Origin: Flavobacteriales bacterium
Lineage (GTDB): Bacteria; Bacteroidota; Bacteroidia; Flavobacteriales_F; PHOS-HE28
Direction of reading: 5' to 3'
NCBI GenBank assembly: GCA_013360395.1
Contig: JABWBQ010000002.1
Span: forward strand, 16,703 to 80,702
Length of the DNA stretch: 64,000 nt
Shown here: piece after piece, positions 1-64,000 of the stretch
How positions within the stretch are numbered: position 1 is the first letter of the stretch
Layout of the letters: every line of letters starts with the position of its first letter
The notes under the pieces: model-generated
What the model was told of the DNA's origin: nothing
Databases searched by the model: none
What the model saw: the letters and a program-made list of their open reading frames with translations, nothing else
Translations under genes and position numbers: made by a program

Positions 1-5
1 CGTAC

Positions 6-353
6 ATGGACGAAGCCACGCGCTGCGATCGCATCGCACTGATCCAGGAGGGCCGCATCCTGCAGGTGGACACGCCAGCGGCGATCACGGCGGCCTATCC
101 GGACCGGCTCTTCCAGGTGAAGGGCGGCAGCATGTCGGCCACCCTGCGTGCCTTGAACAAGCTGGACGGGATCATCCGCTGCTACGGCTCCGGCGAGTTC
201 GCGCATGTGGCCGTGCCTGCCACGGCAACCCACATGGAGCAACGGATCAAGGATCACCTGCTCGCACAGGGACTCACGGACGTGGTGGTGCGCCCCGCGA
301 TACCGACCATCGAGGATGTGTTCATCAAGTTCACGCTGGAGAAGAAGGCATGA
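6..353 (+). CDS. ABC transporter ATP-binding protein, C-terminal part (5' end lies outside the window)
   Basis: Open to the window edge. The C-terminal ABC-ATPase-like tail ends 4 nt into the next ATPase gene (350-353 overlap), which is the usual tandem-ATPase arrangement upstream of ABC-2 permeases. Confidence 0.55.
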   Translation: MDEATRCDRIALIQEGRILQVDTPAAITAAYPDRLFQVKGGSMSATLRALNKLDGIIRCYGSGEFAHVAVPATATHMEQRIKDHLLAQGLTDVVVRPAIPTIEDVFIKFTLEKKA

Positions 354-1105
354 GCACCACCGCAACCCCGCATTCGATCGTGGCCGATGGCCTCACCAAG
401 CGCTTCGGCGATTTCGTGGCGGTGGATGCCGTGAGCTTCCGCGTGAACAAGGGCGAGATCTTCGGTTTCCTGGGCGCGAACGGGGCGGGCAAGACCACGG
501 CTATTCGGATGCTCTGCGGGCTGTCCATCCCCACCTCCGGCAAGGGCACGGTGGCGGGCTTCGATGTGTACACGCAGACCGAGCGGATCAAGCGGAACAT
601 CGGTTACATGAGCCAGAAGTTCTCGCTGTACGAGGACCTTTCCGTGACGGAGAACATCGAGTTCTTCGCCGGGATCTACGGGCTGTCGCGCGACCGGATC
701 CGCACCAAGCGCGAGGAGCTCATCGCCAAGCTGGGCCTGGTGCAGGAGGCGGACAAGCTCGTGGGCGCCCTGCCGCTGGGCTGGAAACAGAAGCTCGCCT
801 TCTCCGTGGCCGTGTTCCACCAGCCGCAGATCGTCTTCCTGGATGAGCCCACGGGCGGCGTGGACCCCGTGACGCGGCGCCAGTTCTGGGACCTGATCTA
901 CGAGGCGGCCGACGCGGGCATCACCGTGTTCGTGACCACGCACTACCTGGACGAGGCCGAGTACTGCGACCGCGTGTCGATCATGGTGGACGGGCGGATC
1001 GCCGCCCTGGACACGCCGACGGAACTGAAGAAGCAGTTCGGCACCGGCACCATGGACTCGGTCTTCTACGAACTGGCCCGCGGGGCGAAACGAGGCGGAG
1101 CATAG
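350..1105 (+). CDS. ABC transporter ATP-binding protein
   Basis: Walker A GANGAGKTT. ABC signature region (LSGGWKQKL-like) and Walker B ...IVFLDEPTGGVD. Confidence 0.85.
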   Translation: MSTTATPHSIVADGLTKRFGDFVAVDAVSFRVNKGEIFGFLGANGAGKTTAIRMLCGLSIPTSGKGTVAGFDVYTQTERIKRNIGYMSQKFSLYEDLSVTENIEFFAGIYGLSRDRIRTKREELIAKLGLVQEADKLVGALPLGWKQKLAFSVAVFHQPQIVFLDEPTGGVDPVTRRQFWDLIYEAADAGITVFVTTHYLDEAEYCDRVSIMVDGRIAALDTPTELKKQFGTGTMDSVFYELARGAKRGGA

Positions 1106-1111
1106 CGCACC

Positions 1112-2254
1112 ATGGCAACGCAAGGGAAGAAGAAGCGGTCCGCTCACCTGAGCCACCTCCTGAGCTTCGTGCGCAAGGAGTTCCGCCACATGCTGCGCGA
1201 CCGCAAGACGCTGCTGATCCTCTTCGGCATGCCCGTGGTGCAGGTGCTGTTGTTCGGCTTCGTGCTCAGCAATGAGGTGAAGGAAACACGCATCATCGTG
1301 GTGGACCAGGCGAAGGATGCCGTGTCGCAGGCGCTGATCGAAAAGATCGAGGCCAGCAGCTACTTCACCGTGCTGACCGACTCCCTGCCGCCTACGGGGA
1401 TCACCGATGCGTTCCGCTCGGGGCGGATCAAGGCGGCACTGGTACTGCCCGCGGATCTCCAACGCGACCTGCTGCACGATGGCCGGAACACCGTGCAGAT
1501 CCTCACCGACGCCACGGACATCAACCTGGCCCAGACCATCGAGGGATACCTCACGGCCATCATCACCGACTTCTCCCTCGCCGATGGCATGGCCGCGCCG
1601 TACGTGATCGTGCCGGAGACGCGCATGCTCTACAACCCGGAGCTGCGGGGCGCGCCCAACTTCGTGCCCGGCGTGATGGCCATGGTGCTGCTGCTGGTGT
1701 GCGTGATGATGACCGCCGTGGCCATCGTGAAGGAGAAGGAACTGGGCACCATGGAGGTGCTGCTGGTCTCGCCGATGCGTCCCGCGCTGGTGATCATTTC
1801 GAAAGCGATCCCCTACCTGATCCTCTCCTTCATCAACCTGCTGGCCATCCTGCTGCTGAGCGTTACCGTGCTGGACCTGCCGATCAGGGGCAGCCTGCCG
1901 CTGCTGCTCGCCGAGAGCACGCTCTTCATCACCACCTGCCTCACGCTCGGCATCCTCATCTCCATCGTCACGGCCAGCCAGCAAGCGGCGATGTTCGCCT
2001 CGCTGATCGGGCTGCTGCTGCCCACCATGATGCTGAGCGGCTTCATGTTCCCGATCGAGAACATGCCCCTGCCCTTGCAGGTGCTCTCCAATGCGGCGCC
2101 CTCGCGCTGGTACTATGTGATCGTGAAGGACATCATGATCAAGGGCGCGGGTTTCTCCAGCATCTGGAAAGAAACCGCGGTGCTCTCGGGGATGACGCTG
2201 TTCCTGTTCGCGGTGTGCCTGAAGAAGTTCAACATCAGACTTTCCGAGCGATGA
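1112..2254 (+). CDS. ABC-2 family transporter permease
   Basis: 380 aa. N-terminal cytoplasmic segment, then a large periplasmic loop and a C-terminal cluster of 5-6 TM helices typical of the ABC-2 family. Follows the ATPase genes directly. Confidence 0.8.
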   Translation: MATQGKKKRSAHLSHLLSFVRKEFRHMLRDRKTLLILFGMPVVQVLLFGFVLSNEVKETRIIVVDQAKDAVSQALIEKIEASSYFTVLTDSLPPTGITDAFRSGRIKAALVLPADLQRDLLHDGRNTVQILTDATDINLAQTIEGYLTAIITDFSLADGMAAPYVIVPETRMLYNPELRGAPNFVPGVMAMVLLLVCVMMTAVAIVKEKELGTMEVLLVSPMRPALVIISKAIPYLILSFINLLAILLLSVTVLDLPIRGSLPLLLAESTLFITTCLTLGILISIVTASQQAAMFASLIGLLLPTMMLSGFMFPIENMPLPLQVLSNAAPSRWYYVIVKDIMIKGAGFSSIWKETAVLSGMTLFLFAVCLKKFNIRLSER

Positions 2255-3360
2255 GCGTGTTGCCCGTACTGCTGCGGAAGGAGTTCCGCCAGATATTTAG
2301 GAACAAGTCGATCCTGACCATCTCGCTGGCCGCGCCGATCATGCAGTTCATCGTGCTGCCACTGGCCGCGAACTACGAGTTCAAGAACATCGACCTCGCG
2401 GTGGTGGATAACGATCGCTCCGACCTGTCGCGGCAGATGATCGACCGCATCACGGGCTCGGGCTACTTCCGCCTGGTGGATCACTCCGCCTCGTACGCCC
2501 AGGCGTATGCGTTGATCGAATCCGATGAGGCCGACCTGATCCTGCAGATCCCATCAGGCTTCGAGCGGGACCTCGTTCGTGAAGGCCGAGAAAAAGTGTT
2601 CGTGGCCGTGAACGCGATCAATGGCCTGAAGGCCGGGGTTGGAGGCGCGTACCTCACGGCCATCATCGCCGGGTTCAACCGCTCGGTGGTGCTGGACCTC
2701 ATGCCCACGGCCGCGCCGGCCGGCATCGCGGTGACCTCCTCAGGACTCTTCAATCCCCGGTGGAACTACCAGATCGCCCTCATCCCGGGCATCCTCGCGA
2801 TCCTCGTCACCATGATCGGCGGCATGTTGAGCGCCTTGAACATCGTGAAGGAGAAGGAGACGGGAACGATCGAGCAGATCAACGTCACGCCCATCCGCAA
2901 GCGGGATTTCATCCTGGCCAAATTGATCCCCTTCTGGCTGCTGGCGAACGTGGTCTTCACCATCGGCCTGGTGGTGGCCTACCTGATATACGGCATCGTT
3001 CCTCAGGGCAGTTTGCTGCTGCTGTACGGCTTCATCGGCGTGTACCTGCTGGCGGTGCTGGGCTTCGGGCTGCTGGTCTCCACGTATTGCACCACGCAGC
3101 AGCAGGCGGTGTTCGTGATCTTCTTCTTCCTCATGATCTTCATCCTCATGGGCGGCCTGTTCACGCCGCTGGACAGCATGCCGGACTGGGCGCGTACCGC
3201 CACACGATTCAACCCGCTGACCCACATGATCGAGGTGATGCGGTTGGTGATCCTGAAGGCGAGCACCTTCCGCGACATCCTGCCGAACCTGCTGGCGGTG
3301 GCGGCCATGGCCGTGGTGCTGAACGTGTGGGCCGTGCTGAACTACCGGAAGACGAGTTGA
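2251..3360 (+). CDS. ABC-2 family transporter permease (second copy)
   Basis: In-frame ATG at 2251 forms an ATGA overlap with the stop of the upstream permease (MSVLPVLLRKEFRQIFRNKS...). Same architecture as the 1112-2254 paralog. The ORF-track extension back to 1699 is an artefact. Confidence 0.75.
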   Translation: MSVLPVLLRKEFRQIFRNKSILTISLAAPIMQFIVLPLAANYEFKNIDLAVVDNDRSDLSRQMIDRITGSGYFRLVDHSASYAQAYALIESDEADLILQIPSGFERDLVREGREKVFVAVNAINGLKAGVGGAYLTAIIAGFNRSVVLDLMPTAAPAGIAVTSSGLFNPRWNYQIALIPGILAILVTMIGGMLSALNIVKEKETGTIEQINVTPIRKRDFILAKLIPFWLLANVVFTIGLVVAYLIYGIVPQGSLLLLYGFIGVYLLAVLGFGLLVSTYCTTQQQAVFVIFFFLMIFILMGGLFTPLDSMPDWARTATRFNPLTHMIEVMRLVILKASTFRDILPNLLAVAAMAVVLNVWAVLNYRKTS

Positions 3361-3396
3361 TGAACGGTCGGCGCACCTGCTGACCGGCGGGCGCGG

Positions 3397-3999
3397 ATGA
3401 AAGCGCCGACCGATCTTCGCGCTGCCATGAGCAACAAGGCGGCCAAGAGCAAGGCGGTGGAACTGCTGGGCTTCGGCATACCCAAGCAGCAGGTGTTCGA
3501 CAACCTGCGGATGGAGTTCCCCGAGGTGAAGCCGGGGAAGCTGGCCGAATGGCTGCGTTACATGCCCACCTCGTATGCACGTGAGAAGTACCGCACCTTG
3601 CACCTCGCCCTGCTGGCGATCATCGTGCTCTCCGCCGTACTGCGTATCCTGCGGCAGGTCTTCAGCAGCGGGGTCCACCTGGATCAAGCGACGGCCTACC
3701 TGAGCCTGATCCCCATTGCCACATTGCTCATGGGGTGGAGCCTCTACCGCTGGCAGGGGCAGGTGTTCGAGTGGGTGGGCTGGGGCAACGTAGTGGGCGT
3801 GTTCGGGTTGATGCGCGATCTGAGCCTTTTCGTGAAGGATGGCGGCGATCCGTGGACCATATCCGGTAGGCTCTTGAGCATTTCCACTGGAGCGATCGCG
3901 CTGTACCTGGCGCACAAGGTCTTCGCCAAACCGAAAGTGGATAAGGACCCGATGACCGGGGAGAAGCGCTACGTGTTCCGGGATGAGGCGCTGGTCTAA
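3397..3999 (+). CDS. hypothetical membrane protein
   Basis: 200 aa with a positively charged N-terminus, then 3-4 hydrophobic helices. No recognisable motif. Confidence 0.4.
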   Translation: MKAPTDLRAAMSNKAAKSKAVELLGFGIPKQQVFDNLRMEFPEVKPGKLAEWLRYMPTSYAREKYRTLHLALLAIIVLSAVLRILRQVFSSGVHLDQATAYLSLIPIATLLMGWSLYRWQGQVFEWVGWGNVVGVFGLMRDLSLFVKDGGDPWTISGRLLSISTGAIALYLAHKVFAKPKVDKDPMTGEKRYVFRDEALV

Positions 4000-4120
4000 C
4001 GGGAACTTGGAACCAAGGGAAGGACATGGCTTCGAGGCCACGGCAGCCCCCGACAGAGCAGTCAGCATGACAGAAAACGCCGTAGTGCGGCGATTAAACC
4101 CGATACGGAAGTCCCACCGC

Positions 4121-5365
4121 TCAATGCGGTAGAAAGAAGCCCCAGTATGCGCACCCGGCCAGTGCGGGAAGCAAGAGGGCCAGCGCCGGCAGTAGCGGCC
4201 AGCGCTTGCTCCGATACCGATGCGCTCGAAGGATCAGTACCACCGCCACCACGAGCAGGAAATACGGCAGCGAGGCCAGCGCGGGATGCACATCGCCCAG
4301 GCCGAAGTAGAAGACCTTTTCCAGCGTGAGTAGCACGGCCACCAGCCCCACCAAGGTCACCAGCCCGAGACCGGCCACCACCAACGGCCAACTCGTACGC
4401 ACCGGCAGCCTACGGATCCGACGCAGCCCGTTCATGAGCACCCACACGCCGAGGATGAGGCCCCACAGCACAGCCGCCACGCCACAGGCCATCAACCCTT
4501 GGAACAGCCAGCGTTGGTGGAAGGGCGTGCGGTACGCCTGCAGCGCTTGGTAGGCCTTGTTCGGGGGGAAGAGTGCAGGCAGGTCCAGCGTGTGCGCGCC
4601 CTTTCGCAGCTCCGCGTGCAGATCGAAGGTGATCCGGTGTTCGTAGTCGTGATAGAAAGCCAGGTGCACGAGGCCGCTGTCAGGTTCGAAGAGCGTGCTG
4701 AAGAAGGTGCCGTTCCCCAGGAACTTCCGGCAGGACTTCATGCCTTCCAACACGGACCACGCGCCGTCCACCGTAGGCGCAACACCCGCCTCGAGGAGCG
4801 TACGACCTTGTTGCAGGCGCGGAATGGGAATGGCGTCCATGTCCGTATCGCGTGCCAGCCGCCAGTTGCCCACCGCGAAGTACGGCTCGTCGCCCAGCAG
4901 GATGGTGTCGTTCTGCACCACCGCGTAACGGCCCTGCGCATCTGCCAGGAAGATCATGCTCTGATGCAGGAGGATCCGGTCATGTTTCCGCAGGAAGGCC
5001 ACCGCTTCCGGAACGTCGTGGCACTGCTCCAGCATGCGGTTGGTCAGCGCATTGAACTCAAGCGGCGGCTTGCCCGGCGAAGGCGCTACGTCCATCGGCT
5101 GGACCGTGAGCCCGTCGAACACGAGTCCGACCTCGTTCATGCCCAGTTGGTCCGTCCAGGGCAGGTATGGATGCCCCCGCCAACTGCTGAAGTACACTGC
5201 GCCGAGCCGGCCAGCCTCGCCGGGCACGAAGCGCACGCGGCCTTCCACACACCACGAGTCCTCGTTGTTGCCCACGAAGGTCCGCCCCCCATTGTGGAGG
5301 ATGAAGGCGGTGCAGGCCGGGGCCCACAACGGAAGCAGCATGGCGAGGAAGGCGAACAGGCGCAT
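4121..5365 (-). CDS. choloylglycine hydrolase / linear amide C-N hydrolase family (Ntn hydrolase) with a C-terminal polytopic membrane extension
   Basis: Signal peptide MRLFAFLAMLLPLWAPA followed by CTAFILHNGGRTFVGNNED (N-terminal Cys nucleophile plus Thr, typical of the bile salt hydrolase/penicillin V acylase family). The last ~130 aa form several hydrophobic helices. The start is set at the internal Met (ORF track starts at 5413). Confidence 0.55.
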   Translation of the reverse strand: MRLFAFLAMLLPLWAPACTAFILHNGGRTFVGNNEDSWCVEGRVRFVPGEAGRLGAVYFSSWRGHPYLPWTDQLGMNEVGLVFDGLTVQPMDVAPSPGKPPLEFNALTNRMLEQCHDVPEAVAFLRKHDRILLHQSMIFLADAQGRYAVVQNDTILLGDEPYFAVGNWRLARDTDMDAIPIPRLQQGRTLLEAGVAPTVDGAWSVLEGMKSCRKFLGNGTFFSTLFEPDSGLVHLAFYHDYEHRITFDLHAELRKGAHTLDLPALFPPNKAYQALQAYRTPFHQRWLFQGLMACGVAAVLWGLILGVWVLMNGLRRIRRLPVRTSWPLVVAGLGLVTLVGLVAVLLTLEKVFYFGLGDVHPALASLPYFLLVVAVVLILRAHRYRSKRWPLLPALALLLPALAGCAYWGFFLPH

Positions 5366-5452
5366 ACCGAATGAATGTGATGAAGAGCGAACGTAACGCT
5401 GAACCGACCCCATGCGATCGGGGCTTCTGATCCGGCATGTGATCGCGCCGTG

Positions 5453-6304
5453 CTACTCCTTCACCCACGTTGTGCCGGTCAACCTGCCGGAACCATCGCG
5501 GACGCTGATGCGGTACAGCCCGGCCGGAAGTGCTTCCGTGGATACCAACGGGCGGGGATCGGTGGTGCGCTGTTGAAGCACCACGCGGCAGGTGGCATCG
5601 AGGAGGGTGATGGTGTGCGGGCCGGGCGGGAGGGAAAGCGAGAAGTGGGTGGTGCCGGGGTTGGGGAAGACATGGATGCGTGTGGAGGGATCCTGCTCTC
5701 CCACACCGGTCGATCCGGAGAACGCGAGATCGTCCACCTTGACAAAGCTGCCGGGCACGGGCGCTAGGAAGTTGGTGCTGGAGACGATCTGGATGAAGGC
5801 GGTGTCCGGGATGCCGGTGCCGAGGTAGTCGAGGGGAACGGAGAATGCCTGCCAGGTGGCCAGTGTACCCGTCACTTCCAATGAGCCGAATGCGATGAGG
5901 TCGGTACTGGACGTTACGCTGTTCCACTTGCTGAGCGCCACCTGGACCTGGGCGGTGTCGAAGGGTTGGATGCCGTATTGCCACTGGCCGGTGAGCATGG
6001 CGGGGCGTTGGGCATAGGGGAAGCCGGCATGGCTGGAGGATGTGCCGACCGAGAGCCAACCTTGGATCGCCATGACGCCGCCCGGGGATTGGCGCGTGGT
6101 GATCACGGCATGGAAGCCGCCGGGGTGGCCCGGTGTGCCTTGTTCCACCGTGGGGCCACCGACCGTGGGGATCTCGTTGTAGGTGAGCCAGCCCATCGGG
6201 TCCAGGTATGATCCTTGATCCACCCACGTTTCGAAGCCACCGTTGGGGATCTGAGCGGTGGCCAGCAGGGGGAGCAAGGCCAGGGGGAGGAGGGCTGTGC
6301 GCAT
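5453..6304 (-). CDS. secreted protein with T9SS C-terminal sorting domain
   Basis: Signal peptide MRTALLPLALLPLLATAQ. The C-terminus ...VFPNPGTTHFSLSLP...ITLLDATCRVV...LPAGLYRISV...TTWVKE fits the type-A Por/T9SS CTD. Confidence 0.65.
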   Translation of the reverse strand: MRTALLPLALLPLLATAQIPNGGFETWVDQGSYLDPMGWLTYNEIPTVGGPTVEQGTPGHPGGFHAVITTRQSPGGVMAIQGWLSVGTSSSHAGFPYAQRPAMLTGQWQYGIQPFDTAQVQVALSKWNSVTSSTDLIAFGSLEVTGTLATWQAFSVPLDYLGTGIPDTAFIQIVSSTNFLAPVPGSFVKVDDLAFSGSTGVGEQDPSTRIHVFPNPGTTHFSLSLPPGPHTITLLDATCRVVLQQRTTDPRPLVSTEALPAGLYRISVRDGSGRLTGTTWVKE

Positions 6305-6421
6305 GATGAACGAATGTACGGGCCGGACGCGGATGAGGGGATGCTACCTTGGCCAACTCGATGAACGTAAGCCTCATGTTCCTCGTTCCGCAGTGGTCCG
6401 TCGGTTCCGTAACTTTCGACC

Positions 6422-6649
6422 ATGGCATCAAAGACCAAAACGGCCCGCAATCCTCGTAAGGCAGCCAAAGCGCCGCTCACGAGCAAGACCCTGCGTCGCG
6501 TGTCTACCACAGCCACCAAGTCCGCGAGCCGTTCTGCTTTCGATCACGTGGATGAACTGCTGGTGGTGAAGGAAGGCTGGCTGGTGAAGGTGGACAAGTC
6601 CGGCAAGGTGACCAAGCGGGTGAAGCGGATCAAGCTTCCTGCTGCCTGA
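6422..6649 (+). CDS. small Lys/Arg-rich hypothetical protein (candidate partner/antitoxin of the downstream P-loop kinase)
   Basis: 75 aa ending 7 bp before the zeta-like kinase gene. Basic N-terminus. No recognisable domain. Confidence 0.3.
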   Translation: MASKTKTARNPRKAAKAPLTSKTLRRVSTTATKSASRSAFDHVDELLVVKEGWLVKVDKSGKVTKRVKRIKLPAA

Positions 6650-6655
6650 ACGGCC

Positions 6656-7483
6656 ATGGCGCGATCGCTGCGCTTGCGGATGTTCGCTGGGCCGAACGGG
6701 TCCGGAAAGACGACCATCATCAATGCGGTACGCAAGGCCCGGGTGAACGGCCGTCCCGTGGATCTGGGTGCGTACATCAACGCGGATGACATTGCGAAGG
6801 CCCTCGGCAAGGGCTACGACCTTGCGCCCTTCGAGCTTGAACTTGATGCCGAACGCTTCCTGGCCTTTGCGGCCGCTTCCGGTCTGTTGGACAAGGAGTT
6901 CATGCTGAAGGACCTGGAGCATGGCGTGGTCTGGACCAGCGATCGCGTACGTTCCAAACCTTCACTGCCAAAGGACCGTGTGGCCCAGCTGATCGCGCAG
7001 TTCCTGTACGATGAGCTGCTCACTGCGAAGCGCAAGTTCTCGCTCGAGACGGTGTTCAGTCACCCGAACAAGTTGGAACTGATGAAGCGGGCCAAAGCAA
7101 TGGGCTACAAGGTGTACCTCTACTTCATTTCCACGGAAGATCCTGCGATCAACGTCCAACGGGTGAAGGATATCCGCGTGAAACAGGGTGGCCATGATGT
7201 GCCGAAGGACAAGATCATCAGCCGCTACCATCGGACCATGGCGAATCTGCCGGAAGCGCTATCGATCGCCTACCATGCCTACCTATGGGACAACTCGAAG
7301 CACGGTTCTGCCCAGTTGTTCTGCGAGATGAAGCGGACGGATGACGGTACGCTCTGGGACATCGATCCCACGTTGGTGCCGATCTGGTTCCTGCCCTACT
7401 TGTTGGAGCTCCCGGAGGCGGGAGATCTTTCTCATGTGTATTGGAAGGCGATGGAGCGATTCAGGGATCCTTCAGGGGAGTGA
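6656..7483 (+). CDS. zeta-toxin-like P-loop kinase / AAA family ATPase
   Basis: N-terminal Walker A FAGPNGSGKTTI, size ~275 aa, with acidic residues placed as in zeta/PezT-type UNAG kinases. GC is lower than the flanks. Confidence 0.5.
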   Translation: MARSLRLRMFAGPNGSGKTTIINAVRKARVNGRPVDLGAYINADDIAKALGKGYDLAPFELELDAERFLAFAAASGLLDKEFMLKDLEHGVVWTSDRVRSKPSLPKDRVAQLIAQFLYDELLTAKRKFSLETVFSHPNKLELMKRAKAMGYKVYLYFISTEDPAINVQRVKDIRVKQGGHDVPKDKIISRYHRTMANLPEALSIAYHAYLWDNSKHGSAQLFCEMKRTDDGTLWDIDPTLVPIWFLPYLLELPEAGDLSHVYWKAMERFRDPSGE

Positions 7484-7881
7484 GCGTTCCATACGGGATC
7501 TCCGCCAGGGATGGCAGCGGCAGCCCGGTGAAGGACCGGGCCAACAGCACCGTGGAGCGAGCAGGCCCGACGGTAGGAGGGACCCCGCAGCCCCGGTGAC
7601 GCCGGCCCGGGCCAGGCCACCACAGCGGACAGCCCGCCCGGGCGGCCTGATCAACTCATACTTTCATTCGCTCGCCATTGGATCCCCTACCTTGTACGAG
7701 ACGGAGATCCTGGAAGTGACCGGCATGGGGCCGGTAACGAACTCCTTGCAGGGTCGTGGGGAAGGCGTGGCATGAGCCGTGGAGGACGGGATCGTGAGGC
7801 GGTGCTCACCATAGTGCAACGGATCGGACTTTGCGCGTGGACGAGCGTGATGTCCTGCGAACTTGCTGATCGAACGACGAT

Positions 7882-9405
7882 ATGAACAACTCGGATGGAA
7901 TGAGAATGCTCTTGGTGTTCATGACCGCTTCAGCGCTGGTGGTCCAGGCCCAACCCGAACTGCCGTTGCTTTGGGAGCACCGCTTCCCCGAGCCTACATT
8001 CATGACCGGCTACGGTGACGTGGCCGTGGGCATGGCGGTGCGGAATGACAGTTTGCTGGTGGGCCACAGCTGGGAGAACATTTCCCAGAGCAGCCTGATC
8101 CACGCCGCAACAGGCGATCCGGTCTGGTCCCTATCGTCGGGCGATACCGTGTACCACCAGGGCGGGCGGAGTTTTTTCGGGAATGCGATGATCGGTGCCG
8201 AGCGTGTGGCATCCGGCGCTGGGATCGGTGTCCGCACGCGGTTGTACGACCTGGATGGCACGGTGCCTTGGACCGTGGATGCCGGGCTGCAGAACGTGGC
8301 ACGGATGTGCGGTCCGCTGGTCAATGGCGCGGGCGACTCCGCCTTCGTGCTGGCCTACCAGAATGGAACACTGCACGGCTTCCGCTACGATCACGCGGGT
8401 GGCACGGGGAGCTGGCAGCTCCCCACCGGCCATCCTTGGCGCGAATTCTCCGCCAACTTCAACGCAGCGGGCCATCTGTTGGTCACGGCCATGGTGGACC
8501 ATCCCGGAGCGTTCACGGACGTGCCTCGGCTTGTCGTTCTCAACAGCGTGGATGGCAGCGTGGAATGGTCTGCCTACCTGGAGGATACCACCGGCTTCGT
8601 GGTCAATTCGCCCGCCATGACCGTACCATGGGCCGGCGATACCATGCTCACGGTGCATACCACTTATGCGGGCAAGGTGCTGATGCGGATGACCGAGGCC
8701 ACCACCGGGCAGAGCGTGTGGTCCTTCGAGGACAGCCTGAGCCTTTCGCCATACCTGGCCTCCGTGGCCGTGGTACCGTCCCAGGGCAGCATTTTGGTGG
8801 CGTTGGACCGCGGTTCCGTGATCGCCTACTCCAGGAGCAACGGGCGCGTTTGGATGGACACGCTGAACCTGACGTCCGCGTACCCGAACACGCGGATCCT
8901 GGCGAATGAGGACCATGTGGTGCTGGTATCGCCAGCAGACCGCCACCTCGACCAAGGCCAGGATGTGATGATCCGTGCGCTGGACCCGACCACCGGCACA
9001 GTGCTCGGGGAGGCTTGGGTGAACGACATCGCGGATACGCACGATATGCCGGAGGATGCGCTGCTGAACGGAAGCATGCTCCACCTGATCTCGGCGGCCA
9101 CACACGACACGTTGAACATCCTCTTCGAGAGCACCACCCTCCTGGTCTCCACCTTCGATCTCTCCGTTACGACGGGTGTTCACGGGCATGCGGAAGTGCC
9201 GGCACTCGTGCAAGGGATCATCTCGGCCGGCAGCATCCAGGATCGACTGGGTACGCACGTGAAGCACTGGAAGGCCTTCGACAGGCACGGGCGGCTGTTG
9301 GCCACGGGCGATGGCGGGCGGATGGATGCCTGGTACACCACGGCTGCTTCGGGCATGTATACGTTGGTGGCGGGAAAGGAACGGTTGGTCTTCCTGAAAC
9401 CCTGA
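7882..9405 (+). CDS. secreted hypothetical protein (probable beta-propeller); paralog of 48403-49938
   Basis: Signal peptide MRMLLVFMTASALVVQAQ. Shares motifs with the second copy: LQWQHRF / GHSWEN / GGRSFFGN / LLDPATG / WVND..THD / C-terminal ..DAWY.....Y.L.AG...L.F..P. Confidence 0.6.
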   Translation: MNNSDGMRMLLVFMTASALVVQAQPELPLLWEHRFPEPTFMTGYGDVAVGMAVRNDSLLVGHSWENISQSSLIHAATGDPVWSLSSGDTVYHQGGRSFFGNAMIGAERVASGAGIGVRTRLYDLDGTVPWTVDAGLQNVARMCGPLVNGAGDSAFVLAYQNGTLHGFRYDHAGGTGSWQLPTGHPWREFSANFNAAGHLLVTAMVDHPGAFTDVPRLVVLNSVDGSVEWSAYLEDTTGFVVNSPAMTVPWAGDTMLTVHTTYAGKVLMRMTEATTGQSVWSFEDSLSLSPYLASVAVVPSQGSILVALDRGSVIAYSRSNGRVWMDTLNLTSAYPNTRILANEDHVVLVSPADRHLDQGQDVMIRALDPTTGTVLGEAWVNDIADTHDMPEDALLNGSMLHLISAATHDTLNILFESTTLLVSTFDLSVTTGVHGHAEVPALVQGIISAGSIQDRLGTHVKHWKAFDRHGRLLATGDGGRMDAWYTTAASGMYTLVAGKERLVFLKP

Positions 9406-9882
9406 TCCCAATTCGCACTAAGACGTAGGCCGAACTACTCGGTCTCTTTCCGCATGACTTCTCCGTCGTGATCGTTCCGCAGCCCATGCTATGCAACGCC
9501 CCCGCCGTATCGTCCTGTGTAGTGATCCCTTCGTATCTCTAGCCTACGCCTTCGTGCGAAATGGGATAAGCGGATACGGGTTGAACGGGACGGCCGCGTT
9601 CAGGGCGGCAGCCATGTTCCGCGCCGGGTGTGGTGTGGTTGGTGCACCGAAGTGTAAGGGTGGAGCACTGAACCCGCGTGACGGATCGCAGCGGCACCCC
9701 GCACCCCGAGGGCCCAGAGCGTAGCGCAGCGGAGTCGAAGGGTGCGAGGGGGAGGAGTACAGCGAAGAGCCGGACCCCGAGAACCCTGAGCGGAGGCTCT
9801 GCGAAGTCGAAGGGTGCGAGGGGGCACGCCCAAACCCACCTTCCATTTCACGCTTTCGACCGCGCACCGGTATTTTCGCGGC

Positions 9883-12800
9883 ATGTCAACAGCCGTAGCC
9901 CCTCCATACGTCCCCAAGCACAAGATCCGCGTGGTCACCGCCGCCTCGTTGTTCGATGGTCACGATGCCGCCATCAACATCATGCGGCGGATCATCCAGA
10001 GCACCGGCGCCGAGGTGATCCACCTGGGGCACGACCGCAGCGTGGAGGATGTGGTGAACACCGCGATCCAGGAGGATGCCCACGCCATTGCCATGACCAG
10101 CTACCAGGGCGGGCACGTGGAGTACTTCAAGTACATGCACGACCTGCTGAAGGAGAAGGGCGCGGGGCACATCAAGATCTTCGGCGGCGGCGGGGGTACC
10201 ATCCTGCCCAGCGAGATCGAGGAGTTGCACGCCTACGGCATCACGCGGCTGTACCACCCGGACGATGGCCGCGCCATGGGCCTGCAGGGCATGATCAACG
10301 ACATGCTGGAGCAGGCCGACTACGACCTGAGCGACCAGGTGAACGGTGAGGCGAAGAAGCTGACCCCGCAGAACTGGACGGCCATCGCCAAGCTGATCAG
10401 CACGGCGGAGAACCACCCGCAGGTGTTCGAGAAGATCGCCGACGAGGTCCACAAGAAGGCCGCGGCCAGCAAGGCGCCGGTGCTGGGCATCACGGGCACG
10501 GGCGGTGCGGGCAAGAGCAGCATGGTGGATGAGCTGATCCGTCGTTTCGTGCTGGACCAGCCCGGCAAGACCATCGGCGTGATCAGCGTGGACCCCAGCA
10601 AGCGCAAGACCGGCGGCGCGTTGCTGGGCGACCGCATCCGCATGAACAGCATCCGCGGCGAGCGGGTGTACATGCGCAGTCTCGCTACGCGGCAGAGCAA
10701 CCTCGCGCTCAGCAAGCACGTGAAGGAAGCCGTGGCCATCCTGAAGGCAGCGGGCTTCGACCTGGTGGTGCTGGAGACCAGCGGCATCGGCCAGAGCGAC
10801 ACCGAGATCCTGGATCACAGTGATGTTTCGCTCTACATCATGACGCCCGAGTTCGGTGCGGCCACGCAGCTGGAGAAGATCGACATGCTCGACTTCGCCG
10901 ACGTGGTGGCCATCAACAAGTTCGACAAGCGCGGCGCCCTCGATGCCCTGCGCGACGTGAAGAAGCAGTACAAGCGCAACCACCAACTGTGGGACGCCAA
11001 GGACGAGGACCTGCCCGTGGTGGGCACCATCGCCAGCCAGTTCAACGACCCCGGCACCAACGCCCTCTACGCGCGGCTGATGCGCAAGATCAAGGAGAAG
11101 ACCGGCATCGAGCTCGATAGCAGCTTCCACGCGCACGACGAGATGAGCGAGAAGGTGTGGATCATCCCGCCCGCCAAGAGCCGCTATCTGAGCGAGATCA
11201 GCGAGAGCAATCGGAGGTATGATGGCAAGGTGCGCAAGCAGGCGGAGATCGCGGACAAGCTGTACGGGTTGTATTCGGCTGTACTCACCTTCGGTGGCAC
11301 TGACCTTTTGGAGTCGGAAGTCCCGAGGCCCCTGAGTCACGAGTCGGGCGCGAAAGCGACTCACGACTCACGACTTACGGACTCAGTCGACTTCCTCATT
11401 CAAAGGTTCGAAGAACTGAAGAAAGACCTGGATCCCCACCTCTGGTCCATGCTCCAGAACTGGAAGGCCGAGGAGGAACGCTACTCCGGCGAGTTCTACA
11501 CCTACACCGTGCGAGGCAAGGAGATCAAGGTGCCGAACCACAGCGAGAGCCTCAGTCACCTGAAGATCCCGAAAGTCGCGCTGCCGAAGTTCCGCAGCTG
11601 GGGCGACAAGGTGCGTTGGGCCATGCAGGAGAACACGCCCGGCTTCTTCCCCTACACCGCGGGCATCTACCCGTTCAAGCGCACCGGCGAGGACCCCGCG
11701 CGGATGTTCGCCGGCGAGGGCGGCCCCGAGCGCACCAACAAGCGCTTCCACTACGTGAGCCAGGGCATGCCCGCCAAGCGCCTCAGCACCGCCTTCGACA
11801 GCGTGACGCTCTATGGCAACGACCCCGGCCGTCGTCCCGACATCTACGGCAAGGTGGGCAACAGCGGCGTGAGCATCTGCTGCCTCGACGATGCCAAGAA
11901 GCTCTACAGCGGCTTTGACCTCAGCGACCCGAAGACCTCGGTGTCCATGACCATCAACGGTCCCGCGCCCATGCTGCTCGGCTTCTTCATGAACGCGGCG
12001 ATCGACCAGAACTGTGAGAAGTACATACGGGAGCACGGGTTGGAGAAGGAGGTGGAGAAGAAGATCAAGGAGCGCTGGGAGAAGTTGGAGAAGGCGAATG
12101 GCGAATGGTCAATGGCGAATGGAGGGCGCGGCTTTTCCCATTCACCAACTCCCATTCACCATTCACCTCGACCTCGCTACCACGGAGACATACCTGCGGG
12201 GAACGATGGTCTGGGCTTGCTCCTCCTCGGCATCACCGGCGACCAGGTCCTCCCGAAAGACGTCTACGAGAAGATCAAGGCCGAAACGCTGCAACAGGTC
12301 CGCGGCACCGTGCAGGCCGACATCCTGAAGGAAGACCAGGCGCAGAACACCTGCATCTTCAGCACCGAGTTCGCGCTGCGGCTCATGGGCGACGTGCAGC
12401 AGTACTTCATCGACAAGAAAGTCCGCAACTTTTACAGCGTCAGCATCAGCGGCTACCACATCGCGGAGGCCGGCGCCAACCCCATCAGCCAGCTCGCCTT
12501 CACGCTGGCCAACGGCTTCACCTACGTGGAGTACTACCTGAGCCGCGGCATGGACATCAACGCTTTCGCGCCGAACCTCAGCTTCTTCTTCAGCAACGGC
12601 ATGGACCCCGAGTACGCCGTGATGGGCCGCGTGGCGCGCCGCCTCTGGGCCAAGGCGCTCAAGCACCGCTACGGCGCCGACGAGCGCAGCCAGATGCTGA
12701 AGTACCACATCCAGACCAGCGGCCGCAGCCTCCACGCGCAGGAGATCGACTTCAACGACATCCGCACCACGCTCCAGGCGCTGTACGCCATCTACGACAA

Positions 12801-13401
12801 CTGCAATTCGCTCCACACCAACGCCTACGACGAGGCCATCACCACGCCCACCGAGGAAAGCGTGCGCCGCGCCATGGCCATCCAGCTCATCATCAACAAG
12901 GAGCTCGGCTTGGCCAAGAACGAGAACCCGCTGCAGGGGTCATTCATCATTGAAGAGTTGACAGACCTCGTTGAGGAAGCGGTCTTGACGGAGTTCGACC
13001 GCATCACCGAGCGTGGCGGCGTGCTGGGCGCCATGGAGACCATGTACCAGCGCGGCAAGATCCAGGAGGAAAGTCTCTACTACGAAACGCTGAAGCACAC
13101 CGGCGAATACCCGATCATCGGGGTGAACACCTTCCTCAGCAGTAAAGGATCACCGACGATCCTGCCGAAGGAAGTGATCCGTGCCACGGAAGAGGAGAAG
13201 GAGGCGCAGATCGCAACGGTGGAGAACCTCAAGGCCGCCTACGCCCCCGAAGCCGCCAAGGCCCTGAAGGACCTGCAACAAGCGGCGGTCCACAACGAGA
13301 ATATGTTCGAGGTGCTGATGGAGGCGTGTAAGTATTGCTCGCTGGGGCAGCTGACTGCGGCGATGTTTGAGGTGGGGGGGCAGTACAGGAGGAATATGTA
13401 G
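9883..13401 (+). CDS. icmF: fused isobutyryl-CoA mutase (B12-binding domain + MeaB-like G-protein chaperone + mutase catalytic domain)
   Basis: N-terminal [12 protein letters not shown] (DxHxxG B12-binding motif). Central [13 protein letters not shown]-loop, [21 protein letters not shown] and the NKFD motif of MeaB/ArgK GTPases. C-terminal [20 protein letters not shown]... and [10 protein letters not shown]... of methylmalonyl-CoA-mutase-type TIM barrels. Start taken at ATG 9883 (ORF track begins at GTG 9814). Confidence 0.85.
11321..11395 (+). repeat. in-frame nested palindromic insertion inside icmF (codes [28 protein letters not shown])
   Basis: Outer arms cggaagtc/gacttcc. Inner arms gagtcacgagtcg / cgactcacgactc around gggcgcgaaagc. 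It lies in the linker after the GTPase domain and is absent from the expected mutase consensus. Confidence 0.5.
12093..12168 (+). repeat. in-frame hairpin insertion with tandem 9-mers inside icmF (codes ...[25 protein letters not shown]...)
   Basis: Left arm ggcgaatggcgaatggtcaatggcgaatggag. Right arm ctcccattcaccaactcccattcaccattcacc is its imperfect reverse complement, with loop ggcgcggcttttc. Confidence 0.55.
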
Positions 13402-13430
13402 CAGTAGCGTGGGAGGTTAACTTTGAGGAA

Positions 13431-13736
13431 ATGCCCAAGCTGTACGAGTACTTCGGTCTCATCTTTCTGTTCTACAGCGACGATCATGACCCCATGCATC
13501 TTCATGTGCGGCATGGCGACCGCGAGGGTATCGTCATGCTCATCATCGTGGAGGGCAATCTGGTTGAACTGCGTTGGCGGGCTAAACGCGGGGCGGCCAT
13601 GCTGAATGAAAAGGAACAGCGCGAGGCCGAGGCGTTCGTACGGGCCATGAAGAGCGACATCGTCGCCAAGTGGACCGCCTTCTACGTCGAACACAAGCGC
13701 ATCAAGCCTGAGCGCATAACCCGCCGGATCAAATGA
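13431..13736 (+). CDS. DUF4160 domain protein
   Basis: MPKLYEYFGLIFLFYSDDHDPMHLHVRHGD... matches the DUF4160 N-terminal signature (MP..F.G..I.FY.DH.PPH H). Begins 30 bp after the icmF stop. Confidence 0.75.
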   Translation: MPKLYEYFGLIFLFYSDDHDPMHLHVRHGDREGIVMLIIVEGNLVELRWRAKRGAAMLNEKEQREAEAFVRAMKSDIVAKWTAFYVEHKRIKPERITRRIK

Positions 13737-14050
13737 AGATCGCTGAGGACGTCCGTATCAAGAAGGCCACCTATATGGGTGACTACATCATTCGATTCGC
13801 CTTCACCGATGGCCATGTGAGCGAGATAGACTTCCATCCCTTCCTCAGCGCGGCCGGGCAAAATCCCATGAACAGCCAGTATTTGGATGTCCTGCGCTTC
13901 CGGGAGTTCAAGCTGCACCGCAATGTGGATGTGTACTGGGATGATTGGGAGATGTGCTTCCGGTTCGAGACGCTCTACGCGGGGAAGCTGCCGAAGATGC
14001 CAGCACCGCAACGGCGATCGGTTCGACGAAAGGTGACGGCCAACGCGTGA
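13733..14050 (+). CDS. DUF2442 domain protein
   Basis: ATGA overlap with DUF4160. ...YIIRFAFTDGHVSEIDFHPFL... is typical of DUF2442, the usual partner of DUF4160. Confidence 0.7.
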   Translation: MKIAEDVRIKKATYMGDYIIRFAFTDGHVSEIDFHPFLSAAGQNPMNSQYLDVLRFREFKLHRNVDVYWDDWEMCFRFETLYAGKLPKMPAPQRRSVRRKVTANA

Positions 14051-14058
14051 AGAACGCC

Positions 14059-14355
14059 ATGGTCATCGGCGTGAACACCTTCCTCCGCAGCAAAGGCTCA
14101 CCGACGATCCTGTCCGCCGTACGGCGGATGATCCGTGCCACGGAAGAAGAGAAAGAAGCGCAGATCGCGACGGTGGAGAACCTGAAAGCCGCCTACGCCC
14201 CCGAAGCCGCCAAAGCCCTGAAAGACCTGCAACAGGCGGCGGTGCGGAACGAGAATATGTCCGCGGTGCTGATGGAGGCGTGCAAGTACTGCTCGCTGGG
14301 TCAGCTTACGGCGGCGATGTTCGAAGTGGGGGGGCAGTATAGGAGGAACATGTGA
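14059..14355 (+). pseudogene. duplicated, ~10% diverged 3' fragment of icmF (last ~98 codons incl. stop; first reiteration)
   Basis: ...[17 protein letters not shown]...[73 protein letters not shown] against icmF residues ...[17 protein letters not shown]...[10 protein letters not shown]. Confidence 0.75.
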
Positions 14356-14374
14356 TGATGAGGATGCTGAGCGG

Positions 14375-14412
14375 GATTTGAGGTGGGGGGCAGTACAGAA
14401 GGAATATGTGAC
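14375..14412 (+). repeat. short reiteration of the icmF 3' terminus (gatttgaggtggggggcagtacagaaggaatatgtga)
   Basis: Matches icmF 13365-13401 (gtttgaggtgggggggcagtacaggaggaatatgtag). Third copy of the terminus. Confidence 0.7.
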
Positions 14413-14443
14413 TGGGTACCCGGCTCTGTCTTAACTTCGTGTC

Positions 14444-14659
14444 ATGGCCTCGGCGCACAACTACATCCAACTGTCGTCCCTTCCGGAGGATGTTCGCCAG
14501 CAGGTGCTCGACTTCATCGAGTTCCTGATGCGGCGCCGTCAGGGCAACGAGCCGAAGGAGAAGCGCAAGACACCGGTGCCCGGCCTGGCCAAAGGCATGG
14601 TCACCGTGCCAGCAGACTTCGATGCACCCTTGGATGACTTCAAGGAGTACATGGAATGA
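14444..14659 (+). CDS. DUF2281-like antitoxin (VapB-type partner of the PIN toxin)
   Basis: 71 aa. ...LPEDVRQQVLDFIEFLMRR... and the C-terminal DFDAPLDDFKEYME are characteristic of DUF2281 antitoxins. ATGA overlap with the PIN gene. Confidence 0.6.
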   Translation: MASAHNYIQLSSLPEDVRQQVLDFIEFLMRRRQGNEPKEKRKTPVPGLAKGMVTVPADFDAPLDDFKEYME

Positions 14660-15042
14660 AGCTGTTGCTTGACACGCACGTCCTGCTTTGGTTCCAGGCG
14701 GGCGACCAAGCATTGCCGAAAGCGGCCGAGCAGGCCATCCGATCCGAGGCCAATGAAGCGTTCGTCAGCATGGTCTCCTTCTGGGAGATCGGACTGAAGC
14801 ATAGCATTGGCAAGCTGCCCTTACGTAAGCCGCTGGATGTATTCCTCAGCACGATCACTGAGGCAGCATTCCAGATACTCCCGCTGGACATCCCACACAT
14901 TGTTGCTTCTTCGGCACTGCCGCTGCACCACCGAGACCCGTTCGACCGGATGCTGATCGGGCAGGCGAAGCATGAAGGCATGCACCTGATCACCGTGGAT
15001 GCGCAGTTCCGGGCATACGATGTGCCACTGATCGGTTTGTGA
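14656..15042 (+). CDS. vapC: PIN domain toxin (VapC family)
   Basis: 128 aa. N-terminal LLDTHVLLW and the conserved acidic residue positions of the PIN fold. Translationally coupled to the upstream small gene. Confidence 0.75.
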   Translation: MKLLLDTHVLLWFQAGDQALPKAAEQAIRSEANEAFVSMVSFWEIGLKHSIGKLPLRKPLDVFLSTITEAAFQILPLDIPHIVASSALPLHHRDPFDRMLIGQAKHEGMHLITVDAQFRAYDVPLIGL

Positions 15043-15118
15043 TGACCATCATGCTGAGCGAAGCGAAGTCCCGCCGTAGCGACCGTGGCCGAGGAACGAG
15101 GCGTACGGACGCTGGAGC

Positions 15119-15158
15119 GGGATTCGAGGTGGGGGGGCAGTACAGAAGGAACATGTAG
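15119..15158 (+). repeat. short reiteration of the icmF 3' terminus (gggattcgaggtgggggggcagtacagaaggaacatgtag)
   Basis: Fourth copy of the icmF terminus. Lies between the PIN gene and the Fic gene. Confidence 0.7.
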
Positions 15159-15186
15159 TGCTGTTCAGCATCACCAAGATGAACAC

Positions 15187-15969
15187 ATGCCTGTGGCCCT
15201 GCTAGTCAACACATACCTGCCAGCATATCGCGCACAGCTGAACCTGCCGCTCGCTGAGCTTATCGCCACGCTCGCCGAGGAGCGCAACGGTGGCGGCGCT
15301 GACCTGCTCAACCTGTATGAGAGCGCCGTGGCCAGCAGCCAGATCGAGGGCAGCAAGGTCACCCTCGACCTTTTCAAACGCACCATGGAGGCCGCTGGGA
15401 GCGGGCCCAGACCGCGCGATGTGCAGGAAGTGGCCGATCTGGTGAGCGCCTACCGCTTCGCTCAAGTGAACCCGCTCAACATCGCCAACCTGCTCGAAGC
15501 GCACCGCATCGCATCAGCATTGCTCGTCAACGCCAACGATCGTGGCGCCTGGCGCACAAAGGGCGTTAAGGTGGGCAATGCCATCACCACCGTGTACATG
15601 GCCCCGCATCAGAGCCTGGTGCCATCGCTCATGGACCAGCTGATGGAGGAGACCGGTACGCTCTTGGATCAGAAGCTCACAATCGAAGAGGCGTTCTATT
15701 TCGCCGCGCTCCTGCACCTCGTCTTCGTCAAGGTGCATCCTTTCATCGACGGCAATGGACGCACCGGCCGTCTATTGGAGAAGTGGTTCCTCGAGAGCCA
15801 CATCGGCCCGATCGCATGGAGCATCCGCAGCGAACGCTACCTGATCCGCAACCTCGACGATTACTACGATACACTTGCCGCTGTCGGACCGGATTGGGGT
15901 AGCTTGCAATGGGACCGCTGTCTGCCCTTCATGCTGCTGTTGCCGCAGGCGCTTACCATGAAACGATAG
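15187..15969 (+). CDS. Fic family protein (Fic/Doc AMPylase-type)
   Basis: Canonical Fic motif HPFIDGNGRTGR. Start taken at ATG 15187; the ORF-track extension to 15085 runs through the repeat copy. Confidence 0.8.
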   Translation: MPVALLVNTYLPAYRAQLNLPLAELIATLAEERNGGGADLLNLYESAVASSQIEGSKVTLDLFKRTMEAAGSGPRPRDVQEVADLVSAYRFAQVNPLNIANLLEAHRIASALLVNANDRGAWRTKGVKVGNAITTVYMAPHQSLVPSLMDQLMEETGTLLDQKLTIEEAFYFAALLHLVFVKVHPFIDGNGRTGRLLEKWFLESHIGPIAWSIRSERYLIRNLDDYYDTLAAVGPDWGSLQWDRCLPFMLLLPQALTMKR

Positions 15970-16060
15970 CATTGCGAGGAAGTGATCCGTGCCACCGAGG
16001 AAGAGAAGGAGCCGCAGATCGCGACGGTGGAGAACCTGAAATCCGCCTACGCCCCCGAGG
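15966..16060 (+). repeat. partial internal copy of the icmF tail (corresponds to icmF ~13170-13262: ...[25 protein letters not shown]...)
   Basis: gaagtgatccgtgccaccgaggaagagaaggagccgcagatcgcgacggtggagaacctgaaatccgcctacgcccccgag matches the icmF coding sequence and then diverges. Confidence 0.6.
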
Positions 16061-16129
16061 GGCCAAGGAACGCTTCACCTCCGGGAACGAGTGGCCGGAC
16101 TTTGGGTCGCTTACACACCGCCGTGCGGA

Positions 16130-17173
16130 TCAAGGGAAACAGAATCCGCCGGGGATGATGCCCGCTAGGAAGCTGCCGAGCTCCGTTCCGCCGGGGCTGT
16201 ACCGAAGGACCACACCGTGTTGCACGTAATCGACCGCATCGGAGACGTAGATGGTACCATTGTCCGGATCCACGCCGAGGCCGTAGAAGTTGCGGTTGTC
16301 GGCGGGGATGAAGGCATTGGTCGGCAGGACGCTGTCGTGGATGGCCATGCGGTACACCCCGCCGTCGAGGAAGTACAGCACATCGTGTGCGTCGTTGATG
16401 GTGAGCCGCCACGGTGATGCGGAAGCGGGAAAGGCGAAGCTGGCCTCCACCGCGAGCGTGGCGGGATCGAAGCGATGCAGTGCCGGGGCGATGCCGCCGC
16501 CCATGGACCCGCCGCAGAGGACCCAGAGCCTGCCGTTGGCATCCTGCCGGATGCTGCTGCCCCCGATGGAGACGGGGATGCTGTCGATGAGCTGGTCCGT
16601 CGCGGTGTCGATCACCAGCACCTGGTCGCCTTCCGGTGCGGTGACGAAGGCTTTTCCGTAGGCGAGCGCCAACTCCTCCGTCCGCCCGGGCACGGGGATG
16701 CTGCCGGTGATGGTGTTGGTGACCAGGTCCACCACGGCGATGGCATCCGCGAACAGGTCGGTCACGTAGGCCTTGCCATTGCTCACGGGCAGCAGGTAGC
16801 GCGGCGAACTGAACCCGGTGATGGTCGCGGTGGCGACGAAGGTCTGCGGGTCCACCACCACCACCTTGCCGGAGTTGTTCACGACCAGGTAGCCGCGGTC
16901 GTTGAACAGCGTCATGCTCTGGCACACATCCCCCAGCGCGCTGCCGTTCGCGGGCGCGTAGAGGTCCTCCACGGTGGTGCCGTTCGTCCTGTCGTGGTAG
17001 CTCACCGTCGCGTTGCCCCATCCGAAGTTGCCCTCGTTGGTGATGTACACCCCGTCAGAGCCGACCACGACCGGCGTGTCGTCCGGTGGTCCCGGTCGGT
17101 CCTTGCGGCAGGACGACGATCCCAGGGCGAGCAATGCGAGGCAGAGGAGCAGGAGCTTAGTACGCATGGGCAA
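16130..17173 (-). CDS. YncE-like beta-propeller lipoprotein (DUF5074-like), B12-uptake-locus associated
   Basis: Lipoprotein signal ...LALGSSSC. Repeated YVTD/IYVSD-type propeller motifs. Last gene of the riboswitch-controlled operon. Confidence 0.55.
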   Translation of the reverse strand: MPMRTKLLLLCLALLALGSSSCRKDRPGPPDDTPVVVGSDGVYITNEGNFGWGNATVSYHDRTNGTTVEDLYAPANGSALGDVCQSMTLFNDRGYLVVNNSGKVVVVDPQTFVATATITGFSSPRYLLPVSNGKAYVTDLFADAIAVVDLVTNTITGSIPVPGRTEELALAYGKAFVTAPEGDQVLVIDTATDQLIDSIPVSIGGSSIRQDANGRLWVLCGGSMGGGIAPALHRFDPATLAVEASFAFPASASPWRLTINDAHDVLYFLDGGVYRMAIHDSVLPTNAFIPADNRNFYGLGVDPDNGTIYVSDAVDYVQHGVVLRYSPGGTELGSFLAGIIPGGFCFP

Positions 17174-18143
17174 CGATGAGCGGGTGTGTGATGCGCTTGC
17201 CGGGCATCAGGACCTCCAGGAAATACGCGCCTGGGCGCAGTCCGTTGAGGTCCAGGTCGAGGATGTGCATGCCGACCGCCGGCCAGGTCCGCACCGGGCG
17301 GCCCTGGACATCGACGAGGATGATGGTGGTGGCCGTGGGCTCCGGGAGGCTCAACCGGGTGCTGCCGCAGGCGGGGACGGGGTAGAGGTGCGGCACGGCC
17401 TCCGGCGGGCCGTCCATGCCGACCGGTCCCTGGTGGATGACGCCCACGGCATCCAGGTCGAATCCGCCGGAGGCGAAGGGCGTGCTCCACGGGTCGTTGA
17501 TCTTTTGGCCCAGATGGTCGTGCGTGGCGTAGGCCTCCTGGATGCAACCGACCACATCCACGATCCGCACGTGGGTGATGGCGGTCACGTCCAGGCCGGG
17601 AGCGCCGGCGAGCTGGTCCAGGTCGAAGGGGGTGCCGAAGCCGCCGCGGTATTTCCCCGCGAGGTTGTCGACCTGGGTCGCATCCACCGCGCCGAACCCT
17701 TCCACCTGGGTGGTGGTCTGGGTGTTGCTGGTGGCCGGGAAGCGCACGAAGGTGGTGCCGTCGCTGCTCACCTCCACGAAGGCGAGCTCCAGGTAAGTGT
17801 CGCTGAAACTGTTCTCGAACACGGCGAAGTCCCAGCCGGGGCCGTTGGTGAGGGGCTGGGCGAAGGTGAGCGTGGCGGTGCCGCCATCGCCCAGGCTCAC
17901 CACCCCGTTGGTGCCCGCTGCGCCGGTGCCCAGGGAGTCGGCGCCCGTGCTGGCGGGGCCAAGGCCCGGGTCGGTGATGTCCATCGGACCGCGTTGCACG
18001 GTGCAGCCGGTGGCCCAGGCGATGAGGATCGTGCTGTCCTGCGCGATGGCGGTGGTGCCGGGCTGTCCCGCGGGTGGCGGGAACTGCGCACGGGCGGGGA
18101 GCACGGCGAGCAGCAAGGCGGCGCAGAGGGAGGGATGTTTCAT
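17157..18143 (-). CDS. cell-surface protein (DUF4465-like) with T9SS C-terminal domain
   Basis: True start at internal MKHPSLCAALLLAVLPARAQ (signal peptide). The ORF-track N-terminal 168 aa are a low-complexity artefact. C-terminal ...TTIILVDVQGRPV....PGAYFLEV... is CTD-like. Overlaps btuB-like by 4 nt. Confidence 0.5.
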   Translation of the reverse strand: MKHPSLCAALLLAVLPARAQFPPPAGQPGTTAIAQDSTILIAWATGCTVQRGPMDITDPGLGPASTGADSLGTGAAGTNGVVSLGDGGTATLTFAQPLTNGPGWDFAVFENSFSDTYLELAFVEVSSDGTTFVRFPATSNTQTTTQVEGFGAVDATQVDNLAGKYRGGFGTPFDLDQLAGAPGLDVTAITHVRIVDVVGCIQEAYATHDHLGQKINDPWSTPFASGGFDLDAVGVIHQGPVGMDGPPEAVPHLYPVPACGSTRLSLPEPTATTIILVDVQGRPVRTWPAVGMHILDLDLNGLRPGAYFLEVLMPGKRITHPLIVAHAY

Positions 18144-20050
18144 GGTTTCGACGGCCGGTGGAACTGCATGCTCACCCCGAGCTGGTAGTTGCGCATGGGC
18201 ATGGGCCGGTTGAGCATGGCTTCGTAGACCGTGTTGAGGATGTTGTTGCACCGGGCCTCGATGCTGAAGGTGCAGCGCTTCAGCGGGGGCGGCCGGTAGG
18301 CGAACCGCACGTTGGCCAGCCAGTAGGGCTCCAGGTAGGCCCGGTTGTCCGTGCTCGTGTACCGGTAGCCGGTGTAGCTCAGGGTGCCGGTGAGGGAGTA
18401 CCCCTGGTAGTTGAGGCCGAGCCGTCCCCGGCCGCTGTACATCGGCACATAGATCAGCTGTTTGTCCACCGAGGCGTCGTTGGCGCTGGTGCGGATCCGG
18501 TTGGTGGAGACGACGTGGTCGGTGAGCACCGCGAGCTGCACGCCCAGACGGCCCAGGTGGAAGTTCGCGGTGGTGTTCGTTTCCACCCCGCGGCTCCAGA
18601 CCTGCATCAGGTTGCGCGGGCTCCAGTAGGCGGGACCGGGCGTCCACTGGATCCAGTCGTCGATGAGCCGGTTGAACCAGGTGACCTCGCTGCGCACGGT
18701 GAGGCTTCTCCAGGTGCGGTGAAGCACTGCGCCCAGGTCGCCGCTGTAGCCTTGTTCGGAACGCAGGTCCGGGTTGCCGCCGGGCTGCCAGTGGAGGTCG
18801 TTGAACGAGGGCGTCCTGTACACTTTGGAGGCCTGCGCCTTCAGGGTCAACCAGCGCAGCACGACCTGCTCGGCGCCGAGGGAGAAGGTGAACGGCACGG
18901 CATGGCCATCGAGCACTTCCTGCCGCGCGGAGGCGCTGGCCACGAGGTGTTCGTTCCCGCTGGTGTACCGATAGGCGGCGAAGAGGGCGATGCGGTCCTG
19001 CCGGGGCTCCTGGGGGTATCCGTCCGCGGCGGCCCGCGCGTAGGTGCCGTTGAGGCCCAGGTGAACGTGGTGGCGTCGGGCGGGCTGCAAGCGCGTTTCC
19101 GCCTCGGCGATCAAGGTGCGCGAGCGGTTCAAGGCGGGCGCGGCGCCATCGGCGGCGTACCAGTCCAGGCGCTCGTCGAACCAGGCGACGCGTGCGCTGG
19201 TGGTCGCCCGATCCCCGGTGCGCTGCCAGTCCGCCGTGAGCCGCAGGCTTTGGTCGAGCTGCCGTGCGCTGCCTGGCGGTTCCACGGTGGTGGGGGGGAT
19301 GCGCCTGTCGCTTTCCTGGTACCAGGCGTGCGTACCGAGGCGCTGCCGGTCGGTCAGGCGCACATGCACATCGCCCAGGAGGCCGCGTTGCAGGAATGCG
19401 GCATCGGCGCGGTGCTGGTCCGGTCCGTCGCCGGCGGTGTTCCGGGGCAGGGTGAGGTCATTGTCGGCGGTGGCGTTGTACGCGGCAAGGCCCACGCTGA
19501 GCCTTCTTCCGGACCGTTGCACGCGCACCCGTTGCCGCAGGTCGGCGAAGCTGCCGATGGAAAGCCCGGCATCCACGCGCAGGCCGTCGTTGAAGAAGGG
19601 CAGGGCGTGGAGCAGGACCGCACCGCCGACCGCCCCGCTGCCCCAGAGGGCCGTGCTGCCGCCGTATTGCACGGCGATGCTGTTGGCCACCTGCACGGGC
19701 AGGAGCGACAGGTCAAGCTGGCCGTTCATGGGGCTGCCGATGTTGAACCCGTTCCAGAGCACGGCGGTGTGGAAGGCGCTTCCGCCGCGGAACGCGGCGG
19801 TGGCCAGCCCGCCGGGCCCGTAGCTCTTCACGAAGACGGGGGTCTCCTCGGTCAGCAGGCGGCCCAGGTCGGAGAAGCCGTGGTGCGCCAGTGCGGCGCT
19901 GTCCATCACGACGAGTTTCGTTCCGGGCGTCGCGGTGATGCGCGGCGCCACCACTTCCACGGCCCGGAGCAGCACCGTGTCCGTGAGCGACTGGCCGCAG
20001 AGGAGCGACCCCGCGACACAGGCACCGATGGACAGGAGCGGTCGCCGCAT
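18140..20050 (-). CDS. btuB: TonB-dependent outer-membrane receptor, BtuB-like (vitamin B12)
   Basis: 636 aa. N-terminal plug (DTVLLRAVEVVA... TonB-box-like). Beta-barrel with C-terminal ...LGVSMQFHRPSKP ending in an aromatic-rich motif. Sits in a cobalamin-riboswitch operon. Confidence 0.75.
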   Translation of the reverse strand: MRRPLLSIGACVAGSLLCGQSLTDTVLLRAVEVVAPRITATPGTKLVVMDSAALAHHGFSDLGRLLTEETPVFVKSYGPGGLATAAFRGGSAFHTAVLWNGFNIGSPMNGQLDLSLLPVQVANSIAVQYGGSTALWGSGAVGGAVLLHALPFFNDGLRVDAGLSIGSFADLRQRVRVQRSGRRLSVGLAAYNATADNDLTLPRNTAGDGPDQHRADAAFLQRGLLGDVHVRLTDRQRLGTHAWYQESDRRIPPTTVEPPGSARQLDQSLRLTADWQRTGDRATTSARVAWFDERLDWYAADGAAPALNRSRTLIAEAETRLQPARRHHVHLGLNGTYARAAADGYPQEPRQDRIALFAAYRYTSGNEHLVASASARQEVLDGHAVPFTFSLGAEQVVLRWLTLKAQASKVYRTPSFNDLHWQPGGNPDLRSEQGYSGDLGAVLHRTWRSLTVRSEVTWFNRLIDDWIQWTPGPAYWSPRNLMQVWSRGVETNTTANFHLGRLGVQLAVLTDHVVSTNRIRTSANDASVDKQLIYVPMYSGRGRLGLNYQGYSLTGTLSYTGYRYTSTDNRAYLEPYWLANVRFAYRPPPLKRCTFSIEARCNNILNTVYEAMLNRPMPMRNYQLGVSMQFHRPSKP

Positions 20051-20056
20051 GCCCTC

Positions 20057-21169
20057 CTACTGCACGACGATCGTACGCTTCGCGGTGCCGGTGTGCACCA
20101 CGTAGGCCCCGGCCGGCCAGGTGCTCACATCAACGCTGCGCACGCCGGTGCCCACGGGCAGCCGGGCCATGTGCCTGCCGGTGATGTCGTACACCGTGAT
20201 GGCCTGTGCGGCGTGGCCGGTGTTCAGGTGGAGCAGGTCGGTGGCCGGCTGGGGGTAGGCCTGCAGGAGCTCCTGGCTGGTCTCGGGAAGGCTTGTCGGG
20301 CCGGAGGCTGCCACGGGAAGGTCGGGCCGCAGGGCCGGTGCGAAGTCGGTGTACGAACAGCCGAAGAGCTCGCCGTTCGTAACCGTGTCGCTCACGCCCA
20401 TGTTCATGCTCCAATTGCCCAGGTTGGTCGCGCTCCAGGTGCTCCAGAAGGCGGGGGAGCCGCCGATGCCGGCGTGGGTGCCGTAGGTGATGTCGTTCAG
20501 GAAGCCGCCCACGATCACCACCTCGAGGAGCGGGTCGGCCGCGGCGATGGCGTTCATCATCGTCTGGCCGTCGGTGGTCCCGTCGAACCGGTAGCCCCAC
20601 GCATACGAATCCGTTCCGCTGCCATCCTGGAAGTCGATGACCAGCACGGCGCTGTTCGTCCCCGTGCCGACCCAGTAGGTGACGTCGCTGGCGGTGAACT
20701 GGAAGGGGGCGAAGGCGGCGAACGGTTCGGTCGGCGCCAGCGCCGGTGCGAAGTCCGTGTACGAGCAGCCGAACCACTCCCCGTTGGAAAGTACCTCGCC
20801 GATCCCGCTGTTCATGGCCATCGTGGCGATGTCGGTACCGGTCCAGGTGCTCCAGTAGTCGGGTGCGCCACCGATGCCGGCATGCACCCCGTAGGTGATG
20901 TCGTTGAGGAAGCCCCCCACGATGGCCACGTCGAGGTTCGTGTCCGCGGCGGCCACGTCGTTGAGCATGGTCCCGGCCGTGGCGGTCCCGTCGTGCAGGT
21001 AGCCCCAGGCGAAGCTCTGGCCGTCGAAGCTGCCGTCCTGGAAGTCGATCACCAGCACCGACGAATCGGTGCCCGAGCCGACCCAGTACTGCACGTCCTG
21101 GAGGGAGAATTGGGCTTGTGCGCTGGCCGGGGCCAGCAGCAGGGCGAGGGGGAGTATGCGTGTGTTCAT
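20057..21169 (-). CDS. secreted tandem-repeat protein with T9SS C-terminal sorting domain (first gene after the cobalamin riboswitch)
   Basis: Start at internal MNTRILPLALLLAPASAQAQ. Two ~140-aa internal repeats (...VQYWVGSGTDSSVLVIDFQDGS...GGFLNDITYGVHAGIGG... and ...VTYWVGTGTNSAVLVIDFQDGS...GGFLNDITYGTHAGIGG...). CTD ...ITVYDITGRHMARLPVG...GAYVVHTGTAKRTIVVQ. Confidence 0.6.
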   Translation of the reverse strand: MNTRILPLALLLAPASAQAQFSLQDVQYWVGSGTDSSVLVIDFQDGSFDGQSFAWGYLHDGTATAGTMLNDVAAADTNLDVAIVGGFLNDITYGVHAGIGGAPDYWSTWTGTDIATMAMNSGIGEVLSNGEWFGCSYTDFAPALAPTEPFAAFAPFQFTASDVTYWVGTGTNSAVLVIDFQDGSGTDSYAWGYRFDGTTDGQTMMNAIAAADPLLEVVIVGGFLNDITYGTHAGIGGSPAFWSTWSATNLGNWSMNMGVSDTVTNGELFGCSYTDFAPALRPDLPVAASGPTSLPETSQELLQAYPQPATDLLHLNTGHAAQAITVYDITGRHMARLPVGTGVRSVDVSTWPAGAYVVHTGTAKRTIVVQ

Positions 21170-21288
21170 CCGGTGGGGGTGTGTGGTTGCCTTGTTCAAG
21201 CTCCCAGGATGAAGTGCCGTGGAGATGCGCGAAGCGGCGCACGTTCCGGGCTTGCTCCTTTTCCTGGAAGCAAATGCCGTTCGTGCTG

Positions 21289-21445
21289 GCGACAGGTCTT
21301 CTGGCTTGCCCGCCTTCCGGTGCCTTCCCATCCACCTTGCGGTGGGCAGTGGCCTCTTGCCGGTCGGCTGCTTCGGGCTTACAGCTTCAGGTAAAGCCCA
21401 GGATTCGCACCTGGTTCCCTTTTCACCCCGGTGTGACCCGGGGAT
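21289..21445 (-). ncRNA. cobalamin (AdoCbl) riboswitch
   Basis: Minus-strand sequence ...GGGUGAAAAGGGAACCAGGUGCGAAUCCUGG...GGCCACUGCCCACCGCAAGGUGGAUGGGAAGGCACCGG...GCCAGAAGACCUGUCGCC contains the AAxxGGGAA / GGUG.AAUCC core, the GCCACUG B12 box, GGGAAGGC and the GCCAG.AGACCUG 3' element. ~120 nt upstream of the operon's first start codon. Confidence 0.8.
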
Positions 21446-21605
21446 CGACAGCGCGGCGAATGTAGGCGATCGAGGCCGCCGGCCAACAGGGAACGGTCAG
21501 GAACGGGAGAATGGCCCGGGGCCGGAGCGCCGACCGTGCTACGGGGGTGCGGCCGCGGCACTGCGGGGATCGTCAAATAAAAGTAAATAAATACCGGTAT
21601 ATGCT

Positions 21606-23081
21606 TTGAGCGGCTACCTTTGTGCCGGACCGAAAGCAACGACCATGGGAACGACCACAGGGATGATCCTCGACGTGACACGGCTGGCGCCGATGGAGAA
21701 GCACAGCACCATCTTCAACCGCATCGCACGATTGCAGGAGGGGGAGAGCCTGATCATCCACAACGATCACGACCCGGCCCCGTTGCGCTACCAGCTGGCG
21801 CACACCCACCAGGACACCGTGGCGTGGGAGTACCTGGAGCAGGGCCCGCAGTGGTGGAAGGTGAAGCTCACGCGCCGTGCGCCACGCAACGAGAAGGGGC
21901 GCAACATCCTGGATGTGACGCAGCTGGCGCCACACGAGAAGCACGCCACCATCTTCGCCCGCATCGCCCGTCTGCAGGGCGGGGAGAGCCTCACCCTCCA
22001 CAACGACCACGACCCGGTGCCGCTCCGCTACCACCTGGAGGCCGAGCACGGCGATGCCTACGGCTGGGAATACCTGGAGCAGGGGCCCGCATGGTGGAAG
22101 GTGAGGATCACCCGGCGGATCACCGGCGCCGGCGCGGACGGTGCGAATGAGCTGGATGTCACCAAGCTGGCCCCGCGCGAGAAGCATCCCACCATCTTCA
22201 GCCGTTACCACGCCCTGAAAGGCGGCGAGAGCCTCATCATCCACAACGATCACGATCCAAGGCCGCTGTACTACCAGATGCAGGGCGAAATGGGCGATGT
22301 GTTCACCTGGGAATACTTGGAGGAGGGCCCGCGGTGGTGGCGGGTGCGGATCACCAAAAGGTCGGCGGGCAACAGCGGCGAGCGGCTGGGTGAGATGGTG
22401 GTCCGGGACATGCGCAAGGCGGACGTGCTCAAGCGCAACGGCCTGGACTTCTGCTGCCACGGCGACATGACCTTGAACGAGGCCTGTGCGGCCCGGGGCA
22501 TCGACGTGGTGCGCGTGGAACAGGAGCTGCGCGAAGTGGAGAAGGACCAGGGCCGGTCGGCCCTGCCGTACGGCGAATGGGAGATCGACTTCCTGGCGGA
22601 CTTCATCGTCAACATGCACCATCGCTTCCTGCGCAACAACCTGCAGGACATCCGGACCTATGCCGCCAAGGTGGAGCAGGTGCACGGGGACAGCCATCCC
22701 GAGCTCCACCGCGTGAACGACCTGGTGCAGGCGTTGTGCGACGAGCTGACGGCCCACGTGGAGGACGAGGAGAAGACCCTGTTCCCCTACATCCGGCAGA
22801 TGGTGGCCGCCAGGAACGCGGGGCGAACGAGGCCGGCCAGCGCCATGGGCCCGCTGAACGAGAAGGTGGACAAGCTGGTGCTGGAGCATACCGAGGTCGG
22901 CGGCATGATCGACGAGCTGCACGACGTCACCGGCGGGTACGCCCCGCCTGCGGACGCCTGCGCCAGCTACACGCTGCTGTACCGCAAGCTGCAGGAACTG
23001 GAGGACGATACACACATCCACATCGCCCTGGAGAACCACCTCCTGTTCCGCAAGGCGGCGGAGATGGAGCTGATTGTCTGA
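21606..23081 (+). CDS. fusion of three DUF2249 repeats with a RIC/ScdA-type (repair of iron centres) di-iron hemerythrin-like protein
   Basis: Three ~90-aa repeats (LDVT.LAP.EKH.TIF.RIARLQ.GESL..HNDHDP.PLRYQL...W.V.ITRR). Then ScdA_N-like ...KRNGLDFCCHGDMTLNEACAARGID... and hemerythrin-like His/Glu-rich helices. Confidence 0.6.
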   Translation: MSGYLCAGPKATTMGTTTGMILDVTRLAPMEKHSTIFNRIARLQEGESLIIHNDHDPAPLRYQLAHTHQDTVAWEYLEQGPQWWKVKLTRRAPRNEKGRNILDVTQLAPHEKHATIFARIARLQGGESLTLHNDHDPVPLRYHLEAEHGDAYGWEYLEQGPAWWKVRITRRITGAGADGANELDVTKLAPREKHPTIFSRYHALKGGESLIIHNDHDPRPLYYQMQGEMGDVFTWEYLEEGPRWWRVRITKRSAGNSGERLGEMVVRDMRKADVLKRNGLDFCCHGDMTLNEACAARGIDVVRVEQELREVEKDQGRSALPYGEWEIDFLADFIVNMHHRFLRNNLQDIRTYAAKVEQVHGDSHPELHRVNDLVQALCDELTAHVEDEEKTLFPYIRQMVAARNAGRTRPASAMGPLNEKVDKLVLEHTEVGGMIDELHDVTGGYAPPADACASYTLLYRKLQELEDDTHIHIALENHLLFRKAAEMELIV

Positions 23082-23184
23082 TCCGAGCAACGGGCCGTGG
23101 AGGGGATAGTGGACTTCGTGTGAAGGGTGTGCCGGGTGGTGTACTTTTATTGGTGAGCAGGGGGAGGGCGTGGGGGAGAATGTG

Positions 23185-23295
23185 CGTGTGGAGAGGGGGT
23201 GAGAAAGGTGAGGATGGAGAGGGAGTGGGAATGGTGAGAAAGTGAAAAGGAGAGAAGGGAGAGAAGGGAGAGAAAGGAGAGAAGAGGAAGGCGTG
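23185..23295 (+). repeat. polypurine (GA-rich) low-complexity tract
   Basis: gagagggggtgagaaaggtgaggatggagagggagtgggaatggtgagaaagtgaaaaggagagaagggagagaagggagagaaaggagagaagagg... Almost exclusively G/A on the plus strand. Intergenic. Confidence 0.6.
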
Positions 23296-23377
23296 ATCGG
23301 GTGAAGCGGGACGGGCGAATGGGTGCAGGTCCGGAGTTGATGGAGGATAGGGGTGGTTCACGACGAACAACGGGTGG

Positions 23378-24199
23378 ATGGAAATGGGCAAACTGACGAT
23401 AGACGCCAACACGAAGATCGCGGCGCTGCTGCGGGAGAACCCGGAGGCGCTGGAGGCCATCGTTTCGATCTCGCCGAAGTTCACCAAGCTGCGCAACCCG
23501 TTGCTGCGCAAGTTGATGGCCTCGCGCACCACCATCGCCATGGCCAGCCGGATCGGCGGATGCCGGCCGGAGGACTTTTTCGCCAAGCTGCAGCCCCTGG
23601 GCTTTCGGATCGGCAGCGATGCCGTGGGTGAGGCCCCGGCACAGGCCGCGCCGATGCCGGCCTTCATGAAGCAGCTGAAACCTTCCGATGTCGTGGACCT
23701 GGACGTGCGCCCCATCCTCGCCGGCGGTGAGGACCCCTTCAACCTGATCCTGAAGAAGGTGGGTGAGCTGCAAGCGGGACAGGCGCTGCGGATCATCAAC
23801 GACTTCGACCCCGTGCCCCTGGTGCAGCTGCTGGGCAAACGCGGCTTCGAGACCTACGGCGAGGTGCTCCAAGGCGGGGTGTTCCACACCTATTTCTTCA
23901 AGGGCGGCGCCGTGCGGATGGGCGCCACGGAGGCCGGGAAGCGCAGTGCGGACTGGGCGGAGGTGCTCCAGCGATACGAGGGAAGGATGAAGGAGATCGA
24001 CGTGCGTGACCTGGAGATGCCGCTGCCCATGCTGTCCATCCTGGAAGCGCTGGACCAGCTGCCCGCCGACCAAGCGCTGTACGTCAACCACAAGCGCATC
24101 CCCATGTTCCTGCTGCCCGAGCTGGAGGACCGGCGGTTCGACCACCGGAGCTGGGAGGTCGGGGAGGGGGACGTGAAGATGCTGATCTTCAAGGCGTAG
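23378..24199 (+). CDS. DUF1858 + DUF2249 domain protein
   Basis: N-terminal ...KIAALLRENPEALEAIVSI... (DUF1858-like). Two DUF2249-like segments (VDLDVRPILAGGEDPFNLILKKV... and IDVRDLEMPLPMLSILEAL...). Confidence 0.5.
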   Translation: MEMGKLTIDANTKIAALLRENPEALEAIVSISPKFTKLRNPLLRKLMASRTTIAMASRIGGCRPEDFFAKLQPLGFRIGSDAVGEAPAQAAPMPAFMKQLKPSDVVDLDVRPILAGGEDPFNLILKKVGELQAGQALRIINDFDPVPLVQLLGKRGFETYGEVLQGGVFHTYFFKGGAVRMGATEAGKRSADWAEVLQRYEGRMKEIDVRDLEMPLPMLSILEALDQLPADQALYVNHKRIPMFLLPELEDRRFDHRSWEVGEGDVKMLIFKA

Positions 24200-25489
24200 A
24201 TGACCGGCTCCCCGCTCGGCAACGTGGCGCGCACCACATCCCACAGGGTGGTGATCCCCTTCTACGTGTACGGCGCGGCCGCACTGCTGGTCGCCACGGT
24301 GATGCTCCTTGTCTCCCACCGGTCGTTCACGGGCCACTACTTCCAGCCGCACCTCCTGGCCATCACGCACACCATGGCGCTGGGCTGGGCCACCATGATC
24401 ATCCTGGGCGCCGGCCATCAGCTGTTCCCGGTGCTGGTGGAGACCGACCTGTACAGCGAGGGGCTGGCGCGTGCCTCGTTCCTTCTGGCGGCCGTGGGCA
24501 TACCGCTGCTCGTGTACGGTTTCCACAGCTTCGACCTGGGGCTGCCGGCCCGCCTGGGCGGAACGCTGGTGCTCGGGGCGGTGCTGGCCTTCATGGCGAA
24601 CATCGGCATGGGGCTGGTGCGCAGCAAGAGGGAGAACGTCCACGCCGTCTTCGTGTTCACCTCCACGGCCTGGCTGCTGCTCACCGCGGCGCTCGGCCTG
24701 GCGCTGCTGTTCAACTTCACCCGGTCGCTGCTGCCGCACGATTCGGTGCATTACCTCGGCCTGCACGCGCACCTGGGCATCGTGGGGTGGTTCCTGCTGC
24801 TGGTGCTGGGGGTCGGCTCCCGGTTGGTGCCCATGTTCCTCATCTCCAAATACACCGCGCCGCGGCTGCTCTGGGCGGTGTTCATCCTGGTGAACACGGC
24901 GCTGCTGGGCCACACGGTGTTCTTTCTCGTGGACATGCCCGCGTGGTCGGACTACGTGCCCGTGACCATGGTGGCCGCGGCATTGCTGCTCTTCGCCCAC
25001 TACTGCCGCCAGGCCTACAGGCAGCGCATCCGCCGCAAGGTGGACGCCCAGATGCGCGTGACCCTGCTGGCGGTGGCCCTGATGCTGCTGCCCACGGCGG
25101 TGCTGCTGGTCCTCCTCACCTCCATCGCGCTCGGGGGCGGCGCGCAGGTCCGGGTGGCGCTGCTCTACGGTTTCACCATCTTCTTCGGCTGGCTCACGGC
25201 CATCATCCTGGGGATGACCTTCAAGACCCTGCCCTTCATCGTCTGGAACAAGGTGTACCGGCCGCGTGCCACCCTGGGCAGGATGCCCGGGCCCAAGGAC
25301 CTGTTCAGCGACCGCCTCTTCCTGGCGACGGTGGCGGCCTACCTGGCGGGGTTCACCCTCTTCGGCTGGGGCATCGCCCAGGCATCGGTCGTATTGTTGA
25401 AGATCGGTGCCGTGGCCCTGCTGGCCACGGCCTTGCTGTACAACTGGAGCATCGGCAGGATGGTGTTCATCAAGCAACTCGGACCATGA
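24200..25489 (+). CDS. polytopic membrane protein, possibly NnrS-like/heme-copper-type
   Basis: 429 aa with ~12 TM helices and conserved His inside helices (HTMALGW, GAGHQLFP, HLGIVGWF, LGHTVFF). Sits in a DUF2249/RIC/Rrf2 context. The family assignment is inferred only. Confidence 0.35.
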   Translation: MTGSPLGNVARTTSHRVVIPFYVYGAAALLVATVMLLVSHRSFTGHYFQPHLLAITHTMALGWATMIILGAGHQLFPVLVETDLYSEGLARASFLLAAVGIPLLVYGFHSFDLGLPARLGGTLVLGAVLAFMANIGMGLVRSKRENVHAVFVFTSTAWLLLTAALGLALLFNFTRSLLPHDSVHYLGLHAHLGIVGWFLLLVLGVGSRLVPMFLISKYTAPRLLWAVFILVNTALLGHTVFFLVDMPAWSDYVPVTMVAAALLLFAHYCRQAYRQRIRRKVDAQMRVTLLAVALMLLPTAVLLVLLTSIALGGGAQVRVALLYGFTIFFGWLTAIILGMTFKTLPFIVWNKVYRPRATLGRMPGPKDLFSDRLFLATVAAYLAGFTLFGWGIAQASVVLLKIGAVALLATALLYNWSIGRMVFIKQLGP

Positions 25490-25806
25490 GCGCACCCGGA
25501 CAGGACGAATTGATCGACAAGGCACTGGATGCCCTGCGGACCGTGGACGACCCCGAGGTGGGCCTCAACGTGGTGGACCTCGGGCTGATCTACGAGATCG
25601 AGATCGGTCCGGACGCGCGGGAAGTGGACTGCCTGATGACCTTCACCACGGAGTTCTGCCCCATGGGAGCATCGATCCAGGCGGGCGTGACCGAAGCGCT
25701 GAAGATGACCTTCCCCGAGGCGGCGGTGCAGGTGCGCATCACCTTCGACCCGCCCTGGAGCCAGTCCATGATCTCCGAGGCGGGCCGGATGTTCCTTGGC
25801 GGATAG
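25486..25806 (+). CDS. DUF59 / Fe-S cluster assembly (SufT/MIP18-like) protein
   Basis: ~106 aa. ...DPEVGLNVVDLGLIYEIEI... with the conserved Cys (FTTEFCPMG) of the DUF59 family. ATGA overlap with the upstream gene. Confidence 0.65.
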   Translation: MSAPGQDELIDKALDALRTVDDPEVGLNVVDLGLIYEIEIGPDAREVDCLMTFTTEFCPMGASIQAGVTEALKMTFPEAAVQVRITFDPPWSQSMISEAGRMFLGG

Positions 25807-26242
25807 GACCATGCTGAGCCTGACGTGCAAGGCCGCCATCAAGGCCGTGACCTTCCTGGGGTCGCGGCTCGCCTCCGGCGAACGCTCGAGCCTGAAGGAG
25901 GTGGCAGCGTTCATCGACGAGAACGAGCACACCGTGGGCAAGCTGCTGCAACGGCTGGTGAAGGCCGGGGCCATCAAGAGCGCCAAGGGACCCAACGGCG
26001 GCTTCTACATGACGCCCCGCCAGGTGGAACAGCGGGTGATGCGCATCGTGGAGGCGATCGACGGCAAGGCGGTCTTCCAGGAGTGCGGCCTGGGCTTGCG
26101 CCGGTGCAGCGATGCGCGTCCGTGCCCCTTCCATGAACGCTACAAGCCCATCCGCGACCAGTTCCGGCAGCTGTGCGAGCACCAGCGTGTGAAGGACCTG
26201 TATGAAGAGGTCAACAGCGGGTCGGCGTACCTGGTGGGTTGA
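25796..26242 (+). CDS. Rrf2 family transcriptional regulator (NsrR/IscR-like, 3-Cys cluster-binding)
   Basis: N-terminal wHTH (...AIKAVTFLGSR...SLKEVAAFIDENEHTVGKLLQRLVKAGAIKSAKGPNGGF). Cys triad C-x7-C-x5-C (CGLGLRRCSDARPC). Confidence 0.75.
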   Translation: MADRTMLSLTCKAAIKAVTFLGSRLASGERSSLKEVAAFIDENEHTVGKLLQRLVKAGAIKSAKGPNGGFYMTPRQVEQRVMRIVEAIDGKAVFQECGLGLRRCSDARPCPFHERYKPIRDQFRQLCEHQRVKDLYEEVNSGSAYLVG

Positions 26243-26408
26243 AGGCGGCGCGGCACCGCATGTGGCCGGGTGCGAGGTGCGACGGCCCGGATCGCGCGGT
26301 GGCCGTCACCCTGGCCGCCTCCCTGACGACGGAGACCCTGGAGCCAGGGAGTGATCCGGCCAGAACCGGGAATGCTCCCGTATGTTTGAGGAAAGCAAAT
26401 GACCGACC

Positions 26409-27482
26409 ATGCCCCGTTTGCACACCACGCTGTCCACCGCGCTGTTGACCGCCCTTTTGCCCGCCGCGACGTGCGCACAGTTCGATTGCGGTACCGGCGT
26501 CTTCTACGGCCTGGGCTCGGATGGCAACGTCCACACGCTCATCATGTCCGGCGGCACCATCGCCCTGGGCCCGATCGTGAACAGTCAGGGCACCGGGCTC
26601 TTCGGCCTCGCCATGGCCGACTTCGGAGACGGGCTCACCCTTTATTCCGCAGCGAATCCCGGGGAAGTGAAGAAGCTCAATGGCGGGACATGGCAGACGG
26701 TGCAGACCGACACGCTTTACCGCATCAACGCCGGTGGGCGCGGCGATCACGTGTACTATCAGGTGGGCCGGCTGTTCAATCCCAACCCGTTGTTCCCCAA
26801 CCGCATCGAGCATTTCGACGGGACCGCCACCACCACCGTCTGGGACGACCAGACGGTTTACCAACCGGTGGCCGACGTGGCCGTGGACGGCGATGGCAAC
26901 GCCTACTTCTTCACCGGCCCCACCGCCTTCGATGTCACGGCCCTGAACGTGATGTCGCCCGCCGGCGTGGTACTGAGCACGATCCCCGTCGCCTTCGACG
27001 GGTTCAACGCCTTCGGCAGCTTCCTCATGGACGACAAGCTCTACGTCGGCTTCGGTGCGTCCAGCAACAACTGGCCCAACCAGCTCCTGCCCATCACCAT
27101 CAGCGGGAACAGCGCCACCCTCGGCACGCCCATCGACCTTCCCGTACCGGTGATCGGCATCGGACCCAATGGCCCGGTCTATCTCAGTTTCACGGACCTG
27201 GAGAGCTGTGCGGCCGAGACCATCGACCTCGCGACCGGTCTTCAGGCCATGGCATCACCGATGCCGGTACAAGTGATCACGGAGAACGGCGCGATACTCG
27301 TTGCGAGCGATCAGCGGCCCACCTGGATCCTAGTGACCGATGCCCTGGGCCGACGTATCCATGCGGAAGCACATCCCGACAACCGCACCCGGATCCCCAC
27401 GGCCGGCTGGCTGGATGGCCTCTACATCGTGGTGACGGAAGTGGCGGGGCAACGTTTCGTGGAGCGGATGGTGGTGCGGTGA
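26409..27482 (+). CDS. secreted hypothetical protein with T9SS-CTD-like C-terminus
   Basis: Signal peptide MPRLHTTLSTALLTALLPAATCAQ. C-terminal ...ILVTDALGRRIH....GLYIVVTEVAGQRFVERMVVR. Confidence 0.5.
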   Translation: MPRLHTTLSTALLTALLPAATCAQFDCGTGVFYGLGSDGNVHTLIMSGGTIALGPIVNSQGTGLFGLAMADFGDGLTLYSAANPGEVKKLNGGTWQTVQTDTLYRINAGGRGDHVYYQVGRLFNPNPLFPNRIEHFDGTATTTVWDDQTVYQPVADVAVDGDGNAYFFTGPTAFDVTALNVMSPAGVVLSTIPVAFDGFNAFGSFLMDDKLYVGFGASSNNWPNQLLPITISGNSATLGTPIDLPVPVIGIGPNGPVYLSFTDLESCAAETIDLATGLQAMASPMPVQVITENGAILVASDQRPTWILVTDALGRRIHAEAHPDNRTRIPTAGWLDGLYIVVTEVAGQRFVERMVVR

Positions 27483-27529
27483 GGGCGGGTCTCGCTCACA
27501 TGGATGGCCCACGGATCCGATCGCAGGGA

Positions 27530-28042
27530 TCAGGGCATCGGTAGTCTCACCTCCGAAAGGCCGAGCGCCATGAGATGATCCAATAACGGCATGGCAGGCC
27601 CGCCCCCGCGTTGTGCGTGATGCAGCAGCGTAAGCCCATGCGGTCCCTTCGAGCGTAGCAGGTTCGGGAAGGCTGCGAGCAGCGCCTTCACTTCCACCGT
27701 GCGGCCGAGCATGGTGAGGACAAAGATGTTCGCCCGCGCGCCTTGACCGATCAGGTATTCCGCGACCGCACGGTCACCCACATGGCCGGCGCCTTCCAGT
27801 GCTGTTTCGAAATCGCCACCGCCCCAGTCGTGGGAGGTATTCAACAAACCGGGGTGTTCCTTCAGCAGGCGCTGTACCGTATCCAGTTCACCATGGCCCG
27901 CTCGGACGAACTCCTGCACCAGGTCGAGCGGTAACCGCGGTGGCTTGGCCTCGCCCGTAAGTTGTCGTTGCGCACGGAAGGATGCGAGGCCGAGCATGGG
28001 AAGTCCAAGGGCGATGGTGGAAAGGAAGTGGCGGCGGTGCAT
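27530..28042 (-). CDS. ankyrin-repeat protein with Tat-type signal
   Basis: MHRRHFLSTIALGLPMLGLAS (RRxFL). Ankyrin-like ...GHGELDTVQRLLKEHPGLLN...ALEGAGHVGDRAVAEYLIGQGA... Confidence 0.6.
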   Translation of the reverse strand: MHRRHFLSTIALGLPMLGLASFRAQRQLTGEAKPPRLPLDLVQEFVRAGHGELDTVQRLLKEHPGLLNTSHDWGGGDFETALEGAGHVGDRAVAEYLIGQGARANIFVLTMLGRTVEVKALLAAFPNLLRSKGPHGLTLLHHAQRGGGPAMPLLDHLMALGLSEVRLPMP

Positions 28043-28044
28043 GC

Positions 28045-28240
28045 TACTGGGATTATTCGTGCCTCAACGCCCTTACCGGATCGGTCTGCGCCGCCCTGGT
28101 CGCCCGGAAGCTCACGGTGAAGGTGGCGATCAACAGCACGACCAGTCCCGCGCCGGGGAATACCAGCGGCTCGATGGTGGTGCGGAAGGCGAAGTTCTCC
28201 AGCCAGCGGCCCACGCCGAACCAGGCCAAGGGTCTCGACC
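28045..28240 (-). pseudogene. orphan 3' fragment of an FtsX-family permease gene (~190 bp, ~90% identical to the 3' end of 36608-39016)
   Basis: Encodes ...NFAFRTTIEPLVFPGAGLVVLLIATFTVSFRATRAAQTDPVRALRHE*, matching ...NFAFRTTIEPLVFLGAGLVVLLIATFTVSFRAIRAAQTDPVRALRCE* of the intact gene. No 5' part is present. Confidence 0.75.
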
Positions 28241-28536
28241 TCGGCATCCTCGTTGTTCCCGGAATGGCTGTGCCATTGTTGATCGTCCGGCCATGGAGTA
28301 TGTGGATTCCTATGCTCGAAGATCGGGTGCGTGACCACCGCGTCCAGTTCAGCAGTGACCGAACATCCCGCAGTGGGCTGTCCACGCTGCTCGCGACTAC
28401 GACCGCTGTCTGTTCAATGTTCATCCTTGGGGGTGGACCTGAAAGGAGGGCGCACTACCCGCATTGTGACCAACGGTTGCGAATGGCGCGGAACGGGCAG
28501 TGCCTCCGGGACGGACGGGGATAGTTTTGGGAAACC

Positions 28537-29463
28537 ATGCGATGCCCCTATTGCGAGAGCACGAAGTCACTACTTGTGGGCCATGTCTTTTGTTCCCGGC
28601 ATGCCCATGCGGACATGAATGCATTGCGCAGCGGGACGCTTTACATCAAAACGAAAAGGCTCGAGGAAACGGCCGACCATGTTTCGCGGCTTTCCATCCG
28701 CTTGATGCTCAATGGTCGTCAATGGTACAAGGTGGATGGTGGTGATCGGCTGGTCCATCGGGACAATTTCCTGGTGATCGATCAGGGCCAGCACTACCGT
28801 ACCGCATTCAGTGGGGAGCGGGACCTGGAAATGCTCATGGTCGGTTTCCGGCCCGGATCGGCGCAGGAGGTGGCTCGAAGCCTGACCCTGGGACATGAAC
28901 AACTGCTTGACGAGCCTTGTCGGGATACGGAGGGGCCCGTGTTCGCCGCGCAGACATATACCATGGATCCCGTGATCCGCGCACTATTCTCCCAGCTCCA
29001 CGTCTTGGTTCAAACCGGGGTGGAAGACCACGCGAGCGACGATATCGAAGTGATCCATGATCGTTTGATGGAAAGGTTGATCGGGTTGCAGTCCGGTGTC
29101 CGCTTGAACATGGAACGCTTGGACCTGGTGCGACGCGCCACGCGCGTGGAGATCTGGAAACGCCTGACCATTGCACGGGAATACGCGGAAGCTCACCACG
29201 CGCATGCACTCTCCGTTGCCGACCTTGCCCGGGTGGCCTGCCTCTCTCCGCACCACTTCAAGCGGTTGTTCCGCGAAGTGTACGGGGTGCCACCGCACCG
29301 ATTCCTGCGCCAGGTGCGGTTGATGCACGCCCGCCACCTGTTGTCCGATGGTGACCGACCGGTACATGAAGTGGCCCTGGCCGTTGGGTTCAAGGATGCG
29401 AGCGCGTTCAGCCGGGTCTACCGGCAGGTCATGGGTCGAGCCCCGAGGGACGAGGAGCACTAA
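28537..29463 (+). CDS. AraC family transcriptional regulator
   Basis: C-terminal double HTH (...LSVADLARVACLSPHHFKRLFREVYGVPPHRFLRQVRLMHARHLL...VGFKDASAFSRVYRQVMG). Cupin-like N-terminal half. Confidence 0.8.
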   Translation: MRCPYCESTKSLLVGHVFCSRHAHADMNALRSGTLYIKTKRLEETADHVSRLSIRLMLNGRQWYKVDGGDRLVHRDNFLVIDQGQHYRTAFSGERDLEMLMVGFRPGSAQEVARSLTLGHEQLLDEPCRDTEGPVFAAQTYTMDPVIRALFSQLHVLVQTGVEDHASDDIEVIHDRLMERLIGLQSGVRLNMERLDLVRRATRVEIWKRLTIAREYAEAHHAHALSVADLARVACLSPHHFKRLFREVYGVPPHRFLRQVRLMHARHLLSDGDRPVHEVALAVGFKDASAFSRVYRQVMGRAPRDEEH

Positions 29464-29501
29464 GGAACGCACTTCTGAAAATAGCCCGTTCCGCACATGG
29501 G

Positions 29502-30590
29502 ATGAATGCGTCGGCGACAAACCTTGCCAAGGTCCACATCCCGTTCCCATTCGGGGTGGTAACACAGGCCATGATCCCCTTCCGCACGACCCTTGCCCTT
29601 TGCTTCGGTTGCCTTCCTTTCACCGATCAGGCACAAGTCCTAACCGCACTTGATGTTCTTCCCCTGCTTGGGGATACTTTCCGCTACTACGGCGTGGAGG
29701 ACGATGAACTCTTCGATCCGGGGGAAGCTGGTTCCGGCGTGGTCTGGGACCATGAAGATCTGGTGGTCGAATTGGGGAGCTATACGCAGATCCGGCCGAT
29801 CGAACCCTCGACCGCACCCGGCATATCGACCTATCCAGCCAGCGACCTGGTGCTCGAGCGCACCATCAGTATGACGGCCGACCTGGAAAGGACCTACTTC
29901 GACCTCGACACCACGGGTTTGCGCGAGCTGGGTTCCACCGGCGATCCGTTGAGCTACGTGTTCGATGTGCCTGAGCGGGTGCAACCGATCCCGATGGTGT
30001 TCGACTCGGTATACACTGGATCGTACTGTCACAATTCCAGCGGTTTTGGCCCGTCGTACCATACCTGCGGTGAGACTTCCCATGTACTCGACGGCATCGG
30101 CACGCTGATCATGCCGTACGGTACCTTCAACGGTGTGCGGCGGACCACCTACTACAGGTATCATGTCAACGACGACTCACCGACGGATACCTCCCATGTC
30201 ACCTATCACCGTTGGTGGATCCCCGGGCTACGGCGCCCTGTTCTGGAGCTTTCCCGGTTCACAGGATCGAACGGTGTGGTGCTCTCCAACGCCAGGACCC
30301 TGACGCCATCCAGTGTATTGGGCGTTCCGGAGCTCGGAGCGAGGATGATCAGTGTGAGCCCCAACCCATTTGTGGACCGGGTCGAGGTGGTCCTGGCGGA
30401 ACCCATCCGGAAGGAGGGTACGGTCCGTGTTCTCGCCGCCGATGGTCGCGGCCTATATGACGGGAGGATCACGACCGGTACTTCACGGATCCTTGTGGAC
30501 CTGGGCAACCTTCCTTGCGGAATGCTCCTGATGGAGCTTGAACTGGACAGTGGCCGCAGGACATACAAACTGATACATCAGCAACAATGA
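29502..30590 (+). CDS. secreted hypothetical protein with T9SS C-terminal sorting domain
   Basis: Internal signal peptide MIPFRTTLALCFGCLPFTDQAQ. CTD ...ISVSPNPFVDRVEVVL....GLYDGRI.... Confidence 0.55.
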   Translation: MNASATNLAKVHIPFPFGVVTQAMIPFRTTLALCFGCLPFTDQAQVLTALDVLPLLGDTFRYYGVEDDELFDPGEAGSGVVWDHEDLVVELGSYTQIRPIEPSTAPGISTYPASDLVLERTISMTADLERTYFDLDTTGLRELGSTGDPLSYVFDVPERVQPIPMVFDSVYTGSYCHNSSGFGPSYHTCGETSHVLDGIGTLIMPYGTFNGVRRTTYYRYHVNDDSPTDTSHVTYHRWWIPGLRRPVLELSRFTGSNGVVLSNARTLTPSSVLGVPELGARMISVSPNPFVDRVEVVLAEPIRKEGTVRVLAADGRGLYDGRITTGTSRILVDLGNLPCGMLLMELELDSGRRTYKLIHQQQ

Positions 30591-31930
30591 TCAATTCAAG
30601 GATCCCCTGTCGGTTCACGGTCGTCGCTTGGGCGATGGTCCTTAACACATTCATGGCGTGTGCTCAGGAGCAACTTCCCCGGCGTGTCTTTCTTGGGGTC
30701 CGCATGGAGAACGTCACCGATGACATGCGGCGGATCATGGGCGTGGGTGACTGGCCGGCCGTGCTGCTGAGCGAAATACTACCGGGTGGATCCGCGGAAA
30801 AGACGGGCTGGCGGAAAGGGGACCTGCTGACGACCCTGAACGGGATCCAAGTAGGGACCACGGTGGAGGTCATCGCGGAACTGGCGAACCATCAGTCGGG
30901 CAGCTCCATCACCTACCGCATACTGCGCGACAAGAAACCGGTGACCGGCAAACTGAAGTTGATCGCTTGGCCCGGGGAGAGCTACCCCGACCTCAGCGTG
31001 GAGTACACCACACATCGGACCGTCAATGGGCTGCAACGTGCCATCCTGACGCAGCAGCGGAAGAAGGGATCCGGGCGGCTCCCGTTAGTGGTCTTCATCG
31101 GTGGCATCGGCTGCTATGCCCTCGACTCGCCTCTGGATACCGCACGCAGTGAAACTCAACTGTTGAACGGATTGAGCCGGAAAGGCTTTGCCTGTGCGCG
31201 GCTGGAGAAACCGGGAATGGGGGATGCCGCACGCAGCAGCACGGGGTGTGGCGAGGTGAGCTTCATGAACGAGATGACGGGCTATGCGGAAATGATCCGG
31301 CAATTGAAGCAACGCCCAGACATCGACAGCTCGGACGTGACCATCATCGGCCACAGCATGGGGGGCGTGTTCGCGCCGATGATCGCGCAGCGCACCCCGG
31401 TCCAACGGATCATCGCCTACGGCACGATCGGGAGCAGTTTCGTGGAGTATCTGGCCAAAACACGCCGCACCATCGCAGAAGCATACGGTTGGGACGCAGC
31501 ACGCACGGACGCGTTCATCAAGGACTTTTGCGAGTGCGCCGTGTGGTACTTCGCGGACAAGCTCACCACGGCACAGGCGGCCGAGAAAAAGCCGGCCTGC
31601 GGGGAGTATGTGGGCATCTTCGACCTGCGCTCGCGAGCATACAATGAAGAGCTCTATGCCTTGAACATCCCCACGGCATGGCAGGATTTCAAAGGACGCG
31701 CGCTCCTGCTGTGGGGCAAGGCCGATTATATCGCTGCGCGGCATGACCATGAGATCCTGCGCGACATGATCCAACGGGCGAACCCCGGATCCGTCACGTT
31801 CAAGGAGATCCCTGACGCGGACCATGGCATGAACCAGGCCAACGACTTCCAAGCTGCGGTGGCGGGCAGCGGACCCTACCAGCCGGGCGTCGGGCGCGTG
31901 GTCGCGGATTGGTTGAGCACGGGACCATGA
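30587..31930 (+). CDS. PDZ domain-containing alpha/beta hydrolase
   Basis: PDZ-like segment (..VLLSEILPGGSAEKTGWRKGDLLTTLNGIQV..). Nucleophile elbow GHSMGG with downstream Asp/His candidates. Confidence 0.65.
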   Translation: MINSRIPCRFTVVAWAMVLNTFMACAQEQLPRRVFLGVRMENVTDDMRRIMGVGDWPAVLLSEILPGGSAEKTGWRKGDLLTTLNGIQVGTTVEVIAELANHQSGSSITYRILRDKKPVTGKLKLIAWPGESYPDLSVEYTTHRTVNGLQRAILTQQRKKGSGRLPLVVFIGGIGCYALDSPLDTARSETQLLNGLSRKGFACARLEKPGMGDAARSSTGCGEVSFMNEMTGYAEMIRQLKQRPDIDSSDVTIIGHSMGGVFAPMIAQRTPVQRIIAYGTIGSSFVEYLAKTRRTIAEAYGWDAARTDAFIKDFCECAVWYFADKLTTAQAAEKKPACGEYVGIFDLRSRAYNEELYALNIPTAWQDFKGRALLLWGKADYIAARHDHEILRDMIQRANPGSVTFKEIPDADHGMNQANDFQAAVAGSGPYQPGVGRVVADWLSTGP

Positions 31931-33246
31931 TCGCATCTGCGACATACCGGTTACCGGTGATCGCCTCGGCCCTGCTGATCTCCGGAACATGCACAGCGCA
32001 ACATCCTTCCGTCCAGGATGTCCTGAGCGCGTTCACGGCGGGCTATGCGGAACTGGATCCGGAGCCGTTCTCCCTGGACTTCCGCGAACGACTGGCGGCC
32101 GTGCCTTCCGAGGAGGTGCTGGCTCGACAAGCGGCCTTCTTCCAGGATCAACGTCAGCGTCTGACGAACGTCGACACGACCCGTGCTTCAGCGGATCAGG
32201 TGTTGTTGCTGGACCTTGCCCTGTACGAGGTGAACTACCAAACGGACCGGATCGCACTGGAGCGTCGTTGGATCCAGGCTGGACGCCCGATGCCGACGCC
32301 CAGTGTCCATACCCTTCCGGATCATGAGGCCTGGTACGACCTGCTGGTACGGCGGTTCACGGGCTATGAGCGCACACCTGCCGACCTGATGGCCTTCGGC
32401 GAAGCAGAGGTGGCGCGTTGCCACCAGGAGATCCGACGGCTTCGGGACGAACGAGCGGGCCGGGTGGACGCCGAGGCCTGGATCACGGACAAGGCCGAAC
32501 TGCTGCGCCGGTTCGCGGTGATCGACAGCACGGTGCGGGCGCACCTGATCGGGTTCGTTGCCGCAGTGGACGTTCCGGTCGTACAGGCGATGGAATGGCC
32601 GGACGCCGGTCCATACACGCCGCCCGGGATCTACTTGTCCAAGGATGACAATGCTTACGGTACTGCCGTTTTCCTGTTCAACTTCTTTGAGCAACGGTTC
32701 GATGCACGGGCCTTGGACTGGATCTACCTGCATGAAGCCATACCCGGCCACCATCTGCAATGGAGTTTGCGGCATACCCGCCCGGCTGAGGACCTTCGCG
32801 CACACCTGCTCTACCCCGGCAACTTCGAAGGATGGGCTTGCTATGTGGAGTACCAAGGCAGGGCGCTCGGTCTGTACACCGACCCCTTGCAGGAACTCGG
32901 CAAGTGGGAATGGGACCTGGTGCGTTCGGTGCGGGTGGTGCTCGATGCCGGCATTCACGGTCTTGGATGGTCGCGGGAGCAGGCCCTGGCCTACTGGGAG
33001 AAGCACATTCCAGGCAAGCCCGCCCTGGCCGATCGCGAGGTGACGCGGGTGACCAACTGGCCCGCCCAGGCCTTGAGCTACAAGGTGGGCGCCGACGGCA
33101 TCCAGCGGCTGCGTGACCGCCTCGCGGAAGCGCACGGCCCACGGTTCAATGCGGCCCGCTTCCATCGCGCCTTCCTGGACCTGGGCATGGTGCCGCTGCC
33201 CATCGCGGAGGATCAATTGGCACAACGATTAACCTGCGCACCATGA
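31909..33246 (+). CDS. DUF885 family protein
   Basis: LHEAIPGHHLQ (the HExxPGHH motif diagnostic of DUF885) plus the family's C-terminal helical region. Confidence 0.75.
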   Translation: MVEHGTMIASATYRLPVIASALLISGTCTAQHPSVQDVLSAFTAGYAELDPEPFSLDFRERLAAVPSEEVLARQAAFFQDQRQRLTNVDTTRASADQVLLLDLALYEVNYQTDRIALERRWIQAGRPMPTPSVHTLPDHEAWYDLLVRRFTGYERTPADLMAFGEAEVARCHQEIRRLRDERAGRVDAEAWITDKAELLRRFAVIDSTVRAHLIGFVAAVDVPVVQAMEWPDAGPYTPPGIYLSKDDNAYGTAVFLFNFFEQRFDARALDWIYLHEAIPGHHLQWSLRHTRPAEDLRAHLLYPGNFEGWACYVEYQGRALGLYTDPLQELGKWEWDLVRSVRVVLDAGIHGLGWSREQALAYWEKHIPGKPALADREVTRVTNWPAQALSYKVGADGIQRLRDRLAEAHGPRFNAARFHRAFLDLGMVPLPIAEDQLAQRLTCAP

Positions 33247-34661
33247 GGAATCTGATCCTGCCATTCACCGCGACCTGCCTGTGCTCCCTGTCCCAGGCGC
33301 AGGCACCGAGCATCGATTCCTTGATGCAGGTGATCGTGGAACGCACCGAGTTCAGCGGTACCGTGCTGGTGGCCGACCAGGGCGAGATCCTTTACCACGA
33401 AGCCTTCGGTCTTGCGAACCGCGAGTGGAACGTGCCCAACACGACCGATTCCCGCTACAAGCTTGCGTCGCTCGGGAAACAGTTCACGGCCTTGCTCATT
33501 CTTCAACTCGCGGATGAGGGCAAACTGTCCATCGATGATCCGCTGGTGAAATACATCCCGGAGTACAAGGTGAAGAACGCGGACCGGATCCTGCTCCGCC
33601 ATGTGTTGTCGCACTCATCGGGGATCCCGAACTACCATGCGATCCCGGATTTTGACAGTACGGTCGCCAAACTACCCCGTACACTTGAGGAGTTCGTAGG
33701 GCTCTTTCTCGAGTTACCTCTTCTCTTCGAGCCCGGCAGCGCCACGCAATACTCGAACCTGGGCTACTCCGAGCTGGCGTTGGTGGCGCAGCGCGTGGAC
33801 GGACGATCCTTCAGCGAACAACTGCGCGCAAGGATCTTCTCGCCGGCGGGCATGGTGGACTCCTTCACGGAGGACGATCTCCGCGTGAAACCCCACATGG
33901 CGAACGGGTACGTGAACACATGGACCGGCTACGATCGGGAAGTCTATCGCGACCCTTCATCCGTGATCGGCTCGGGCAATGTGGTCAGCACCACCATGGA
34001 CCTCTTGCGTTACGACCGGGCCCTCCGCAGCGGCAAACTGCTCTCTGAACAAGGGCGACGCGCATGGACCACGATGGTGCGGGGGGATTTCGGCCTGGGC
34101 TGGATGATCATGCGTTATCCCGTTCCCGGGAAGGACAGTGTGACCGTGGCCTTCCACGATGGCGGGAACAGGGGCTACACTACGGTGATGTACCGCTTCC
34201 TGGAGAACGACCGCTGCATCATCGTGCTGTCGAACTCAAGCCAGTACGACGTGTACGGTGTGGCCGGCCGCATCGCGCGCATCCTGCATGGTCGGAAGGT
34301 GCCATACGTCCGGTGGCCGCTCGTGGCCGCGTTCGCACGGGTACTGGAGAAGCAAGGCCCCGAGCAGGCCCGTACGTTCTTCCGGGAGCACCGCAACGAC
34401 CCGGAGTATCTTTTGGACGGCGAAGCCGCCAACTCCCTGGGCTACCAACTGATGGGCAAAGGCCGGTTGGATGACGCTGTTTGTGTGTTCGAGTTGAACG
34501 TTGAGGCCTTTTCGGAGGTGGCCAATGCCTACGACAGTCTCGCAGAAGGCTATATGAAGCAGGGGCGGCGCCAACTGGCGATCAATAACTATGAACGGTC
34601 CTTGGAATTGGACCCGAACAACAGCAACGCCAAGGTGATGCTCGAAAAACTGCGCGGATAA
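33243..34661 (+). CDS. serine hydrolase of the beta-lactamase/PBP family with C-terminal TPR repeats
   Basis: SxxK motif in ASLGKQFTA and a class-C-like YxN region. The C-terminal ~110 aa are TPR-like (..AYDSLAEGYMKQGRRQLAINNYERSLELDPNNSNA..). Confidence 0.7.
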   Translation: MRNLILPFTATCLCSLSQAQAPSIDSLMQVIVERTEFSGTVLVADQGEILYHEAFGLANREWNVPNTTDSRYKLASLGKQFTALLILQLADEGKLSIDDPLVKYIPEYKVKNADRILLRHVLSHSSGIPNYHAIPDFDSTVAKLPRTLEEFVGLFLELPLLFEPGSATQYSNLGYSELALVAQRVDGRSFSEQLRARIFSPAGMVDSFTEDDLRVKPHMANGYVNTWTGYDREVYRDPSSVIGSGNVVSTTMDLLRYDRALRSGKLLSEQGRRAWTTMVRGDFGLGWMIMRYPVPGKDSVTVAFHDGGNRGYTTVMYRFLENDRCIIVLSNSSQYDVYGVAGRIARILHGRKVPYVRWPLVAAFARVLEKQGPEQARTFFREHRNDPEYLLDGEAANSLGYQLMGKGRLDDAVCVFELNVEAFSEVANAYDSLAEGYMKQGRRQLAINNYERSLELDPNNSNAKVMLEKLRG

Positions 34662-35569
34662 TGATGGATCCCATGGTGCGACCAAGCAATCTCCTACCGG
34701 TGCTCCTACTGTGCGGCATGGGCCTGCACGCACAGACCACACCGATCGCTGAGGCTCGGCAGATCACCCGATCCTTCAACTTCGACATGACCCCTTCGCC
34801 GGACGACCGGCATTTGCTGATGGTGACCATTGTGGCCGGGCACGCCCAGATCTTCGTGGGCGCTGCGGACGGCTCACGCTGGGAGCAGGTCACCACCGGT
34901 GCCTACGACCACGAGGATCCCGCCTGGTCGCCCGATGCGGCCCACATTGCCTACGTCCGAACCGATGGGACCACGCGGGTGGTGCATGTCATGGACCGCT
35001 CCGGTGGGAACGACCGCGCCGTGACCCCCCCGCAGGTGCGGGCCATACATCCGAGTTGGACCCCGGACGGAACGGCCATCCTGTTCAGCACCGACGATGA
35101 CCTGCGCCCACCGGCGAAGAACGAATCGGAGATCTACAAATTGCAACTTTCCACCGGTGGCCTCGACACCTTGGTGACCGGGGGGGTGAACACCTTTCCC
35201 GTGCTCTCGCCCGATGGACGGCAATTGGCTTATCGGAAGATCATCGGGGAGATGAACTCCGAGGTCTTCCTGGCCGACCCGGACGGCTCGCGACCACGGA
35301 ACATCACCGACCATCCGGCCTATGAAGGCTGGCCGTCCTGGTCGCCTGATGGCAAGCTGTTGGCCTTCGCGGGCAATCGCAACGGCAAGGACTATCAGAT
35401 CTTCCTACTGCGGCTCGCGGATGGTCACATGGACCTCCTGGCCGATACGCACGGGCGCGCCACCTCGCCCAAATGGGCCCCGGACGGGCGTTCCATCTAC
35501 TTCACCAACTGCCTGCCGCCGGAGAACGGGGGTGGTTGTGAGATCATGTTCGTCATGCTCAATCCTTGA
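34661..35569 (+). CDS. TolB-like PD40 beta-propeller protein
   Basis: Repeated ..PSWSPDG / PAWSPDA / LSPDGRQLAY WD40-like (PD40) motifs. N-terminal signal peptide. Confidence 0.7.
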   Translation: MMDPMVRPSNLLPVLLLCGMGLHAQTTPIAEARQITRSFNFDMTPSPDDRHLLMVTIVAGHAQIFVGAADGSRWEQVTTGAYDHEDPAWSPDAAHIAYVRTDGTTRVVHVMDRSGGNDRAVTPPQVRAIHPSWTPDGTAILFSTDDDLRPPAKNESEIYKLQLSTGGLDTLVTGGVNTFPVLSPDGRQLAYRKIIGEMNSEVFLADPDGSRPRNITDHPAYEGWPSWSPDGKLLAFAGNRNGKDYQIFLLRLADGHMDLLADTHGRATSPKWAPDGRSIYFTNCLPPENGGGCEIMFVMLNP

Positions 35570-35575
35570 TCGCCC

Positions 35576-36508
35576 ATGCCGTTGCACATCACGATATGCG
35601 CATTCCGACCGGAACTGTTGGTCATGGTCCCCTTGGTCCTGGCTTGCAACGGCTTGAGTGAGATGCGTGTGGATCAACAAGGTGCCACGGTTGTGCCGGT
35701 TGACACGGTGATCCTTCATGAGCCCGGCGTGGAGAACGCCTACCCGCGTCTTTCCACCGACGGTAAGCGTATCCTCTACCAGAGCGACCGCACCGGCAAG
35801 TGGCAACTGTTCATCATGGACATCGCCACCGGTACACAGCAGCGCATCACCCACGATGCGCACAACAACAACTTCGTGGACTGGAGCCCGGACAATGAAT
35901 GGATCGCCTTCGTAAGCGATCGTGACGGTAACGAAGAGATCTACCGGATGCGCACGGACGGGAGCGCCTTGGAGCGCCTGACGGATCATCCGGATCGCGA
36001 CATTCATCCCTACTTCAGCCCGGATGGGAAGTACCTGCTTTTCAACAGCACGCGCGCCAATGGCTCGCTGGACATATTCCGCTTGGACCTCGCCACCAAG
36101 GAGCTGATGCACCTGGCGAACAGCATGCAAGAGGAAACCTGTGCGCGCTATTCACCGGACATGAAGCACATCGTCTTCCTGCGCAACGATGTGGCCAGCG
36201 ATGACGTGGCCATCCTCGACCTTTCAACCGGTCTGACCGAGAACCTCACGAGAACGCCCCAGGTGATCGACGGCTGGCCGATGTACAGCCCGGATGGAAC
36301 ATGGATCTACTACAGCACCATGGCCAGTGGCCAACACAGCATCCACCGTGTGCATCCGGATGGGACCGGGGATGAGACCATCACCCGGGCGGCGCCTGGC
36401 GAGGAGGACGGACGCGCCTTCATCGGTCGTGACGGACGGACCTTGATCTACAACAAGCGGGCCAACGGTGCGATCGATATTCGATTGTTGATGATCGACG
36501 AACTCTGA
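35576..36508 (+). CDS. TolB-like PD40 beta-propeller protein (second)
   Basis: ..VDWSPDNEWIAF.., ..YFSPDGKYLLF.., ..YSPDGTWIYY.. repeats. Confidence 0.7.
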   Translation: MPLHITICAFRPELLVMVPLVLACNGLSEMRVDQQGATVVPVDTVILHEPGVENAYPRLSTDGKRILYQSDRTGKWQLFIMDIATGTQQRITHDAHNNNFVDWSPDNEWIAFVSDRDGNEEIYRMRTDGSALERLTDHPDRDIHPYFSPDGKYLLFNSTRANGSLDIFRLDLATKELMHLANSMQEETCARYSPDMKHIVFLRNDVASDDVAILDLSTGLTENLTRTPQVIDGWPMYSPDGTWIYYSTMASGQHSIHRVHPDGTGDETITRAAPGEEDGRAFIGRDGRTLIYNKRANGAIDIRLLMIDEL

Positions 36509-36607
36509 TGGAACCTGAATTTGTGGTGGGGTTTCATGCGCACAACATCCAATTCCGTGGGTGTCAGCATGCACTTGGCCTCGTTCTACACTTCTCACAC
36601 GCTCCCC

Positions 36608-39016
36608 CTACTCACACCTCAACGCCCTTACCGGATCCGTCTGCGCCGCCCGGATTGCCCTGAAGCTCACGGTGAAGGTGGCGATCAACAGCACGACCAG
36701 TCCCGCGCCGAGGAAGACAAGCGGTTCGATGGTGGTGCGGAAGGCGAAGTTCTCCAGCCAGCGCCCCACGCCGAACCAGGCCAAGGGCATGGCCACCAAA
36801 GCACCCACGAGCACCAACAGGAGGAAGTCGCGGGTGACCACCCAGGTGATGCACAGCGTATCTGCCCCCATCACCTTGCGGATGCCGATCTCGCGGGTGC
36901 GCTTCTCGGCGGTCCAGCTGGCGAGCGCGAAGAGACCCAGACAGGCGATGATGACCGCGAGCAGGGAGAAAATGCCGACGAGCTTCGCCAGGCGGCCCTG
37001 CGCTTCGTACTGGGAGTCCAGCTGGTCGTCGAGGAATTGGTACTCGAACGGGAAGTTGGTGGTGCGGCTGTTCCACTCCTTGCGCGCAGCCTCGATCACG
37101 GGTGTGGGATCGCCGGCCTCGGTGCGGATGTAGATGTAGCGCAGCCATTGCGTGATGTCGTCCTTGCCGCATAGGTCGAACACGAAGGGCTGTACGGCCT
37201 TGAACAAGGGGTCGAAGGCGAAGTCCTTGGCCACGCCGATCACGCGCTCGCTGCCATGCGGTGTGTGCATGCGGTCGCCGACGGCCTTGGCGGGATCATC
37301 GGGATGCAGCTGTTTCGCGAAGGTCTCGTTGATCACCACACTGAGCGAATCATCGCCGGGAAAGTCGCGGCTGAACCAGCGCCCCGCAGTGAGTCGGATG
37401 TCCATGGCCTCCTGGAATTCGGGATTCACATACAGCGATGGCAGGTAGGTCCACTGGCCCTGTGCCATGTCGCCCCAGTTGAACTCGTGCGTGTTGTGCT
37501 TCTTGCCGAGGATATCGTTGCTCCAACTCACCGCCTTCACGCCGCTGATCTTCTTCAACTCGGGATAGACCGCCAGGTACACATTGGCCATGGGCGCACG
37601 AACGGGGATCAGCACCACGTGCTCCTTGTTGAAGCCGAGCTCAACGCTCCGCAGGTGGTCGTGCTGTTTCTTCACGAACACGGTGCCGATGATGAGCACC
37701 AGGGCGATGGCGAATTGCACCACCACCAGCGCCTTCCGCAAGGCCTGCCCGCGCGAGGTGCCGCCACTGTTGCCCTTCAGCACCACGGCCGGCTGGAAAC
37801 TGCTGAGGAAGAAGGCCGGGTAGATGCCGCTGAGCAGGCCGAGCACCACGGCCATGCCCAGCACGCCGGGTATCAGTAGCGATGGTAGCGGGATCGTTTC
37901 GCCCGCCAGCGTATTGAACGCGGGCATCAGCAGCTTGATCAGCACCAGCGCGATCACTGCCGCAAGCAGGCTCATCAGCACGCTTTCCAGCAAGAACTGG
38001 CCGATCAACTGTCCTCGCGCCGCGCCCGCCGCCTTGCGCACGCCCACCTCGCGCGCCCGGTACGCACTGCGCGCCGTGGCGAGGTTCATGAAGTTCACCG
38101 CGGCCAGCACCAGGATGAAAAAGCCGATCGCCCAAAGGATGTTCACACTTCCCTTGTCGCCGTTCTGGTGCATCTCGAAATCGAGCTTGCTGGTGAGGTG
38201 GATGTCGGCGAGCGGCTGCAACTCGTGGCCGATCTGATCCTTGAGGAAGTCGGGGTAGTATTTGTGGATGAAGTCCGGAAATACGCGCTCCACCTCGGCC
38301 TTCGTGACGCCTTCCTTCAGCCGCACGTAGGTCCAGCAGGGGTTCCACACCCAGTTGTTGCGCTCGATGTTCTTCCAGAATTGCAGGATGGTGCCCATGC
38401 TCACCAGCCCCTCGAAGCGGATGTGCGAGTTGCGCGGGATCTCGCCCAGGATGCCCGTGACCTGCACGTCCATGGCGTTGTCCCACTTCATCAGCTGACC
38501 CATGGGGTCGGCATCGCCGAAGTACTTCTTCGCCAGTTCCTGCGAGAGCACGATGCTGCCCGGCTTGGCCAGCGCGGTCTTGGGATCACCGGCGATCAGC
38601 GGGTAGTTGAAGAGGTCGAACACGGTGCTGTCCACCAGGTAGAGGCCGCTCTCGGTGAACATGCGGTCGGTGCTGAGGCTGTCGCCCACCTTCAGCGTGT
38701 GCTGCGGGTCCTGGAAGTCGAACCAGCGGCAGTAGCGCTCGATCAGTTCCGGGTGGTCGTGGTAGAGCGTGGGGCCCAGGCCGAAGACCATGCTGCTGCT
38801 GTGCTCCCCTTGGCCCTCCATCTCGATCTCGCCCACCACGCGGCACACACGTTCGGTGTGCGGCACGAAACGGTCGAAGCTGCGCTGGTACCGCACGTAC
38901 AGCCCGATGAGCACGAAGCACGCGATGCCCGTGGCCAGGCCCAGCAGGTTGATGAGGGTGTAGAGCTTCTGCTTCCAGAGGTTGCGGAAGCCGGTGAGGA
39001 GGAGGTTCTTCAGCAT
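36608..39016 (-). CDS. ABC transporter permease, FtsX/MacB family (double FtsX domain)
   Basis: 802 aa. N-terminal TM helix plus MacB-type periplasmic domain, then two FtsX 4-helix bundles. Its C-terminus is the source of the 28045-28240 duplicate. Confidence 0.85.
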   Translation of the reverse strand: MLKNLLLTGFRNLWKQKLYTLINLLGLATGIACFVLIGLYVRYQRSFDRFVPHTERVCRVVGEIEMEGQGEHSSSMVFGLGPTLYHDHPELIERYCRWFDFQDPQHTLKVGDSLSTDRMFTESGLYLVDSTVFDLFNYPLIAGDPKTALAKPGSIVLSQELAKKYFGDADPMGQLMKWDNAMDVQVTGILGEIPRNSHIRFEGLVSMGTILQFWKNIERNNWVWNPCWTYVRLKEGVTKAEVERVFPDFIHKYYPDFLKDQIGHELQPLADIHLTSKLDFEMHQNGDKGSVNILWAIGFFILVLAAVNFMNLATARSAYRAREVGVRKAAGAARGQLIGQFLLESVLMSLLAAVIALVLIKLLMPAFNTLAGETIPLPSLLIPGVLGMAVVLGLLSGIYPAFFLSSFQPAVVLKGNSGGTSRGQALRKALVVVQFAIALVLIIGTVFVKKQHDHLRSVELGFNKEHVVLIPVRAPMANVYLAVYPELKKISGVKAVSWSNDILGKKHNTHEFNWGDMAQGQWTYLPSLYVNPEFQEAMDIRLTAGRWFSRDFPGDDSLSVVINETFAKQLHPDDPAKAVGDRMHTPHGSERVIGVAKDFAFDPLFKAVQPFVFDLCGKDDITQWLRYIYIRTEAGDPTPVIEAARKEWNSRTTNFPFEYQFLDDQLDSQYEAQGRLAKLVGIFSLLAVIIACLGLFALASWTAEKRTREIGIRKVMGADTLCITWVVTRDFLLLVLVGALVAMPLAWFGVGRWLENFAFRTTIEPLVFLGAGLVVLLIATFTVSFRAIRAAQTDPVRALRCE

Positions 39017-39019
39017 GGC

Positions 39020-41455
39020 TTACTCGTATCGCAGGGCCTTCACCGGATCCGCCATCGCCGCTCGGTACGCCTGCACCGATACCGTGAAAACGGTAACGAG
39101 CAGGGTGATCAGCAGGGCCGCGGCGTAGAGCAGGGGTGAGATGCTGGTGTGGTAGGCGAAGGTCTCCAGCCAACGGCCGATGGCGTAGTAGGCCAGCGGG
39201 AAGGCCAGCAGCAGCGCCAGGCCCAGCAGCACCACGAATTCCTTGTTCAGCCGCCGCACGATGTCGAACAGTGGCGCACCCATCACGCGGCGGATGCCGA
39301 TCTCGCGGGTGCGCTGTCTGGTGGTGAAGAACGCCAGCCCGTAGAGACCCATCACCGTGAGCACGATGGTGAGCACGGCGAAGGCGGTGAATACGCGGTA
39401 GAGCTTGTCCTCGGCCTGGTACAGTTGCGCGATACTGTCCGTGAGGAAGGTGGCGTCCCACTCCGCGTTGGGGAACAGCTTCTTCCACTCGGCCTGCAAC
39501 GTGGCCAACTGGGTGGCGACATCACCGGGTTCCAGCCGCAATACCAGGTTCTGCGCACCATAACGCTGGTCGCTCTGGAACATCACCAGCGGCTCAATGG
39601 GCGTGTGCAAGCTGGTGTAGTGGAAGTCCTTCAGCACACCGATCACCGTGAGCTCCTGGTCGGGCTGCGGCGGACTGGCCTGCGCATCGCCAGGGATGAA
39701 GATCTTCTCGCTCAACGGATCCTTCCAACCGAAGGCCTTCACCGCGCTCTCGTTCACCACCACGGCGTTCACGCGGTCGCTGGGGATGGCGGGGTCGAAG
39801 TAGCGTCCTGCCGCCAGTTCCACGCCGAGCAATGCGGGGAAGTCGGCATCGGTGCTCATGGTGGGCATGGGCTTGTCGATGCGCCCCTCCGGCGTGTTCA
39901 CCTTCAGCACCCAGCGGCCGCTGCCCTGGCCGGGCAGGTTCTGCGTGAAGGCCGCACCGGTGACGAAGCTCTGCCGCATCAGCTCATCCTTCACGGGCCG
40001 CAGCTTGTCCCACGCCAGCGTATCCGGCCCGGGCGGCAAGGGCATGGTGATGCTCAGCAGGTTCTCCTTGCGGAAGCCCATGTCCGTGGTGCGCAGCCAG
40101 TGCAGTTGTGCGAACACCGCGAGCGTGCCCACCACCATGAAGAGGGCGATGGCGAACTGCGCGCCCATGAGCACCTTGCGTACACGCTGCTTCCCGGCAC
40201 CGCTGGCAATGCCTTCCTTCAGCAACAGTTGCGGTGAGAAGCGGGAAAGGAAGAAGGCGGGATAACTGCCCGCCACCACGCCGATGGCGAGTACGATGAG
40301 CAGGACGACGACCACGAAACTCCCGCGCATCAGGTAGCCCATGCCGATCTCCTTCTCCGTGATGCTGTTGAACGCAGGCAACGCGAGCCACAGCAGGGCC
40401 AGCGCCACGCCGATGCCGATCACCGCGATCATCACGCTGCCGCCGATGAACTGCGCCACGAGCTGCCTGCGCTGCGCCCCGCTCACCTTGCGCAGGGCCA
40501 CCTCCTTCGCGCGGCGCGTGGCATCGGCCGTGCTCATGTTGATGTAGTTGATGCAGGCGATGGCGAGCACCAGCACGGCCACCAGGGCGAAGAGCGTCAC
40601 GTAGGCCTTGTTGCCCTTCTTCGGCGTGTCGTAGATCAGGTCGTTGTTGAAGTGCACCGCGCGCAGCGGTTCCAGGTTGAAGCGGATGCTTCCTTGGAAC
40701 TGGTCGCCGCCCCATTGTGGGATGATGTACTTCGTGACGAAGGCGTCCATCTTGCCTTGGAAGGCGTGCTCATCCACACCCGGCGCGAGCACCAGGTAGT
40801 TGAAGCAGCTGTTGTTGCCCCACGACTGGTCGAGCTGGGCCTTGGCCTGTGGCGGCATGCCCAGGCGGCTCATGAAGACACCCATCGGGATGTGCGTGTT
40901 CTCCGCCTTGCCGTCGATCACACCGGCCACCTTCAGCGTGCGACCATTGCGGATGACGAGCTTGCCGATGGGGTCCTCCGCGCCGAACATGCGCGTGGCC
41001 ATGTCCTGCATGATCACGATGTTGTCCGGCTCGTCGAGCGCCTCGGGGCCACCGTGCGTGAAGGTGAAATCGAAGGTGCGGAAGGTGCTGGTGTCGGCGT
41101 TGTAGCCGTACTGGGCCAGGTACTTTTGCCCGTTGTATTCCAGTGTGGTCTGCCCGAGCTGGAAGAGCGAGGCACCGGCCTCGATGTCCGGATACTCCTT
41201 CAGCAGAGCCTCCATGATCGGGAAGGGCGTGATGCCGAAGTCGTCCCTGGTGTCGCCGAATTGGTAGTGGGCCTGGATGCGGTAAATGCGGTCGGCCTTC
41301 GCATGGTGGGCATCGAAGCTCAGCTCGTCCTGCACGTAGATGTAGATGAGCATGCAGGCCGTGATGCCGATGGCCAGGCCCAGGATGTTCAGCGCCGCGA
41401 AGAGCTTGTCGCGCTTCAGGCTGCGCCACGCGATGAGGAGGTAGTTCTTCCACAT
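39020..41455 (-). CDS. ABC transporter permease, FtsX/MacB family
   Basis: 811 aa. Same architecture as its neighbour. C-terminal ...DPVKALRYE. Confidence 0.85.
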   Translation of the reverse strand: MWKNYLLIAWRSLKRDKLFAALNILGLAIGITACMLIYIYVQDELSFDAHHAKADRIYRIQAHYQFGDTRDDFGITPFPIMEALLKEYPDIEAGASLFQLGQTTLEYNGQKYLAQYGYNADTSTFRTFDFTFTHGGPEALDEPDNIVIMQDMATRMFGAEDPIGKLVIRNGRTLKVAGVIDGKAENTHIPMGVFMSRLGMPPQAKAQLDQSWGNNSCFNYLVLAPGVDEHAFQGKMDAFVTKYIIPQWGGDQFQGSIRFNLEPLRAVHFNNDLIYDTPKKGNKAYVTLFALVAVLVLAIACINYINMSTADATRRAKEVALRKVSGAQRRQLVAQFIGGSVMIAVIGIGVALALLWLALPAFNSITEKEIGMGYLMRGSFVVVVLLIVLAIGVVAGSYPAFFLSRFSPQLLLKEGIASGAGKQRVRKVLMGAQFAIALFMVVGTLAVFAQLHWLRTTDMGFRKENLLSITMPLPPGPDTLAWDKLRPVKDELMRQSFVTGAAFTQNLPGQGSGRWVLKVNTPEGRIDKPMPTMSTDADFPALLGVELAAGRYFDPAIPSDRVNAVVVNESAVKAFGWKDPLSEKIFIPGDAQASPPQPDQELTVIGVLKDFHYTSLHTPIEPLVMFQSDQRYGAQNLVLRLEPGDVATQLATLQAEWKKLFPNAEWDATFLTDSIAQLYQAEDKLYRVFTAFAVLTIVLTVMGLYGLAFFTTRQRTREIGIRRVMGAPLFDIVRRLNKEFVVLLGLALLLAFPLAYYAIGRWLETFAYHTSISPLLYAAALLITLLVTVFTVSVQAYRAAMADPVKALRYE

Positions 41456-41466
41456 GGGGCCCTCAT

Positions 41467-42162
41467 TTACAGGCGTTCCCCTTCGGCCACCGCTGCGTCG
41501 ATCACCTTGCCATCGAGCAGGTTGATGGTGCGACGTGCGTAGCCGGCGTCGCGCAGGCTGTGGGTCACGATGATGATCGTGGTCCCGGCCTTGTTGAGCT
41601 CGGAAAGCAGGCTCATCACCTCCTCGCCCATGGTGCTGTCCAGGTTGCCGGTGGGCTCGTCGGCCAGGACGAGGCGCGGTGTGTTCACCACCGCACGAGC
41701 AATGGCAACACGCTGCTGCTGGCCGCCGCTGAGTTGTTGGGGGAAGTGCTTGGCGCGATGGCCGATGCCCATGCGTTCCATCGCCTCTTGCACACGTTGC
41801 ATGCGTTCGCCTTTGCCCATGGACGTGTAGATCAGAGGGAGCTCGATGTTCTCGGCGACGGTCAATTCATCGATCAGGTTGAAGCTCTGGAACACGAAGC
41901 CGATGGTGTTCTTGCGCAGCTCCGCGCGCTTACGCTCATTGTAGTTGCTCAGATCCTCGCCGTTCACCAGGTATTGGCCGCTGGTCGGCGCATCAAGCAG
42001 GCCCAGGATGTTCAGCAGGGTGGATTTCCCGCAACCGCTGGGCCCCATGATGGCCACGAATTCACCGGATGCCACTTCGATGTCCACCGCGTTGAGGGCG
42101 GTGGTCTCCACCGTATCGGTGCGGTAGACCTTGGAGAGTTGCAGGGTTCTCAGGAGGCTCAT
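41467..42162 (-). CDS. ABC transporter ATP-binding protein (MacB/LolD-type)
   Basis: Walker A GPSGCGKST, Q-loop, signature LSGGQQQRVAIARA, Walker B LVLADEPTGNLD. Confidence 0.9.
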   Translation of the reverse strand: MSLLRTLQLSKVYRTDTVETTALNAVDIEVASGEFVAIMGPSGCGKSTLLNILGLLDAPTSGQYLVNGEDLSNYNERKRAELRKNTIGFVFQSFNLIDELTVAENIELPLIYTSMGKGERMQRVQEAMERMGIGHRAKHFPQQLSGGQQQRVAIARAVVNTPRLVLADEPTGNLDSTMGEEVMSLLSELNKAGTTIIIVTHSLRDAGYARRTINLLDGKVIDAAVAEGERL

Positions 42163-42252
42163 GTCGGAGGGGGATTGTGTGTTGTGCGTCGCTTGTTGGC
42201 CGAACCCGCAACACGCAGTGCATGACCCGTGGCGGGTGCGGGCGGGAAGGGG

Positions 42253-43509
42253 TTATTCGATCACGAGTTCATCGGCGTCGTTGAAGGCACCATAGCGGCT
42301 GGTGACCACGCGCTCCCCGGGTTCCAGCCCTTCCAACACCTCATACATGTCCGGGTTCTGGCGGCCCAGCTTCACATTGCGCCGGGTGGCGGTCCCGCCC
42401 GCATCCACCACGTACACCCACAGGCCGCCCGTATCCTGGAAGAACGGACCGCGTGCCAGCATCACCGCTTCTTGGGGCTCACCGAGCTGCAGGCGCACCT
42501 GGAACGTCTGGCCTCGGCGCACCTCCGGCGCTTCGGCCACGAAGCGGAGGTCCACGTCGAACTCGCCATTGCTCACCTCCGGATAGATCTTGAACACCTC
42601 GATCGCCACTTCGCGGCCGCCATGGGTGAAACCGCCCCGCAGGCCGATGGAGATCCGGTTCACATAGTGCTCCGGAATGCGGGCGCGTACCTTGAAACCG
42701 TCCAGCACATCGATCTGCGCGATACGCTCCCCGCGTTGCTTGGTCTGGCCCAGCTCGGCGTTCAACCCGCTCAGCTGACCGTCGATGGGCGCCTTGATCA
42801 CCAGGTCCTGCAAGTTTTCCCGCAGGAAGGTGAGGTTCTGATCGATCAAGGAAAGGTTGTTGGTGATGGAGCCGAGTTGGCTGAGGCGGAAGAGCGAATC
42901 ACGCCGAAGGTTCGAGGCCAACAACTTGCGTTTCTCCCGCATGTACGCCAGGTTCTCCGCGTTGTTGAGGAAGCTGTTCCGGGCCAACAAGGAGTCCCGC
43001 ACCAATCGTTCATCGATCCGGCCATCACGTTCCAGCCGCTTCAGGTCCTTGTCCAGGTTGAGCAGTTCGTCTTGCAGGCGCGTGGTCTGCTGGTCCATGG
43101 CCAGGCGCGTGTTGCGCAGGTTGTTCTGCTGGTCCAGCAACTGCGCTTCGCGGTTGATGGCGTCCATGCGCAGAACAGGGTCATCCAGCTCGATGATAGG
43201 CTGGCCGGCCTGCACCATGTGGCCATCTTCCACGAAGCGCCTTTTCACGGTGCCGCCCTGAAGCGCATCCAGGAAGACGGTCTGGATGGGCTGAACGGTG
43301 CCGGTCACGGGGATGAACTCCTTGAACTGCCCCTTCCCGACCGTGGAAATGGTGATCTTGGCCCCTTCCACACGGGTCCGTTTGGTGGAAAGCGACCCTG
43401 CCCAAACCCCTCCCGCCAAGAGTGCTGCACCACCGCCAATGGCGATGGCGAGGAGGCGTTTTCGACGTGTCGGCCGGGGGTCGATGGCGCGGTCCATGGG
43501 TAGAACCAA
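42253..43509 (-). CDS. efflux transporter periplasmic adaptor (HlyD/MacA-type membrane fusion protein)
   Basis: N-terminal TM anchor, long coiled-coil region, beta-barrel/lipoyl-like C-terminal part. First gene of the MFP-ATPase-permease-permease operon. Confidence 0.8.
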   Translation of the reverse strand: MVLPMDRAIDPRPTRRKRLLAIAIGGGAALLAGGVWAGSLSTKRTRVEGAKITISTVGKGQFKEFIPVTGTVQPIQTVFLDALQGGTVKRRFVEDGHMVQAGQPIIELDDPVLRMDAINREAQLLDQQNNLRNTRLAMDQQTTRLQDELLNLDKDLKRLERDGRIDERLVRDSLLARNSFLNNAENLAYMREKRKLLASNLRRDSLFRLSQLGSITNNLSLIDQNLTFLRENLQDLVIKAPIDGQLSGLNAELGQTKQRGERIAQIDVLDGFKVRARIPEHYVNRISIGLRGGFTHGGREVAIEVFKIYPEVSNGEFDVDLRFVAEAPEVRRGQTFQVRLQLGEPQEAVMLARGPFFQDTGGLWVYVVDAGGTATRRNVKLGRQNPDMYEVLEGLEPGERVVTSRYGAFNDADELVIE

Positions 43510-43724
43510 AGGTCAACGGATCGATCGCACGGAGGTCGTGGATCGTGGCCGCTGGATGAGGGTGTGATGAGCGGTGACCTCCGCCGGACCGGATGGAACG
43601 GGGCCGGGCGCATGTGACGGCGGTCAGGAGGTCGCGCACATCGGTGCGCAACACCGGAACGGAATGCTCCGGACCACCCGTACGTAATAGTGCTTGCCGG
43701 CTTTACGCCTGGATCACACGGGCC

Positions 43725-43904
43725 TCAGCGGCCCTTGGCACAGCCGCCACAGGTGCTGCAGGGCCCGCAGCCCGTGGTCGTGCCGGCATCGGACAGCAGG
43801 GCGCGTTCGCGCAGGAACAGCGCACGCCACCGCGCGGGCATCCACAGCCAGGCGAGGTAAGCCACGGCGGCCAGCACGATCAGCACGGTGAGCACGGTCT
43901 GCAT
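43725..43904 (-). CDS. FeoB-associated Cys-rich small membrane protein
   Basis: 59 aa with one TM helix, then GCGPCSTCGGCAKGR. Start overlaps the feoB stop. Confidence 0.55.
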   Translation of the reverse strand: MQTVLTVLIVLAAVAYLAWLWMPARWRALFLRERALLSDAGTTTGCGPCSTCGGCAKGR

Positions 43905-45745
43905 CAGGGCGCGGTGAGGAGCGTGGTGAGCTGGTAGGTGACGAGGCTTGCAAGGTACGCCAGCGCGAAGAGGTATCCGCCCATGATCCACATCTGCCGC
44001 CACGATCCCGTTTCGCGTTTCACCACCACGAAGGTGCTGATGCACTGCGGGGCGAACACCATCCACAGGAGCAGGGAGAGCCGGGTGGCGAGCGACCATT
44101 CCCGGGCGATGCGTTCCGTGAGCCGTCCGCTCACCTCGTCCTCGTCGCCTTCCATGGCGTACGCCGTGCCCAAGGCGCTCACCACCACCTCGCGCGCGGC
44201 CATGCCCGGCACCAGGGCGATGGCGATGTGCTCGTTGAAGCCGATGGGGGCGAAGACGTGCTGCAGGCCGCGCCCCAGTTCGCCCGCCAGGCTGCGTTCG
44301 AGGGGTGTGGCCGTGCGGTCGGCCCACGGGGAGGGAGTGGAGTAGAGGGCCCACATCACGATGGTGAGCGCCAGGATGATGGTGCCCACGCGGCGCAGGA
44401 AGATCACGGCGCGCTCCCACAGGCCGATCGCCAGGCTGCGCAGGTCGGGCCACTGATAGCTGGGCAGTTCCATCAGCAGCGGGACGTGGTCGTGGCGGTG
44501 CCGGCGTTTGATCACCCAGGCCACGGCCATGGCGCTCACCACACCCAGGGCGTAGAGGCCGGACATCATCAGGGCGGCGGTGAGGGGCTCGCCTGGGAAG
44601 AGCGCGGCGATCAGCAGGGTGTACACGGGTATGCGTGCCGAGCAGGCCATCAGCGGCGCGATGAGGATGGTGGTGAGGCGGTCGCGCTGGTCGGTGATGG
44701 TGCGCGTGGCCATGATGCCGGGGATGGCGCAGGCGAAGCTCGAGAGCAGCGGGATGAAGGATCGCCCCGACAGGCCGGCGCCGCTCATGGGTTTGTCCAG
44801 CAGAAAGGCGGCGCGCGGCAGGTAGCCGCTGCTCTCCAAGGCCAGGATGAACAGGAAGAGGATCAGGATCTGCGGCAGGAAGACGAGCACGCCGCCCACC
44901 CCGCCGATGATGCCCTCCACCAGCAGGCCGCGCAGGGGGCCGTCGGCCATGGTGCGCCCCACGGCCTCGCCGAGCCAGGCGAAGCCCTCATCGACGAAAC
45001 CGGCGAGCAGGTCGCCCAGGGAGAACACCGCGATGAAGGTGGTGAACAGCACCAGGGCCAGGATCAGCAGGCCCCACAACGGGTGCATGATCACGCGGTC
45101 GATGCGGTCGCTGGGGTCGGCGTCCACCGCGGGTTCCTGCACCACCGCTTCCACGATGCGGTGAGAGCGTTGCTGGGTGGCCAGCACCTCGGCCACATCC
45201 GGTGCTTTCCAGGTCGGGGCGGTGCGCGGCGGCACGGGTCGGTCCAGCTGTTCGAGCAGCGCCTGGGCGCCGTGGGCCTGCACACCCACCGTGCGCACCA
45301 CGGGCACACCGAGCTCCCGGGCGAGCCGGTCGGCGTCCACGACGATGCCGAGCTGTTCGGCGCGGTCGCTCTTGTTGAGGGCCACCACCAGGGGCAGCCC
45401 CAGCGCACGGGCCTCCAGCACCAGGCGCAGGTGCATGCGCAGGTTGGTGGCGTCGGCCACGCACACCAGCAGGTCGGGGAGCGTGTCGCGGTGGCCGGTG
45501 ACCACGTCGCGCGTCACCGCCTCGTCCGCCGAAACGGCGTTGAGGCTGTACGCGCCGGGCAGGTCCAGCACCTGCACGCGGCGGCCTGCGGGCGTGCGCA
45601 GCCAGCCTTCCTTGCGCTCCACGGTGACGCCGGGGTAGTTGGCCACCTTCTGGTGGCTGCCCGTGAGCAGGTTGAACAGGGCCGTCTTGCCGCAGTTGGG
45701 GTTGCCCAGCAGGGCGATGCGGACGGGAGGTGCGGCGGCGGTCAT
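43904..45745 (-). CDS. feoB: ferrous iron transporter FeoB
   Basis: N-terminal G-domain (IALLGNPNCGKTALFN G1, DLPG G3, NKSD G4), then a polytopic permease domain. Confidence 0.9.
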   Translation of the reverse strand: MTAAAPPVRIALLGNPNCGKTALFNLLTGSHQKVANYPGVTVERKEGWLRTPAGRRVQVLDLPGAYSLNAVSADEAVTRDVVTGHRDTLPDLLVCVADATNLRMHLRLVLEARALGLPLVVALNKSDRAEQLGIVVDADRLARELGVPVVRTVGVQAHGAQALLEQLDRPVPPRTAPTWKAPDVAEVLATQQRSHRIVEAVVQEPAVDADPSDRIDRVIMHPLWGLLILALVLFTTFIAVFSLGDLLAGFVDEGFAWLGEAVGRTMADGPLRGLLVEGIIGGVGGVLVFLPQILILFLFILALESSGYLPRAAFLLDKPMSGAGLSGRSFIPLLSSFACAIPGIMATRTITDQRDRLTTILIAPLMACSARIPVYTLLIAALFPGEPLTAALMMSGLYALGVVSAMAVAWVIKRRHRHDHVPLLMELPSYQWPDLRSLAIGLWERAVIFLRRVGTIILALTIVMWALYSTPSPWADRTATPLERSLAGELGRGLQHVFAPIGFNEHIAIALVPGMAAREVVVSALGTAYAMEGDEDEVSGRLTERIAREWSLATRLSLLLWMVFAPQCISTFVVVKRETGSWRQMWIMGGYLFALAYLASLVTYQLTTLLTAP

Positions 45746-45746
45746 C

Positions 45747-46010
45747 TCAGGGGTGGACGTTCACCAGGATGAGCGCGGCTTCGTGGTGGCGCAGGGCGAA
45801 GGTGCTGCGGCCCACGCGCACGGCCAACGGATCGCGGCGGCCCAGGCCCTCGGCCACGATGCGCACGCGCTCGCCAGGCACGAAACCCAGTTCCATGAGG
45901 CGCAGCACCAGGTCGTGGTCCGCACGATCTTGGGGCACGGGGATGTCGGCCACCGTGGCCCATTGCCCGTCGGGGAGCTCGGCCAGGGGAATGGGGGAGG
46001 CGCTGGACAT
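45747..46010 (-). CDS. feoA: FeoA family protein
   Basis: ~87-aa SH3-like domain directly upstream of feoB. The ORF-track extension to 47090 is antisense overlap with the methyltransferase gene and was rejected. Confidence 0.65.
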   Translation of the reverse strand: MSSASPIPLAELPDGQWATVADIPVPQDRADHDLVLRLMELGFVPGERVRIVAEGLGRRDPLAVRVGRSTFALRHHEAALILVNVHP

Positions 46011-46078
46011 GCGGGCGCTAAGGTCCGGCCCGGCGACGCCGATCGACATACCCCGATCAGGGTATGCCGCTTCCGGGA

Positions 46079-47356
46079 TCAACGGCGGCGGGCTTTGGAG
46101 CGACGTGCGGCGAGCACGGCCGCGGCGCGCTCGATGATGCCCACCACCAGGGCATTGCCCATCAGGAACGCGCGGCGTGTGTCCGGGACCCCGGCCGTGT
46201 GGCCGTCGGGGAACATGTTCAGCCGTTCGAGCTCCACGGGGGTCAGCCGCCGCAGTTCGCCGGTCCCCGTGCGCACCACGTGCTTGAAGCGCGAGGCGGA
46301 GGCACCGCCCTCGGCGGTGATGATGGTGCGCGAGGGCTTGTCCAGCGCGTCGGGGAAGGCCATGCCGCCTTCGGCATAGCGGTAGGTGTGACCCGTGCTC
46401 CGGCTGGTGCGCTCCACCTTCTTGGCCCCCTTGGCGAACTCCCAGCGGGGAAGGTCGCGCGGCGCCAGATAGAACGAACGCGGCACCTGGTCGTCCGGCA
46501 GCAGTACATCGCCCAGCGTAGTGCGCGGTCCGCGGTGGTCGGGCGCCGTCCGGATGGTCCACACCCGGCGGCCTGCCATGACGCCGGCATCGGCGAAGGG
46601 GCTGCGTGCGGTCGAGGGTCCGGCGTTGAAGCTTTCGGTGAGCTCGGCCAGGTCGCCCTGCAACGCGAAGCTGCGGAAGGCGCGCTCGGCGGCCTGGACC
46701 GGAAAGGCCTCGGCCAGGATGCCGTCGTGCAGCACCCAGTCCTCCAACCCGCGGCCGGCAAGGAGCCGGCGGCCGATCGGGGTGCTGCGGTGGTGGCCCA
46801 GGAAGAACACGCGGCGGCGGCGTTGGGGCATGCCGTGGTCGGCCGCGTTGATCACCCGCCATTCCACGGCGTAACCCAGGTCGGCCAGCGAGGCCAGCAT
46901 CACGGCGAAATCGCGGCCGCGTTGCCCGGCGGGCGACTTCAGCAGGCGGTCCACGTTCTCCAGCAGCAGATGGTCCGGCTTGTGGCGCTTGTCGCGGAGG
47001 ATGCGATGGATGTCCCACCAGAGCACGCCCTTGCGGCCCTGCAGGCCGGCGGCCCCGTTCAGGCTGCGGGCCACCGAATAGTCCTGGCATGGAAAACCGC
47101 CCACCAGCAGGTCATGGTCGGGAATAGCGGCGGCGTCCACCGTGGCGATGTCGGCATTGCAGTGGCCCTTCGCACCGAACCGCGCGACGTAGATGTCCGA
47201 GGCGTCCTGCTTGCGCGTGGCGGGCTCCCACTGGTTGCTCCACACCACGCGATAGACCTTGGAGGCACGCTCCAGGCCCACCCGGAATCCGCCCACGCCG
47301 GCGAACAGCTCGACCACCCGTACGGGCTCCGGACTTTTCCTGGGCATGGCGCGCAA
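46079..47356 (-). CDS. DNA (cytosine-5)-methyltransferase
   Basis: Motif I FAGVGG, motif IV GFPCQ (catalytic Cys), motif VI ENV, a target-recognition region, and C-terminal motifs IX/X. Confidence 0.85.
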   Translation of the reverse strand: MRAMPRKSPEPVRVVELFAGVGGFRVGLERASKVYRVVWSNQWEPATRKQDASDIYVARFGAKGHCNADIATVDAAAIPDHDLLVGGFPCQDYSVARSLNGAAGLQGRKGVLWWDIHRILRDKRHKPDHLLLENVDRLLKSPAGQRGRDFAVMLASLADLGYAVEWRVINAADHGMPQRRRRVFFLGHHRSTPIGRRLLAGRGLEDWVLHDGILAEAFPVQAAERAFRSFALQGDLAELTESFNAGPSTARSPFADAGVMAGRRVWTIRTAPDHRGPRTTLGDVLLPDDQVPRSFYLAPRDLPRWEFAKGAKKVERTSRSTGHTYRYAEGGMAFPDALDKPSRTIITAEGGASASRFKHVVRTGTGELRRLTPVELERLNMFPDGHTAGVPDTRRAFLMGNALVVGIIERAAAVLAARRSKARRR

Positions 47357-47454
47357 AACTATCGTAACCCTGCGGCCGGCCGAACCACCACCTTACGCTG
47401 TGGATGCCCGGCCCGCGCCAGGGGCGGTGCCGGGCTCCGCCGTTCCTTTGCCCC

Positions 47455-48147
47455 ATGTGCTACTCCACCACCCTGGACCGCGAACTGGCGGTACTGGAGA
47501 AGCGGCTGAACCGCAGGCTGATCGACGCGCTGCGGCCTCCGGCCGGGTCCGGCCACGACGTCGAGCTCCTGCTGCCCCTGGCGCGGACCAGCGCCTTTGC
47601 GCGACCGTTGTGGCCGGTGGTCTCGAGCAAGGCGATGCAGCGGATCAGCGTGCAACGCTGGGGCCTGCTGCCGAAGTTCATCCGCACCGAGGAGGAGGCG
47701 AAGGACTTCCTGCGGAAGGCGCCCACCTTCAACGCGATCAGTGAGGAGGTGGGGACCAAGCGCACCTTCAAACACGCTTTCGAGAACGGGCAGCGGTGCC
47801 TGGTGCCGGTGACGAGCTTCTACGAATGGCGGCACGAGGGGAAGAAGAAGATCCCGTACCGCATCGGAATGAAAGGAGGCGATGTATTCTGCCTCGGCGG
47901 CCTGTGGGAGGAGAACGCAGGCGTGGACACCTACACCATCCTCACCACGCGCGCCAACCCGCTGATGGCGCACATCCACAACACCAAGCAGCGCATGCCG
48001 GTGATCATCCCCGAGGTCCAATGGGACGCCTGGCTCTCGCCCGATCTGCCCCCCGCGGAGGTGATGCGGTTGTGCGAGCCGCTGCCCGAGGAGGCGATGG
48101 AGGCCGTGCTGGACGCACCGGGGCCGACCCAGGGGGCGTTGTTCTGA
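47455..48147 (+). CDS. SOS response-associated peptidase (SRAP/YedK-like, abasic-site processing)
   Basis: Start at internal MCYST... (Cys2 nucleophile typical of SRAP). Conserved ...VPVTSFYEW... and the C-terminal His region. Confidence 0.7.
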   Translation: MCYSTTLDRELAVLEKRLNRRLIDALRPPAGSGHDVELLLPLARTSAFARPLWPVVSSKAMQRISVQRWGLLPKFIRTEEEAKDFLRKAPTFNAISEEVGTKRTFKHAFENGQRCLVPVTSFYEWRHEGKKKIPYRIGMKGGDVFCLGGLWEENAGVDTYTILTTRANPLMAHIHNTKQRMPVIIPEVQWDAWLSPDLPPAEVMRLCEPLPEEAMEAVLDAPGPTQGALF

Positions 48148-48272
48148 GGGGAGGGCGCGAGGGTGGGGTCTCGAACGCATGAGGGTATCCGGGGGGGAAG
48201 GGTGGGATGCCGGCCACCGTGGAAAGTGCCTTACGGAGGCGGCAACAAAGAAGCGGTCTGTTCCGCTCGGTA

Positions 48273-48340
48273 GTGAGGAAGTGAAGAAGCGAGTAAGCCA
48301 CGACCATGCTCACTTCTTCACTTTTTCACTTTTTCACTAC
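48273..48340 (+). terminator. long imperfect hairpin followed by T-runs (possible intrinsic terminator downstream of the SRAP gene)
   Basis: gtgaggaagtgaagaagcgag...gctcacttcttcactttttcactttttcac. The arms are built from tandem gtgaa(g/a)aag units, then TTTTT. Confidence 0.4.
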
Positions 48341-48402
48341 TTTCCTTCTTCGCCACCCGGATCCGCCCGTGCAGAAAGCGATCCTTTCTCACCGACTGAG
48401 TA

Positions 48403-49938
48403 ATGGCCGATGTGTGCGGCTGTTACTTTTGGACGATGCGCTTCCTCTCCGTCGTGACTTGTCTTGGTGTGCTGGCCGCACATGCCCAGGTGCAACTGCA
48501 ATGGCAACACCGCTTTGATGCTCCCAACGAGCTTACTGGTTTCGGTGACGTGGGCCTCGGGCTCGACCGCCGGGGCGATAGCCTGATGGTGGGTCACAGC
48601 TGGGAGAACTTCGCGCAGACCACCCTCTTCGCAGCCGATGACGGCCAGGTGCTGTGGACGATGGGCACCGCGGACACCGTGTACCACCTGGGTGGCCGTA
48701 GCTTCTTCGGGAACACGATCGTCAGCGGTGAACGCACGGCCTCCGGGAACGGGATCAGTGCACGCAGCTCGCTGATCGGGCTGGATGGCGTGCTCCACTG
48801 GACCGTGGACGCTGGCCTGATGAATGTGCAGCGGTTGCGGGGCCCCTTGGTGAACGCGGCAGAGGACACGGCGCACGTGCTGGCCTACGGCAGTGGGGTG
48901 CTCCACGACCTGCGCGTGGATCACATCGGAAGCGCGGGTGGTTGGTCGTACACACCGGCACATCCATGGCCAGGGTTCGAGACCTGTCTCGCCGCCGATG
49001 GGTCCGTGATCATCACGGCCATGGTCGATCTGCCCGGTGCCTTCAGCGATGTGCCGCGGCTGATGCGCTTCGATGCGGCGGGCGCGCCCACCTGGTCCAC
49101 CTGGCTGGCGGACACCACCGGCTTCGTGGTGAGCGCACCGGCCCGCACCGTGCATTGGAACGCCGACACCCTGCTCTCGGTGCACACCACCTGGCAGGGG
49201 CTCGTGCAGCTGCGCATGACCGATGCCGACGACGGCAGCGTGCTGTGGTCCTTCACCGACAGCCTCGGCCTGGTGCTGGAACTCGCCTCACTGGCCGTGG
49301 TGCCCGAGGCGCAGCGCATCCACGTGGGCTTGCACGGCGGAACGTCGATCGCCTATGCCCCCGGGGCGGGACGGCTGTGGACGGACAGCGTGAACGCGCA
49401 GGCGAACTACATGGAAGTGGCCGTGCTGGCGAACAGCGCCCACGCAGTGAGCATCGTCACCGACGACCGGCACATCGGCCAGGGCCAGGACCTGCACATC
49501 CGCCTGCTCGATCCGGCCACGGGTGCCCTGGTCGATACCGCATGGGTGAACGACACCATCGGCACGCACGACCTGTTCGAGAACGCCCTGTTGTGGGGCG
49601 ATGAACTCCATCTGCTGACCGCCGCGACCTTCGACACGGTGAGCATCCTGAACGAAAGCACCACGCTGCTGCTCTCCACCTTCAACCTCGCCACGCCCAC
49701 CGCGCTGCCCGGTCCCAAGCCATCCGCTTCCCCGCGCACGGCCGTGGTCACCCGTGGGAGCATCGAGGCCTTCCTCGCTCCGCTCCTCGCCCCGTGGACC
49801 GCGTTGGATGCCGCTGGGCGCGTGCATGCGGTGGGAAGCCCGGCGGACCTTGATGCGTGGTATGGCACGGCGCCACCGGGCACCTACCAGGTGCTGGGGG
49901 CGGGTGGCCGGTCCCGGCTGATGTTCATCCGTCCTTGA
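48403..49938 (+). CDS. secreted hypothetical protein (probable beta-propeller); paralog of 7882-9405
   Basis: Signal peptide. Shares motif order and C-terminal ...DAWYGTAPPGTYQVLGAGGRSRLMFIRP with the 7882-9405 protein. Confidence 0.6.
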   Translation: MADVCGCYFWTMRFLSVVTCLGVLAAHAQVQLQWQHRFDAPNELTGFGDVGLGLDRRGDSLMVGHSWENFAQTTLFAADDGQVLWTMGTADTVYHLGGRSFFGNTIVSGERTASGNGISARSSLIGLDGVLHWTVDAGLMNVQRLRGPLVNAAEDTAHVLAYGSGVLHDLRVDHIGSAGGWSYTPAHPWPGFETCLAADGSVIITAMVDLPGAFSDVPRLMRFDAAGAPTWSTWLADTTGFVVSAPARTVHWNADTLLSVHTTWQGLVQLRMTDADDGSVLWSFTDSLGLVLELASLAVVPEAQRIHVGLHGGTSIAYAPGAGRLWTDSVNAQANYMEVAVLANSAHAVSIVTDDRHIGQGQDLHIRLLDPATGALVDTAWVNDTIGTHDLFENALLWGDELHLLTAATFDTVSILNESTTLLLSTFNLATPTALPGPKPSASPRTAVVTRGSIEAFLAPLLAPWTALDAAGRVHAVGSPADLDAWYGTAPPGTYQVLGAGGRSRLMFIRP

Positions 49939-49962
49939 TCGAAGGCCCGCGCGGCCCGTGGC

Positions 49963-50649
49963 TCAGCGCCGCGCGGCCACCATCACTAGGCTCCGGGGGC
50001 TGTACTTCCGGCCTTCGTACTCGGCCTCGGGCTCCTTCAGCACCACGGTGCGCAGGGGACGGAAGCCGTTCGCACGCAGCACCCGCTCCCAGTCGGCCTG
50101 CTCGTACATGGTGAAGCCGAAGGACGCGAAGGGCAGCCGTTCCATGGACGACCGGGCCCGCAGCACGGCGGTGAAGGTGCCGTCGGGCTTCAGCACGCGG
50201 TGCAGCTCGCGCAGGTGCGCGGAAGGGTCGTCCCAGAAGTACACCACGTTGATGCAGAAGATGCGGTCGAAGAAGGCCTCGGCATAGGGCATCCGATCGC
50301 TGGCCCCGTTCACCAGGGACAGTGCCCCCGTGCCGATGAGGCTCGCGTGGTGCGTCGAGGCTTCCTGCACCATCGCCGCACTGAGGTCCAGGCCGTGCAG
50401 CTCGAGGTTGTTCGCCTGCCGGGCAAGCTCGCCGAGGAACTGTCCGTTGCCGAAGCCGATCTCCAGCACGCGCATCCCGTCGCGCAGTTCCAGGGCCGGC
50501 CAGGTGTTGGTGTAGAGGAAGCGGTTCGCGGCGTTCATGCGCTCGCCCACCTTGCGGGCCATGAAGCCGTGCGGCCGGCGCAGTTGCGCGGCCATCTCCT
50601 TCGGCGTGGGGCCTTTCAGCAGCAGGCGGAGCGACGCCAGCAGACTCAT
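49963..50649 (-). CDS. class I SAM-dependent methyltransferase
   Basis: Motif I VLEIGFGNGQF, motif II ..GALSLVNGASDRMPY.., motif III ..LKPDG... Start at internal MSLLASL. Confidence 0.7.
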   Translation of the reverse strand: MSLLASLRLLLKGPTPKEMAAQLRRPHGFMARKVGERMNAANRFLYTNTWPALELRDGMRVLEIGFGNGQFLGELARQANNLELHGLDLSAAMVQEASTHHASLIGTGALSLVNGASDRMPYAEAFFDRIFCINVVYFWDDPSAHLRELHRVLKPDGTFTAVLRARSSMERLPFASFGFTMYEQADWERVLRANGFRPLRTVVLKEPEAEYEGRKYSPRSLVMVAARR

Positions 50650-50692
50650 GCCGTAAAGATGCGGAAGGCCCCGGACCAGCCGGCCCGGCGGT

Positions 50693-51469
50693 TCATTGGC
50701 GCACGAACCGGCCGAACGACCAGGTGCCATCGGCGTGCTCGATGCGCACCACGTACACCCCGGCCACTGCGGGTGCCGGGATCTCCCGCACCCCCGGGCC
50801 GTAGCGTGCGACGGTCCTTCCGGCCGCATCGCACACCGCCATCCGGTGCGCCCCCTCCACCCCGATCCGCACCGGACCGCCGTGGGTCACCGTGGGCACG
50901 ATCGCAACGGGGCGGTCCGCGCCGGGCCCGTCCACGGCCGTGGACATGCAGAGCGAGAGCGCCCGGTGCACGTGCAGCGTGGGCACGGTGGCCATCAGGT
51001 CGAAGGAGAGCAGGATCCAGCCGGTGAGCGCACCCTGGCGGATGGCGATGTACTGGCTGTCCACCACCTCCGGCCCGATCATCCCGAAGCCTCCGTGGTC
51101 GCCCAGGGTGTTGACGTTGGCGCTCTGCCAGCTGAACGTACCGGTGCAGGCGAGCGGTTCGCCGAAGGCGTAGTAGTGCGGCCGTTCGGCGTCCCGGCAC
51201 AGCTCCAGGTCGTCGTCCAGCGTGCGCAGCATCACAAGGTTCGGGAGGTCGAGCGCGGGCATGCCGTGCACGAGCGCGATGGAGAGGTCGAAGGAATCGT
51301 CGCAGTCCGTCTCCAGCAGCACGCTGTCCTCGGTGTAGGCGTTGGGGAGCGCGATCAATTCGTCGATCTCGATGGCGATGGCCCCGGGGGGCACTTCGCC
51401 GGCGAGCAGCTGGGCGTGCAGCGGCAGGGCGGCCAGGTAGGCCATGGCGAGGAGAACGGGCAGGCGCAT
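50693..51469 (-). CDS. secreted hypothetical protein with T9SS C-terminal sorting domain
   Basis: Start at internal MRLPVLLAMAYLAALPLHAQ. CTD ...PVRIGVEGAHRMAVCDAAGRTV....AGVYVVRIEHADGTWSFGRFVRQ. The long upstream in-frame extension is a low-complexity artefact. Confidence 0.55.
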   Translation of the reverse strand: MRLPVLLAMAYLAALPLHAQLLAGEVPPGAIAIEIDELIALPNAYTEDSVLLETDCDDSFDLSIALVHGMPALDLPNLVMLRTLDDDLELCRDAERPHYYAFGEPLACTGTFSWQSANVNTLGDHGGFGMIGPEVVDSQYIAIRQGALTGWILLSFDLMATVPTLHVHRALSLCMSTAVDGPGADRPVAIVPTVTHGGPVRIGVEGAHRMAVCDAAGRTVARYGPGVREIPAPAVAGVYVVRIEHADGTWSFGRFVRQ

Positions 51470-51570
51470 GGTGGGGCGGCCCATCAGGTGGGGCCGTAAC
51501 AAGGACGCACCGGGGGGCCTTGGCGCTGCCTGGCGAGAGACAGGGTGCGACCGGGCGGCACGCGGGCCCT

Positions 51571-51903
51571 TCATTGCCGCAGCGCCTCCAGGCAACTCGG
51601 GTAGGTGATGGCCAGGTGCGAGGCCGACCAGAGACAGCGGCCACCGCGCACCACCAGCACCTGCGGCGAGGCGTGCCGCACACCGTAACGGTCGGCGATG
51701 GCGTTGGACACGTCGCGATGGCGCAGCAGGTCCAGCAGGAACACCTCGCCATCCCCATCCTGCCACGAACGCTGCAGACGGCCCAGCGCAGCCTTGCTGA
51801 TCGAGCAACGAGTGCTGTGCTTGAATAGCAGGAACGTCCGTCCTTCGGGATCGGCGTCCACGGCGTCCAGTTGTTCGAGGGCGGAGAGGGTGTGCCAGGC
51901 CAT
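51571..51903 (-). CDS. YtxJ-like thioredoxin-fold protein (DUF2847, bacillithiol system type)
   Basis: TRCSIS motif (TxCxxS) in a ~110-aa thioredoxin-like frame. Confidence 0.55.
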   Translation of the reverse strand: MAWHTLSALEQLDAVDADPEGRTFLLFKHSTRCSISKAALGRLQRSWQDGDGEVFLLDLLRHRDVSNAIADRYGVRHASPQVLVVRGGRCLWSASHLAITYPSCLEALRQ

Positions 51904-52034
51904 GGCTGCGAAGGTCACGTGCAAGGGCACGATGCGGGGTGACGGCGATCACCTGCCGCGCCGTATTTTGCGGACAGCCGGATGACGGCGTATCCGTCAG
52001 TGACGACCGGCGCCGGACAGAACGACCCGCATGG

Positions 52035-54404
52035 ATGACCTTTCCGACCGAAGCACGCAGTTCCGACGTTGATGCACGGGACCCGGGCCTGGCAGGGCAC
52101 GGGGATGTGCATGTGGAGACCGAGATGGCCGCACTGGCGGCGAGCTTCATCAACAGCACCGACCGCCACGTCTTCCTCACGGGCAAGGCCGGCACGGGCA
52201 AGACCACCTTCCTGCACCGCCTGGCCGCCGCCACGCACAAGCGTTTCGTGGTCCTGGCCCCCACGGGCATCGCGGCCCTCAACGCGAAGGGCGTCACCAT
52301 CCACAGCCAGTTCCTGCTGCCCTTCGGCGCCTTCCTGCCCGAGAAGAACCGCCCGCTGGACATCCCCGAGGGCGCCTTCCACGACCAGGACACCCTCACG
52401 CGGCGCCATCCGCTCAACGCCGCCCGCCGCAACGTGCTGCGCGAGGTGGACCTGCTGATCATCGACGAGGTGAGCATGCTGCGCGCCGACGTGCTCGATG
52501 CCATCGATCACCGCATGCGCGCCGTGCGGCAGCGCCGCGACCTGCCCTTCGGCGGCGCCCAGGTGCTGCTGATCGGCGACCTCTACCAGCTGCCGCCCGT
52601 GGTGAAGGACGACGAGTGGCGCGTGCTGCAACGCTACTACGCCAGCATGCACTTCTTCGAGAGCCGGGTGCTGCGGCAGAGCGGCTACGCCCACATCGAG
52701 CTGGACCGCATCTTCCGCCAGCACGACGACCGCTTCATCCGCATCCTGAACAACCTGCGCAACAACACGGTGCAGGCGGAGGATGTGGCGGAACTGAACG
52801 CCAGGCACCGCCCCGCCATCGACGCCGGGGAGAGCGACGGCGTGATCACCCTCACCACCCACAACCACAAGGCCGACGCCATCAACCAGCGCGAGCTGGA
52901 GAAACTGCCCGGCGCACTGCACGCCTTCGAGGCCGACATCGAAGGCGACTTCCCGCAGAGCATGTACCCGGTGCTCGAACGCATCGAGCTGAAGGTGGGC
53001 GCCCAGGTGATGTTCGTGAAGAACGACCCGGACCGCATGTACTTCAACGGCAAGCTGGCCCGCGTGGAGGAGCTCGACGCCGGGGGCATCACCGTGCGCA
53101 TGTACGAAGGCGTGGGCGACCGGCCCTCGGACACCACCTTCCGGCTCAAGCGCGAGACCTGGGAGAACAAGCGTTACGTGCTGAACGCCGCCACCCGCGA
53201 ACAGGAGGAGGAGCTCATCGGCACCTTCGCGCAATACCCCATCCGGCTGGCGTGGGCCATCACCGTCCACAAGAGCCAGGGCCTCACCTTCGGCAGGGCC
53301 ATCATCGATGTGGGCCAGGCCTTCGCGCCGGGGCAGGTGTACGTGGCGCTCTCCCGCCTGCGCTCGCTCGACGGGCTCATCCTCCGCACCCCGATCGACC
53401 CCGCGGTGGTGAGCACCGACCCCGAGGTGGTGGCCTTCACGCGCCGGGGCGAACAACAGGAGCCGCTGCCCGACCAGTTGCGGACCCATCAACGCAGCTA
53501 TGTGCAGCAGCTGCTCCTCACGGCCTTCGACCTGGGCGACGTGCAGCGCAAGGTGGAGTGGACCCTGAAGGACCATCCGGGCACCGCCCAGTTCGAGAGC
53601 GAGGAGATGCGCACCGCGCTGGACGTGCTGCGCGACACCCTGCAGCGCGAGGAGGGCAACACGCGGAAGTTCCGCGACCAGCTGTTGCGGCTGCTGCAGG
53701 AAGGACGGCGGCAGGAGCTGCAGGAACGCATCGCCAGGGGCGCGGCCTACTACGGCGACCTGCTGCAGGAACGCATGAAGGCCCTGGTGTTGCACATCGC
53801 GCAGGCCGAACTGCTGGCCCGCACCAAGGAGTACACCGCCGCGCTGAAGGAGATCGACGGCATGCTGGTCAAGCGCATCGCCACCATCGCCACCGTGGGC
53901 CACATCACCGGCTGCATCCTGGCCGGCGGGGAGGTGGTGCGACCCAAGGACACCGAGCAGGGGCTGGCCGCCAGGCGCGCGGCCCTGGTGGGCGAGGCGC
54001 GTGCATGGGCCGAGGAGAACCGCCCGAAGGGCCGCACCGGCAAGCGTCGCAAGCAGCAACGGGCCGATGGCGAGGCCCAGGCCGACGGCGCCGCCGCACG
54101 GCCGCCCAAGGGAGCCACATACGCCACCACCTACGCCTTGTTGCAGGAGGGGCTGTCCGTGGAGCAGATCGCCCGGAAGCGCCAGATGGCGCGGACCACC
54201 ATCGAGGGGCACCTGGCCCGCGGCATCGGCGAAGGCGTGGTGGGGATCGAGGGCCTGATGCCCGAGGCCGAACGCGACCTCATCGCCGACTGGATGCGCG
54301 AGAACCCCGGCCAGGGGCTCAACGAAGCCGCCGGCCACTTCGACGGGCGCTTCAGCTACGGCCAGTTGCGCATGGTGCAGGCCTGGGTGCGTAGGGAAAG
54401 CTGA
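52035..54404 (+). CDS. Pif1-family ATP-dependent DNA helicase with C-terminal HTH domain
   Basis: Walker A GKAGTGKTT, motif II LLIIDEVSML, Pif1 signature region, SF1 motifs through ...TVHKSQGLTF.. The C-terminal ~80 aa (..LSVEQIARKRQMARTTIEGHL..) form the HTH typical of Bacteroidota Pif1 proteins. Confidence 0.8.
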   Translation: MTFPTEARSSDVDARDPGLAGHGDVHVETEMAALAASFINSTDRHVFLTGKAGTGKTTFLHRLAAATHKRFVVLAPTGIAALNAKGVTIHSQFLLPFGAFLPEKNRPLDIPEGAFHDQDTLTRRHPLNAARRNVLREVDLLIIDEVSMLRADVLDAIDHRMRAVRQRRDLPFGGAQVLLIGDLYQLPPVVKDDEWRVLQRYYASMHFFESRVLRQSGYAHIELDRIFRQHDDRFIRILNNLRNNTVQAEDVAELNARHRPAIDAGESDGVITLTTHNHKADAINQRELEKLPGALHAFEADIEGDFPQSMYPVLERIELKVGAQVMFVKNDPDRMYFNGKLARVEELDAGGITVRMYEGVGDRPSDTTFRLKRETWENKRYVLNAATREQEEELIGTFAQYPIRLAWAITVHKSQGLTFGRAIIDVGQAFAPGQVYVALSRLRSLDGLILRTPIDPAVVSTDPEVVAFTRRGEQQEPLPDQLRTHQRSYVQQLLLTAFDLGDVQRKVEWTLKDHPGTAQFESEEMRTALDVLRDTLQREEGNTRKFRDQLLRLLQEGRRQELQERIARGAAYYGDLLQERMKALVLHIAQAELLARTKEYTAALKEIDGMLVKRIATIATVGHITGCILAGGEVVRPKDTEQGLAARRAALVGEARAWAEENRPKGRTGKRRKQQRADGEAQADGAAARPPKGATYATTYALLQEGLSVEQIARKRQMARTTIEGHLARGIGEGVVGIEGLMPEAERDLIADWMRENPGQGLNEAAGHFDGRFSYGQLRMVQAWVRRES

Positions 54405-54442
54405 GCCGCCAACATCGGGCCGCGGATCCGTACCTTCCCGCC

Positions 54443-55267
54443 ATGTCGCGATCCATGCACAGCCCGGATGCCATGGGCTTCATCCCCTTCATCCACAACT
54501 ACTGCGACCGGCGCTGCGAACGCTGCCGTTTCGTGCGGCAATGCCGCGTGGGCGCCGTGGACGTGGACGACGTGGGCGAGGCCGAGGGCGGCACCTTCCC
54601 GGACACACCCGAGGACCTGCACCAACACCTGCTCAAGCTCATGGGCATCACCCAGGAGGAACTGGACGCCCTGGAAACCGAACAGCGACTGGTCCCCAAC
54701 CCGCCCTCGCCCGAGGATCAGGCGCGCGCACAGGCCCGCAGGGACGCGTGGGAACAGCGCCGCAAGGCCCTCGAACGCCGGGTGCATGCGCACCCCCTCT
54801 GCCGCATGGGCGAGACCTACCTCGACCTGGTGGACGCGTGGATCGAGAAGCGCGAAGAGGCCCTGAAGGCCCGGGGTGTGCAGCTGCATGCCCGCACGGA
54901 CATGGACATACCCGCCGAGCTGCGCACGCCCGACATGCTCGTGCTGGGCGAGGCCCTGCAGGAGGTGCTGTGGTTCCACACCCTCATCCCCGCCAAGCTG
55001 CATCGCGCCCTGATGGGCCGATCGGATGGGGAGCAGGACGATGACCCGGTGCAGAACGACTGGAACGGAACGGCCAAGGTGTGCGTGGATGCCGTGGATC
55101 GCTCGCTCACCGGCTGGAACACCGTGGTGGAACTGCTCCCCGAGGAAGCCGATGACGCCCTGCCCATGCAGGAGCTCCTGCGGCGCATCCGCCAGGAGCT
55201 CAACACCGAGTTCCCGGATGCGGACCGTTTCATCCGCCCGGGCTTCGACGCGCACCTGGGCGGCTGA
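54443..55267 (+). CDS. hypothetical protein with N-terminal 4-Cys cluster
   Basis: CDRRCERCRFVRQC near the N-terminus. No other recognisable domain. Confidence 0.4.
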   Translation: MSRSMHSPDAMGFIPFIHNYCDRRCERCRFVRQCRVGAVDVDDVGEAEGGTFPDTPEDLHQHLLKLMGITQEELDALETEQRLVPNPPSPEDQARAQARRDAWEQRRKALERRVHAHPLCRMGETYLDLVDAWIEKREEALKARGVQLHARTDMDIPAELRTPDMLVLGEALQEVLWFHTLIPAKLHRALMGRSDGEQDDDPVQNDWNGTAKVCVDAVDRSLTGWNTVVELLPEEADDALPMQELLRRIRQELNTEFPDADRFIRPGFDAHLGG

Positions 55268-55321
55268 GGTCTGCGACCGCTGCCGGGGATCCCTGGCCCC
55301 ACGACCGACAACGCCATACCG

Positions 55322-57613
55322 ATGATCAGACCGACAGCCCTTCTCGCGTTCACGATCCTCTTCGGCGCGCCGGCCACCGCCCAGTTCGGCCCGCGGAACG
55401 ACCTGCACACCGGCACCTCGTACTGGGACCCGCTGATCCTGGACGTGGACCAGGACGGGGACAACGACATCGTGCTGAAGGACTTCGCCCAGGGCATCGG
55501 CATGCTGGAGAACCTGGACGGGCTGGGGAGCTTCGGACCGTTGCAGGTCCTGGACACCACCACCGCGATCTCGTGGCTGCAGGCCAGCGACCTGGACGGC
55601 GACCTGGACCTGGACCTCGTGGCTAACCGCGGCAGCCTCGACCAACTGCTTTGGTTCGCGAACGATGGTGCGGGCGTCTTCGCGCCGGGCACGGTGCTGC
55701 CGGGCGAGGGCGGACACAGGGCGCTTTGTGCGGACCTGACCGGCAGTCCCCTGGACGAGATCCTGTTCTCCAACGATTCGGCGGTGTACTGGTTCGCGAA
55801 CGACGGAGGCACCTTCACCACGATGGACTCGCTGCCCTTCGGGGCGTGGGTGAAGCTCTTCGATGTGGGGGATATCGATCTGGACGGCGACATCGACTTC
55901 GCGGTGCACACCCCGGACCAGGTGCTGTTCGGGCTCAACCCGGGCAGCGGCGGAGCGTGGTCCATCCTGGCGGTCCCGGGTTTTTTGGCCACCGGCCATA
56001 CGTACGGCAAGAAGCTCACCGACTGCGATGGCGATGGCGACCTCGACCTGGTGGATGCCGGCTGGACCGTCCGGTGGGTGGAGAACCTTGCCGTGGACAG
56101 CGGCTACCTCGCCTTCGCACCGGAACGCTACGTGGACCACTTCGCCCCGAACGAGGGCGCCGGATGGGCGGCACCGCTGGGCTGCGGGCCGGGCGCCAGC
56201 ATCCTGTGGTGCCACTGGGTCTATGTAGGGCCGGTGTACTGGGCGCACTACCACACGACCCTGGGCGGCTTTTCGGCACCCACCATGACCAACCTGCGCA
56301 GCGCGGGCGATGGCCGGATGGTGATCGGCGACCTGAACGGCGATGAACGCCAGGATGTGGTGATCACCCACCACGACACGGTCTCCTGGTATGCGAACGA
56401 GCTGCCCGACGCCGGGGGCTCCCTGGCCACCGTGCCGGCGCTGGATACGCTCTGTACCGGGTGCGGTGCCTACCCGTTGCCCGAAGGGAACCCCCCGAAC
56501 GGATGGTGGAGCGGGTCCTATGTCGAACAGGGGAGCTTCTTCGACCCCACCGCGTTCGGCCAGGGTGCCGGTGTCCATCCCCTGGGCTACGGCGTGGTCG
56601 ATGCACAAGGCTGCATCGCCAGCGCATCCACCAGCATCCGGGTGATCAACGAGCCCAACATCCAGATCCTGGACCCGGATCCCCAATGTCCGGACGGCGA
56701 GCTACAGCTCGTTGGTTCGCCCGCTGCGGGGACGTGGAGCGCACCGGCCGACGCGCTGGGACGGGTGAACACCACCTGTGCCGTGCGTCCCATCTTCACC
56801 GATGTGTCGTACACCTACACCGACGTCACCGGCCATGCGTGCCCGGGCGAGGCCAACGTTACGCTGGACATCCTGCCCTGCACCCCGGTGGCCCTCGGGC
56901 CGATCGCCCCCTTCTGCGTGGACGCCCCGCCGCAGCCTGTTCAGCTTGCCGTGCCGGCCATGGGCATTTCCTACTTCCTCCTGGGCGTCGACTCGAGCAC
57001 GTACAACGGTGGTCCGTTCGTCACCGGCTGGCTCTCCGGCGCACAGGGCCCCGGCACCTGGCCGGTGGTGGCCGCCGCGTGGGGCCAGGGTGAATGCCCC
57101 TTCCCGGACACGGTGATGGTGGAGGTGTGGCCCCTGCCCGCCGTCACCTTCGAGCTGGGTGTGGACACGCTCACGGCGTGCGATGTGCCGTTGCCGCTCG
57201 GTCCGGGCGCACCGGTGGGCGGCACGTACAGCATCAACGGTGCCGACAGCGCCTACACGGTCTTCGAGGTGGCCACCTGGGGGCCGGGGACGCACACGGT
57301 GACCTACACCTACACCGACGGCAACGGCTGCACGGGCTCCGCGACGGACACCCTGGTGGTCGATTGCAGCACCGGCCTCCGCGGAACGACACCGGCGGTG
57401 CTGCGGGTGTGGCCTTCCCCCGCGCACGACCGCCTGTTCGTGGCCTTCGGCGACGCACCGTGCAACGCCGTGCTGACCGATGCGATGGGGCGTGCGGTGG
57501 CGCGCTGGCACCTCCAGGACGCACCGGCCGTGCTGGATGTGTCGCGGCTGGGGAGCGGTACCTATCTGCTGCGGCTGGACGACGGGCGCACGCGGCGGGT
57601 GTTGCTGCGGTAG
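55322..57613 (+). CDS. FG-GAP/VCBS-repeat secreted protein with T9SS C-terminal sorting domain
   Basis: Signal peptide. Repeated D.DGDGD.D calcium-binding FG-GAP-like loops. CTD ...VLRVWPSPAHDRLFVAF.....GTYLLRLDDGRTRRVLLR. Confidence 0.65.
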   Translation: MIRPTALLAFTILFGAPATAQFGPRNDLHTGTSYWDPLILDVDQDGDNDIVLKDFAQGIGMLENLDGLGSFGPLQVLDTTTAISWLQASDLDGDLDLDLVANRGSLDQLLWFANDGAGVFAPGTVLPGEGGHRALCADLTGSPLDEILFSNDSAVYWFANDGGTFTTMDSLPFGAWVKLFDVGDIDLDGDIDFAVHTPDQVLFGLNPGSGGAWSILAVPGFLATGHTYGKKLTDCDGDGDLDLVDAGWTVRWVENLAVDSGYLAFAPERYVDHFAPNEGAGWAAPLGCGPGASILWCHWVYVGPVYWAHYHTTLGGFSAPTMTNLRSAGDGRMVIGDLNGDERQDVVITHHDTVSWYANELPDAGGSLATVPALDTLCTGCGAYPLPEGNPPNGWWSGSYVEQGSFFDPTAFGQGAGVHPLGYGVVDAQGCIASASTSIRVINEPNIQILDPDPQCPDGELQLVGSPAAGTWSAPADALGRVNTTCAVRPIFTDVSYTYTDVTGHACPGEANVTLDILPCTPVALGPIAPFCVDAPPQPVQLAVPAMGISYFLLGVDSSTYNGGPFVTGWLSGAQGPGTWPVVAAAWGQGECPFPDTVMVEVWPLPAVTFELGVDTLTACDVPLPLGPGAPVGGTYSINGADSAYTVFEVATWGPGTHTVTYTYTDGNGCTGSATDTLVVDCSTGLRGTTPAVLRVWPSPAHDRLFVAFGDAPCNAVLTDAMGRAVARWHLQDAPAVLDVSRLGSGTYLLRLDDGRTRRVLLR

Positions 57614-57623
57614 CGCGCGGCCC

Positions 57624-59021
57624 TCAGCGCAGCACGGTGACATGGCCCTGGGCCAGGCGCCGCTGCGGCGATCCCGCCTCGGCGGCTTCCACCCGGTAGG
57701 CGTAACATCCCACGGGCACCTCCGTCGGGTCCCAGGCCGCCGCAGGCTCCTGCGTGGCGAACACCGTGCGGCCCCAGCGGTCGAACACCTGCACGTGCCA
57801 GTGGGTGATGCGCTCCGCCTGCCAGACGGGCCTCCAGGTGTCGTTGATGCCGTCGGCGTTCGGGCTCACGGCGCTCGGCACGAACAGGGGCCGCACGCAC
57901 GCGTCCACCACCTGCACCTGGGCCGATGCCGGGCACAGGCCGGGTGCTTCCACCTGCACGGACAGGGTGCCGGAGGCGGTCGCGGTGCACTGCGGGCCGG
58001 CCATGCCGTTGCTCCAGAGCACGGTCGCCCCCGGCGGCAGCGGGCCGATGTCGAACGTCACGCCGGGCACCACGCACAGGTCCACCAGCGTGTCGACCGG
58101 CAGGGTGAGGGCGGGGCGTGCGCCCATGGTCACCACGACCGTGTCGGACAGCGGGCAGTCCGGGTGCTGTGCGGTGACGATGTAGGTGCCCGTGCTGTCC
58201 ACCTGCACACCGGTCCCGACCTGGCCCGTGTTCCACCCGTAGGAAAGGCCGGGTTGTGGGTCGATCACCTGGAGCATCACCGGTCCGCAGGACGTGGTGT
58301 CCGGTCCCGCATCGGGGGCCTGCACCGGGCGGACGCTCACATCATCGACGTAGTAGTAGCTCCAGCTCACCAGCGGGAAGTCCGTGGGCACCTGCAGGAA
58401 GGCCGTGCCCGCCCCGTGGAAATTGCCGATCGTGAGGGTGGTGTAAGCGCTGTCGGCCGTGAAGCAGCCGGCAATGCGGGTCCAGCCCGCCTTGTCCGCG
58501 AGCCAGCCTGCGGTGCCGGAGCTCACCTGCGGCGCGCGGGCGATGGCCAGGTCGTCCGTGCGCACCGGCGGCGCCATGCTGAGCAGCGCGCCCAGGTCGT
58601 TCACCGCGAACTTGGACACATCGGCCAGGCTCACATGGAAGGACACGGCATACGTGGTGCCCACCACCAGCGGCGGGTCCAGCGCGTGGGTGATGTACTC
58701 CCGGTAGCCGTCGGGCTGTTGCGTGTTGGGGTCGAAGCTGCTGAAGGCATAGAGCCCGGTGTAACCGTTGCCCGAGTGTGCCGTCTGCCCGCCCATCTGG
58801 TTGTCGGGCACGCTCATGCTGAAGGGTACGCCGAGGCAGGCATGGAAGTAGTCGCTGGTGCCTTCCGTGGGCCGGCTCCAACCCACGCACCGGTCGATCT
58901 GGCTCACGTAGTCCGGGCACAGGCTGTATTGCTCCATGTCGCCGTTGGTCACGTGATCCTGGGCATCGGTGGCGGCGACCAGGAGGAGCAGGGCGGGGAG
59001 GAGCGTTCCGAAGCGGCGCAT
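57624..59021 (-). CDS. secreted protein with type-B T9SS sorting domain (gliding-motility-associated C-terminal domain)
   Basis: C-terminal ...LFVPSAVSPNADGINDTWRPVW...WHVQVFDRWGRTVF... matches the CHU_C/type-B CTD. Start at internal MRRFGTLLPALLLLVAATDAQ. Confidence 0.65.
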   Translation of the reverse strand: MRRFGTLLPALLLLVAATDAQDHVTNGDMEQYSLCPDYVSQIDRCVGWSRPTEGTSDYFHACLGVPFSMSVPDNQMGGQTAHSGNGYTGLYAFSSFDPNTQQPDGYREYITHALDPPLVVGTTYAVSFHVSLADVSKFAVNDLGALLSMAPPVRTDDLAIARAPQVSSGTAGWLADKAGWTRIAGCFTADSAYTTLTIGNFHGAGTAFLQVPTDFPLVSWSYYYVDDVSVRPVQAPDAGPDTTSCGPVMLQVIDPQPGLSYGWNTGQVGTGVQVDSTGTYIVTAQHPDCPLSDTVVVTMGARPALTLPVDTLVDLCVVPGVTFDIGPLPPGATVLWSNGMAGPQCTATASGTLSVQVEAPGLCPASAQVQVVDACVRPLFVPSAVSPNADGINDTWRPVWQAERITHWHVQVFDRWGRTVFATQEPAAAWDPTEVPVGCYAYRVEAAEAGSPQRRLAQGHVTVLR

Positions 59022-59124
59022 GCCCCAGGGACGCTTCCGCGGGCGTGCGCGCTGCATGCCTCACCACCGGTGGTTGGGACCGGGATGGGCGGGTGGATCG
59101 GACGGCCGTGAAGGCGCGTGGCCC

Positions 59125-60717
59125 TCAGCGCACCTTCAGCAGGTCCTTCACCTGCTGGCGTCGGCCGTTCTGCAGGCGGCAATGGTACACGCCCGGGGGC
59201 AGCTCCTCCAGGTCCACGTCCACCGTGTGGGTGCCGGCGGGCATGTCCTGGTTGCGCACCAGCCGCACGGCGCGGCCCTGCTCGTCGAAGATGTGGATGG
59301 CCACGCGTCCGCCCTCGCTGGTGAAACGCACGTTGGTGCGGGTGGTGAAGGGATTGGGCCACACCTCGAGCAGGCTGGTGCCCGTGCCCTGGTTGGCCTC
59401 GTGGATGCCGATGCCCAGGCATCCGTCGGGATCCACCACGGCCAGCGGCTGGTAGGTGTTCAGCAGCACGGTGTCCACGTCCAGCTGGTCCATGCAGAAC
59501 CAGTCGCGCAGGATGCTGGCGTACACGCTGCGGAAATCGTACTGCATGGGCAGGTTGGTGGTCACGTTGGTGTTGGGGCTGATGGTGGGGTTGCTGCCCA
59601 GCAGGCCCGGCATCACCTGGGTGCCGAACAGGAACATGGGGGCGGCGGCACCATGGTCGGTGCCGGTGGACCCGTTGCTCATCACGCGGCGGCCGAACTC
59701 GCTGAAGGTCATCCCCAGCACGCGGTCCTCCAGGCCCAGCAGCTGCAGGTCGTCCTGGAAGGCGCGGATGGCGTCGCTCACCCCCTGCAGCAGGTCGGCA
59801 TGGGTGCCGGCGGTGGTGTCGTTGGTGAGGGTCTGCTGGGCGTGGGTGTCGAAGCCCTGGTCGCTCACCCAGTAGATCTTGGTCTTGAGGCCGCCGCAGA
59901 TCAGTTGAGCCACGATCTTCAGGGCCTGCGCAAGGCGCGCACCGGGCTGCCCGGCGGTGGGGTACATCGTGCTCTGGTTGCAGCCGGCCTGCGCCGCGTC
60001 GTGGATCACGTCGCCGTAGAGGTCGGTCTGGCGCTGCACGGTGCGCACGAAGTCCAGCTTGCCGCCCTTGCAGTCGGCGGTCACCGGGTCGTTGTAGATG
60101 TTGTTGGTGAGGTTGAGCGGGTCGTCGGTGTTGAAGATGGCGGCGCCCATGCTCACGCCCAGGTGCTGGAGGCCCGGGCCGATGGGCCCGCCCACGCGGA
60201 TGGCCAGCGGGTCGGGCATGTCGGTGTTGGGGAAGCCCACCGGGTAGTTGGGGTACTCGAAGTGCAGGAAACGCCCGGCCCATCCGCTGTCCAGCAGCTG
60301 GTTCGCATCGGAGCCGGTCTCCCAGATGTCCGTGCTGCGGAAGTGGCTGAAGTTGGGGTCGGGGTAGCCCACGCTCTGGATGATGGCGAGCTTGCCGTCG
60401 TTCCACAGGTCCTGCATGCCGGTCATGCGCGGGTGCAGGCCGGTGGCGCCGTTGGTGCCTGTGAGGGCGAGCACGCTGGCCTCGGGCACCAGCACGTTGC
60501 TGCGGAACTGGCTCAGCAGGGCATACTGGTCCAGGGGGATCACGGTGTTGAGGCCGTCGTTGCCGCCATAGAGCTGCACCACCACCAGCACCCGGTCCTC
60601 GCCCACGCCGTTGAGCAGGGGCGCCAGCATGGGGTTGGAGAAGCCGCGCACGGTGAGGCCGCCCACGGTGGCCATGGACATCGAGCGGAGGAAGGTCCTT
60701 CGTTGCATGGTTCGCAC
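59125..60717 (-). CDS. DUF1501 domain protein with Tat signal and T9SS-CTD-like C-terminus
   Basis: Tat motif MQRRTFLRSMSMATVGG. Sulfatase-fold DUF1501 core (..GGNDGLNTVIP.., ..GTDHG..). C-terminal ...LLEVWPNPFTTRTNVRF....GVYHCRLQNG... Confidence 0.7.
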   Translation of the reverse strand: MRTMQRRTFLRSMSMATVGGLTVRGFSNPMLAPLLNGVGEDRVLVVVQLYGGNDGLNTVIPLDQYALLSQFRSNVLVPEASVLALTGTNGATGLHPRMTGMQDLWNDGKLAIIQSVGYPDPNFSHFRSTDIWETGSDANQLLDSGWAGRFLHFEYPNYPVGFPNTDMPDPLAIRVGGPIGPGLQHLGVSMGAAIFNTDDPLNLTNNIYNDPVTADCKGGKLDFVRTVQRQTDLYGDVIHDAAQAGCNQSTMYPTAGQPGARLAQALKIVAQLICGGLKTKIYWVSDQGFDTHAQQTLTNDTTAGTHADLLQGVSDAIRAFQDDLQLLGLEDRVLGMTFSEFGRRVMSNGSTGTDHGAAAPMFLFGTQVMPGLLGSNPTISPNTNVTTNLPMQYDFRSVYASILRDWFCMDQLDVDTVLLNTYQPLAVVDPDGCLGIGIHEANQGTGTSLLEVWPNPFTTRTNVRFTSEGGRVAIHIFDEQGRAVRLVRNQDMPAGTHTVDVDLEELPPGVYHCRLQNGRRQQVKDLLKVR

Positions 60718-60721
60718 GGGT

Positions 60722-62434
60722 TCAGTGGATGTGGTGTTCGGCGGCGCCCAGCATGTCCACGGTGAGCCACAACAGGATGGTGGGCACCAGCTGGGCGGTC
60801 ATGTCCTGCGTGTTCGGGTCGGCCACATAGGTGGCGTAGGCGAAGGTCCAGTAGTAGTCCTGGGTCTGGCCCAGCAGCAGGATGCTGGTCTTGAGCTGGT
60901 CGCGCACGGCCTGGCTCACCGGCGTGCCGTAGTACAGCTCGGCCATGTCGGCCAGCAGCTGGTCGGGGTCGCCGGGGTTGCTCAACTGCTCGCAGAAGGC
61001 CACCAGGTCCACCTTGAACTCCAGGTTCTGGCTCTGGGGCTGGTAGAGGTTGGCGGGCGTGGAGAAGCCCGCATACACGATGCCCTGGAGGCTGTAGTTG
61101 CGCGCCGGGAAGGTGGCGGTGTCCACCCAGATGTCGTCGTACTGCGGATACTGGTAGTAGGCGGGCCAGCCGGCCACGTTGGGCACATTGCCGATCTCCT
61201 GCCCGCAATAGGCCACCAGGTAGTACACGTCCATCCACACGCGGTACTGCGCCTCGAACTGCGTGGCGTCGGGCATGGGCATGTTGAACATGCGCAGGGC
61301 GCCCAGCACCAGATCGGCCGGGCTCTTGATCATGCAGCCGCGCAGGTCGGCGGTGAAGAAGTGGTCGCTGGTGAGCAGGGCGTGCATCACGATGCGCAGC
61401 TGGTCGGGGGCGCCCGCGTTGTTGCGGAAGAGCTCGGCGAGCGGCACGATCACGTCGGCCTCCGCGGTGGCGTCGATGGCCCCGTGCACGAACCAGCGGT
61501 AGATCTCGCGGCAGATGAAGAGGCTCACCTCCTCCTTGCTGAAGATCATGTCCAGCAGGGCGTTGAGCTCGGCGGCCCCGCCGTTGGCGCCGGTCTGGCC
61601 CTGGATCACCGTGTTGTTGAAGAAGGGGCTGAACTGCTTGTCGGTGATGGCGTGCAGGAAGGGCAGGAAGATGGTCTGCGGCACGATGGGCTGGCCGCCG
61701 CTCTGCAACTGCACGGTCCAGCCGGTGAGCACCTGGGCGGCGGCCTGCACGTCGCTCTCGGTGTACCCGCTGCCCTGCCCCAGGGTGAAGAGCTCCATCA
61801 GCTCGCGGGCGTAGTTCTCATCGGGCGCGGTGGCGATGTTGAGGTAGCCGTTCAGGTAGATCAGCATCGCCGGCTCCAGCGTCACGTCGTACATCAGCTG
61901 GCGGAAGTTGCCCAGGCACTGGGTGCGCAGCAGTTGGTTCATGCTGTACAGCGCCTCGGGCATGAACACCTGCTGGGCCTGCACCGGCATGTGGTTGCTC
62001 CAGAAAAGGGTCATCTTCTCGCGCAGGTTGCGCTCCTGGCCCAGGTACAGGCCCATCTGCCAGGCGGCCAGGCTCTGGATGCGCGCGCCGCGCGGGTCGA
62101 TGGGCGCCTGCGGATCGCTGGCCGTGTTCACCCAGGTGCTGCCGAAGGGCACGTCCGGGTCGATCAGCGAGGGGTCCGGCTGGTTGTTGCCATCGGGCGC
62201 CGTGTAGGCCTTGATGGGCGGCGGCACGCTGGTGCCGAAGGTCAGCAGCGCGTCCACCACCTGCGTCAGGCTCATGCCCTGGAAGTGGTCCATGTCCGCC
62301 GGCGAAACGCCGAACAGCGTGCGACGGAGCAGGTGCAGCAGTTCCGGCCTGCCGAAGGGGCCGGTGTAGGGTTGAATGGCCATGGCTGCGATTCGGTTGC
62401 TGGGGTTCGACCGTCGGATGCGGGGAAGGTTCAA
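60722..62434 (-). CDS. DUF1800 family protein (partner of DUF1501)
   Basis: Characteristic DUF1800 helical protein (~550 aa) directly upstream of DUF1501. The true start may be the internal MAIQPYTG. Confidence 0.7.
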   Translation of the reverse strand: MNLPRIRRSNPSNRIAAMAIQPYTGPFGRPELLHLLRRTLFGVSPADMDHFQGMSLTQVVDALLTFGTSVPPPIKAYTAPDGNNQPDPSLIDPDVPFGSTWVNTASDPQAPIDPRGARIQSLAAWQMGLYLGQERNLREKMTLFWSNHMPVQAQQVFMPEALYSMNQLLRTQCLGNFRQLMYDVTLEPAMLIYLNGYLNIATAPDENYARELMELFTLGQGSGYTESDVQAAAQVLTGWTVQLQSGGQPIVPQTIFLPFLHAITDKQFSPFFNNTVIQGQTGANGGAAELNALLDMIFSKEEVSLFICREIYRWFVHGAIDATAEADVIVPLAELFRNNAGAPDQLRIVMHALLTSDHFFTADLRGCMIKSPADLVLGALRMFNMPMPDATQFEAQYRVWMDVYYLVAYCGQEIGNVPNVAGWPAYYQYPQYDDIWVDTATFPARNYSLQGIVYAGFSTPANLYQPQSQNLEFKVDLVAFCEQLSNPGDPDQLLADMAELYYGTPVSQAVRDQLKTSILLLGQTQDYYWTFAYATYVADPNTQDMTAQLVPTILLWLTVDMLGAAEHHIH

Positions 62435-62525
62435 CCAAGGTAGGGCGGTGAAAGGGCCGGGTCCAGGCGCCGGTCGATCTTTTCATCAACACGGTGCCTG
62501 CACGGCAGGACGGCCCCACGGTCGT

Positions 62526-63524
62526 CTAACGCTGCCCGGTTCGGCGTAGCATGCCGGCCCCGCGCATCCAGTCCAGGGTGTCGGCCAGGGTGTCCTCGAT
62601 GGGCCGCGGACGGAAGCCCAGCTCGGCCCGGGCCCGGTCGCTGCGGATGTCGGTGTGGCCCTCCAGCAGGGTGTTGAGGGCTTCCCGCGTCATCAGCGGG
62701 GGGCGGCCGGTGAGCCGGGCCTGCAGGCCGAACAGGGGCACCAGGCCGCGCAGCAACCACGGCGGTGCGGTGCGGGGTGCGCTGCGTCGGCCCGTCAGCC
62801 GGCCGATGGTCTCGGCGAGCGCGCGCAGGCTGAGGTACCGGCCGCTCAGCAGGTACTTGGTGCCCGCAGGGTTGGCGGTGACGGCCGTGGCCACCACGGC
62901 GGCCACATCGCGCACGTCCACGAAATTGAAACCGCCCGGGGGCAGCAGGGGCACGCGCCCGTCGTGCAGGTCGGCGATGGCGCGCCCCATCAGGGAGGGC
63001 CGGGGGTCCGGGGGGCCGATCACCGAGGTGGGGGCGAGGATCAGCGCGCTGAGGCCGTGCCCGGCGATGGCCTGCTGCACCACCGTGTCGGCCTCGGCCT
63101 TGCTGCGGTCGTACACCGCGGCGTCCGCACGGGCCGGGCCGCGCGTCTCGTTCAGAGGCAGGTGCAGGGGGCGGCTGTCGTAGCTGTGGATGCTGCTCAG
63201 GTGCACCATGCGCCGCACGCGGTGGCGCACGGCGGCCTCCACGAGGTGGCGCGTGCCGTCCACGTTCACCCGGCGCACCAGGGGGTCGTTGGCGCTGTCG
63301 ATGCTGATGCGCGCCGCCAGGTGCAGCACGGCGTCACAACCCGCCACCAGGCGGTCCACCGCACCGGCGTCGAGCAGGTCGCCCTGCACGTGCTCGACGC
63401 CCTCCTGCGCGAGGCCGTCGGTGCGCTGGTGCACGAGCAGCCGCAGTCGGTGGCCCTGCCCCAGCAACAGCGGGAGGAGCACCGTGCCGAGGTGGCCGCT
63501 GCCACCGGTGATCGCGAGGTGCAT
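62526..63524 (-). CDS. NAD-dependent epimerase/dehydratase family protein (extended SDR)
   Basis: Rossmann ITGGSGHLG, catalytic YxxxK (YDRSK), ~330 aa. Confidence 0.8.
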   Translation of the reverse strand: MHLAITGGSGHLGTVLLPLLLGQGHRLRLLVHQRTDGLAQEGVEHVQGDLLDAGAVDRLVAGCDAVLHLAARISIDSANDPLVRRVNVDGTRHLVEAAVRHRVRRMVHLSSIHSYDSRPLHLPLNETRGPARADAAVYDRSKAEADTVVQQAIAGHGLSALILAPTSVIGPPDPRPSLMGRAIADLHDGRVPLLPPGGFNFVDVRDVAAVVATAVTANPAGTKYLLSGRYLSLRALAETIGRLTGRRSAPRTAPPWLLRGLVPLFGLQARLTGRPPLMTREALNTLLEGHTDIRSDRARAELGFRPRPIEDTLADTLDWMRGAGMLRRTGQR

Positions 63525-63525
63525 G

Positions 63526-64000
63526 TCACCAAAGGAAGGGGATCACCGCCTTGCGACCGCGCGGGTAGTCCGGGAATCGCTCGCGGTACCAGGCGTGGTG
63601 GTTGCGTGCGCGCGGGGCCAGGTTGGCGAAGGTCCACAGCGCGAAGCTCAGCGCCGGCAGCGACCAGGCGGCCAGGGCGAAGCCGGCCCACTCCATGATC
63701 TCGCCGAAGTGGTTCGGGCAGCTGATGCGCTCGAACAGGCCGCCGCGGGGCACCTTGTAGCCGTCGCCGTTGGTCCGCAGGGCGATGAGCTTCTCGTCGG
63801 CGTGGTGGTTGATGCCCATGCCCGTCAGGAACAGCAGCAGGCCCGCCACGGCCGGCACGTCCGGCAGGGCGCGGTCCGGCGGGGCCAGGTGGCCCAGCCA
63901 CCAACCGTTGAGGCCGCCGTTCACCAGGTTGAAGAACACCCCGCTCAGCACGATCGCCACCGGCATGCGCTTGCCGCGGGTGCGCAGGCGGAAGGGGAAG
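63526..64000 (-). CDS. DUF1295 / steroid 5-alpha-reductase-like membrane protein (5' end beyond the window)
   Basis: Reading frame open to the window edge. C-terminal ...GLFERISCPNHFGEIMEWAGFAL... resembles the conserved C-terminus of the ICMT/5-alpha-reductase family. Confidence 0.5.
   Translation of the reverse strand, partial: FPFRLRTRGKRMPVAIVLSGVFFNLVNGGLNGWWLGHLAPPDRALPDVPAVAGLLLFLTGMGINHHADEKLIALRTNGDGYKVPRGGLFERISCPNHFGEIMEWAGFALAAWSLPALSFALWTFANLAPRARNHHAWYRERFPDYPRGRKAVIPFLW

Follow-up and report, generated by a model that had tools for sequence, protein, structure and literature searches.

Few microbes make vitamin B12, many need it, and competition for it shapes communities. In Bacteroides, several accessory proteins around the uptake complex BtuB-BtuG (BtuBG) bind B12 and relay it (PMC12751083, PMC13616437). 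These binders are lipoproteins; BtuG is a DUF5074 propeller, BtuK combines a PKD domain with a propeller, and BtuH/J has a DUF4465 jelly roll (PMC13616437). The folds of the Bacteroides proteins BtuG, BtuH/J and BtuK are unrelated to those of the animal carriers of the vitamin.

In the animal carriers transcobalamin (TC), intrinsic factor (IF) and haptocorrin (HC) two domains enclose the ligand, the beta-domain touching the nucleotide side of cobalamin. On its own, the human TC beta-domain still carries cobalamin after purification, unlike the alpha-domain (PMC5599065). A bacterial example of the related domain DUF4430 (PF14478) is RUMGNA_00854 (PDB 3u7z), a stand-alone single domain of 96 residues from a Firmicute. 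Lsa1839/Lsa1840 of Lactobacillus sakei provide a further case, in which a secreted TC-beta-like protein is encoded beside a cobalamin-type transporter and an extracellular scavenging step has been proposed; the ligand proposed for Lsa1839 is haem, from docking only (bioRxiv 10.1101/864751). In the papers searched we found no link of bacterial DUF4430 proteins or of cargo of the type IX secretion system (T9SS) to B12 capture in Bacteroidota, the related case being this haem proposal for L. sakei.

Here we describe a 370-aa tandem-repeat protein encoded on a 64,000-nucleotide stretch of DNA from a Flavobacteriales bacterium (the window). We propose, with a probability of roughly 0.7, that it is exported, binds corrinoids multivalently and supplies them to BtuG-BtuB, and that it is distinct from BtuG, BtuH/J and BtuK. 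As is the case for these proteins, the repeat gene is located in a cobalamin-riboswitch operon beside btuB and btuG, and its proposed job is extracellular corrinoid capture and relay to BtuBG. It differs from them in its predicted beta-grasp fold and in that a signal peptide of the signal-peptidase-I type and a T9SS C-terminal sorting domain (CTD) take the place of the lipoprotein signal. The distribution also differs, since members of the repeat family come chiefly from Flavobacteriales of the environment (Crocinitomicaceae, Cryomorphaceae, Schleiferiaceae and many MAGs) and not from gut Bacteroides.

With TC, IF, HC and PF14478 the repeat has in common the predicted fold of the beta-domain. 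Unlike the three carriers, however, the repeat protein is without an alpha6/alpha6-barrel partner, is built of one to seven tandem copies in different relatives and carries the signals for T9SS export; the family moreover matches TC directly in neither HMM nor profile comparison. The repeat spans ~135 aa, whereas the 72-position model of PF14478 covers its C-terminal half only. As in the Lsa1839/Lsa1840 case, a secreted TC-beta-like protein is encoded beside a B12-type transporter, but that system is Gram-positive, has a single copy with an alpha-like partner, and serves an ECF transporter instead of the TonB/BtuG system found here. The fold class and the uptake system are known, and what is new is the combination of tandem TC-beta modules lacking an alpha-domain, T9SS cargo and a partner that we name protein X.

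Anatomy of the repeat protein

The gene and the parts of its product are located as follows.

20057..21169, minus strand: coding sequence, including the stop codon, of the tandem-repeat T9SS protein (370 aa), with a stop-free translation
21110..21169, minus strand: Sec signal peptide, aa 1-20 (MNTRILPLALLLAPASAQAQ), read from the sequence
20714..21109, minus strand: repeat 1, aa 21-152, predicted transcobalamin-beta/DUF4430-like beta-grasp domain
20300..20701, minus strand: repeat 2, aa 157-290, same domain as repeat 1 and 63% identical to it
20060..20257, minus strand: T9SS type-A CTD, aa 305-370, based on PF18962, TIGR04183 and CTD structures

An alternative longer ORF of the repeat gene reaches position 21331 and overlaps the riboswitch aptamer described below. 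Because this longer ORF enters the aptamer, and because 49 homologs align from the Met at 21169, with M1 invariant and the signal peptides in register, we placed the start codon at 21169. As read from the sequence, the signal peptide is hydrophobic and corresponds to MNTRILPLALLLAPASAQA/Q, ending AQA/Q (the slash marks the cleavage site). Gln20, directly after this site, is the predicted mature N-terminus and is invariant in the alignment of the 49 homologs. The signal peptide sequence contains no lipobox cysteine.

At the C-terminus, residues 305-368 matched both PF18962 (29.8 bits, cut-off 27) and TIGR04183 (31.9 bits, cut-off 23). In agreement with these scores, a PDB sequence search with a profile of the full protein retrieved the solved CTDs 5jvk, 7pzj and 8glk. 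The protein thus has the Sec signal and the C-terminal sorting domain that characterize T9SS type-A cargo.

The two repeats, ~135 aa each, are 63% identical (85/136, E 1e-60), and the stretches YWVGxGTxSxVLVIDFQDGS, GGFLNDITYGxHAGIGG and FGCSYTDFAPAL are common to both. Repeat 1 is 64-80% identical to repeat 1 of other species and 50-64% identical to repeat 2. Since each repeat resembles the equivalent repeat of other species more than the repeat beside it, the duplication is old. Among 8000 candidates scored, 312 homologs were obtained at E<=1e-3. They have either two repeats (~370 aa) or three (~510 aa), and their names, where the source gives any, are generic ('hypothetical protein', 'T9SS type A sorting domain-containing protein').

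The repeat gene opens a riboswitch-controlled btuB-btuG operon

The remaining elements of the operon are the following.

21274..21464, minus strand: cobalamin riboswitch aptamer (RF00174), the operon leader, 108.9 bits, E 2.3e-26
18140..20050, minus strand: btuB, Bacteroides-type TonB-dependent B12 transporter of 636 aa, with Plug and TonB_dep_Rec barrel domains
17157..18143, minus strand: gene of the 328-aa protein X, which likewise carries a T9SS CTD, its start overlapping the btuB stop (ATGA)
16130..17173, minus strand: btuG, DUF5074 seven-bladed propeller lipoprotein of 347 aa, PF16819 E 1.4e-28, lipobox LGSSSC

The order is thus riboswitch, repeat protein, btuB, protein X and btuG. The RF00174 match is full length (model positions 1-189 of 189), its 108.9 bits comparing with a gathering score of 31.5, and the aptamer is located 104 nt upstream of the start codon of the repeat gene. 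The best PDB matches of BtuB were 8bmx_C (E 6.8e-55) and 8p97_A/8p98_A ('Vitamin B12 transporter BtuB', E ~7e-54). Its closest solved relatives are the BtuB2/BtuB3 chains of Bacteroides thetaiotaomicron, E. coli BtuB being farther (E 1e-6). Likewise, BtuG matched its namesake chains in the solved BtuB-BtuG complexes from Bacteroides (8bmx_D, E 2e-69; 8p97_B, E 3.7e-65). Together, the RF00174 leader, the BtuB transporter and the BtuG lipoprotein identify a riboswitch-controlled BtuB-BtuG uptake operon. Protein X has an N-terminal domain of ~230 aa; domain searches matched its CTD alone, and a PDB sequence search with the N-terminal domain gave no match.

The btuB gene begins 6 nt past the stop codon of the repeat gene. 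A simple scan of the minus strand predicted no terminator between the riboswitch and btuB, including the region from the aptamer to the start codon. From this short gap, the ATGA overlap between btuB and the gene of protein X, and the lack of a predicted terminator from riboswitch to btuB, we infer that the repeat gene and btuB are probably co-transcribed. An earlier, sequence-only reading of this locus had described the signal peptide, the two repeats with their identical stretches and the T9SS CTD, and had placed the gene first in a B12 riboswitch operon that it shares with btuB. The identity between the repeats, the CTD scores, the riboswitch score and the gene order given above bear out these descriptions.

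The repeat is predicted to adopt the fold of the transcobalamin beta-domain

The CTD was the sole domain match of the repeat protein, and the repeat region corresponded to no Pfam or NCBIfam family. In particular, Pfam, NCBIfam and PDB sequence searches revealed no domain match to BtuG (DUF5074), BtuH/J (DUF4465) or BtuK, in line with the earlier view that the repeat belongs to none of the BtuG/BtuH-type families. PF14478, which has a gathering score of 23.8 bits, did not match the full protein at E<=1 or the isolated repeats at E<=10. PDB sequence searches with the profile of the full protein, with a repeat profile and with a DUF4430-positive relative returned T9SS CTDs or noise alone. Domain searches also detected no alpha6/alpha6-barrel domain (PF01122) in the repeat protein or in the other three proteins of the operon.

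A fold was predicted with AlphaFold2. The model of a single repeat, based on an alignment of 32 repeat units, had a pLDDT of 91 and a pTM of 0.88. The full-length model (pLDDT 87.9) is all-beta except for one helix per repeat, and the secondary-structure pattern of repeat 1 recurs in repeat 2. When the repeat model was compared with solved structures by Foldseek, the top 14 matches were all IF, TC or HC (TMq 0.47-0.58), and a clear gap separated the beta-domains of these cobalamin carriers from the generic beta-grasp proteins ranked below them. Sequence identity in the structural alignments with the TC/IF/HC beta-domains was 10-13%. In its predicted model, the repeat thus has a beta-grasp-type fold like that of the beta-domain in TC, IF and HC.

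Searching 1.84 billion cluster representatives (50% identity) with a repeat profile retrieved 1197 sequences at E<=1e-3, and 483 at E<=1e-10. Of 20 distant multi-copy family members tested against PF14478, six passed its gathering score with 28.1-57.8 bits, namely P0150, P0157, P0173, P0178 (57.6 bits), P0183 (57.8 bits) and P0197, and in these distant members the match is in register with the repeat's C-terminal half. The same model gave 29.2 bits for the human TC beta-domain, which served as a control. Direct comparisons with TC gave no signal. When the repeat alignment and two TC beta-domains were compared by hhalign, the probability was 0.5%, with both profiles being shallow. With an HMM of the whole family, built from 553 domain instances, TC reached -1 bit and did not stand out from 2000 shuffled sequences. 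The placement in the superfamily and the link to the animal carriers accordingly derive from the predicted structure and from the transitive PF14478 matches of distant members. On these grounds we filed the repeat as a putative divergent branch of the DUF4430/transcobalamin-beta superfamily, and thus as a domain with relatives.

We also considered whether Cys116, invariant and located in the motif FGCSY, could be a cobalt ligand as in BtuM. As a feature of the family this idea was dropped, because 170 of the 553 domain instances contain no cysteine. Positions conserved in the repeat include W10, G12, G14, W36, G37, W87, W90, N101 and G103.

The repeat gene is linked to B12 uptake genes across species

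Look-ups of the exact protein led to seven metagenome or MAG loci, and RF00174 was present upstream in all seven. A TonB-dependent transporter gene and a DUF5074 gene were found in all six of these loci that are not ended by a contig edge. To extend this to the level of species, one genome per GTDB species was scanned and 80 loci were kept, which were picked by similarity to the repeat and are not independent samples of all DUF4430 proteins. Most of them derive from Flavobacteriales MAGs, others from Crocinitomix, Croceimicrobium, Owenweeksia and Cryomorpha, and a few from MAGs labelled Bacteroidales or Chitinophagales. Crocinitomix catalasitica ATCC 23190 (L086) and C. algicola (L089) are cultured carriers of the gene.

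Riboswitches in the 80 loci were scanned for with an HMM built from seven Rfam-validated riboswitches. One was found upstream and on the same strand in 77 loci, and the 11 weakest calls were all confirmed by Rfam (83-106 bits). The three misses correspond to two contig edges and one true solitary gene (L077), which is located among unrelated genes without riboswitch, btuB or btuG. In the flanks fetched, a btuB homolog was present in 74 of the 80 loci and a btuG homolog in 70, most of the misses being truncated contigs. With R, B, X and G standing for the genes of the repeat protein, BtuB, protein X and BtuG, the commonest orders were R-B-G (25 loci) and R-X-B-G (24 loci), and R-B-X-G, B-R-X-G and R-B-G-X were each found in 6. 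The gene set is thus retained although its order varies between five arrangements, a pattern typical of a functional module.

The linkage extends to the distant members. The genes of the DUF4430-positive proteins P0178, P0183 and P0150 are located in riboswitch operons with an adjoining DUF5074 (BtuG-type) gene, and in two of these three cases a TonB-dependent transporter gene adjoins as well. The sequence-only reading had put forward a surface corrinoid-capture role from the operon context, to be examined by HMM and structure analysis of the repeat unit and by synteny of its homologs. The putative role gains support from both lines, since the repeat without a Pfam match yields a model that resembles the TC/IF/HC beta-domain, and since a riboswitch accompanies the gene in 77 of the 80 loci and also in the three distant DUF4430-positive relatives. 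This is the opposite of an unrelated domain whose homologs are never linked to B12.

Copy number, fusions and alternative explanations

Copy number and fusions were counted in the 266 family proteins retrieved. Two-repeat proteins are the commonest architecture (132 proteins), followed by three (66), one (39) and four copies (20); five copies occur in 7 proteins, and six and seven copies in one protein each. In 44 of the 266 proteins the N-terminal domain of protein X is fused C-terminal to one to five repeats (E about 1e-80). P0189, for instance, consists of one repeat followed by X and a CTD. P0179 contains a DUF5074 propeller, two repeats and a CTD, and the closest solved relative of its propeller is the B12-binding protein BtuK1 (9s6c; PDB entry identified as BtuK1 in PMC13616437). 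We rejected the possibility that P0179 is a BtuG fusion, because its propeller gave no phmmer match to BtuG of the window and is nearest to BtuK1. At the sequence level P0179 is hence classified as a fusion to a BtuK-like propeller. Fusions of relay components are found both in B. thetaiotaomicron, which has a BtuG-BtuH fusion (PMC12751083), and in the repeat family, as repeat plus X and as propeller plus repeat. As is argued by the former for BtuG and BtuH, the latter argue that repeat, X and propeller act in one shared pathway.

The repeat protein could be a co-regulated accessory that does not bind corrinoid, i.e. a scaffold or spacer for BtuG-BtuB or for X, an adhesin, or a surface or vesicle factor. 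BtuL and BtuK2 set a precedent, as they are encoded in riboswitch-controlled operons and yet do not bind cobalamin, BtuL promoting vesicle release (PMC12751083), and the lack of a direct PF14478 match in the window repeats would fit as well. We nevertheless regard this explanation as unlikely. The best structural matches of the repeat are specifically the beta-domains of cobalamin carriers, set apart from generic beta-grasp proteins, and the distant members are true PF14478 matches that are also linked to B12. In addition, P0179 joins the repeat to a propeller resembling a B12-binding one, and a copy number that varies from 1 to 7 is better explained by a module for capacity or avidity than by a fixed scaffold.

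The copy numbers also bear on how a corrinoid would be held. Two repeats might clamp a single corrinoid, the second beta-like domain replacing the alpha-domain of TC, so that there would be one high-affinity site per pair. This arrangement would resemble that of TC, IF and HC, whose ligand lies between two domains (PMC5599065). It would also agree with the prevalence of the two-repeat form, and pLDDT blocks of about 90-94 in the linker around residues 140-160 of the model hint at a fixed relative orientation. However, proteins with 1, 3, 5 or 7 copies are common (39, 66, 7 and 1 of 266, respectively), single-repeat proteins fused to X exist, as exemplified by P0189, and the isolated TC beta-domain binds cobalamin alone (PMC5599065). 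A clamp therefore seems to us slightly less probable still than an accessory that does not bind.

A ligand other than corrinoid, such as haem, another tetrapyrrole or a metal, is very improbable. In its favour, the TC-beta-like Lsa1839 of L. sakei, whose ECF operon carries a cobalamin annotation, has been put forward as a haem scavenger (bioRxiv 10.1101/864751), and the DUF4430 structure 3u7z entered the PDB as a 'putative metal binding protein'. Against it, a cobalamin-specific riboswitch controls the operon in 77 of 80 species, the transporter pair of the operon is orthologous to BtuB-BtuG, a B12 system characterised by structures, and no haem or iron genes belong to the module conserved in the 80 loci.

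Proposed role in corrinoid capture

The reading that we prefer, a multivalent corrinoid binder exported to serve BtuG-BtuB, can be phrased as a sequence of steps. At low cellular B12 the riboswitch would permit expression of the repeat protein, btuB, protein X and btuG. The repeat protein would cross the inner membrane via Sec and, owing to its type-A CTD, pass through the T9SS; such a CTD allows either cell anchoring or release, so that the protein may end up tethered to the surface or set free. Each ~135-aa repeat would act as a self-sufficient corrinoid-binding beta-grasp module of the transcobalamin-beta/DUF4430 type, a proposal that is based on the ability of the human TC beta-domain to keep cobalamin alone (PMC5599065). 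As it carries two of these modules, and its relatives carry 1 to 7, the protein may constitute a multivalent trap for scarce corrinoids. The captured corrinoid would then be handed to BtuG, the lipoprotein of very high affinity on BtuB, a step in which protein X would probably assist, and import through BtuB would use TonB energy. A counterpoint is that TC, IF and HC owe half of their binding site to the alpha-domain, which is missing from both the repeat protein and the operon, and affinity and binding mode can therefore not be assumed to be carrier-like.

Tentatively, and with the odds leaning against so broad a claim, the family might represent a fifth class of Bacteroidota B12 scavengers. 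It would consist of T9SS-exported, alpha-independent TC-beta arrays that work with X, to which they are often fused, and that are maybe released as a 'cobalophore' catching several corrinoids for BtuG-BtuB. Among prokaryotes, this large bacterial family would then be the one most closely related to the half of the animal carriers that grips the ligand.

The repeat family suggests that Flavobacteriales of lakes, oceans and activated sludge solved B12 capture differently from Bacteroides, by means of a T9SS-exported multivalent array with the fold of an animal carrier. If the repeats do bind corrinoids, a new class of corrinoid binders would be added and a function would be assigned to a large divergent branch of DUF4430 (the 1197 cluster representatives at 50% identity). 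Binding would also flag a second partner domain, that of X, and would provide a tractable model for corrinoid binding by a beta-domain without an alpha partner.

On the strand opposite to the operon, ~2.7 kb beyond btuG, a gene at 9790..13398 encodes a fused B12-binding/MeaB/methylmalonyl-CoA-mutase protein (IcmF-type). An IcmF-like mutase being dependent on AdoCbl, its presence indicates that the organism uses adenosylcobalamin, and this demand for B12 speaks for the reading that we prefer. A further protein with a T9SS CTD is encoded at 59128..60798.

A second T9SS-CTD protein of the operon and a B12-dependent enzyme nearby

Besides the repeat protein, the operon encodes a second protein with a T9SS C-terminal sorting domain (protein X), and an adenosylcobalamin-dependent enzyme is encoded about 2.7 kb from the operon:

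17157-18143 (-), protein X
9790-13398 (+), IcmF-type adenosylcobalamin-dependent mutase, 1203 aa

The strongly conserved N-terminal domain of protein X spans about 230 aa, carries the motifs DFAVFENSFSD, YLELAxVEVSSDG, NLAGKY, GTPFDL and SGGFDLDAV, and gave no match in searches of Pfam, NCBIfam and the PDB. Protein X was found in 47 of the 80 species-level loci that contain the repeat gene, and 44 of the 266 family proteins retrieved carry its N-terminal domain and the repeat domain as a fusion. Protein X may be one more uncharacterised component of a B12 relay. The IcmF-type protein fuses a B12-binding domain, a MeaB GTPase and a methylmalonyl-CoA mutase; imported B12 therefore has a use in this organism.

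Unusual members and loci of the repeat family

One family protein, P0179 (locus L011, 102-2543), joins a DUF5074 propeller to two repeat domains, with a T9SS C-terminal domain on the same polypeptide. The nearest solved relative of its propeller is BtuK1, which binds B12 (9s6c, identified in PMC13616437; E = 1.2e-8). The P0179 gene is located at a contig edge that cuts off its upstream region; its neighbours encode an iron-type TonB-dependent receptor and an Fe-dependent repressor.

Among the 80 species-level loci, a two-repeat gene stands alone only in L077 (5941-7053; MAG "Bacteroidetes sp. RBC076"), where a cobalamin riboswitch, btuB and btuG are all absent within 5-6 kb on each side and succinate dehydrogenase-like genes adjoin the gene. 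In five loci from MAGs labelled Bacteroidales (L072, L073, L079, L083 and L085) the ORF nearest the riboswitch encodes about 600 aa, with only one repeat instance at E < 1e-3; the remainder of these proteins may consist of further divergent repeats or of another domain.

Other genes in the window

A gene cluster that is transcribed divergently from the cobalamin riboswitch resembles a module for coping with nitrosative or oxidative stress:

21606-26242 (+), cluster encoding a RIC-like iron-sulfur repair protein (three DUF2249 copies, ScdA_N and hemerythrin), a DUF1858+DUF2249 protein, a 429-aa multi-pass membrane protein without a Pfam match, and an Rrf2-family regulator

Additional T9SS cargo is encoded in the window, together with an adjoining gene and two genes for secreted-looking proteins:

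59128-60798 (-), DUF1501 protein with a T9SS C-terminal domain
60725-62482 (-), DUF1800 protein, adjoining the former
26409-27482 (+), secreted-looking protein, about 360 aa
29502-30590 (+), secreted-looking protein, about 360 aa

The DUF1501 protein is consistent with a functioning T9SS in this organism.

Neither of the two proteins of about 360 aa has a Pfam match at E <= 1e-4; judged by eye, their C-termini are similar to T9SS sorting domains.

Follow-up and report, generated by a model that had tools for sequence, protein, structure and literature searches.

The 64-kb stretch of DNA analyzed here (the window) comes from an uncultured Flavobacteriales bacterium of high G+C content. It very probably holds the leader region of an operon for B12 acquisition, in which translational control by a riboswitch is combined with putative capture proteins bearing signals for type IX secretion (T9SS). 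The leader contains a genuine class-I-type cobalamin riboswitch. An earlier, sequence-only reading had placed it at 21289–21445 and had proposed a covariance-model scan with RF00174 as the check; cmscan against Rfam returned a full-length match on the minus strand (model positions 1–189 of 189) at 108.9 bits, far past the gathering score of 31.5 (E = 2.3e-26), with the earlier interval as its core, and RF00174 was the sole Rfam family above threshold on either strand of the 64 kb. The four motifs quoted in that reading (GGUGAAAAGGGAACCAGGUGCGAAUCCUGG, GCCACUG at 21353–21347, GGGAAGGC and GCCAGAAGACCUGUC) are all on the minus strand where it had located them, and the conserved core motifs of the family, AAAAGGGAAC..GGUG..AAUCC and GCCAGAAGACCUG, are all found in the aptamer. 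An RF00174 match lies upstream on the same strand in 11 of 11 related loci scanned with Rfam, and nhmmer detected riboswitch-like sequence in 72 of 78, and most of the six loci without it are missing their upstream DNA. A contig 99% identical to the window (L079) carries the same riboswitch. The riboswitch itself is ordinary, a cobalamin riboswitch before a btuB operon being the textbook layout, and it adds nothing new; the new part is the pair of accessory proteins that the operon encodes, for which such a riboswitch is a reliable genomic marker.

The operon consists of four tightly packed genes (Table 1), and the gene coordinates proposed earlier stand except for the start of btuG, where ATG 17167 is likelier than TTG 17173. 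The first plausible start of gene 1, ATG 21169, lies 104 nt past the end of the RF00174 match and 120 nt past the end of the earlier interval, where that reading gave ~120 nt. ORF 20057–21331 opens with an ATG (21331) that falls within the aptamer, and the downstream Met, already favored from the sequence, is the real start: it is the first residue of a signal peptide, homologues share it as their beginning, and independent gene calling chose it too. The best genome match to the window, a Flavobacteriales MAG, is only 67% identical, whereas two short Logan contigs reach 99% identity; the independent call on a contig of this identity gives proteins of 370, 636, 328, and 345 aa. Two overlapping frames were rejected as high-G+C shadow ORFs, namely ORF 20130–21335 (−) over gene 1, whose translation is Arg/Pro/Gly-rich and of low complexity, and an antisense ORF of 1106 aa at 18074–21394 (+) over gene 1 and btuB, because the accepted frames have a GC3 of 0.88–0.91, domain matches, and independent gene calls. 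The four genes occur together in nearly all of the 78 related loci, in at least four gene orders. Other B12 genes (btuFCD, cob, cbi) were not found among the 39 window ORFs scanned, a set that ends before the ORFs from 42253 onward.

Table 1. Features of the leader and operon, in window coordinates, listed in the direction of transcription
Feature	Position	Strand	Basis
−7 promoter box TACATTCG, Bacteroidota type (consensus TAnnTTTG)	21457..21464	−	motif and conservation
Cobalamin riboswitch aptamer with P6 extension	21274..21464	−	RF00174 cmscan, full length
L5 loop CCUG, predicted kissing-loop partner	21388..21391	−	covariation with L13
B12 box GCCACUG	21347..21353	−	read from the letters; aligns with conserved GCCACUG of RF00174
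P13 hairpin UUGCUUC-CAGGAAAA-GGAGCAA; L13 CAGG at 21266–21263	21252..21273	−	conservation
Putative switching (anti-start-codon) element CUUCAUCCUGGGAGC	21200..21214	−	folding and duplex comparison
Translation initiation region CCGGAUGAA, start codon 21169–21167	21165..21173	−	GGAUGAA complementary to UUCAUCC of switching element
Gene 1, 370 aa: signal peptide, tandem pair of ~130-aa repeats, T9SS type A C-terminal sorting domain	20057..21169	−	
btuB, Bacteroidota-type TonB-dependent cobalamin transporter, 636 aa	18140..20050	−	Plug and beta-barrel domains
Gene 3, 328 aa: signal peptide, uncharacterised beta-sandwich domain, T9SS C-terminal sorting domain	17157..18143	−	
btuG, surface lipoprotein (predicted), seven-bladed beta-propeller, 345 aa	16130..17167	−	PF16819 and solved BtuG

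The description of the locus as a btuB-type uptake operon holds insofar as this is a single tight operon with a BtuB-type TonB-dependent transporter; the transporter is not of the Escherichia coli btuB type. It falls below both proteobacterial equivalog cut-offs (TIGR01779, 71.5 versus 599.7 bits; NF007926, 28.7 versus 836), and its best solved relatives are BtuB2 and BtuB3 of Bacteroides thetaiotaomicron (8bmx_C, 6.8e-55; 8p97_A; 8p98_A). By its domains, relatives, and operon context it is a Bacteroidota BtuB, the partner of BtuG. The BtuG protein matches PF16819 (DUF5074) at 1.4e-28 and aligns over its full length (residues 7–346) with 8bmx_D at 2e-69, and with 8p97_B at 3.7e-65. The 8BMX entry is the BtuG2-CNCbl structure (PMC10404256), in which chain 8bmx_D was deposited as a "YncE family protein." The lipobox-like LGSSSC of the window protein places its Cys in alignment with a Cys in the N-terminal region of 8bmx_D, as would be expected of a surface lipoprotein. 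Together, btuB and btuG encode the outer-membrane import core of Bacteroidota, a transporter with its putative surface lipoprotein lid.

Genes 1 and 3, to which the earlier reading gave no names, encode two putatively secreted accessory proteins. The C-terminal sorting domain (CTD) of the gene 1 protein passes the curated cut-off for T9SS type A (PF18962/TIGR04183). Its two repeats have no Pfam or PDB sequence match in the window protein, even at E = 10, and PF14478 (DUF4430) gives no match at E = 10 in these repeats or in 16 aligned full-length homologues; a predicted structure (pLDDT 76) points to a fold like that of the transcobalamin beta-domain and DUF4430, and the best non-CTD structural matches of the model are all cobalamin carriers. 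Two distant members of the family, P0273 and P0276, score 37.0 and 34.9 against PF14478 (cut-off 23.8), with matches that lie inside or overlap gene 1-type repeats. Because the window repeats lack any Pfam or PDB match, the proposed relationship to DUF4430 is drawn from the pLDDT-76 model and these distant intermediates. Between one and seven tandem repeats are found per protein in a family of at least 1179 cluster representatives, and some repeats are fused to other parts of the system: P0296 joins a DUF5074 propeller to two gene 1 repeats and a CTD, and P0273, which is located in a riboswitch-controlled transporter-DUF5074 operon, joins six gene 1 repeats to a gene 3 domain (45% identity, 2e-74) and a CTD. 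In transcobalamin, intrinsic factor, and haptocorrin, binding of B12 is shared between the beta-domain and an alpha-domain that completes the pocket, whereas the gene 1 protein has no transcobalamin-type alpha-domain, and the gene 1 repeats, unlike the animal carriers, form tandem arrays joined to a T9SS sorting domain.

The CTD of the gene 3 protein lies just below both of these cut-offs in the window protein (18.8 versus 27 and 22.5 versus 23), and PF18962 is matched by 19 of 19 aligned members of the family; the family profile matches solved CTDs at 3.7e-6, and the gene 3 model superimposes on CTD structures with a TM of 0.75. Its N-terminal domain matches no Pfam family at E = 10 in the window protein or any aligned member, and the model (mean pLDDT 68) matches a generic beta-sandwich and CTD only; the model is too weak for a finer fold assignment, which we rejected. 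At least 8000 homologues exist and, among the matches listed, their names are only T9SS sorting-domain or hypothetical protein. PDB profile searches with the gene 1 repeat and the gene 3 domain gave no known family besides the CTD, and DUF4465 (PF14717, the BtuJ domain) has no match at E = 10 in gene 1, gene 3, or any aligned homologue.

We propose that the gene 1 and gene 3 proteins would leave the cell by type IX export and, on its surface or in the medium, would capture corrinoids and hand them to BtuG-BtuB, and so would fill the role played in Bacteroides by the lipoproteins BtuH, BtuJ, and BtuK, which have no T9SS sorting domain. That the gene 1 family comprises unrecognized bacterial extracellular corrinoid binders, exported with gene 3 by the T9SS and feeding BtuG-BtuB, is a proposal to which we give an even chance. 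The appreciably less probable alternative is that neither protein binds corrinoids and that both, as surface proteins under B12 control, serve a different purpose; they might tether or shield BtuBG, free B12 from foreign carriers, or adhere to B12-producing cells. This would fit the lack of detectable sequence similarity between the repeats and any characterized B12 binder, the missing alpha-domain partner, and the merely generic beta-sandwich matches of gene 3. Against it stand the cobalamin carriers at the top of the non-CTD structural matches of gene 1, the fusions to DUF5074 propellers and between gene 1 and gene 3 domains, and the consistent presence of both families in riboswitch-controlled btuB-btuG loci of several genera despite shuffling of gene order. 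The precedent in B. thetaiotaomicron also argues for binding, since most of the accessory proteins tested there bind B12 (BtuH, BtuJ, and BtuK1), although BtuK2 did not.

Among known systems, btu loci 1–3 of B. thetaiotaomicron are among the closest. Both systems have a riboswitch-controlled operon with a TonB-dependent BtuB and a propeller lipoprotein BtuG, both include extra extracellular accessory proteins within the operon (predicted in the window), and both have accessory-propeller fusions, BtuGH in B. thetaiotaomicron and P0296 among the relatives of the window. The accessory proteins of the window differ from the Bacteroides lipoproteins in carrying T9SS C-terminal sorting domains, and in sequence searches their domains match neither DUF4465 (BtuJ) nor any solved chain, which should include BtuH2 and BtuK1. 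The window operon also has no inner-membrane btuFCD genes, and its host is an environmental high-G+C Flavobacteriales rather than a gut Bacteroides. The BtuB-BtuG core is joined by the two accessory families also in Crocinitomix, Croceimicrobium, Cryomorpha, Owenweeksia, and many wastewater and aquatic MAGs. The examined parts of the window revealed no T9SS machinery genes. For the type IX signals, the closest known proteins are type A cargoes such as gingipain RgpB and mirolase. The T9SS cargoes known to us are proteases, adhesins, glycanases, and motility proteins, and the papers listed by literature searches on btuB, cobalamin riboswitches, and T9SS included none on B12 uptake by a T9SS cargo. 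The Bacteroides accessory proteins BtuG, BtuH, BtuJ, and BtuK, most of which bind B12 where tested and do so each in its own manner, are lipoproteins of gut species, whereas environmental Flavobacteriales combine the BtuB-BtuG core with two large unnamed families bearing type IX signals. If these families do bind corrinoids, the "extracellular relay" model of B12 capture would reach beyond the gut, the T9SS would be tied to vitamin scavenging as a new physiological role, the DUF4430/transcobalamin beta-domain would have an ancient stand-alone function in bacterial B12 capture, and at least 1179 (gene 1) and at least 8000 (gene 3) uncharacterized proteins would gain functional names.

The leader downstream of the aptamer suggests, through covariation between L5 and L13 and an anti-start-codon element, that B12 represses translation. 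The P13 hairpin is kept directly 3′ of the aptamer in nearly all related loci, with compensating changes in its stem. Its loop covaries perfectly with L5, as in a kissing loop: 39 loci have CCUG in L5 and CAGG in L13, another 10 have CCCG and CGGG, and no mixed combination was seen. Farther downstream, CUUCAUCCUGGGAGC is able to pair with the opened P13/L13 or with the start-codon region. In the minimum-energy fold of the window (−39.6 kcal/mol), it pairs with GCUUCCAGGA and the GGAG of P13, so that P13-5′/L13 is taken up by the downstream element and the start region is 68% unpaired; when P13 is masked, UUCAUCC pairs instead with GGAUGAA. In 44 of 59 loci, duplexes of this type with P13-5′/L13 outscore their shuffled counterparts (z < −2), and in 44 of 59 the P13-complementary and start-complementary segments overlap. 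Masking P13 across 51 loci lowered the accessibility of the start region in 26 and raised it in 3 (Wilcoxon p = 1.7e-5), a small effect in which 22 of the 51 loci were unchanged and the mean moved from 0.52 to 0.45. Several relatives (L001, L008, L038, and L042) have a paired start region even in the unconstrained fold. Equilibrium folding therefore gives significant but modest support, and we treat the switch mechanism as inferred.

In the proposed mechanism, plentiful intracellular (adenosyl)cobalamin would bind the aptamer, and in the bound state L5 CCUG would kiss L13 CAGG and lock the P13 hairpin. Locking of P13 would free CUUCAUCCUGGGAGC to pair with GGAUGAA at the start of gene 1, turning off translation of gene 1 and lowering expression of the operon. 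Under B12 scarcity, P13 would open, both of its strands would sequester CUUCAUCCUGGGAGC, and the start codon would be accessible. The E. coli btuB leader and other RF00174 kissing-loop riboswitches share the aptamer family, the B12 box, the position upstream of a B12 outer-membrane transporter, and a P13 regulatory hairpin read through the L5 kissing loop. The window differs in that no start codon closely follows P13; the start codon is ~100 nt past it (about 90–119 nt in nearly all loci analyzed for the switch) and is apparently controlled by a third element that pairs with P13 or with the start region. Bacteroidota make little use of Shine-Dalgarno pairing in translation, which a distant start and a third element would fit. 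The AAGGAG in the P13 3′ strand, ~85 nt upstream of the gene 1 start, was considered as a Shine-Dalgarno sequence for GTG 21242 and rejected, as this GTG is not in the reading frame of gene 1 and relatives do not keep the purine run.

It is also conceivable, though we consider it unlikely, that the riboswitch acts mainly on transcription, with B12 causing premature termination in the leader by an intrinsic or Rho-dependent route. A stable hairpin, GUGCGCCGCUUCGCGCAU, does lie between P13 and the start codon, and low-G+C relatives such as L042 and L055, the latter from Crocinitomix catalasitica ATCC 23190, have a hairpin and a U-rich run at the same place. The window hairpin has no U tract, however, and a terminator scan found no intrinsic terminator in the minus-strand leader. 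The U-rich run of L038 and L042 can form a perfect duplex with the first codons (AGUUUUUUGUUC with GAACAAAAAACU), as suits a sequestor of the start codon better than a terminator tail. In Crocinitomix-type leaders, which have a different register, hairpins followed by U-rich runs are possible terminators. Translational repression of the first gene in a long operon often triggers Rho-dependent polarity, and for this reason both modes may coexist. The literature on Bacteroides also favors translational control, in that the btu riboswitches of B. thetaiotaomicron are reported as translational repressors (review PMC13616437).

The reading from sequence had further proposed that a B12-dependent icmF locus adjoins the operon and that the toxin-antitoxin (TA) array between them had landed between two functionally linked loci. 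The icmF gene is genuine (NF045497, 1765 bits versus a cut-off of 1500), with the complete B12-binding, MeaB GTPase, and mutase architecture (PF02310, PF03308, and PF01642), and only TA-type cassettes lie between it and the uptake operon. The functional link applies only in the loose sense that both loci have to do with B12; the two are transcribed convergently, as separate units. The array does lie between them, but it did not land in neutral DNA: a copy of the icmF 3′ end borders each cassette, so the cassettes inserted into that end and regenerated it. About 70 nt separate the end of the oldest icmF 3′ remnant from the stop codon of btuG, indicating that icmF and btuG were immediate convergent neighbors before the cassettes arrived. 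IcmF needs adenosylcobalamin. This requirement and the former adjacency could be taken to mean that the closeness of the two loci was selected as a B12 "supra-operon" rather than arising as a chance neighborhood, which we regard as improbable: the units are convergent and transcribed separately, icmF has no preceding riboswitch, and tblastn found icmF within ~3 kb downstream of btuG in none of the 78 related loci. By comparison with those loci, icmF is a real neighbor of the uptake operon only in this genome.

That the aptamer is a decayed relic or works as an ON switch is scarcely credible, since neither idea has specific support beyond a U-rich sequence that in some relatives follows the long helix of P13-5′/L13 with the downstream element and that, taken alone, could be read as a terminator prevented by B12, whereas the aptamer matches the whole model at a high score and retains every conserved element, aptamer and platform are kept in 72 loci, the U-rich runs complement the start region, and B12 represses uptake operons under this riboswitch class wherever tested. 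Transcription of the leader would start from a promoter of the Bacteroidota type. A TTG occurs at fitting spacing for a −33 element in the window, yet in only 9 of 59 relatives, and we therefore do not claim this element. The TAnnTTTG consensus is established for the −7 box of Bacteroides promoters. The window box TACATTCG overlaps the first 8 nt of the RF00174 match, such that the aptamer begins a few bases after it, and 59 of 63 related loci have TAnnTT[T/C]G immediately 5′ of their aptamer; in alignment A3, the columns of the −7 box are invariant.

The cobalamin riboswitch and uptake operon proposed from the sequence alone are correct but ordinary. What the locus adds is the set of genes in its regulon: a BtuB-BtuG core accompanied by two families of proteins with type IX secretion (T9SS) sorting domains, one of them predicted to be transcobalamin-beta-like in fold. 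The four motifs from which the riboswitch had been recognized are all present on the minus strand, and an RF00174 score below threshold, named at the time as grounds for abandoning the proposal, is decisively not what the Rfam scan returned: the match scores 108.9 bits (E 2.3e-26), where the gathering score is 31.5, and spans model positions 1-189 of 189. RF00174 is the sole Rfam family above threshold across the entire window, and the match contains the long P6 extension typical of the classical cobalamin riboswitch class, which usually responds to adenosylcobalamin. The riboswitch is an ordinary member of its family.

Features of the riboswitch leader, the uptake operon and the icmF region
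Feature	Coordinates	Strand	Description
icmF	9814-13401	(+)	NF045497, 1765 bits vs 1500; B12-binding, MeaB and mutase domains
DUF4160/DUF2442 pair (DhiT-like)	13431-14050		Between icmF and btuG
Small ORF, then PIN-domain gene	ends 15042		Between icmF and btuG
Fic-domain gene	ends 15969		Between icmF and btuG
btuG	17167-16130	(-)	Matches BtuG-type chains over full length; Pfam DUF5074
Gene 3	18143-17157	(-)	328 aa; signal peptide, ~220-residue domain, T9SS C-terminal sorting domain (CTD)
btuB	20050-18140	(-)	TonB-dependent transporter, Plug and barrel
Gene 1	21169-20057	(-)	370 aa; signal peptide, two tandem ~130-residue repeats, T9SS type A sorting domain
Switching element CUUCAUCCUGGGAGC	21214-21200	(-)	~40 nt beyond P13
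P13 hairpin UUGCUUC-CAGGAAAA-GGAGCAA	21273-21252	(-)	Directly 3' of RF00174 match
Cobalamin riboswitch aptamer	21274-21464	(-)	Rfam RF00174
-7 promoter box TACATTCG	21464-21457	(-)	Fits TAnnTTTG; first eight bases of RF00174 match

The 5' end of the Rfam match appears to be the conserved -7 box of a promoter rather than part of the RNA structure. It fits the Bacteroidota -7 consensus, TAnnTTTG, and, of 63 related loci, 59 have the form TAnnTT[T/C]G immediately 5' of the aptamer; it is also invariant across an alignment of nine leaders. Transcription therefore probably begins a few bases before P1, and the Rfam boundaries of Bacteroidota riboswitches may routinely take in promoter DNA. The window also has a -33 TTG at 19-nt spacing, to which we give no weight because this element is not conserved.

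The four genes are tightly packed: 6 nt lie between the first two, and the next two junctions overlap by 4 nt and 11 nt. The start of gene 1 at the downstream Met, as the sequence-only reading had it, is borne out: ATG 21169 opens a typical signal peptide (MNTRILPLALLLAPASAQAQ), homologues start there too, and on a 99%-identical contig the gene was independently called at 370 aa. ATG 21331, the start of the long ORF, was rejected, as it falls inside the aptamer. Two further ORFs overlapping gene 1 and btuB, 18074-21394 (+) (1106 aa, antisense) and 20130-21335 (-) (401 aa, alternative sense frame), were rejected as high-G+C shadow ORFs that could mislead gene callers. The btuB product falls far below the proteobacterial BtuB equivalog cut-offs, and its best solved relatives are BtuB2 and BtuB3 of B. 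thetaiotaomicron (6.8e-55). The btuG product aligns with the BtuG-type chains 8bmx_D (2e-69) and 8p97_B (3.7e-65), the Cys of its lipobox-like LGSSSC falling on the N-terminal Cys of 8bmx_D; the matched PDB entries are identified in PMC10404256. Because of these matches and the failed equivalog cut-offs, we regard the predicted core of the operon as a BtuB-BtuG import complex of the Bacteroidota and not of the E. coli type.

The other two genes encode the putatively T9SS-sorted proteins. The sorting domain of gene 1 scores above both curated cut-offs, and its two repeats are 63% identical to each other in an alignment. None of its more than 300 homologues, from uncultured Flavobacteriales, Crocinitomix, Croceimicrobium, Cryomorpha and Owenweeksia, carries a functional name; a profile of the repeat recovers 1179 cluster representatives, each protein having between one and seven copies. 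Sequence searches with the repeats themselves against Pfam and the PDB gave no match, even at E = 10. In P0273 and P0276, two distant members of the family, Pfam DUF4430 is matched above threshold inside or overlapping the repeats, and for this reason we conclude, from sequence and modeling, that the repeat is a putative divergent DUF4430/transcobalamin-beta-like domain. DUF4430 is found at the C-terminus of transcobalamins (PMC4350170); in the literature searched, just two papers name it alongside cobalamin. Gene 1 is a candidate founder of a new class of secreted corrinoid binders, a proposal for and against which we are evenly divided. Gene 3 has at least 8000 homologues. The CTD of the window protein scores slightly below the cut-offs, but the domain is clear in the structure model and in every one of the 19 aligned homologues; its ~220-residue domain has no Pfam match, and the weak model (pLDDT 68) suggests only a generic beta-sandwich, nothing finer. 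Assignment of gene 3 to DUF4465, the BtuJ family, was rejected by sequence.

Comparative evidence argues that the four genes would act as a single functional module under the riboswitch. By tblastn they occur together in nearly all of 78 related loci, gene 3 sometimes being missing, in at least four orders (g1-btuB-g3-btuG, btuB-g1-g3-btuG, g1-g3-btuB-btuG and g1-btuB-btuG-g3). RF00174 lies upstream on the same strand in each of the 11 loci scanned with Rfam, and nhmmer finds riboswitch-like sequence in 72/78, the exceptions mostly lacking upstream sequence. In eight loci (L018-L020, L023, L025, L028, L041 and L062) the riboswitch is followed by btuB and then the gene 1 homologue. The genes also occur fused. 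P0296 (locus L081, 102-2543) joins a DUF5074 (BtuG-type) propeller to two gene 1 repeats and a CTD; P0273 (L082, 4562-8314) joins six repeats to a gene 3-type domain (45% identity over 324 aa, 2e-74) and a T9SS CTD, and its gene lies downstream of genes for a Plug transporter and a DUF5074 protein, in an operon with an RF00174 riboswitch of its own (89.4 bits) in front; P0276 carries seven gene 1-type repeats with a gene 3-type domain in the middle. Fusions of the P0296 and P0273 type mirror the BtuGH fusion of B. thetaiotaomicron, in whose btu loci the surface lipoproteins BtuJ (a DUF4465 jelly-roll), BtuH and BtuK capture cobamides and hand them to BtuG-BtuB. By analogy, the present locus would likewise combine a riboswitch-controlled BtuB-BtuG pair with accessory capture proteins, which, unlike those of the btu loci, bear T9SS sorting domains instead of lipoprotein anchors and come from different, uncharacterized families. 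We found no report of B12 uptake by T9SS cargo in the literature searched on btuB, cobalamin riboswitches and T9SS, which is not proof of novelty.

How the riboswitch controls the operon is suggested by the leader downstream of the aptamer. The CAGG of the P13 loop, L13, is complementary to CCUG of aptamer loop L5 (21391-21388). CCUG is paired with CAGG in 39 loci and CCCG with CGGG in 10, with no mixed combination among the loci in which both loops are readable; this compensatory pattern is that predicted by the kissing loop of this riboswitch class. L018, L019, L020 and L023, whose L13 is CGCGG, were left out of the count, their L5 being unparsed. Folded without constraint, the window leader has a minimum-energy structure (-39.6 kcal/mol) in which P13 is opened, both its strands pair with the switching element (GCUUCCAGGA with UCCUGGGAGC, GGAG with CUUC) and the start-codon region is mostly single-stranded. 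Masking P13, as a stand-in for the ligand-locked state, makes UUCAUCC pair with the GGAUGAA that contains ATG 21169. Equivalent pairings occur in L001 (ACUUCAUU with GAUGAAGU), L008 (GGUAUUCC with GGAAUACC) and L042 (AGUUUUUUGUUC with GAACAAAAAACU), so the predicted switching logic is kept despite differing sequences. In 44/59 loci the duplex of P13-5'/L13 with the downstream element is more favorable than shuffled controls (z < -2), and the stretch complementary to the start region overlaps with this element, again in 44/59. Of 51 loci, 26 show a less accessible start region once P13 is masked and 3 a more accessible one (p = 1.7e-5). The change is modest (mean 0.52 to 0.45), and several relatives have the start region paired at equilibrium even without masking. 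An open P13 would thus occupy the switching element and leave the start codon of gene 1 accessible, and locking of P13 by ligand would free the element to pair with the start region and repress translation. We lean slightly toward such translational repression through an anti-start-codon element, the best-supported mechanism. Transcriptional or Rho-dependent effects are a live alternative; against termination in the leader stands the failure to detect an intrinsic terminator there. In B. thetaiotaomicron, btu loci are strongly repressed in B12-replete medium by proteomics (PMC10404256), and the btu riboswitches are said in a recent review to repress translation (PMC13616437).

The sequence-only reading had also linked the operon to the B12-dependent icmF. 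The icmF gene is real and the cassettes do lie between the two loci, but we see no evidence that the adjacency is functional: icmF and the operon are separate, convergent transcription units, icmF has no riboswitch, and in none of the 78 related loci does tblastn find icmF in the ~3 kb downstream of btuG. The claim that the array disrupts neither locus is upheld and explained. Each toxin-antitoxin-type cassette is flanked by copies of the icmF 3' end within 13169-16058 (+), including a 293-nt copy at 14063-14355 that encodes IcmF residues 1101-1195 (89% identity, 3e-48), a terminal 47-nt unit (GAGGTGGGGGGGCAGTACAGRAGGAAYATGT..) at 13355, 14309, 14365 and 15112, and an internal 82-nt unit at 13169, 14123 and 15977; the last copy stops ~70 nt from the btuG stop. 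Because the cassettes are bounded in this way, we conclude that they were probably inserted serially into the icmF end, in what looks like site-specific insertion regenerating the ORF; each insertion would have restored the reading frame, and neither locus was therefore disrupted. Before the cassettes, icmF and btuG would have been immediate convergent neighbors. No integrase was seen near the array. A Zeta-toxin/AAA-like ORF lies upstream of icmF at 6656-7483 (+), and toxin-like genes are therefore not restricted to the array.

On the other side of the operon, L001, the closest genome relative, has a fluoride riboswitch (RF01734, 52.4 bits) at 5862-5927 (-), ~800 nt upstream of its btu riboswitch and on the opposite strand, with no counterpart in the window. 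The divergent neighbor of the window riboswitch, within 21639-26242 (+), is an unusual fusion in which an iron-sulfur repair di-iron protein (RIC/ScdA/YtfE, TIGR03652, 208 bits) is joined to three DUF2249 repeats. After it come a DUF1858+DUF2249 protein, a protein of 429 aa that belongs to no family, FeS_assembly_P and an Rrf2 regulator; the group resembles a cluster for nitrosative or iron-sulfur stress.

Follow-up and report, generated by a model that had tools for sequence, protein, structure and literature searches.

A run of five genes, A to E, forms one conserved, operon-like module in Bacteroidota. With somewhat better than even confidence in the explanation as a whole, we propose that it is an autoregulated stress operon in which an Rrf2-family repressor controls a RIC protein together with a membrane module encoded by genes B, C and D. 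The five ORFs lie on the + strand in the region 21606-26242 of a 64,000-nucleotide stretch of a Flavobacteriales contig, hereafter the window. The domain calls of all five genes were backed by Pfam and NCBIfam, and the Pfam searches supported all domain assignments of an earlier note made from this DNA.

Organization and conservation of the operon

The order and strand A-B-C-D-E were kept in nearly all sufficiently long loci that we fetched from Bacteroidota and their relatives, a synteny that excludes a chance neighborhood. The coherent gene set recognized in the earlier note recurs as an operon-like module across the fetched Bacteroidota loci, and among species-representative genomes at least 545 stretches contained gene C. 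By their window coordinates, genes B, C, D and E abut or overlap, and genes A and B are separated by a 296-bp spacer, in which a second, unregulated promoter could hide. Every part of A to E is already annotated piecemeal in databases, and the module is not a new kind of system. What is new here is the conserved palindrome, the fusions of gene C homologs to DUF59, the core triad lacking RIC and the recurrent neighbors.

The RIC protein and its DUF2249 repeats

Gene A (21645..23081, 478 aa) encodes a RIC protein comprising three His-type DUF2249 repeats (residues 10-82, 90-163 and 171-245; nt 21672-22379), a ScdA_N domain (nt ~22380-22538) and a di-iron hemerythrin domain (nt ~22608-23057). The reading of three tandem DUF2249 domains fused to a ScdA/YtfE-type protein was borne out by a Pfam score of 254 bits for DUF2249 over three stretches, by the matches to ScdA_N (PF04405, E 5e-17) and Hemerythrin (E 2e-15), and by the RIC model TIGR03652, which the protein passed (208.4 bits, cut-off 204.7) with residues 261-484 of the 491-aa ORF covering model positions 1-216 of 216. 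The start had been placed at TTG 21606, but the most likely one is ATG 21645, which lies 43 bp past the operator described below and downstream of the -7 box.

The di-iron ligands of YtfE are H84, H105, H129, E133, H160, H204 and E208, and all seven (five His and two Glu) are present in gene A. In the DFCC.G motif of ScdA_N, C271 is at least 95% conserved among 67 orthologs and C270 70-95%. Judged by sequence, gene A thus encodes a genuine, intact RIC. Each DUF2249 repeat is TusA-like and carries a conserved KH...NDHDP motif, which may serve as a metal- or small-ligand-binding site or as a docking site.

The number of repeats per RIC varied among 67 species loci, with one in 41, two in 5, three in 13 and four in 8; judging from protein length, as many as ~6 may occur. 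The repeats are old positional orthologs. More than 3000 homologs of gene A were found at E <= 0.001, and all but 2 of the 120 homologs listed combined DUF2249, ScdA_N and hemerythrin. The fusion had been called unusual, but by these counts the triple-repeat form is a common lineage variant.

The core triad B-C-D

Gene B (23378..24199, 273 aa) combines a DUF1858 domain (E 7e-12) with two divergent DUF2249 domains (two stretches, E 1.5e-28) that lack the KH and NDHDP motifs. The DUF1858 and DUF2249 assignment of the earlier note holds, as does its count of five DUF2249 copies, three in gene A and two in gene B.

Compared by description, the architecture of gene B is that of DrpB of Thermus thermophilus, DUF1858 + 2xDUF2249 (PMC6282519). 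This raises the alternative of a sensor, in which the membrane protein and the DUF2249 proteins would perceive nitrate, nitrite or NO and adjust the expression of respiratory genes, with no role in repair or detoxification. In Thermus, DrpB is membrane-associated and DrpA reportedly periplasmic, and loss of either derepresses nar/dnr, so that nitrate-reductase expression rises and its nitrate dependence disappears (PMC6282519). DUF2249 genes of the haloarchaeal Haloferax are induced with nir, nor, nar and nos under denitrification (PMC11218638), and the gene A repeats are of the His type described for DrpA. The gene A protein, however, has no signal peptide, whereas DrpA is reported to be periplasmic, and its repeats are joined to a complete di-iron RIC domain of the catalytic type. 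The module also includes a DNA-binding regulator of its own and a DUF59 partner, and many host genomes have no linked respiratory N-oxide reductase. We consider such a sensor improbable.

Gene C (24200..25489, 429 aa) encodes a 12-TM protein with the heme-copper oxidase (HCO)/NO reductase catalytic-subunit fold. Its top structural matches were NorB and CcoN, it shows the 12-TM three-fold pseudo-symmetric arrangement, and it is a heme-copper-oxidase-fold homolog. The window protein had no Pfam match, scoring below the PF00115 gathering score, and the gene C profile matched no PDB sequence even at E <= 10; two of ten distant relatives scanned did pass PF00115 (41.5 and 56 bits vs 34.8). Gene C had been described as His-rich, with 12 TM segments and possibly NnrS-like. 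The 12 segments stand, but 14 His in 429 aa is not particularly rich, and NnrS was rejected in the absence of a PF05940 match at E <= 0.01. Families of 'HCO homologue', NnrS included, were reportedly treated by Pei et al. 2014 (Protein Sci 23:1220).

In gene C, TM10 (317-352) contains no His, and TM7 contains a single one, H238, which is not conserved. Canonical HCO proteins bind their cofactors through six His, one each in TM2 and TM6 and two each in TM7 and TM10. Because the TM10 His and the TM7 HH are missing, gene C would lack the canonical heme/Cu(Fe) binuclear center. Close relatives in the Bacteroidota subfamily share six invariant His, of which four are predicted to lie close to the outer face. 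Together with the NorB and CcoN matches and the linked NirK-like genes, which would provide a local source of NO, this might be taken to indicate an active non-canonical NO (or O2) reductase with heme on H57 and a putative metal site at H46/H189/H191, for which RIC, B and D would be electron donors or maturation factors. Across the wider family, however, H57 (TM2) and H189 (TM6) alone are invariant, H191 being kept in 70% and H46 in 56%. With no canonical ligands in TM7 and TM10, and no consistently linked cytochrome c or quinol-binding subunit, we regard an active reductase as very improbable.

Gene D (25486..25806, 106 aa), whose start overlaps the gene C stop (ATGA), encodes a DUF59/FeS_assembly_P protein (PF01883, E 8e-13, 48.9 bits vs 23.5), in agreement with its earlier description as a DUF59 Fe-S assembly protein. 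The cysteine of its TTxFCPMG motif, C58, is invariant in 76 orthologs. Gene D scored below the cut-offs of the SufT and SUF-associated equivalog HMMs (83.4 vs 202.6 and 78.5 vs 143.4 bits). In relatives of ~530 aa, DUF59 is fused to the C-terminus of a gene C homolog, and because of these fusions in some lineages gene D is predicted to dock on the gene C protein.

A core triad of a 2xDUF2249 protein (B'), C and DUF59 occurs in Calditrichota and Marinimicrobia without RIC or Rrf2, so its ancestral role need not concern NO. In one instance, in Calditrichota, the triad adjoins an Fe-SOD gene.

The Rrf2 regulator

Gene E (25811..26242, 143 aa) belongs to the Rrf2 family (PF02082, E 2.5e-18, 66.9 bits). 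Its most likely start is ATG 25811 (MLSLTCK) rather than the TTG at 25796 chosen earlier. A C-x6-C-x5-C-x2-H motif is invariant in 66 orthologs, and the three cysteines noticed previously, C92, C99 and C105, are joined by C6 and H108 as invariant residues.

NsrR of Proteobacteria and Firmicutes is an Rrf2-type, [4Fe-4S] NO-sensing repressor, with hmp, ytfE/dnrN, nnrS, nirK and norB among its targets. Gene E failed the NsrR equivalog NF008240 (21.5 bits, cut-off 182). Its best NCBIfam match was the SUF regulator (49.9 bits), followed by IscR (35.7) and NsrR, and it stayed below every curated Rrf2 subfamily cut-off. Because the SUF regulator model outscores those of IscR and NsrR, gene E could sense Fe-S status generally. 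Orthology to NsrR was rejected on this HMM score and on an operator that differs from the NsrR box. The looser label 'NsrR-like' is upheld by the Cys triad and by an operator upstream of gene A, but not by the NsrR HMM or the NsrR box. Gene E is most likely an NsrR-like, Fe-S-sensing repressor of a nitrosative/iron-center damage response.

Operator and promoter

The family operator consensus is a palindrome, AATAAAAGTA-N6-TACTTTTATT. In the window, the candidate Rrf2 operator AATAAAAGTA-AATAAA-TACCGGTATA spans 21576..21601, where an inverted repeat upstream of gene A had been anticipated, and it is the sole match in the 64 kb (0 expected). Its left half is perfect and its right half degenerate (TTT->CGG), with a PWM score of 22.7 vs 37-45 in other loci; repression in this window may be weak because of the degenerate half. 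A zero-mismatch operator was present in 39 of 83 sequences scanned, and in a count by fetched loci a perfect site was present in 46 of 83; there was never more than one per locus, and it always lay upstream of gene A.

TAnnTTTG is the consensus -7 box of Bacteroidetes sigma-A promoters. Such a box, TACCTTTG, lies on the + strand at 21615..21622, 13 nt downstream of the operator, and recurs at equal spacing in most aligned upstream regions; across loci, the operator stands ~50 bp before the gene A ATG. When metagenomes were scanned independently, 80 perfect sites were recovered, of which 51 preceded a DUF2249-RIC gene, 4 preceded B-C-D and 3 were found with a divergent nirK.

The second operator anticipated, upstream of 23378, was not found. 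A 10-mer search of the window yielded a perfect orphan half-site, TACTTTTATT, in the A-B spacer (23142..23151, + strand), which related loci do not share. The window contains this 10-mer at just one further place, in the left half of the operator, making two copies in all (0 expected). Since motif and regulator are both defined, the regulon is directly testable.

Genomic neighborhood

Genes recurring next to the operon encode hemerythrin (25 loci), truncated globin (10), a NirK-like protein (10) and cytochrome c (7), and nrfHA and nosDFYL were also linked; the NirK-like protein, nrfHA, truncated globin, hemerythrin and nosDFYL fit a nitrite/NO theme. The operon recurs in hundreds of Bacteroidota that are abundant in the environment (activated sludge, soil and freshwater), and many of them carry nirK or nos. 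From such sequence context, the operon may be responsive to NO.

A broader role is conceivable, namely a general Fe-S/iron-homeostasis and oxidative-stress operon in which gene E, like IscR or the SUF regulator, reports cluster occupancy, and the membrane protein, RIC and DUF59 take part in maturing or repairing Fe-S clusters, whatever the damaging condition. The ranking of NCBIfam models for gene E, its IscR-like cysteine motif, the resemblance of gene D to SufT and SUF-associated proteins and the Fe-SOD neighbor in Calditrichota speak for it. In other bacteria, mutation of RIC also confers sensitivity to H2O2 (PMC9268430), and this window holds no nitrogen-oxide genes near the operon. Yet suf or isc genes were linked to the module in none of the loci examined, and the recurring neighbors are instead the NirK-like protein, nrfHA, globins and nos accessory genes. 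As the gene E matches to Fe-S regulator models are all far below their cut-offs, we judge this broader role unlikely.

Proposed mechanism

From the observed domain identities, ligand conservation, synteny, operator/promoter geometry, fusion and neighborhood statistics, we infer the signal, the repressor action, the cofactor content and the roles of B, C, D and DUF2249 in the autoregulated stress operon as follows. Gene E would carry an Fe-S cluster, probably on C92, C99 and C105 plus C6 or H108, and bind as a dimer to the palindrome over the -33 region of the single promoter before gene A. Nitrosylation or loss of the cluster, through NO or nitrite-derived stress and possibly oxidants or iron limitation, would release gene E, and A to E would be transcribed. 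The RIC encoded by gene A would then act on damaged iron centers or in nitrite/NO chemistry.

Genes B, C and D would represent an older, tightly linked membrane module. Gene C, with a NorB/CcoN fold and its binuclear center lost, would probably hold a single heme on H57 and H189; gene D would dock on it, and the cytoplasmic, DrpB-like gene B protein would be the third partner. The module may supply electrons or iron/Fe-S handling to RIC and its clients at the membrane. More tentatively, B-C-D might be an undescribed membrane machine linking the quinone pool or a transmembrane heme to cytoplasmic iron/Fe-S; in Bacteroidota it would have come under a new NsrR-like repressor and been dedicated to RIC as its redox or iron partner.

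Proteins of the RIC/YtfE type occur widely, and in this operon of fixed order RIC is encoded together with DUF2249/DrpB, DUF59 and a protein of the HCO fold that has no binuclear center. The operon points to candidate partners of RIC and gives a way into the function of DUF2249 and of the 'degenerate' heme-copper oxidase branches. If B-C-D is such a membrane machine, it could be the physiological donor of electrons or iron that YtfE-type proteins have long lacked, and the His-type DUF2249 repeats could bind metal or NO stoichiometrically, with capacity tuned by the number of copies.

Comparison with known systems

YtfE of E. coli, ScdA of S. aureus and DnrN belong to the same RIC family. Unlike YtfE and ScdA, gene A bears one to several N-terminal DUF2249 domains (three in the window) and resides in the A-E operon instead of being monocistronic. 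In the RIC review, the words 'fused' and 'fusion' are applied to no RIC. The proposed roles of RIC, still debated, are iron donor, Fe-S repair and NO-forming nitrite reductase (PMC9052748, PMC9268430).

Gene C differs from NorB and CcoN in having neither the TM10 His pair nor the TM7 HH. Gene D shares PF01883 and the conserved T-x-x-x-C-P cysteine with SufT, SUF-associated proteins and PaaD; unlike SufT and the SUF-associated proteins, it falls short of the equivalog cut-offs and adjoins or fuses with an HCO-like membrane protein rather than belonging to a suf operon.

The Drp system resembles the module in gene B architecture, in the His-type repeats and in its link to nitrogen-oxide metabolism. 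In Thermus, however, DrpA and DrpB stand alone downstream of nar, whereas here the His-type DUF2249 is cytoplasmic and RIC-fused, and the HCO-like and DUF59 genes invariably come after gene B.

The NsrR regulons of Proteobacteria contain dnrN(ytfE), nnrS, hmp and nirK, and the NsrR box is gATGyAT-N5-ATrCATc (PMC1274295). Like NsrR, gene E has an Rrf2 fold and a conserved three-Cys motif, its palindromic operator overlaps the promoter, and its putative targets comprise genes for a RIC and for a membrane protein of the HCO superfamily, with nirK added in some cases. Within the half-site, the core AAGTAT is similar to ATGyAT, a likeness limited to that core, whereas the full palindrome differs from the NsrR box and has an even-length center. 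Unlike NsrR, gene E has the additional invariant Cys6 and His108 and is itself the last gene of the operon under its own control.

Gene content and organization of the operon

Between 21.6 and 26.2 kb, five open reading frames lie on the plus strand, with a strong GC3 bias as in real genes (the window has ~65% GC). The earlier note's observation of genes and domains was confirmed overall, and its domain names for A, B, D and E were each recovered by both Pfam and NCBIfam. Gene A (21645-23081) matched DUF2249 (254 bits over three stretches), followed by ScdA_N and Hemerythrin, and scored marginally over the cut-off of the curated RIC model TIGR03652 (208.4 vs 204.7 bits). Gene B (23378-24199) comprises DUF1858 and two DUF2249 stretches, gene C (24200-25489) encodes a 12-TM protein, gene D (25486-25806, plus strand) a DUF59/FeS_assembly_P protein, and gene E (25811-26242) an Rrf2 regulator. 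The most likely starts of A and E, both corrected from those first given, are the ATGs at 21645 and 25811, the latter because the motif MLS.TCK is conserved in 66 orthologues. The product of gene C is 100% identical to an NCBI protein of a Flavobacteriales MAG. The ATG of C directly follows the stop of B, the ATG of D overlaps the TGA of C, and E starts 5 nt past the end of D; B, C, D and E thus abut or overlap, a packing that single transcription units typically show.

The gene cluster proposed earlier turned out to be a conserved module with the same order across the fetched loci. In a collection with one genome per species, a profile of gene C hit at least 545 stretches that encode it. Nearly all of the 83 fetched loci with a long enough contig, including one from a Kapabacteria genome, keep the order A-B-C-D-E on one strand, and B, C, D and E are contiguous in every fetched locus. 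The module is widespread, and the window locus is an ordinary example of it. Among organisms that can be cultured, carriers are Flavisolibacter ginsenosidimutans, Niastella vici, Agriterribacter humi and a Mucilaginibacter sp. In some lineages genes are inserted between A and B, namely a stand-alone hemerythrin (25 loci) and a 154-aa lipoprotein-like protein (26 loci, among L004-L083) with no Pfam or NCBIfam match.

Some neighbors of the module recur: ten loci have a truncated globin and ten a NirK-like copper protein (TIGR02376 E-value 1.7e-62, under the equivalog cut-off), while a cytochrome c occurs in seven and a second Rrf2 protein in five. The genes nrfHA and nosDFYL were seen in one locus each. 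Seven loci also carry a conserved Cys-rich protein of ~600 aa without a family match (e.g. 10069-11910 in the fetched locus L001). The flanks of the operon in the window are unrelated, comprising a TonB-dependent receptor, T9SS-tailed proteins and an AraC regulator. On the left (14656-21331) lie genes for PIN-domain, Fic and DUF5074 proteins, the TonB-dependent receptor and an internally duplicated T9SS-tailed protein; no relation of any of these to the operon is apparent.

The DUF2249 repeats and the RIC fusion

The fusion of three DUF2249 repeats to a RIC protein had been considered unusual, which our searches did not support. With E ≤ 0.001 as the threshold, gene A retrieved more than 3000 proteins, and all but two of the 120 matches listed combine DUF2249, ScdA_N and Hemerythrin (478-757 aa); the organisms named among them are Flavobacteriales, Chitinophagales, Saprospiraceae and other Bacteroidia MAGs. 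Across 67 species-level loci, the RIC part is preceded by one repeat in 41, two in 5, three in 13 and four in 8, and the protein length of longer homologues suggests 5 to 6. The three repeats of gene A share 58-68% identity with one another, and each shares 77-90% with the repeat at the same position in other species, which argues for an old, maintained array rather than a recent duplication.

All 122 repeats share the motif L.VT.L.P..KH.TIF...HNDHDPKPL...W.Y.E.GP.W. Each gene A repeat adopts a β-α-β-α-β-β topology in the AlphaFold model (pLDDT 78), which, together with a weak Pfam TusA match on gene B, supports a predicted TusA-like fold with Lys-His in place of the TusA cysteine. The two DUF2249 domains of gene B are akin to each other and to those of gene A (hhalign probability 92-93%), and are devoid of the KH and NDHDP motifs. 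Homology of DUF1858 of gene B to ScdA_N of gene A was rejected at the sensitivity of hhalign (probability 0.1).

In four fetched loci (L021, L043, L079 and L083), a single-domain DUF2249 gene (ending in ...WEYLEQGPEWWKVKI) lies directly upstream of a one-repeat RIC gene, with the operator farther upstream, which hints at fission/fusion variants of the array. A further locus, L161, encodes a stand-alone 3xDUF2249 protein.

A conserved candidate operator upstream of gene A

Inverted-repeat operators had been envisaged upstream of both A and B. Aligning the 200 bp upstream of gene A from 68 loci exposed a palindrome, AATAAAAGTA-N6-TACTTTTATT. Each locus has at most one perfect copy; the 22-nt core is exact in 46 of the 83 fetched loci and the full 26-mer in 39 of 83 sequences scanned, window included. 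This candidate operator ends ~50 bp before the ATG of A, and 13 nt separate it from a downstream TAnnTTTG box, the -7 element of Bacteroidetes; it therefore covers the -33 region, a geometry expected of a repressor site.

When metagenome contigs were scanned independently with the perfect 26-mer, 80 loci were retrieved, and in 51 of them the adjacent gene is a DUF2249-RIC. In four loci the operator directly precedes B-C-D operons without A, and in another four it belongs to short RIC-hemerythrin-Rrf2 operons. Seven further contigs (L091, L092, L101, L102, L133, L149 and L164) carry a perfect operator ~40-55 bp from a conserved cupin-like gene of ~100 aa (MEMKEIYSCDKYKVLNV...; Cupin_2 24 bits, under the cut-off), a candidate second regulon member; nirK and the globin are candidate targets as well. 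In three of the 80 loci (L106, L111 and L165; also L139), a NirK-like gene diverges from the operator region of the RIC gene, which suggests that an NO-producing enzyme and RIC are under shared control in some genomes.

The operator in the window (21576-21601) has a perfect left half, while its right half reads TACCGGTATA instead of TACTTTTATT due to three adjacent substitutions (TTT to CGG); the -7 box (TACCTTTG, 21615-21622) keeps its spacing. With a PWM score of 22.7 vs 37-45 elsewhere, it is among the weakest sites of loci with an intact A promoter, and repression may therefore be relaxed in this genome. Another palindrome in this promoter, ATACCGGTAT, was rejected as an operator: comparison of 80 loci showed it to be the family operator's right half in mutated form, created by accident through the TTT to CGG change. 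A second site found within gene B in several loci (CATAAACGTATTCCTGTATTTTTATT, 87 bp before C) was judged a coding coincidence, because it scores 12-20 vs 37-45 for true sites and encodes the invariant peptide HKRIPxFLL.

No operator precedes gene B. The 296-bp A-B spacer (23082-23377) is strongly purine-rich on the plus strand and contains (GGAGAGAAG)x4 at 23249-23284 and 1.9 copies of a 26-bp unit at 23189-23238; related Flavobacteriales loci have different low-complexity spacers at this position. It holds an orphan perfect half-site, TACTTTTATT (23142-23151, 61 bp past the stop of A), a 10-mer occurring only twice in 64 kb (0 expected). This half-site is not conserved in related loci and has neither a matching left half nor a following -7 box. 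We found no operator or motif in the spacer conserved among the loci compared and no convincing terminator between A and B; a sigma-70 scan is uninformative for Bacteroidetes. In this genome, A and B-E may be carried on one transcript, with the spacer between them.

Membrane protein C and the B-C-D core

Gene C had tentatively been called NnrS-like, a membership we rejected in the absence of a PF05940 match; C in fact has no Pfam match at all, and its profile found nothing among PDB sequences even at E 10. A fold search was the one route linking C to solved structures, and it predicts a heme-copper oxidase (HCO)/NorB-CcoN-like fold. Some relatives of C pass PF00115. The family counts 2407 representatives at E ≤ 0.001. 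H46, H57, H73, H148, H189 and H191 are invariant among close relatives, and only H57 (TM2) and H189 (TM6) are universal over 114 diverse members. Histidine is missing from TM10, and none in TM7 is conserved, so C lacks the canonical ligands of low-spin/high-spin haem and CuB/FeB. Given such a ligand set, we regard a non-canonical NO reductase, which the NorB-like fold might bring to mind, as very improbable. An hhalign comparison with an approximate bovine COX1 sequence did not place the histidines of C on canonical HCO ligands significantly (probability <1%); TM2 of C resembled HCO TM10 there, as seen before, at that same probability.

Five distant members of the C family (~530 aa) carry a DUF59 domain fused at the C-terminus, and C-DUF59 fusions form at least 20 clusters, which argues that D may dock on C. 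Calditrichota and Marinimicrobia have a triad of a 2xDUF2249 protein (without DUF1858), C and DUF59, without RIC or Rrf2. B-C-D is therefore the older unit, which gained the Rrf2 regulator and a RIC with His-type DUF2249 in Bacteroidota.

Regulator E, interpretation and comparison with known systems

The Rrf2 Cys triad is present on alignment of 66 E orthologues, whose invariant residues are C92-x6-C99-x5-C105-x2-H108, plus C6 near the N-terminus. The description of E as NsrR-like holds in outline: E would work like NsrR or IscR, judging from its sequence, but it falls below the NsrR cut-off and is assigned to neither. Among curated subfamily models it scored 49.9 bits for the SUF regulator, 35.7 for IscR and 21.5 for NsrR, missing every cut-off. 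By sequence, the nearest solved structure to E is 6hsd/6y45 (E-value ~1e-4, over the DNA-binding part only), named 'Rrf2 family transcriptional regulator' in the PDB, which we take to be RsrR. An operon for general Fe-S homeostasis, to which the SUF score and the DUF59 protein would be suited and the NirK-like neighbors less so, seems unlikely to us.

The best-supported reading is that the operon would mediate an Rrf2 (Fe-S) repressed response to nitrosative or iron-centre damage, with RIC as a putative cytoplasmic effector and B-C-D as its possible membrane-anchored partner module; we infer the inducing signal, the cofactors and the function of DUF2249. The interpretation in the earlier note is supported in part; its claim of an unusual architecture is not. 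Our analysis newly contributes the operator, an analysis of the fold and ligands of C, the fusion of C to D and the B-C-D core.

The 'HCO homologue' families of Pei et al. 2014 reportedly conserve two histidines and may hold a single haem, a pattern that the ligands of C match. Thermus DrpA/DrpB tie DUF2249 domains to nitrogen-oxide metabolism (PMC6282519), and DUF2249 genes are induced under haloarchaeal denitrification (PMC11218638), which together give these domains an independent tie to that metabolism. A Drp-like sensor module, suggested by the shared domain, is a distinctly improbable alternative for an operon that also encodes RIC and its own Rrf2 regulator. The published NsrR box, gATGyAT-N5-ATrCATc (PMC1274295), is a different motif from the family operator, although the half-site cores are alike (AAGTAT here, ATGyAT in NsrR). 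NsrR regulons contain dnrN/ytfE, nnrS, hmp and nirK (PMC1274295), and the A-E operon parallels them in placing a RIC gene under putative Rrf2 control.
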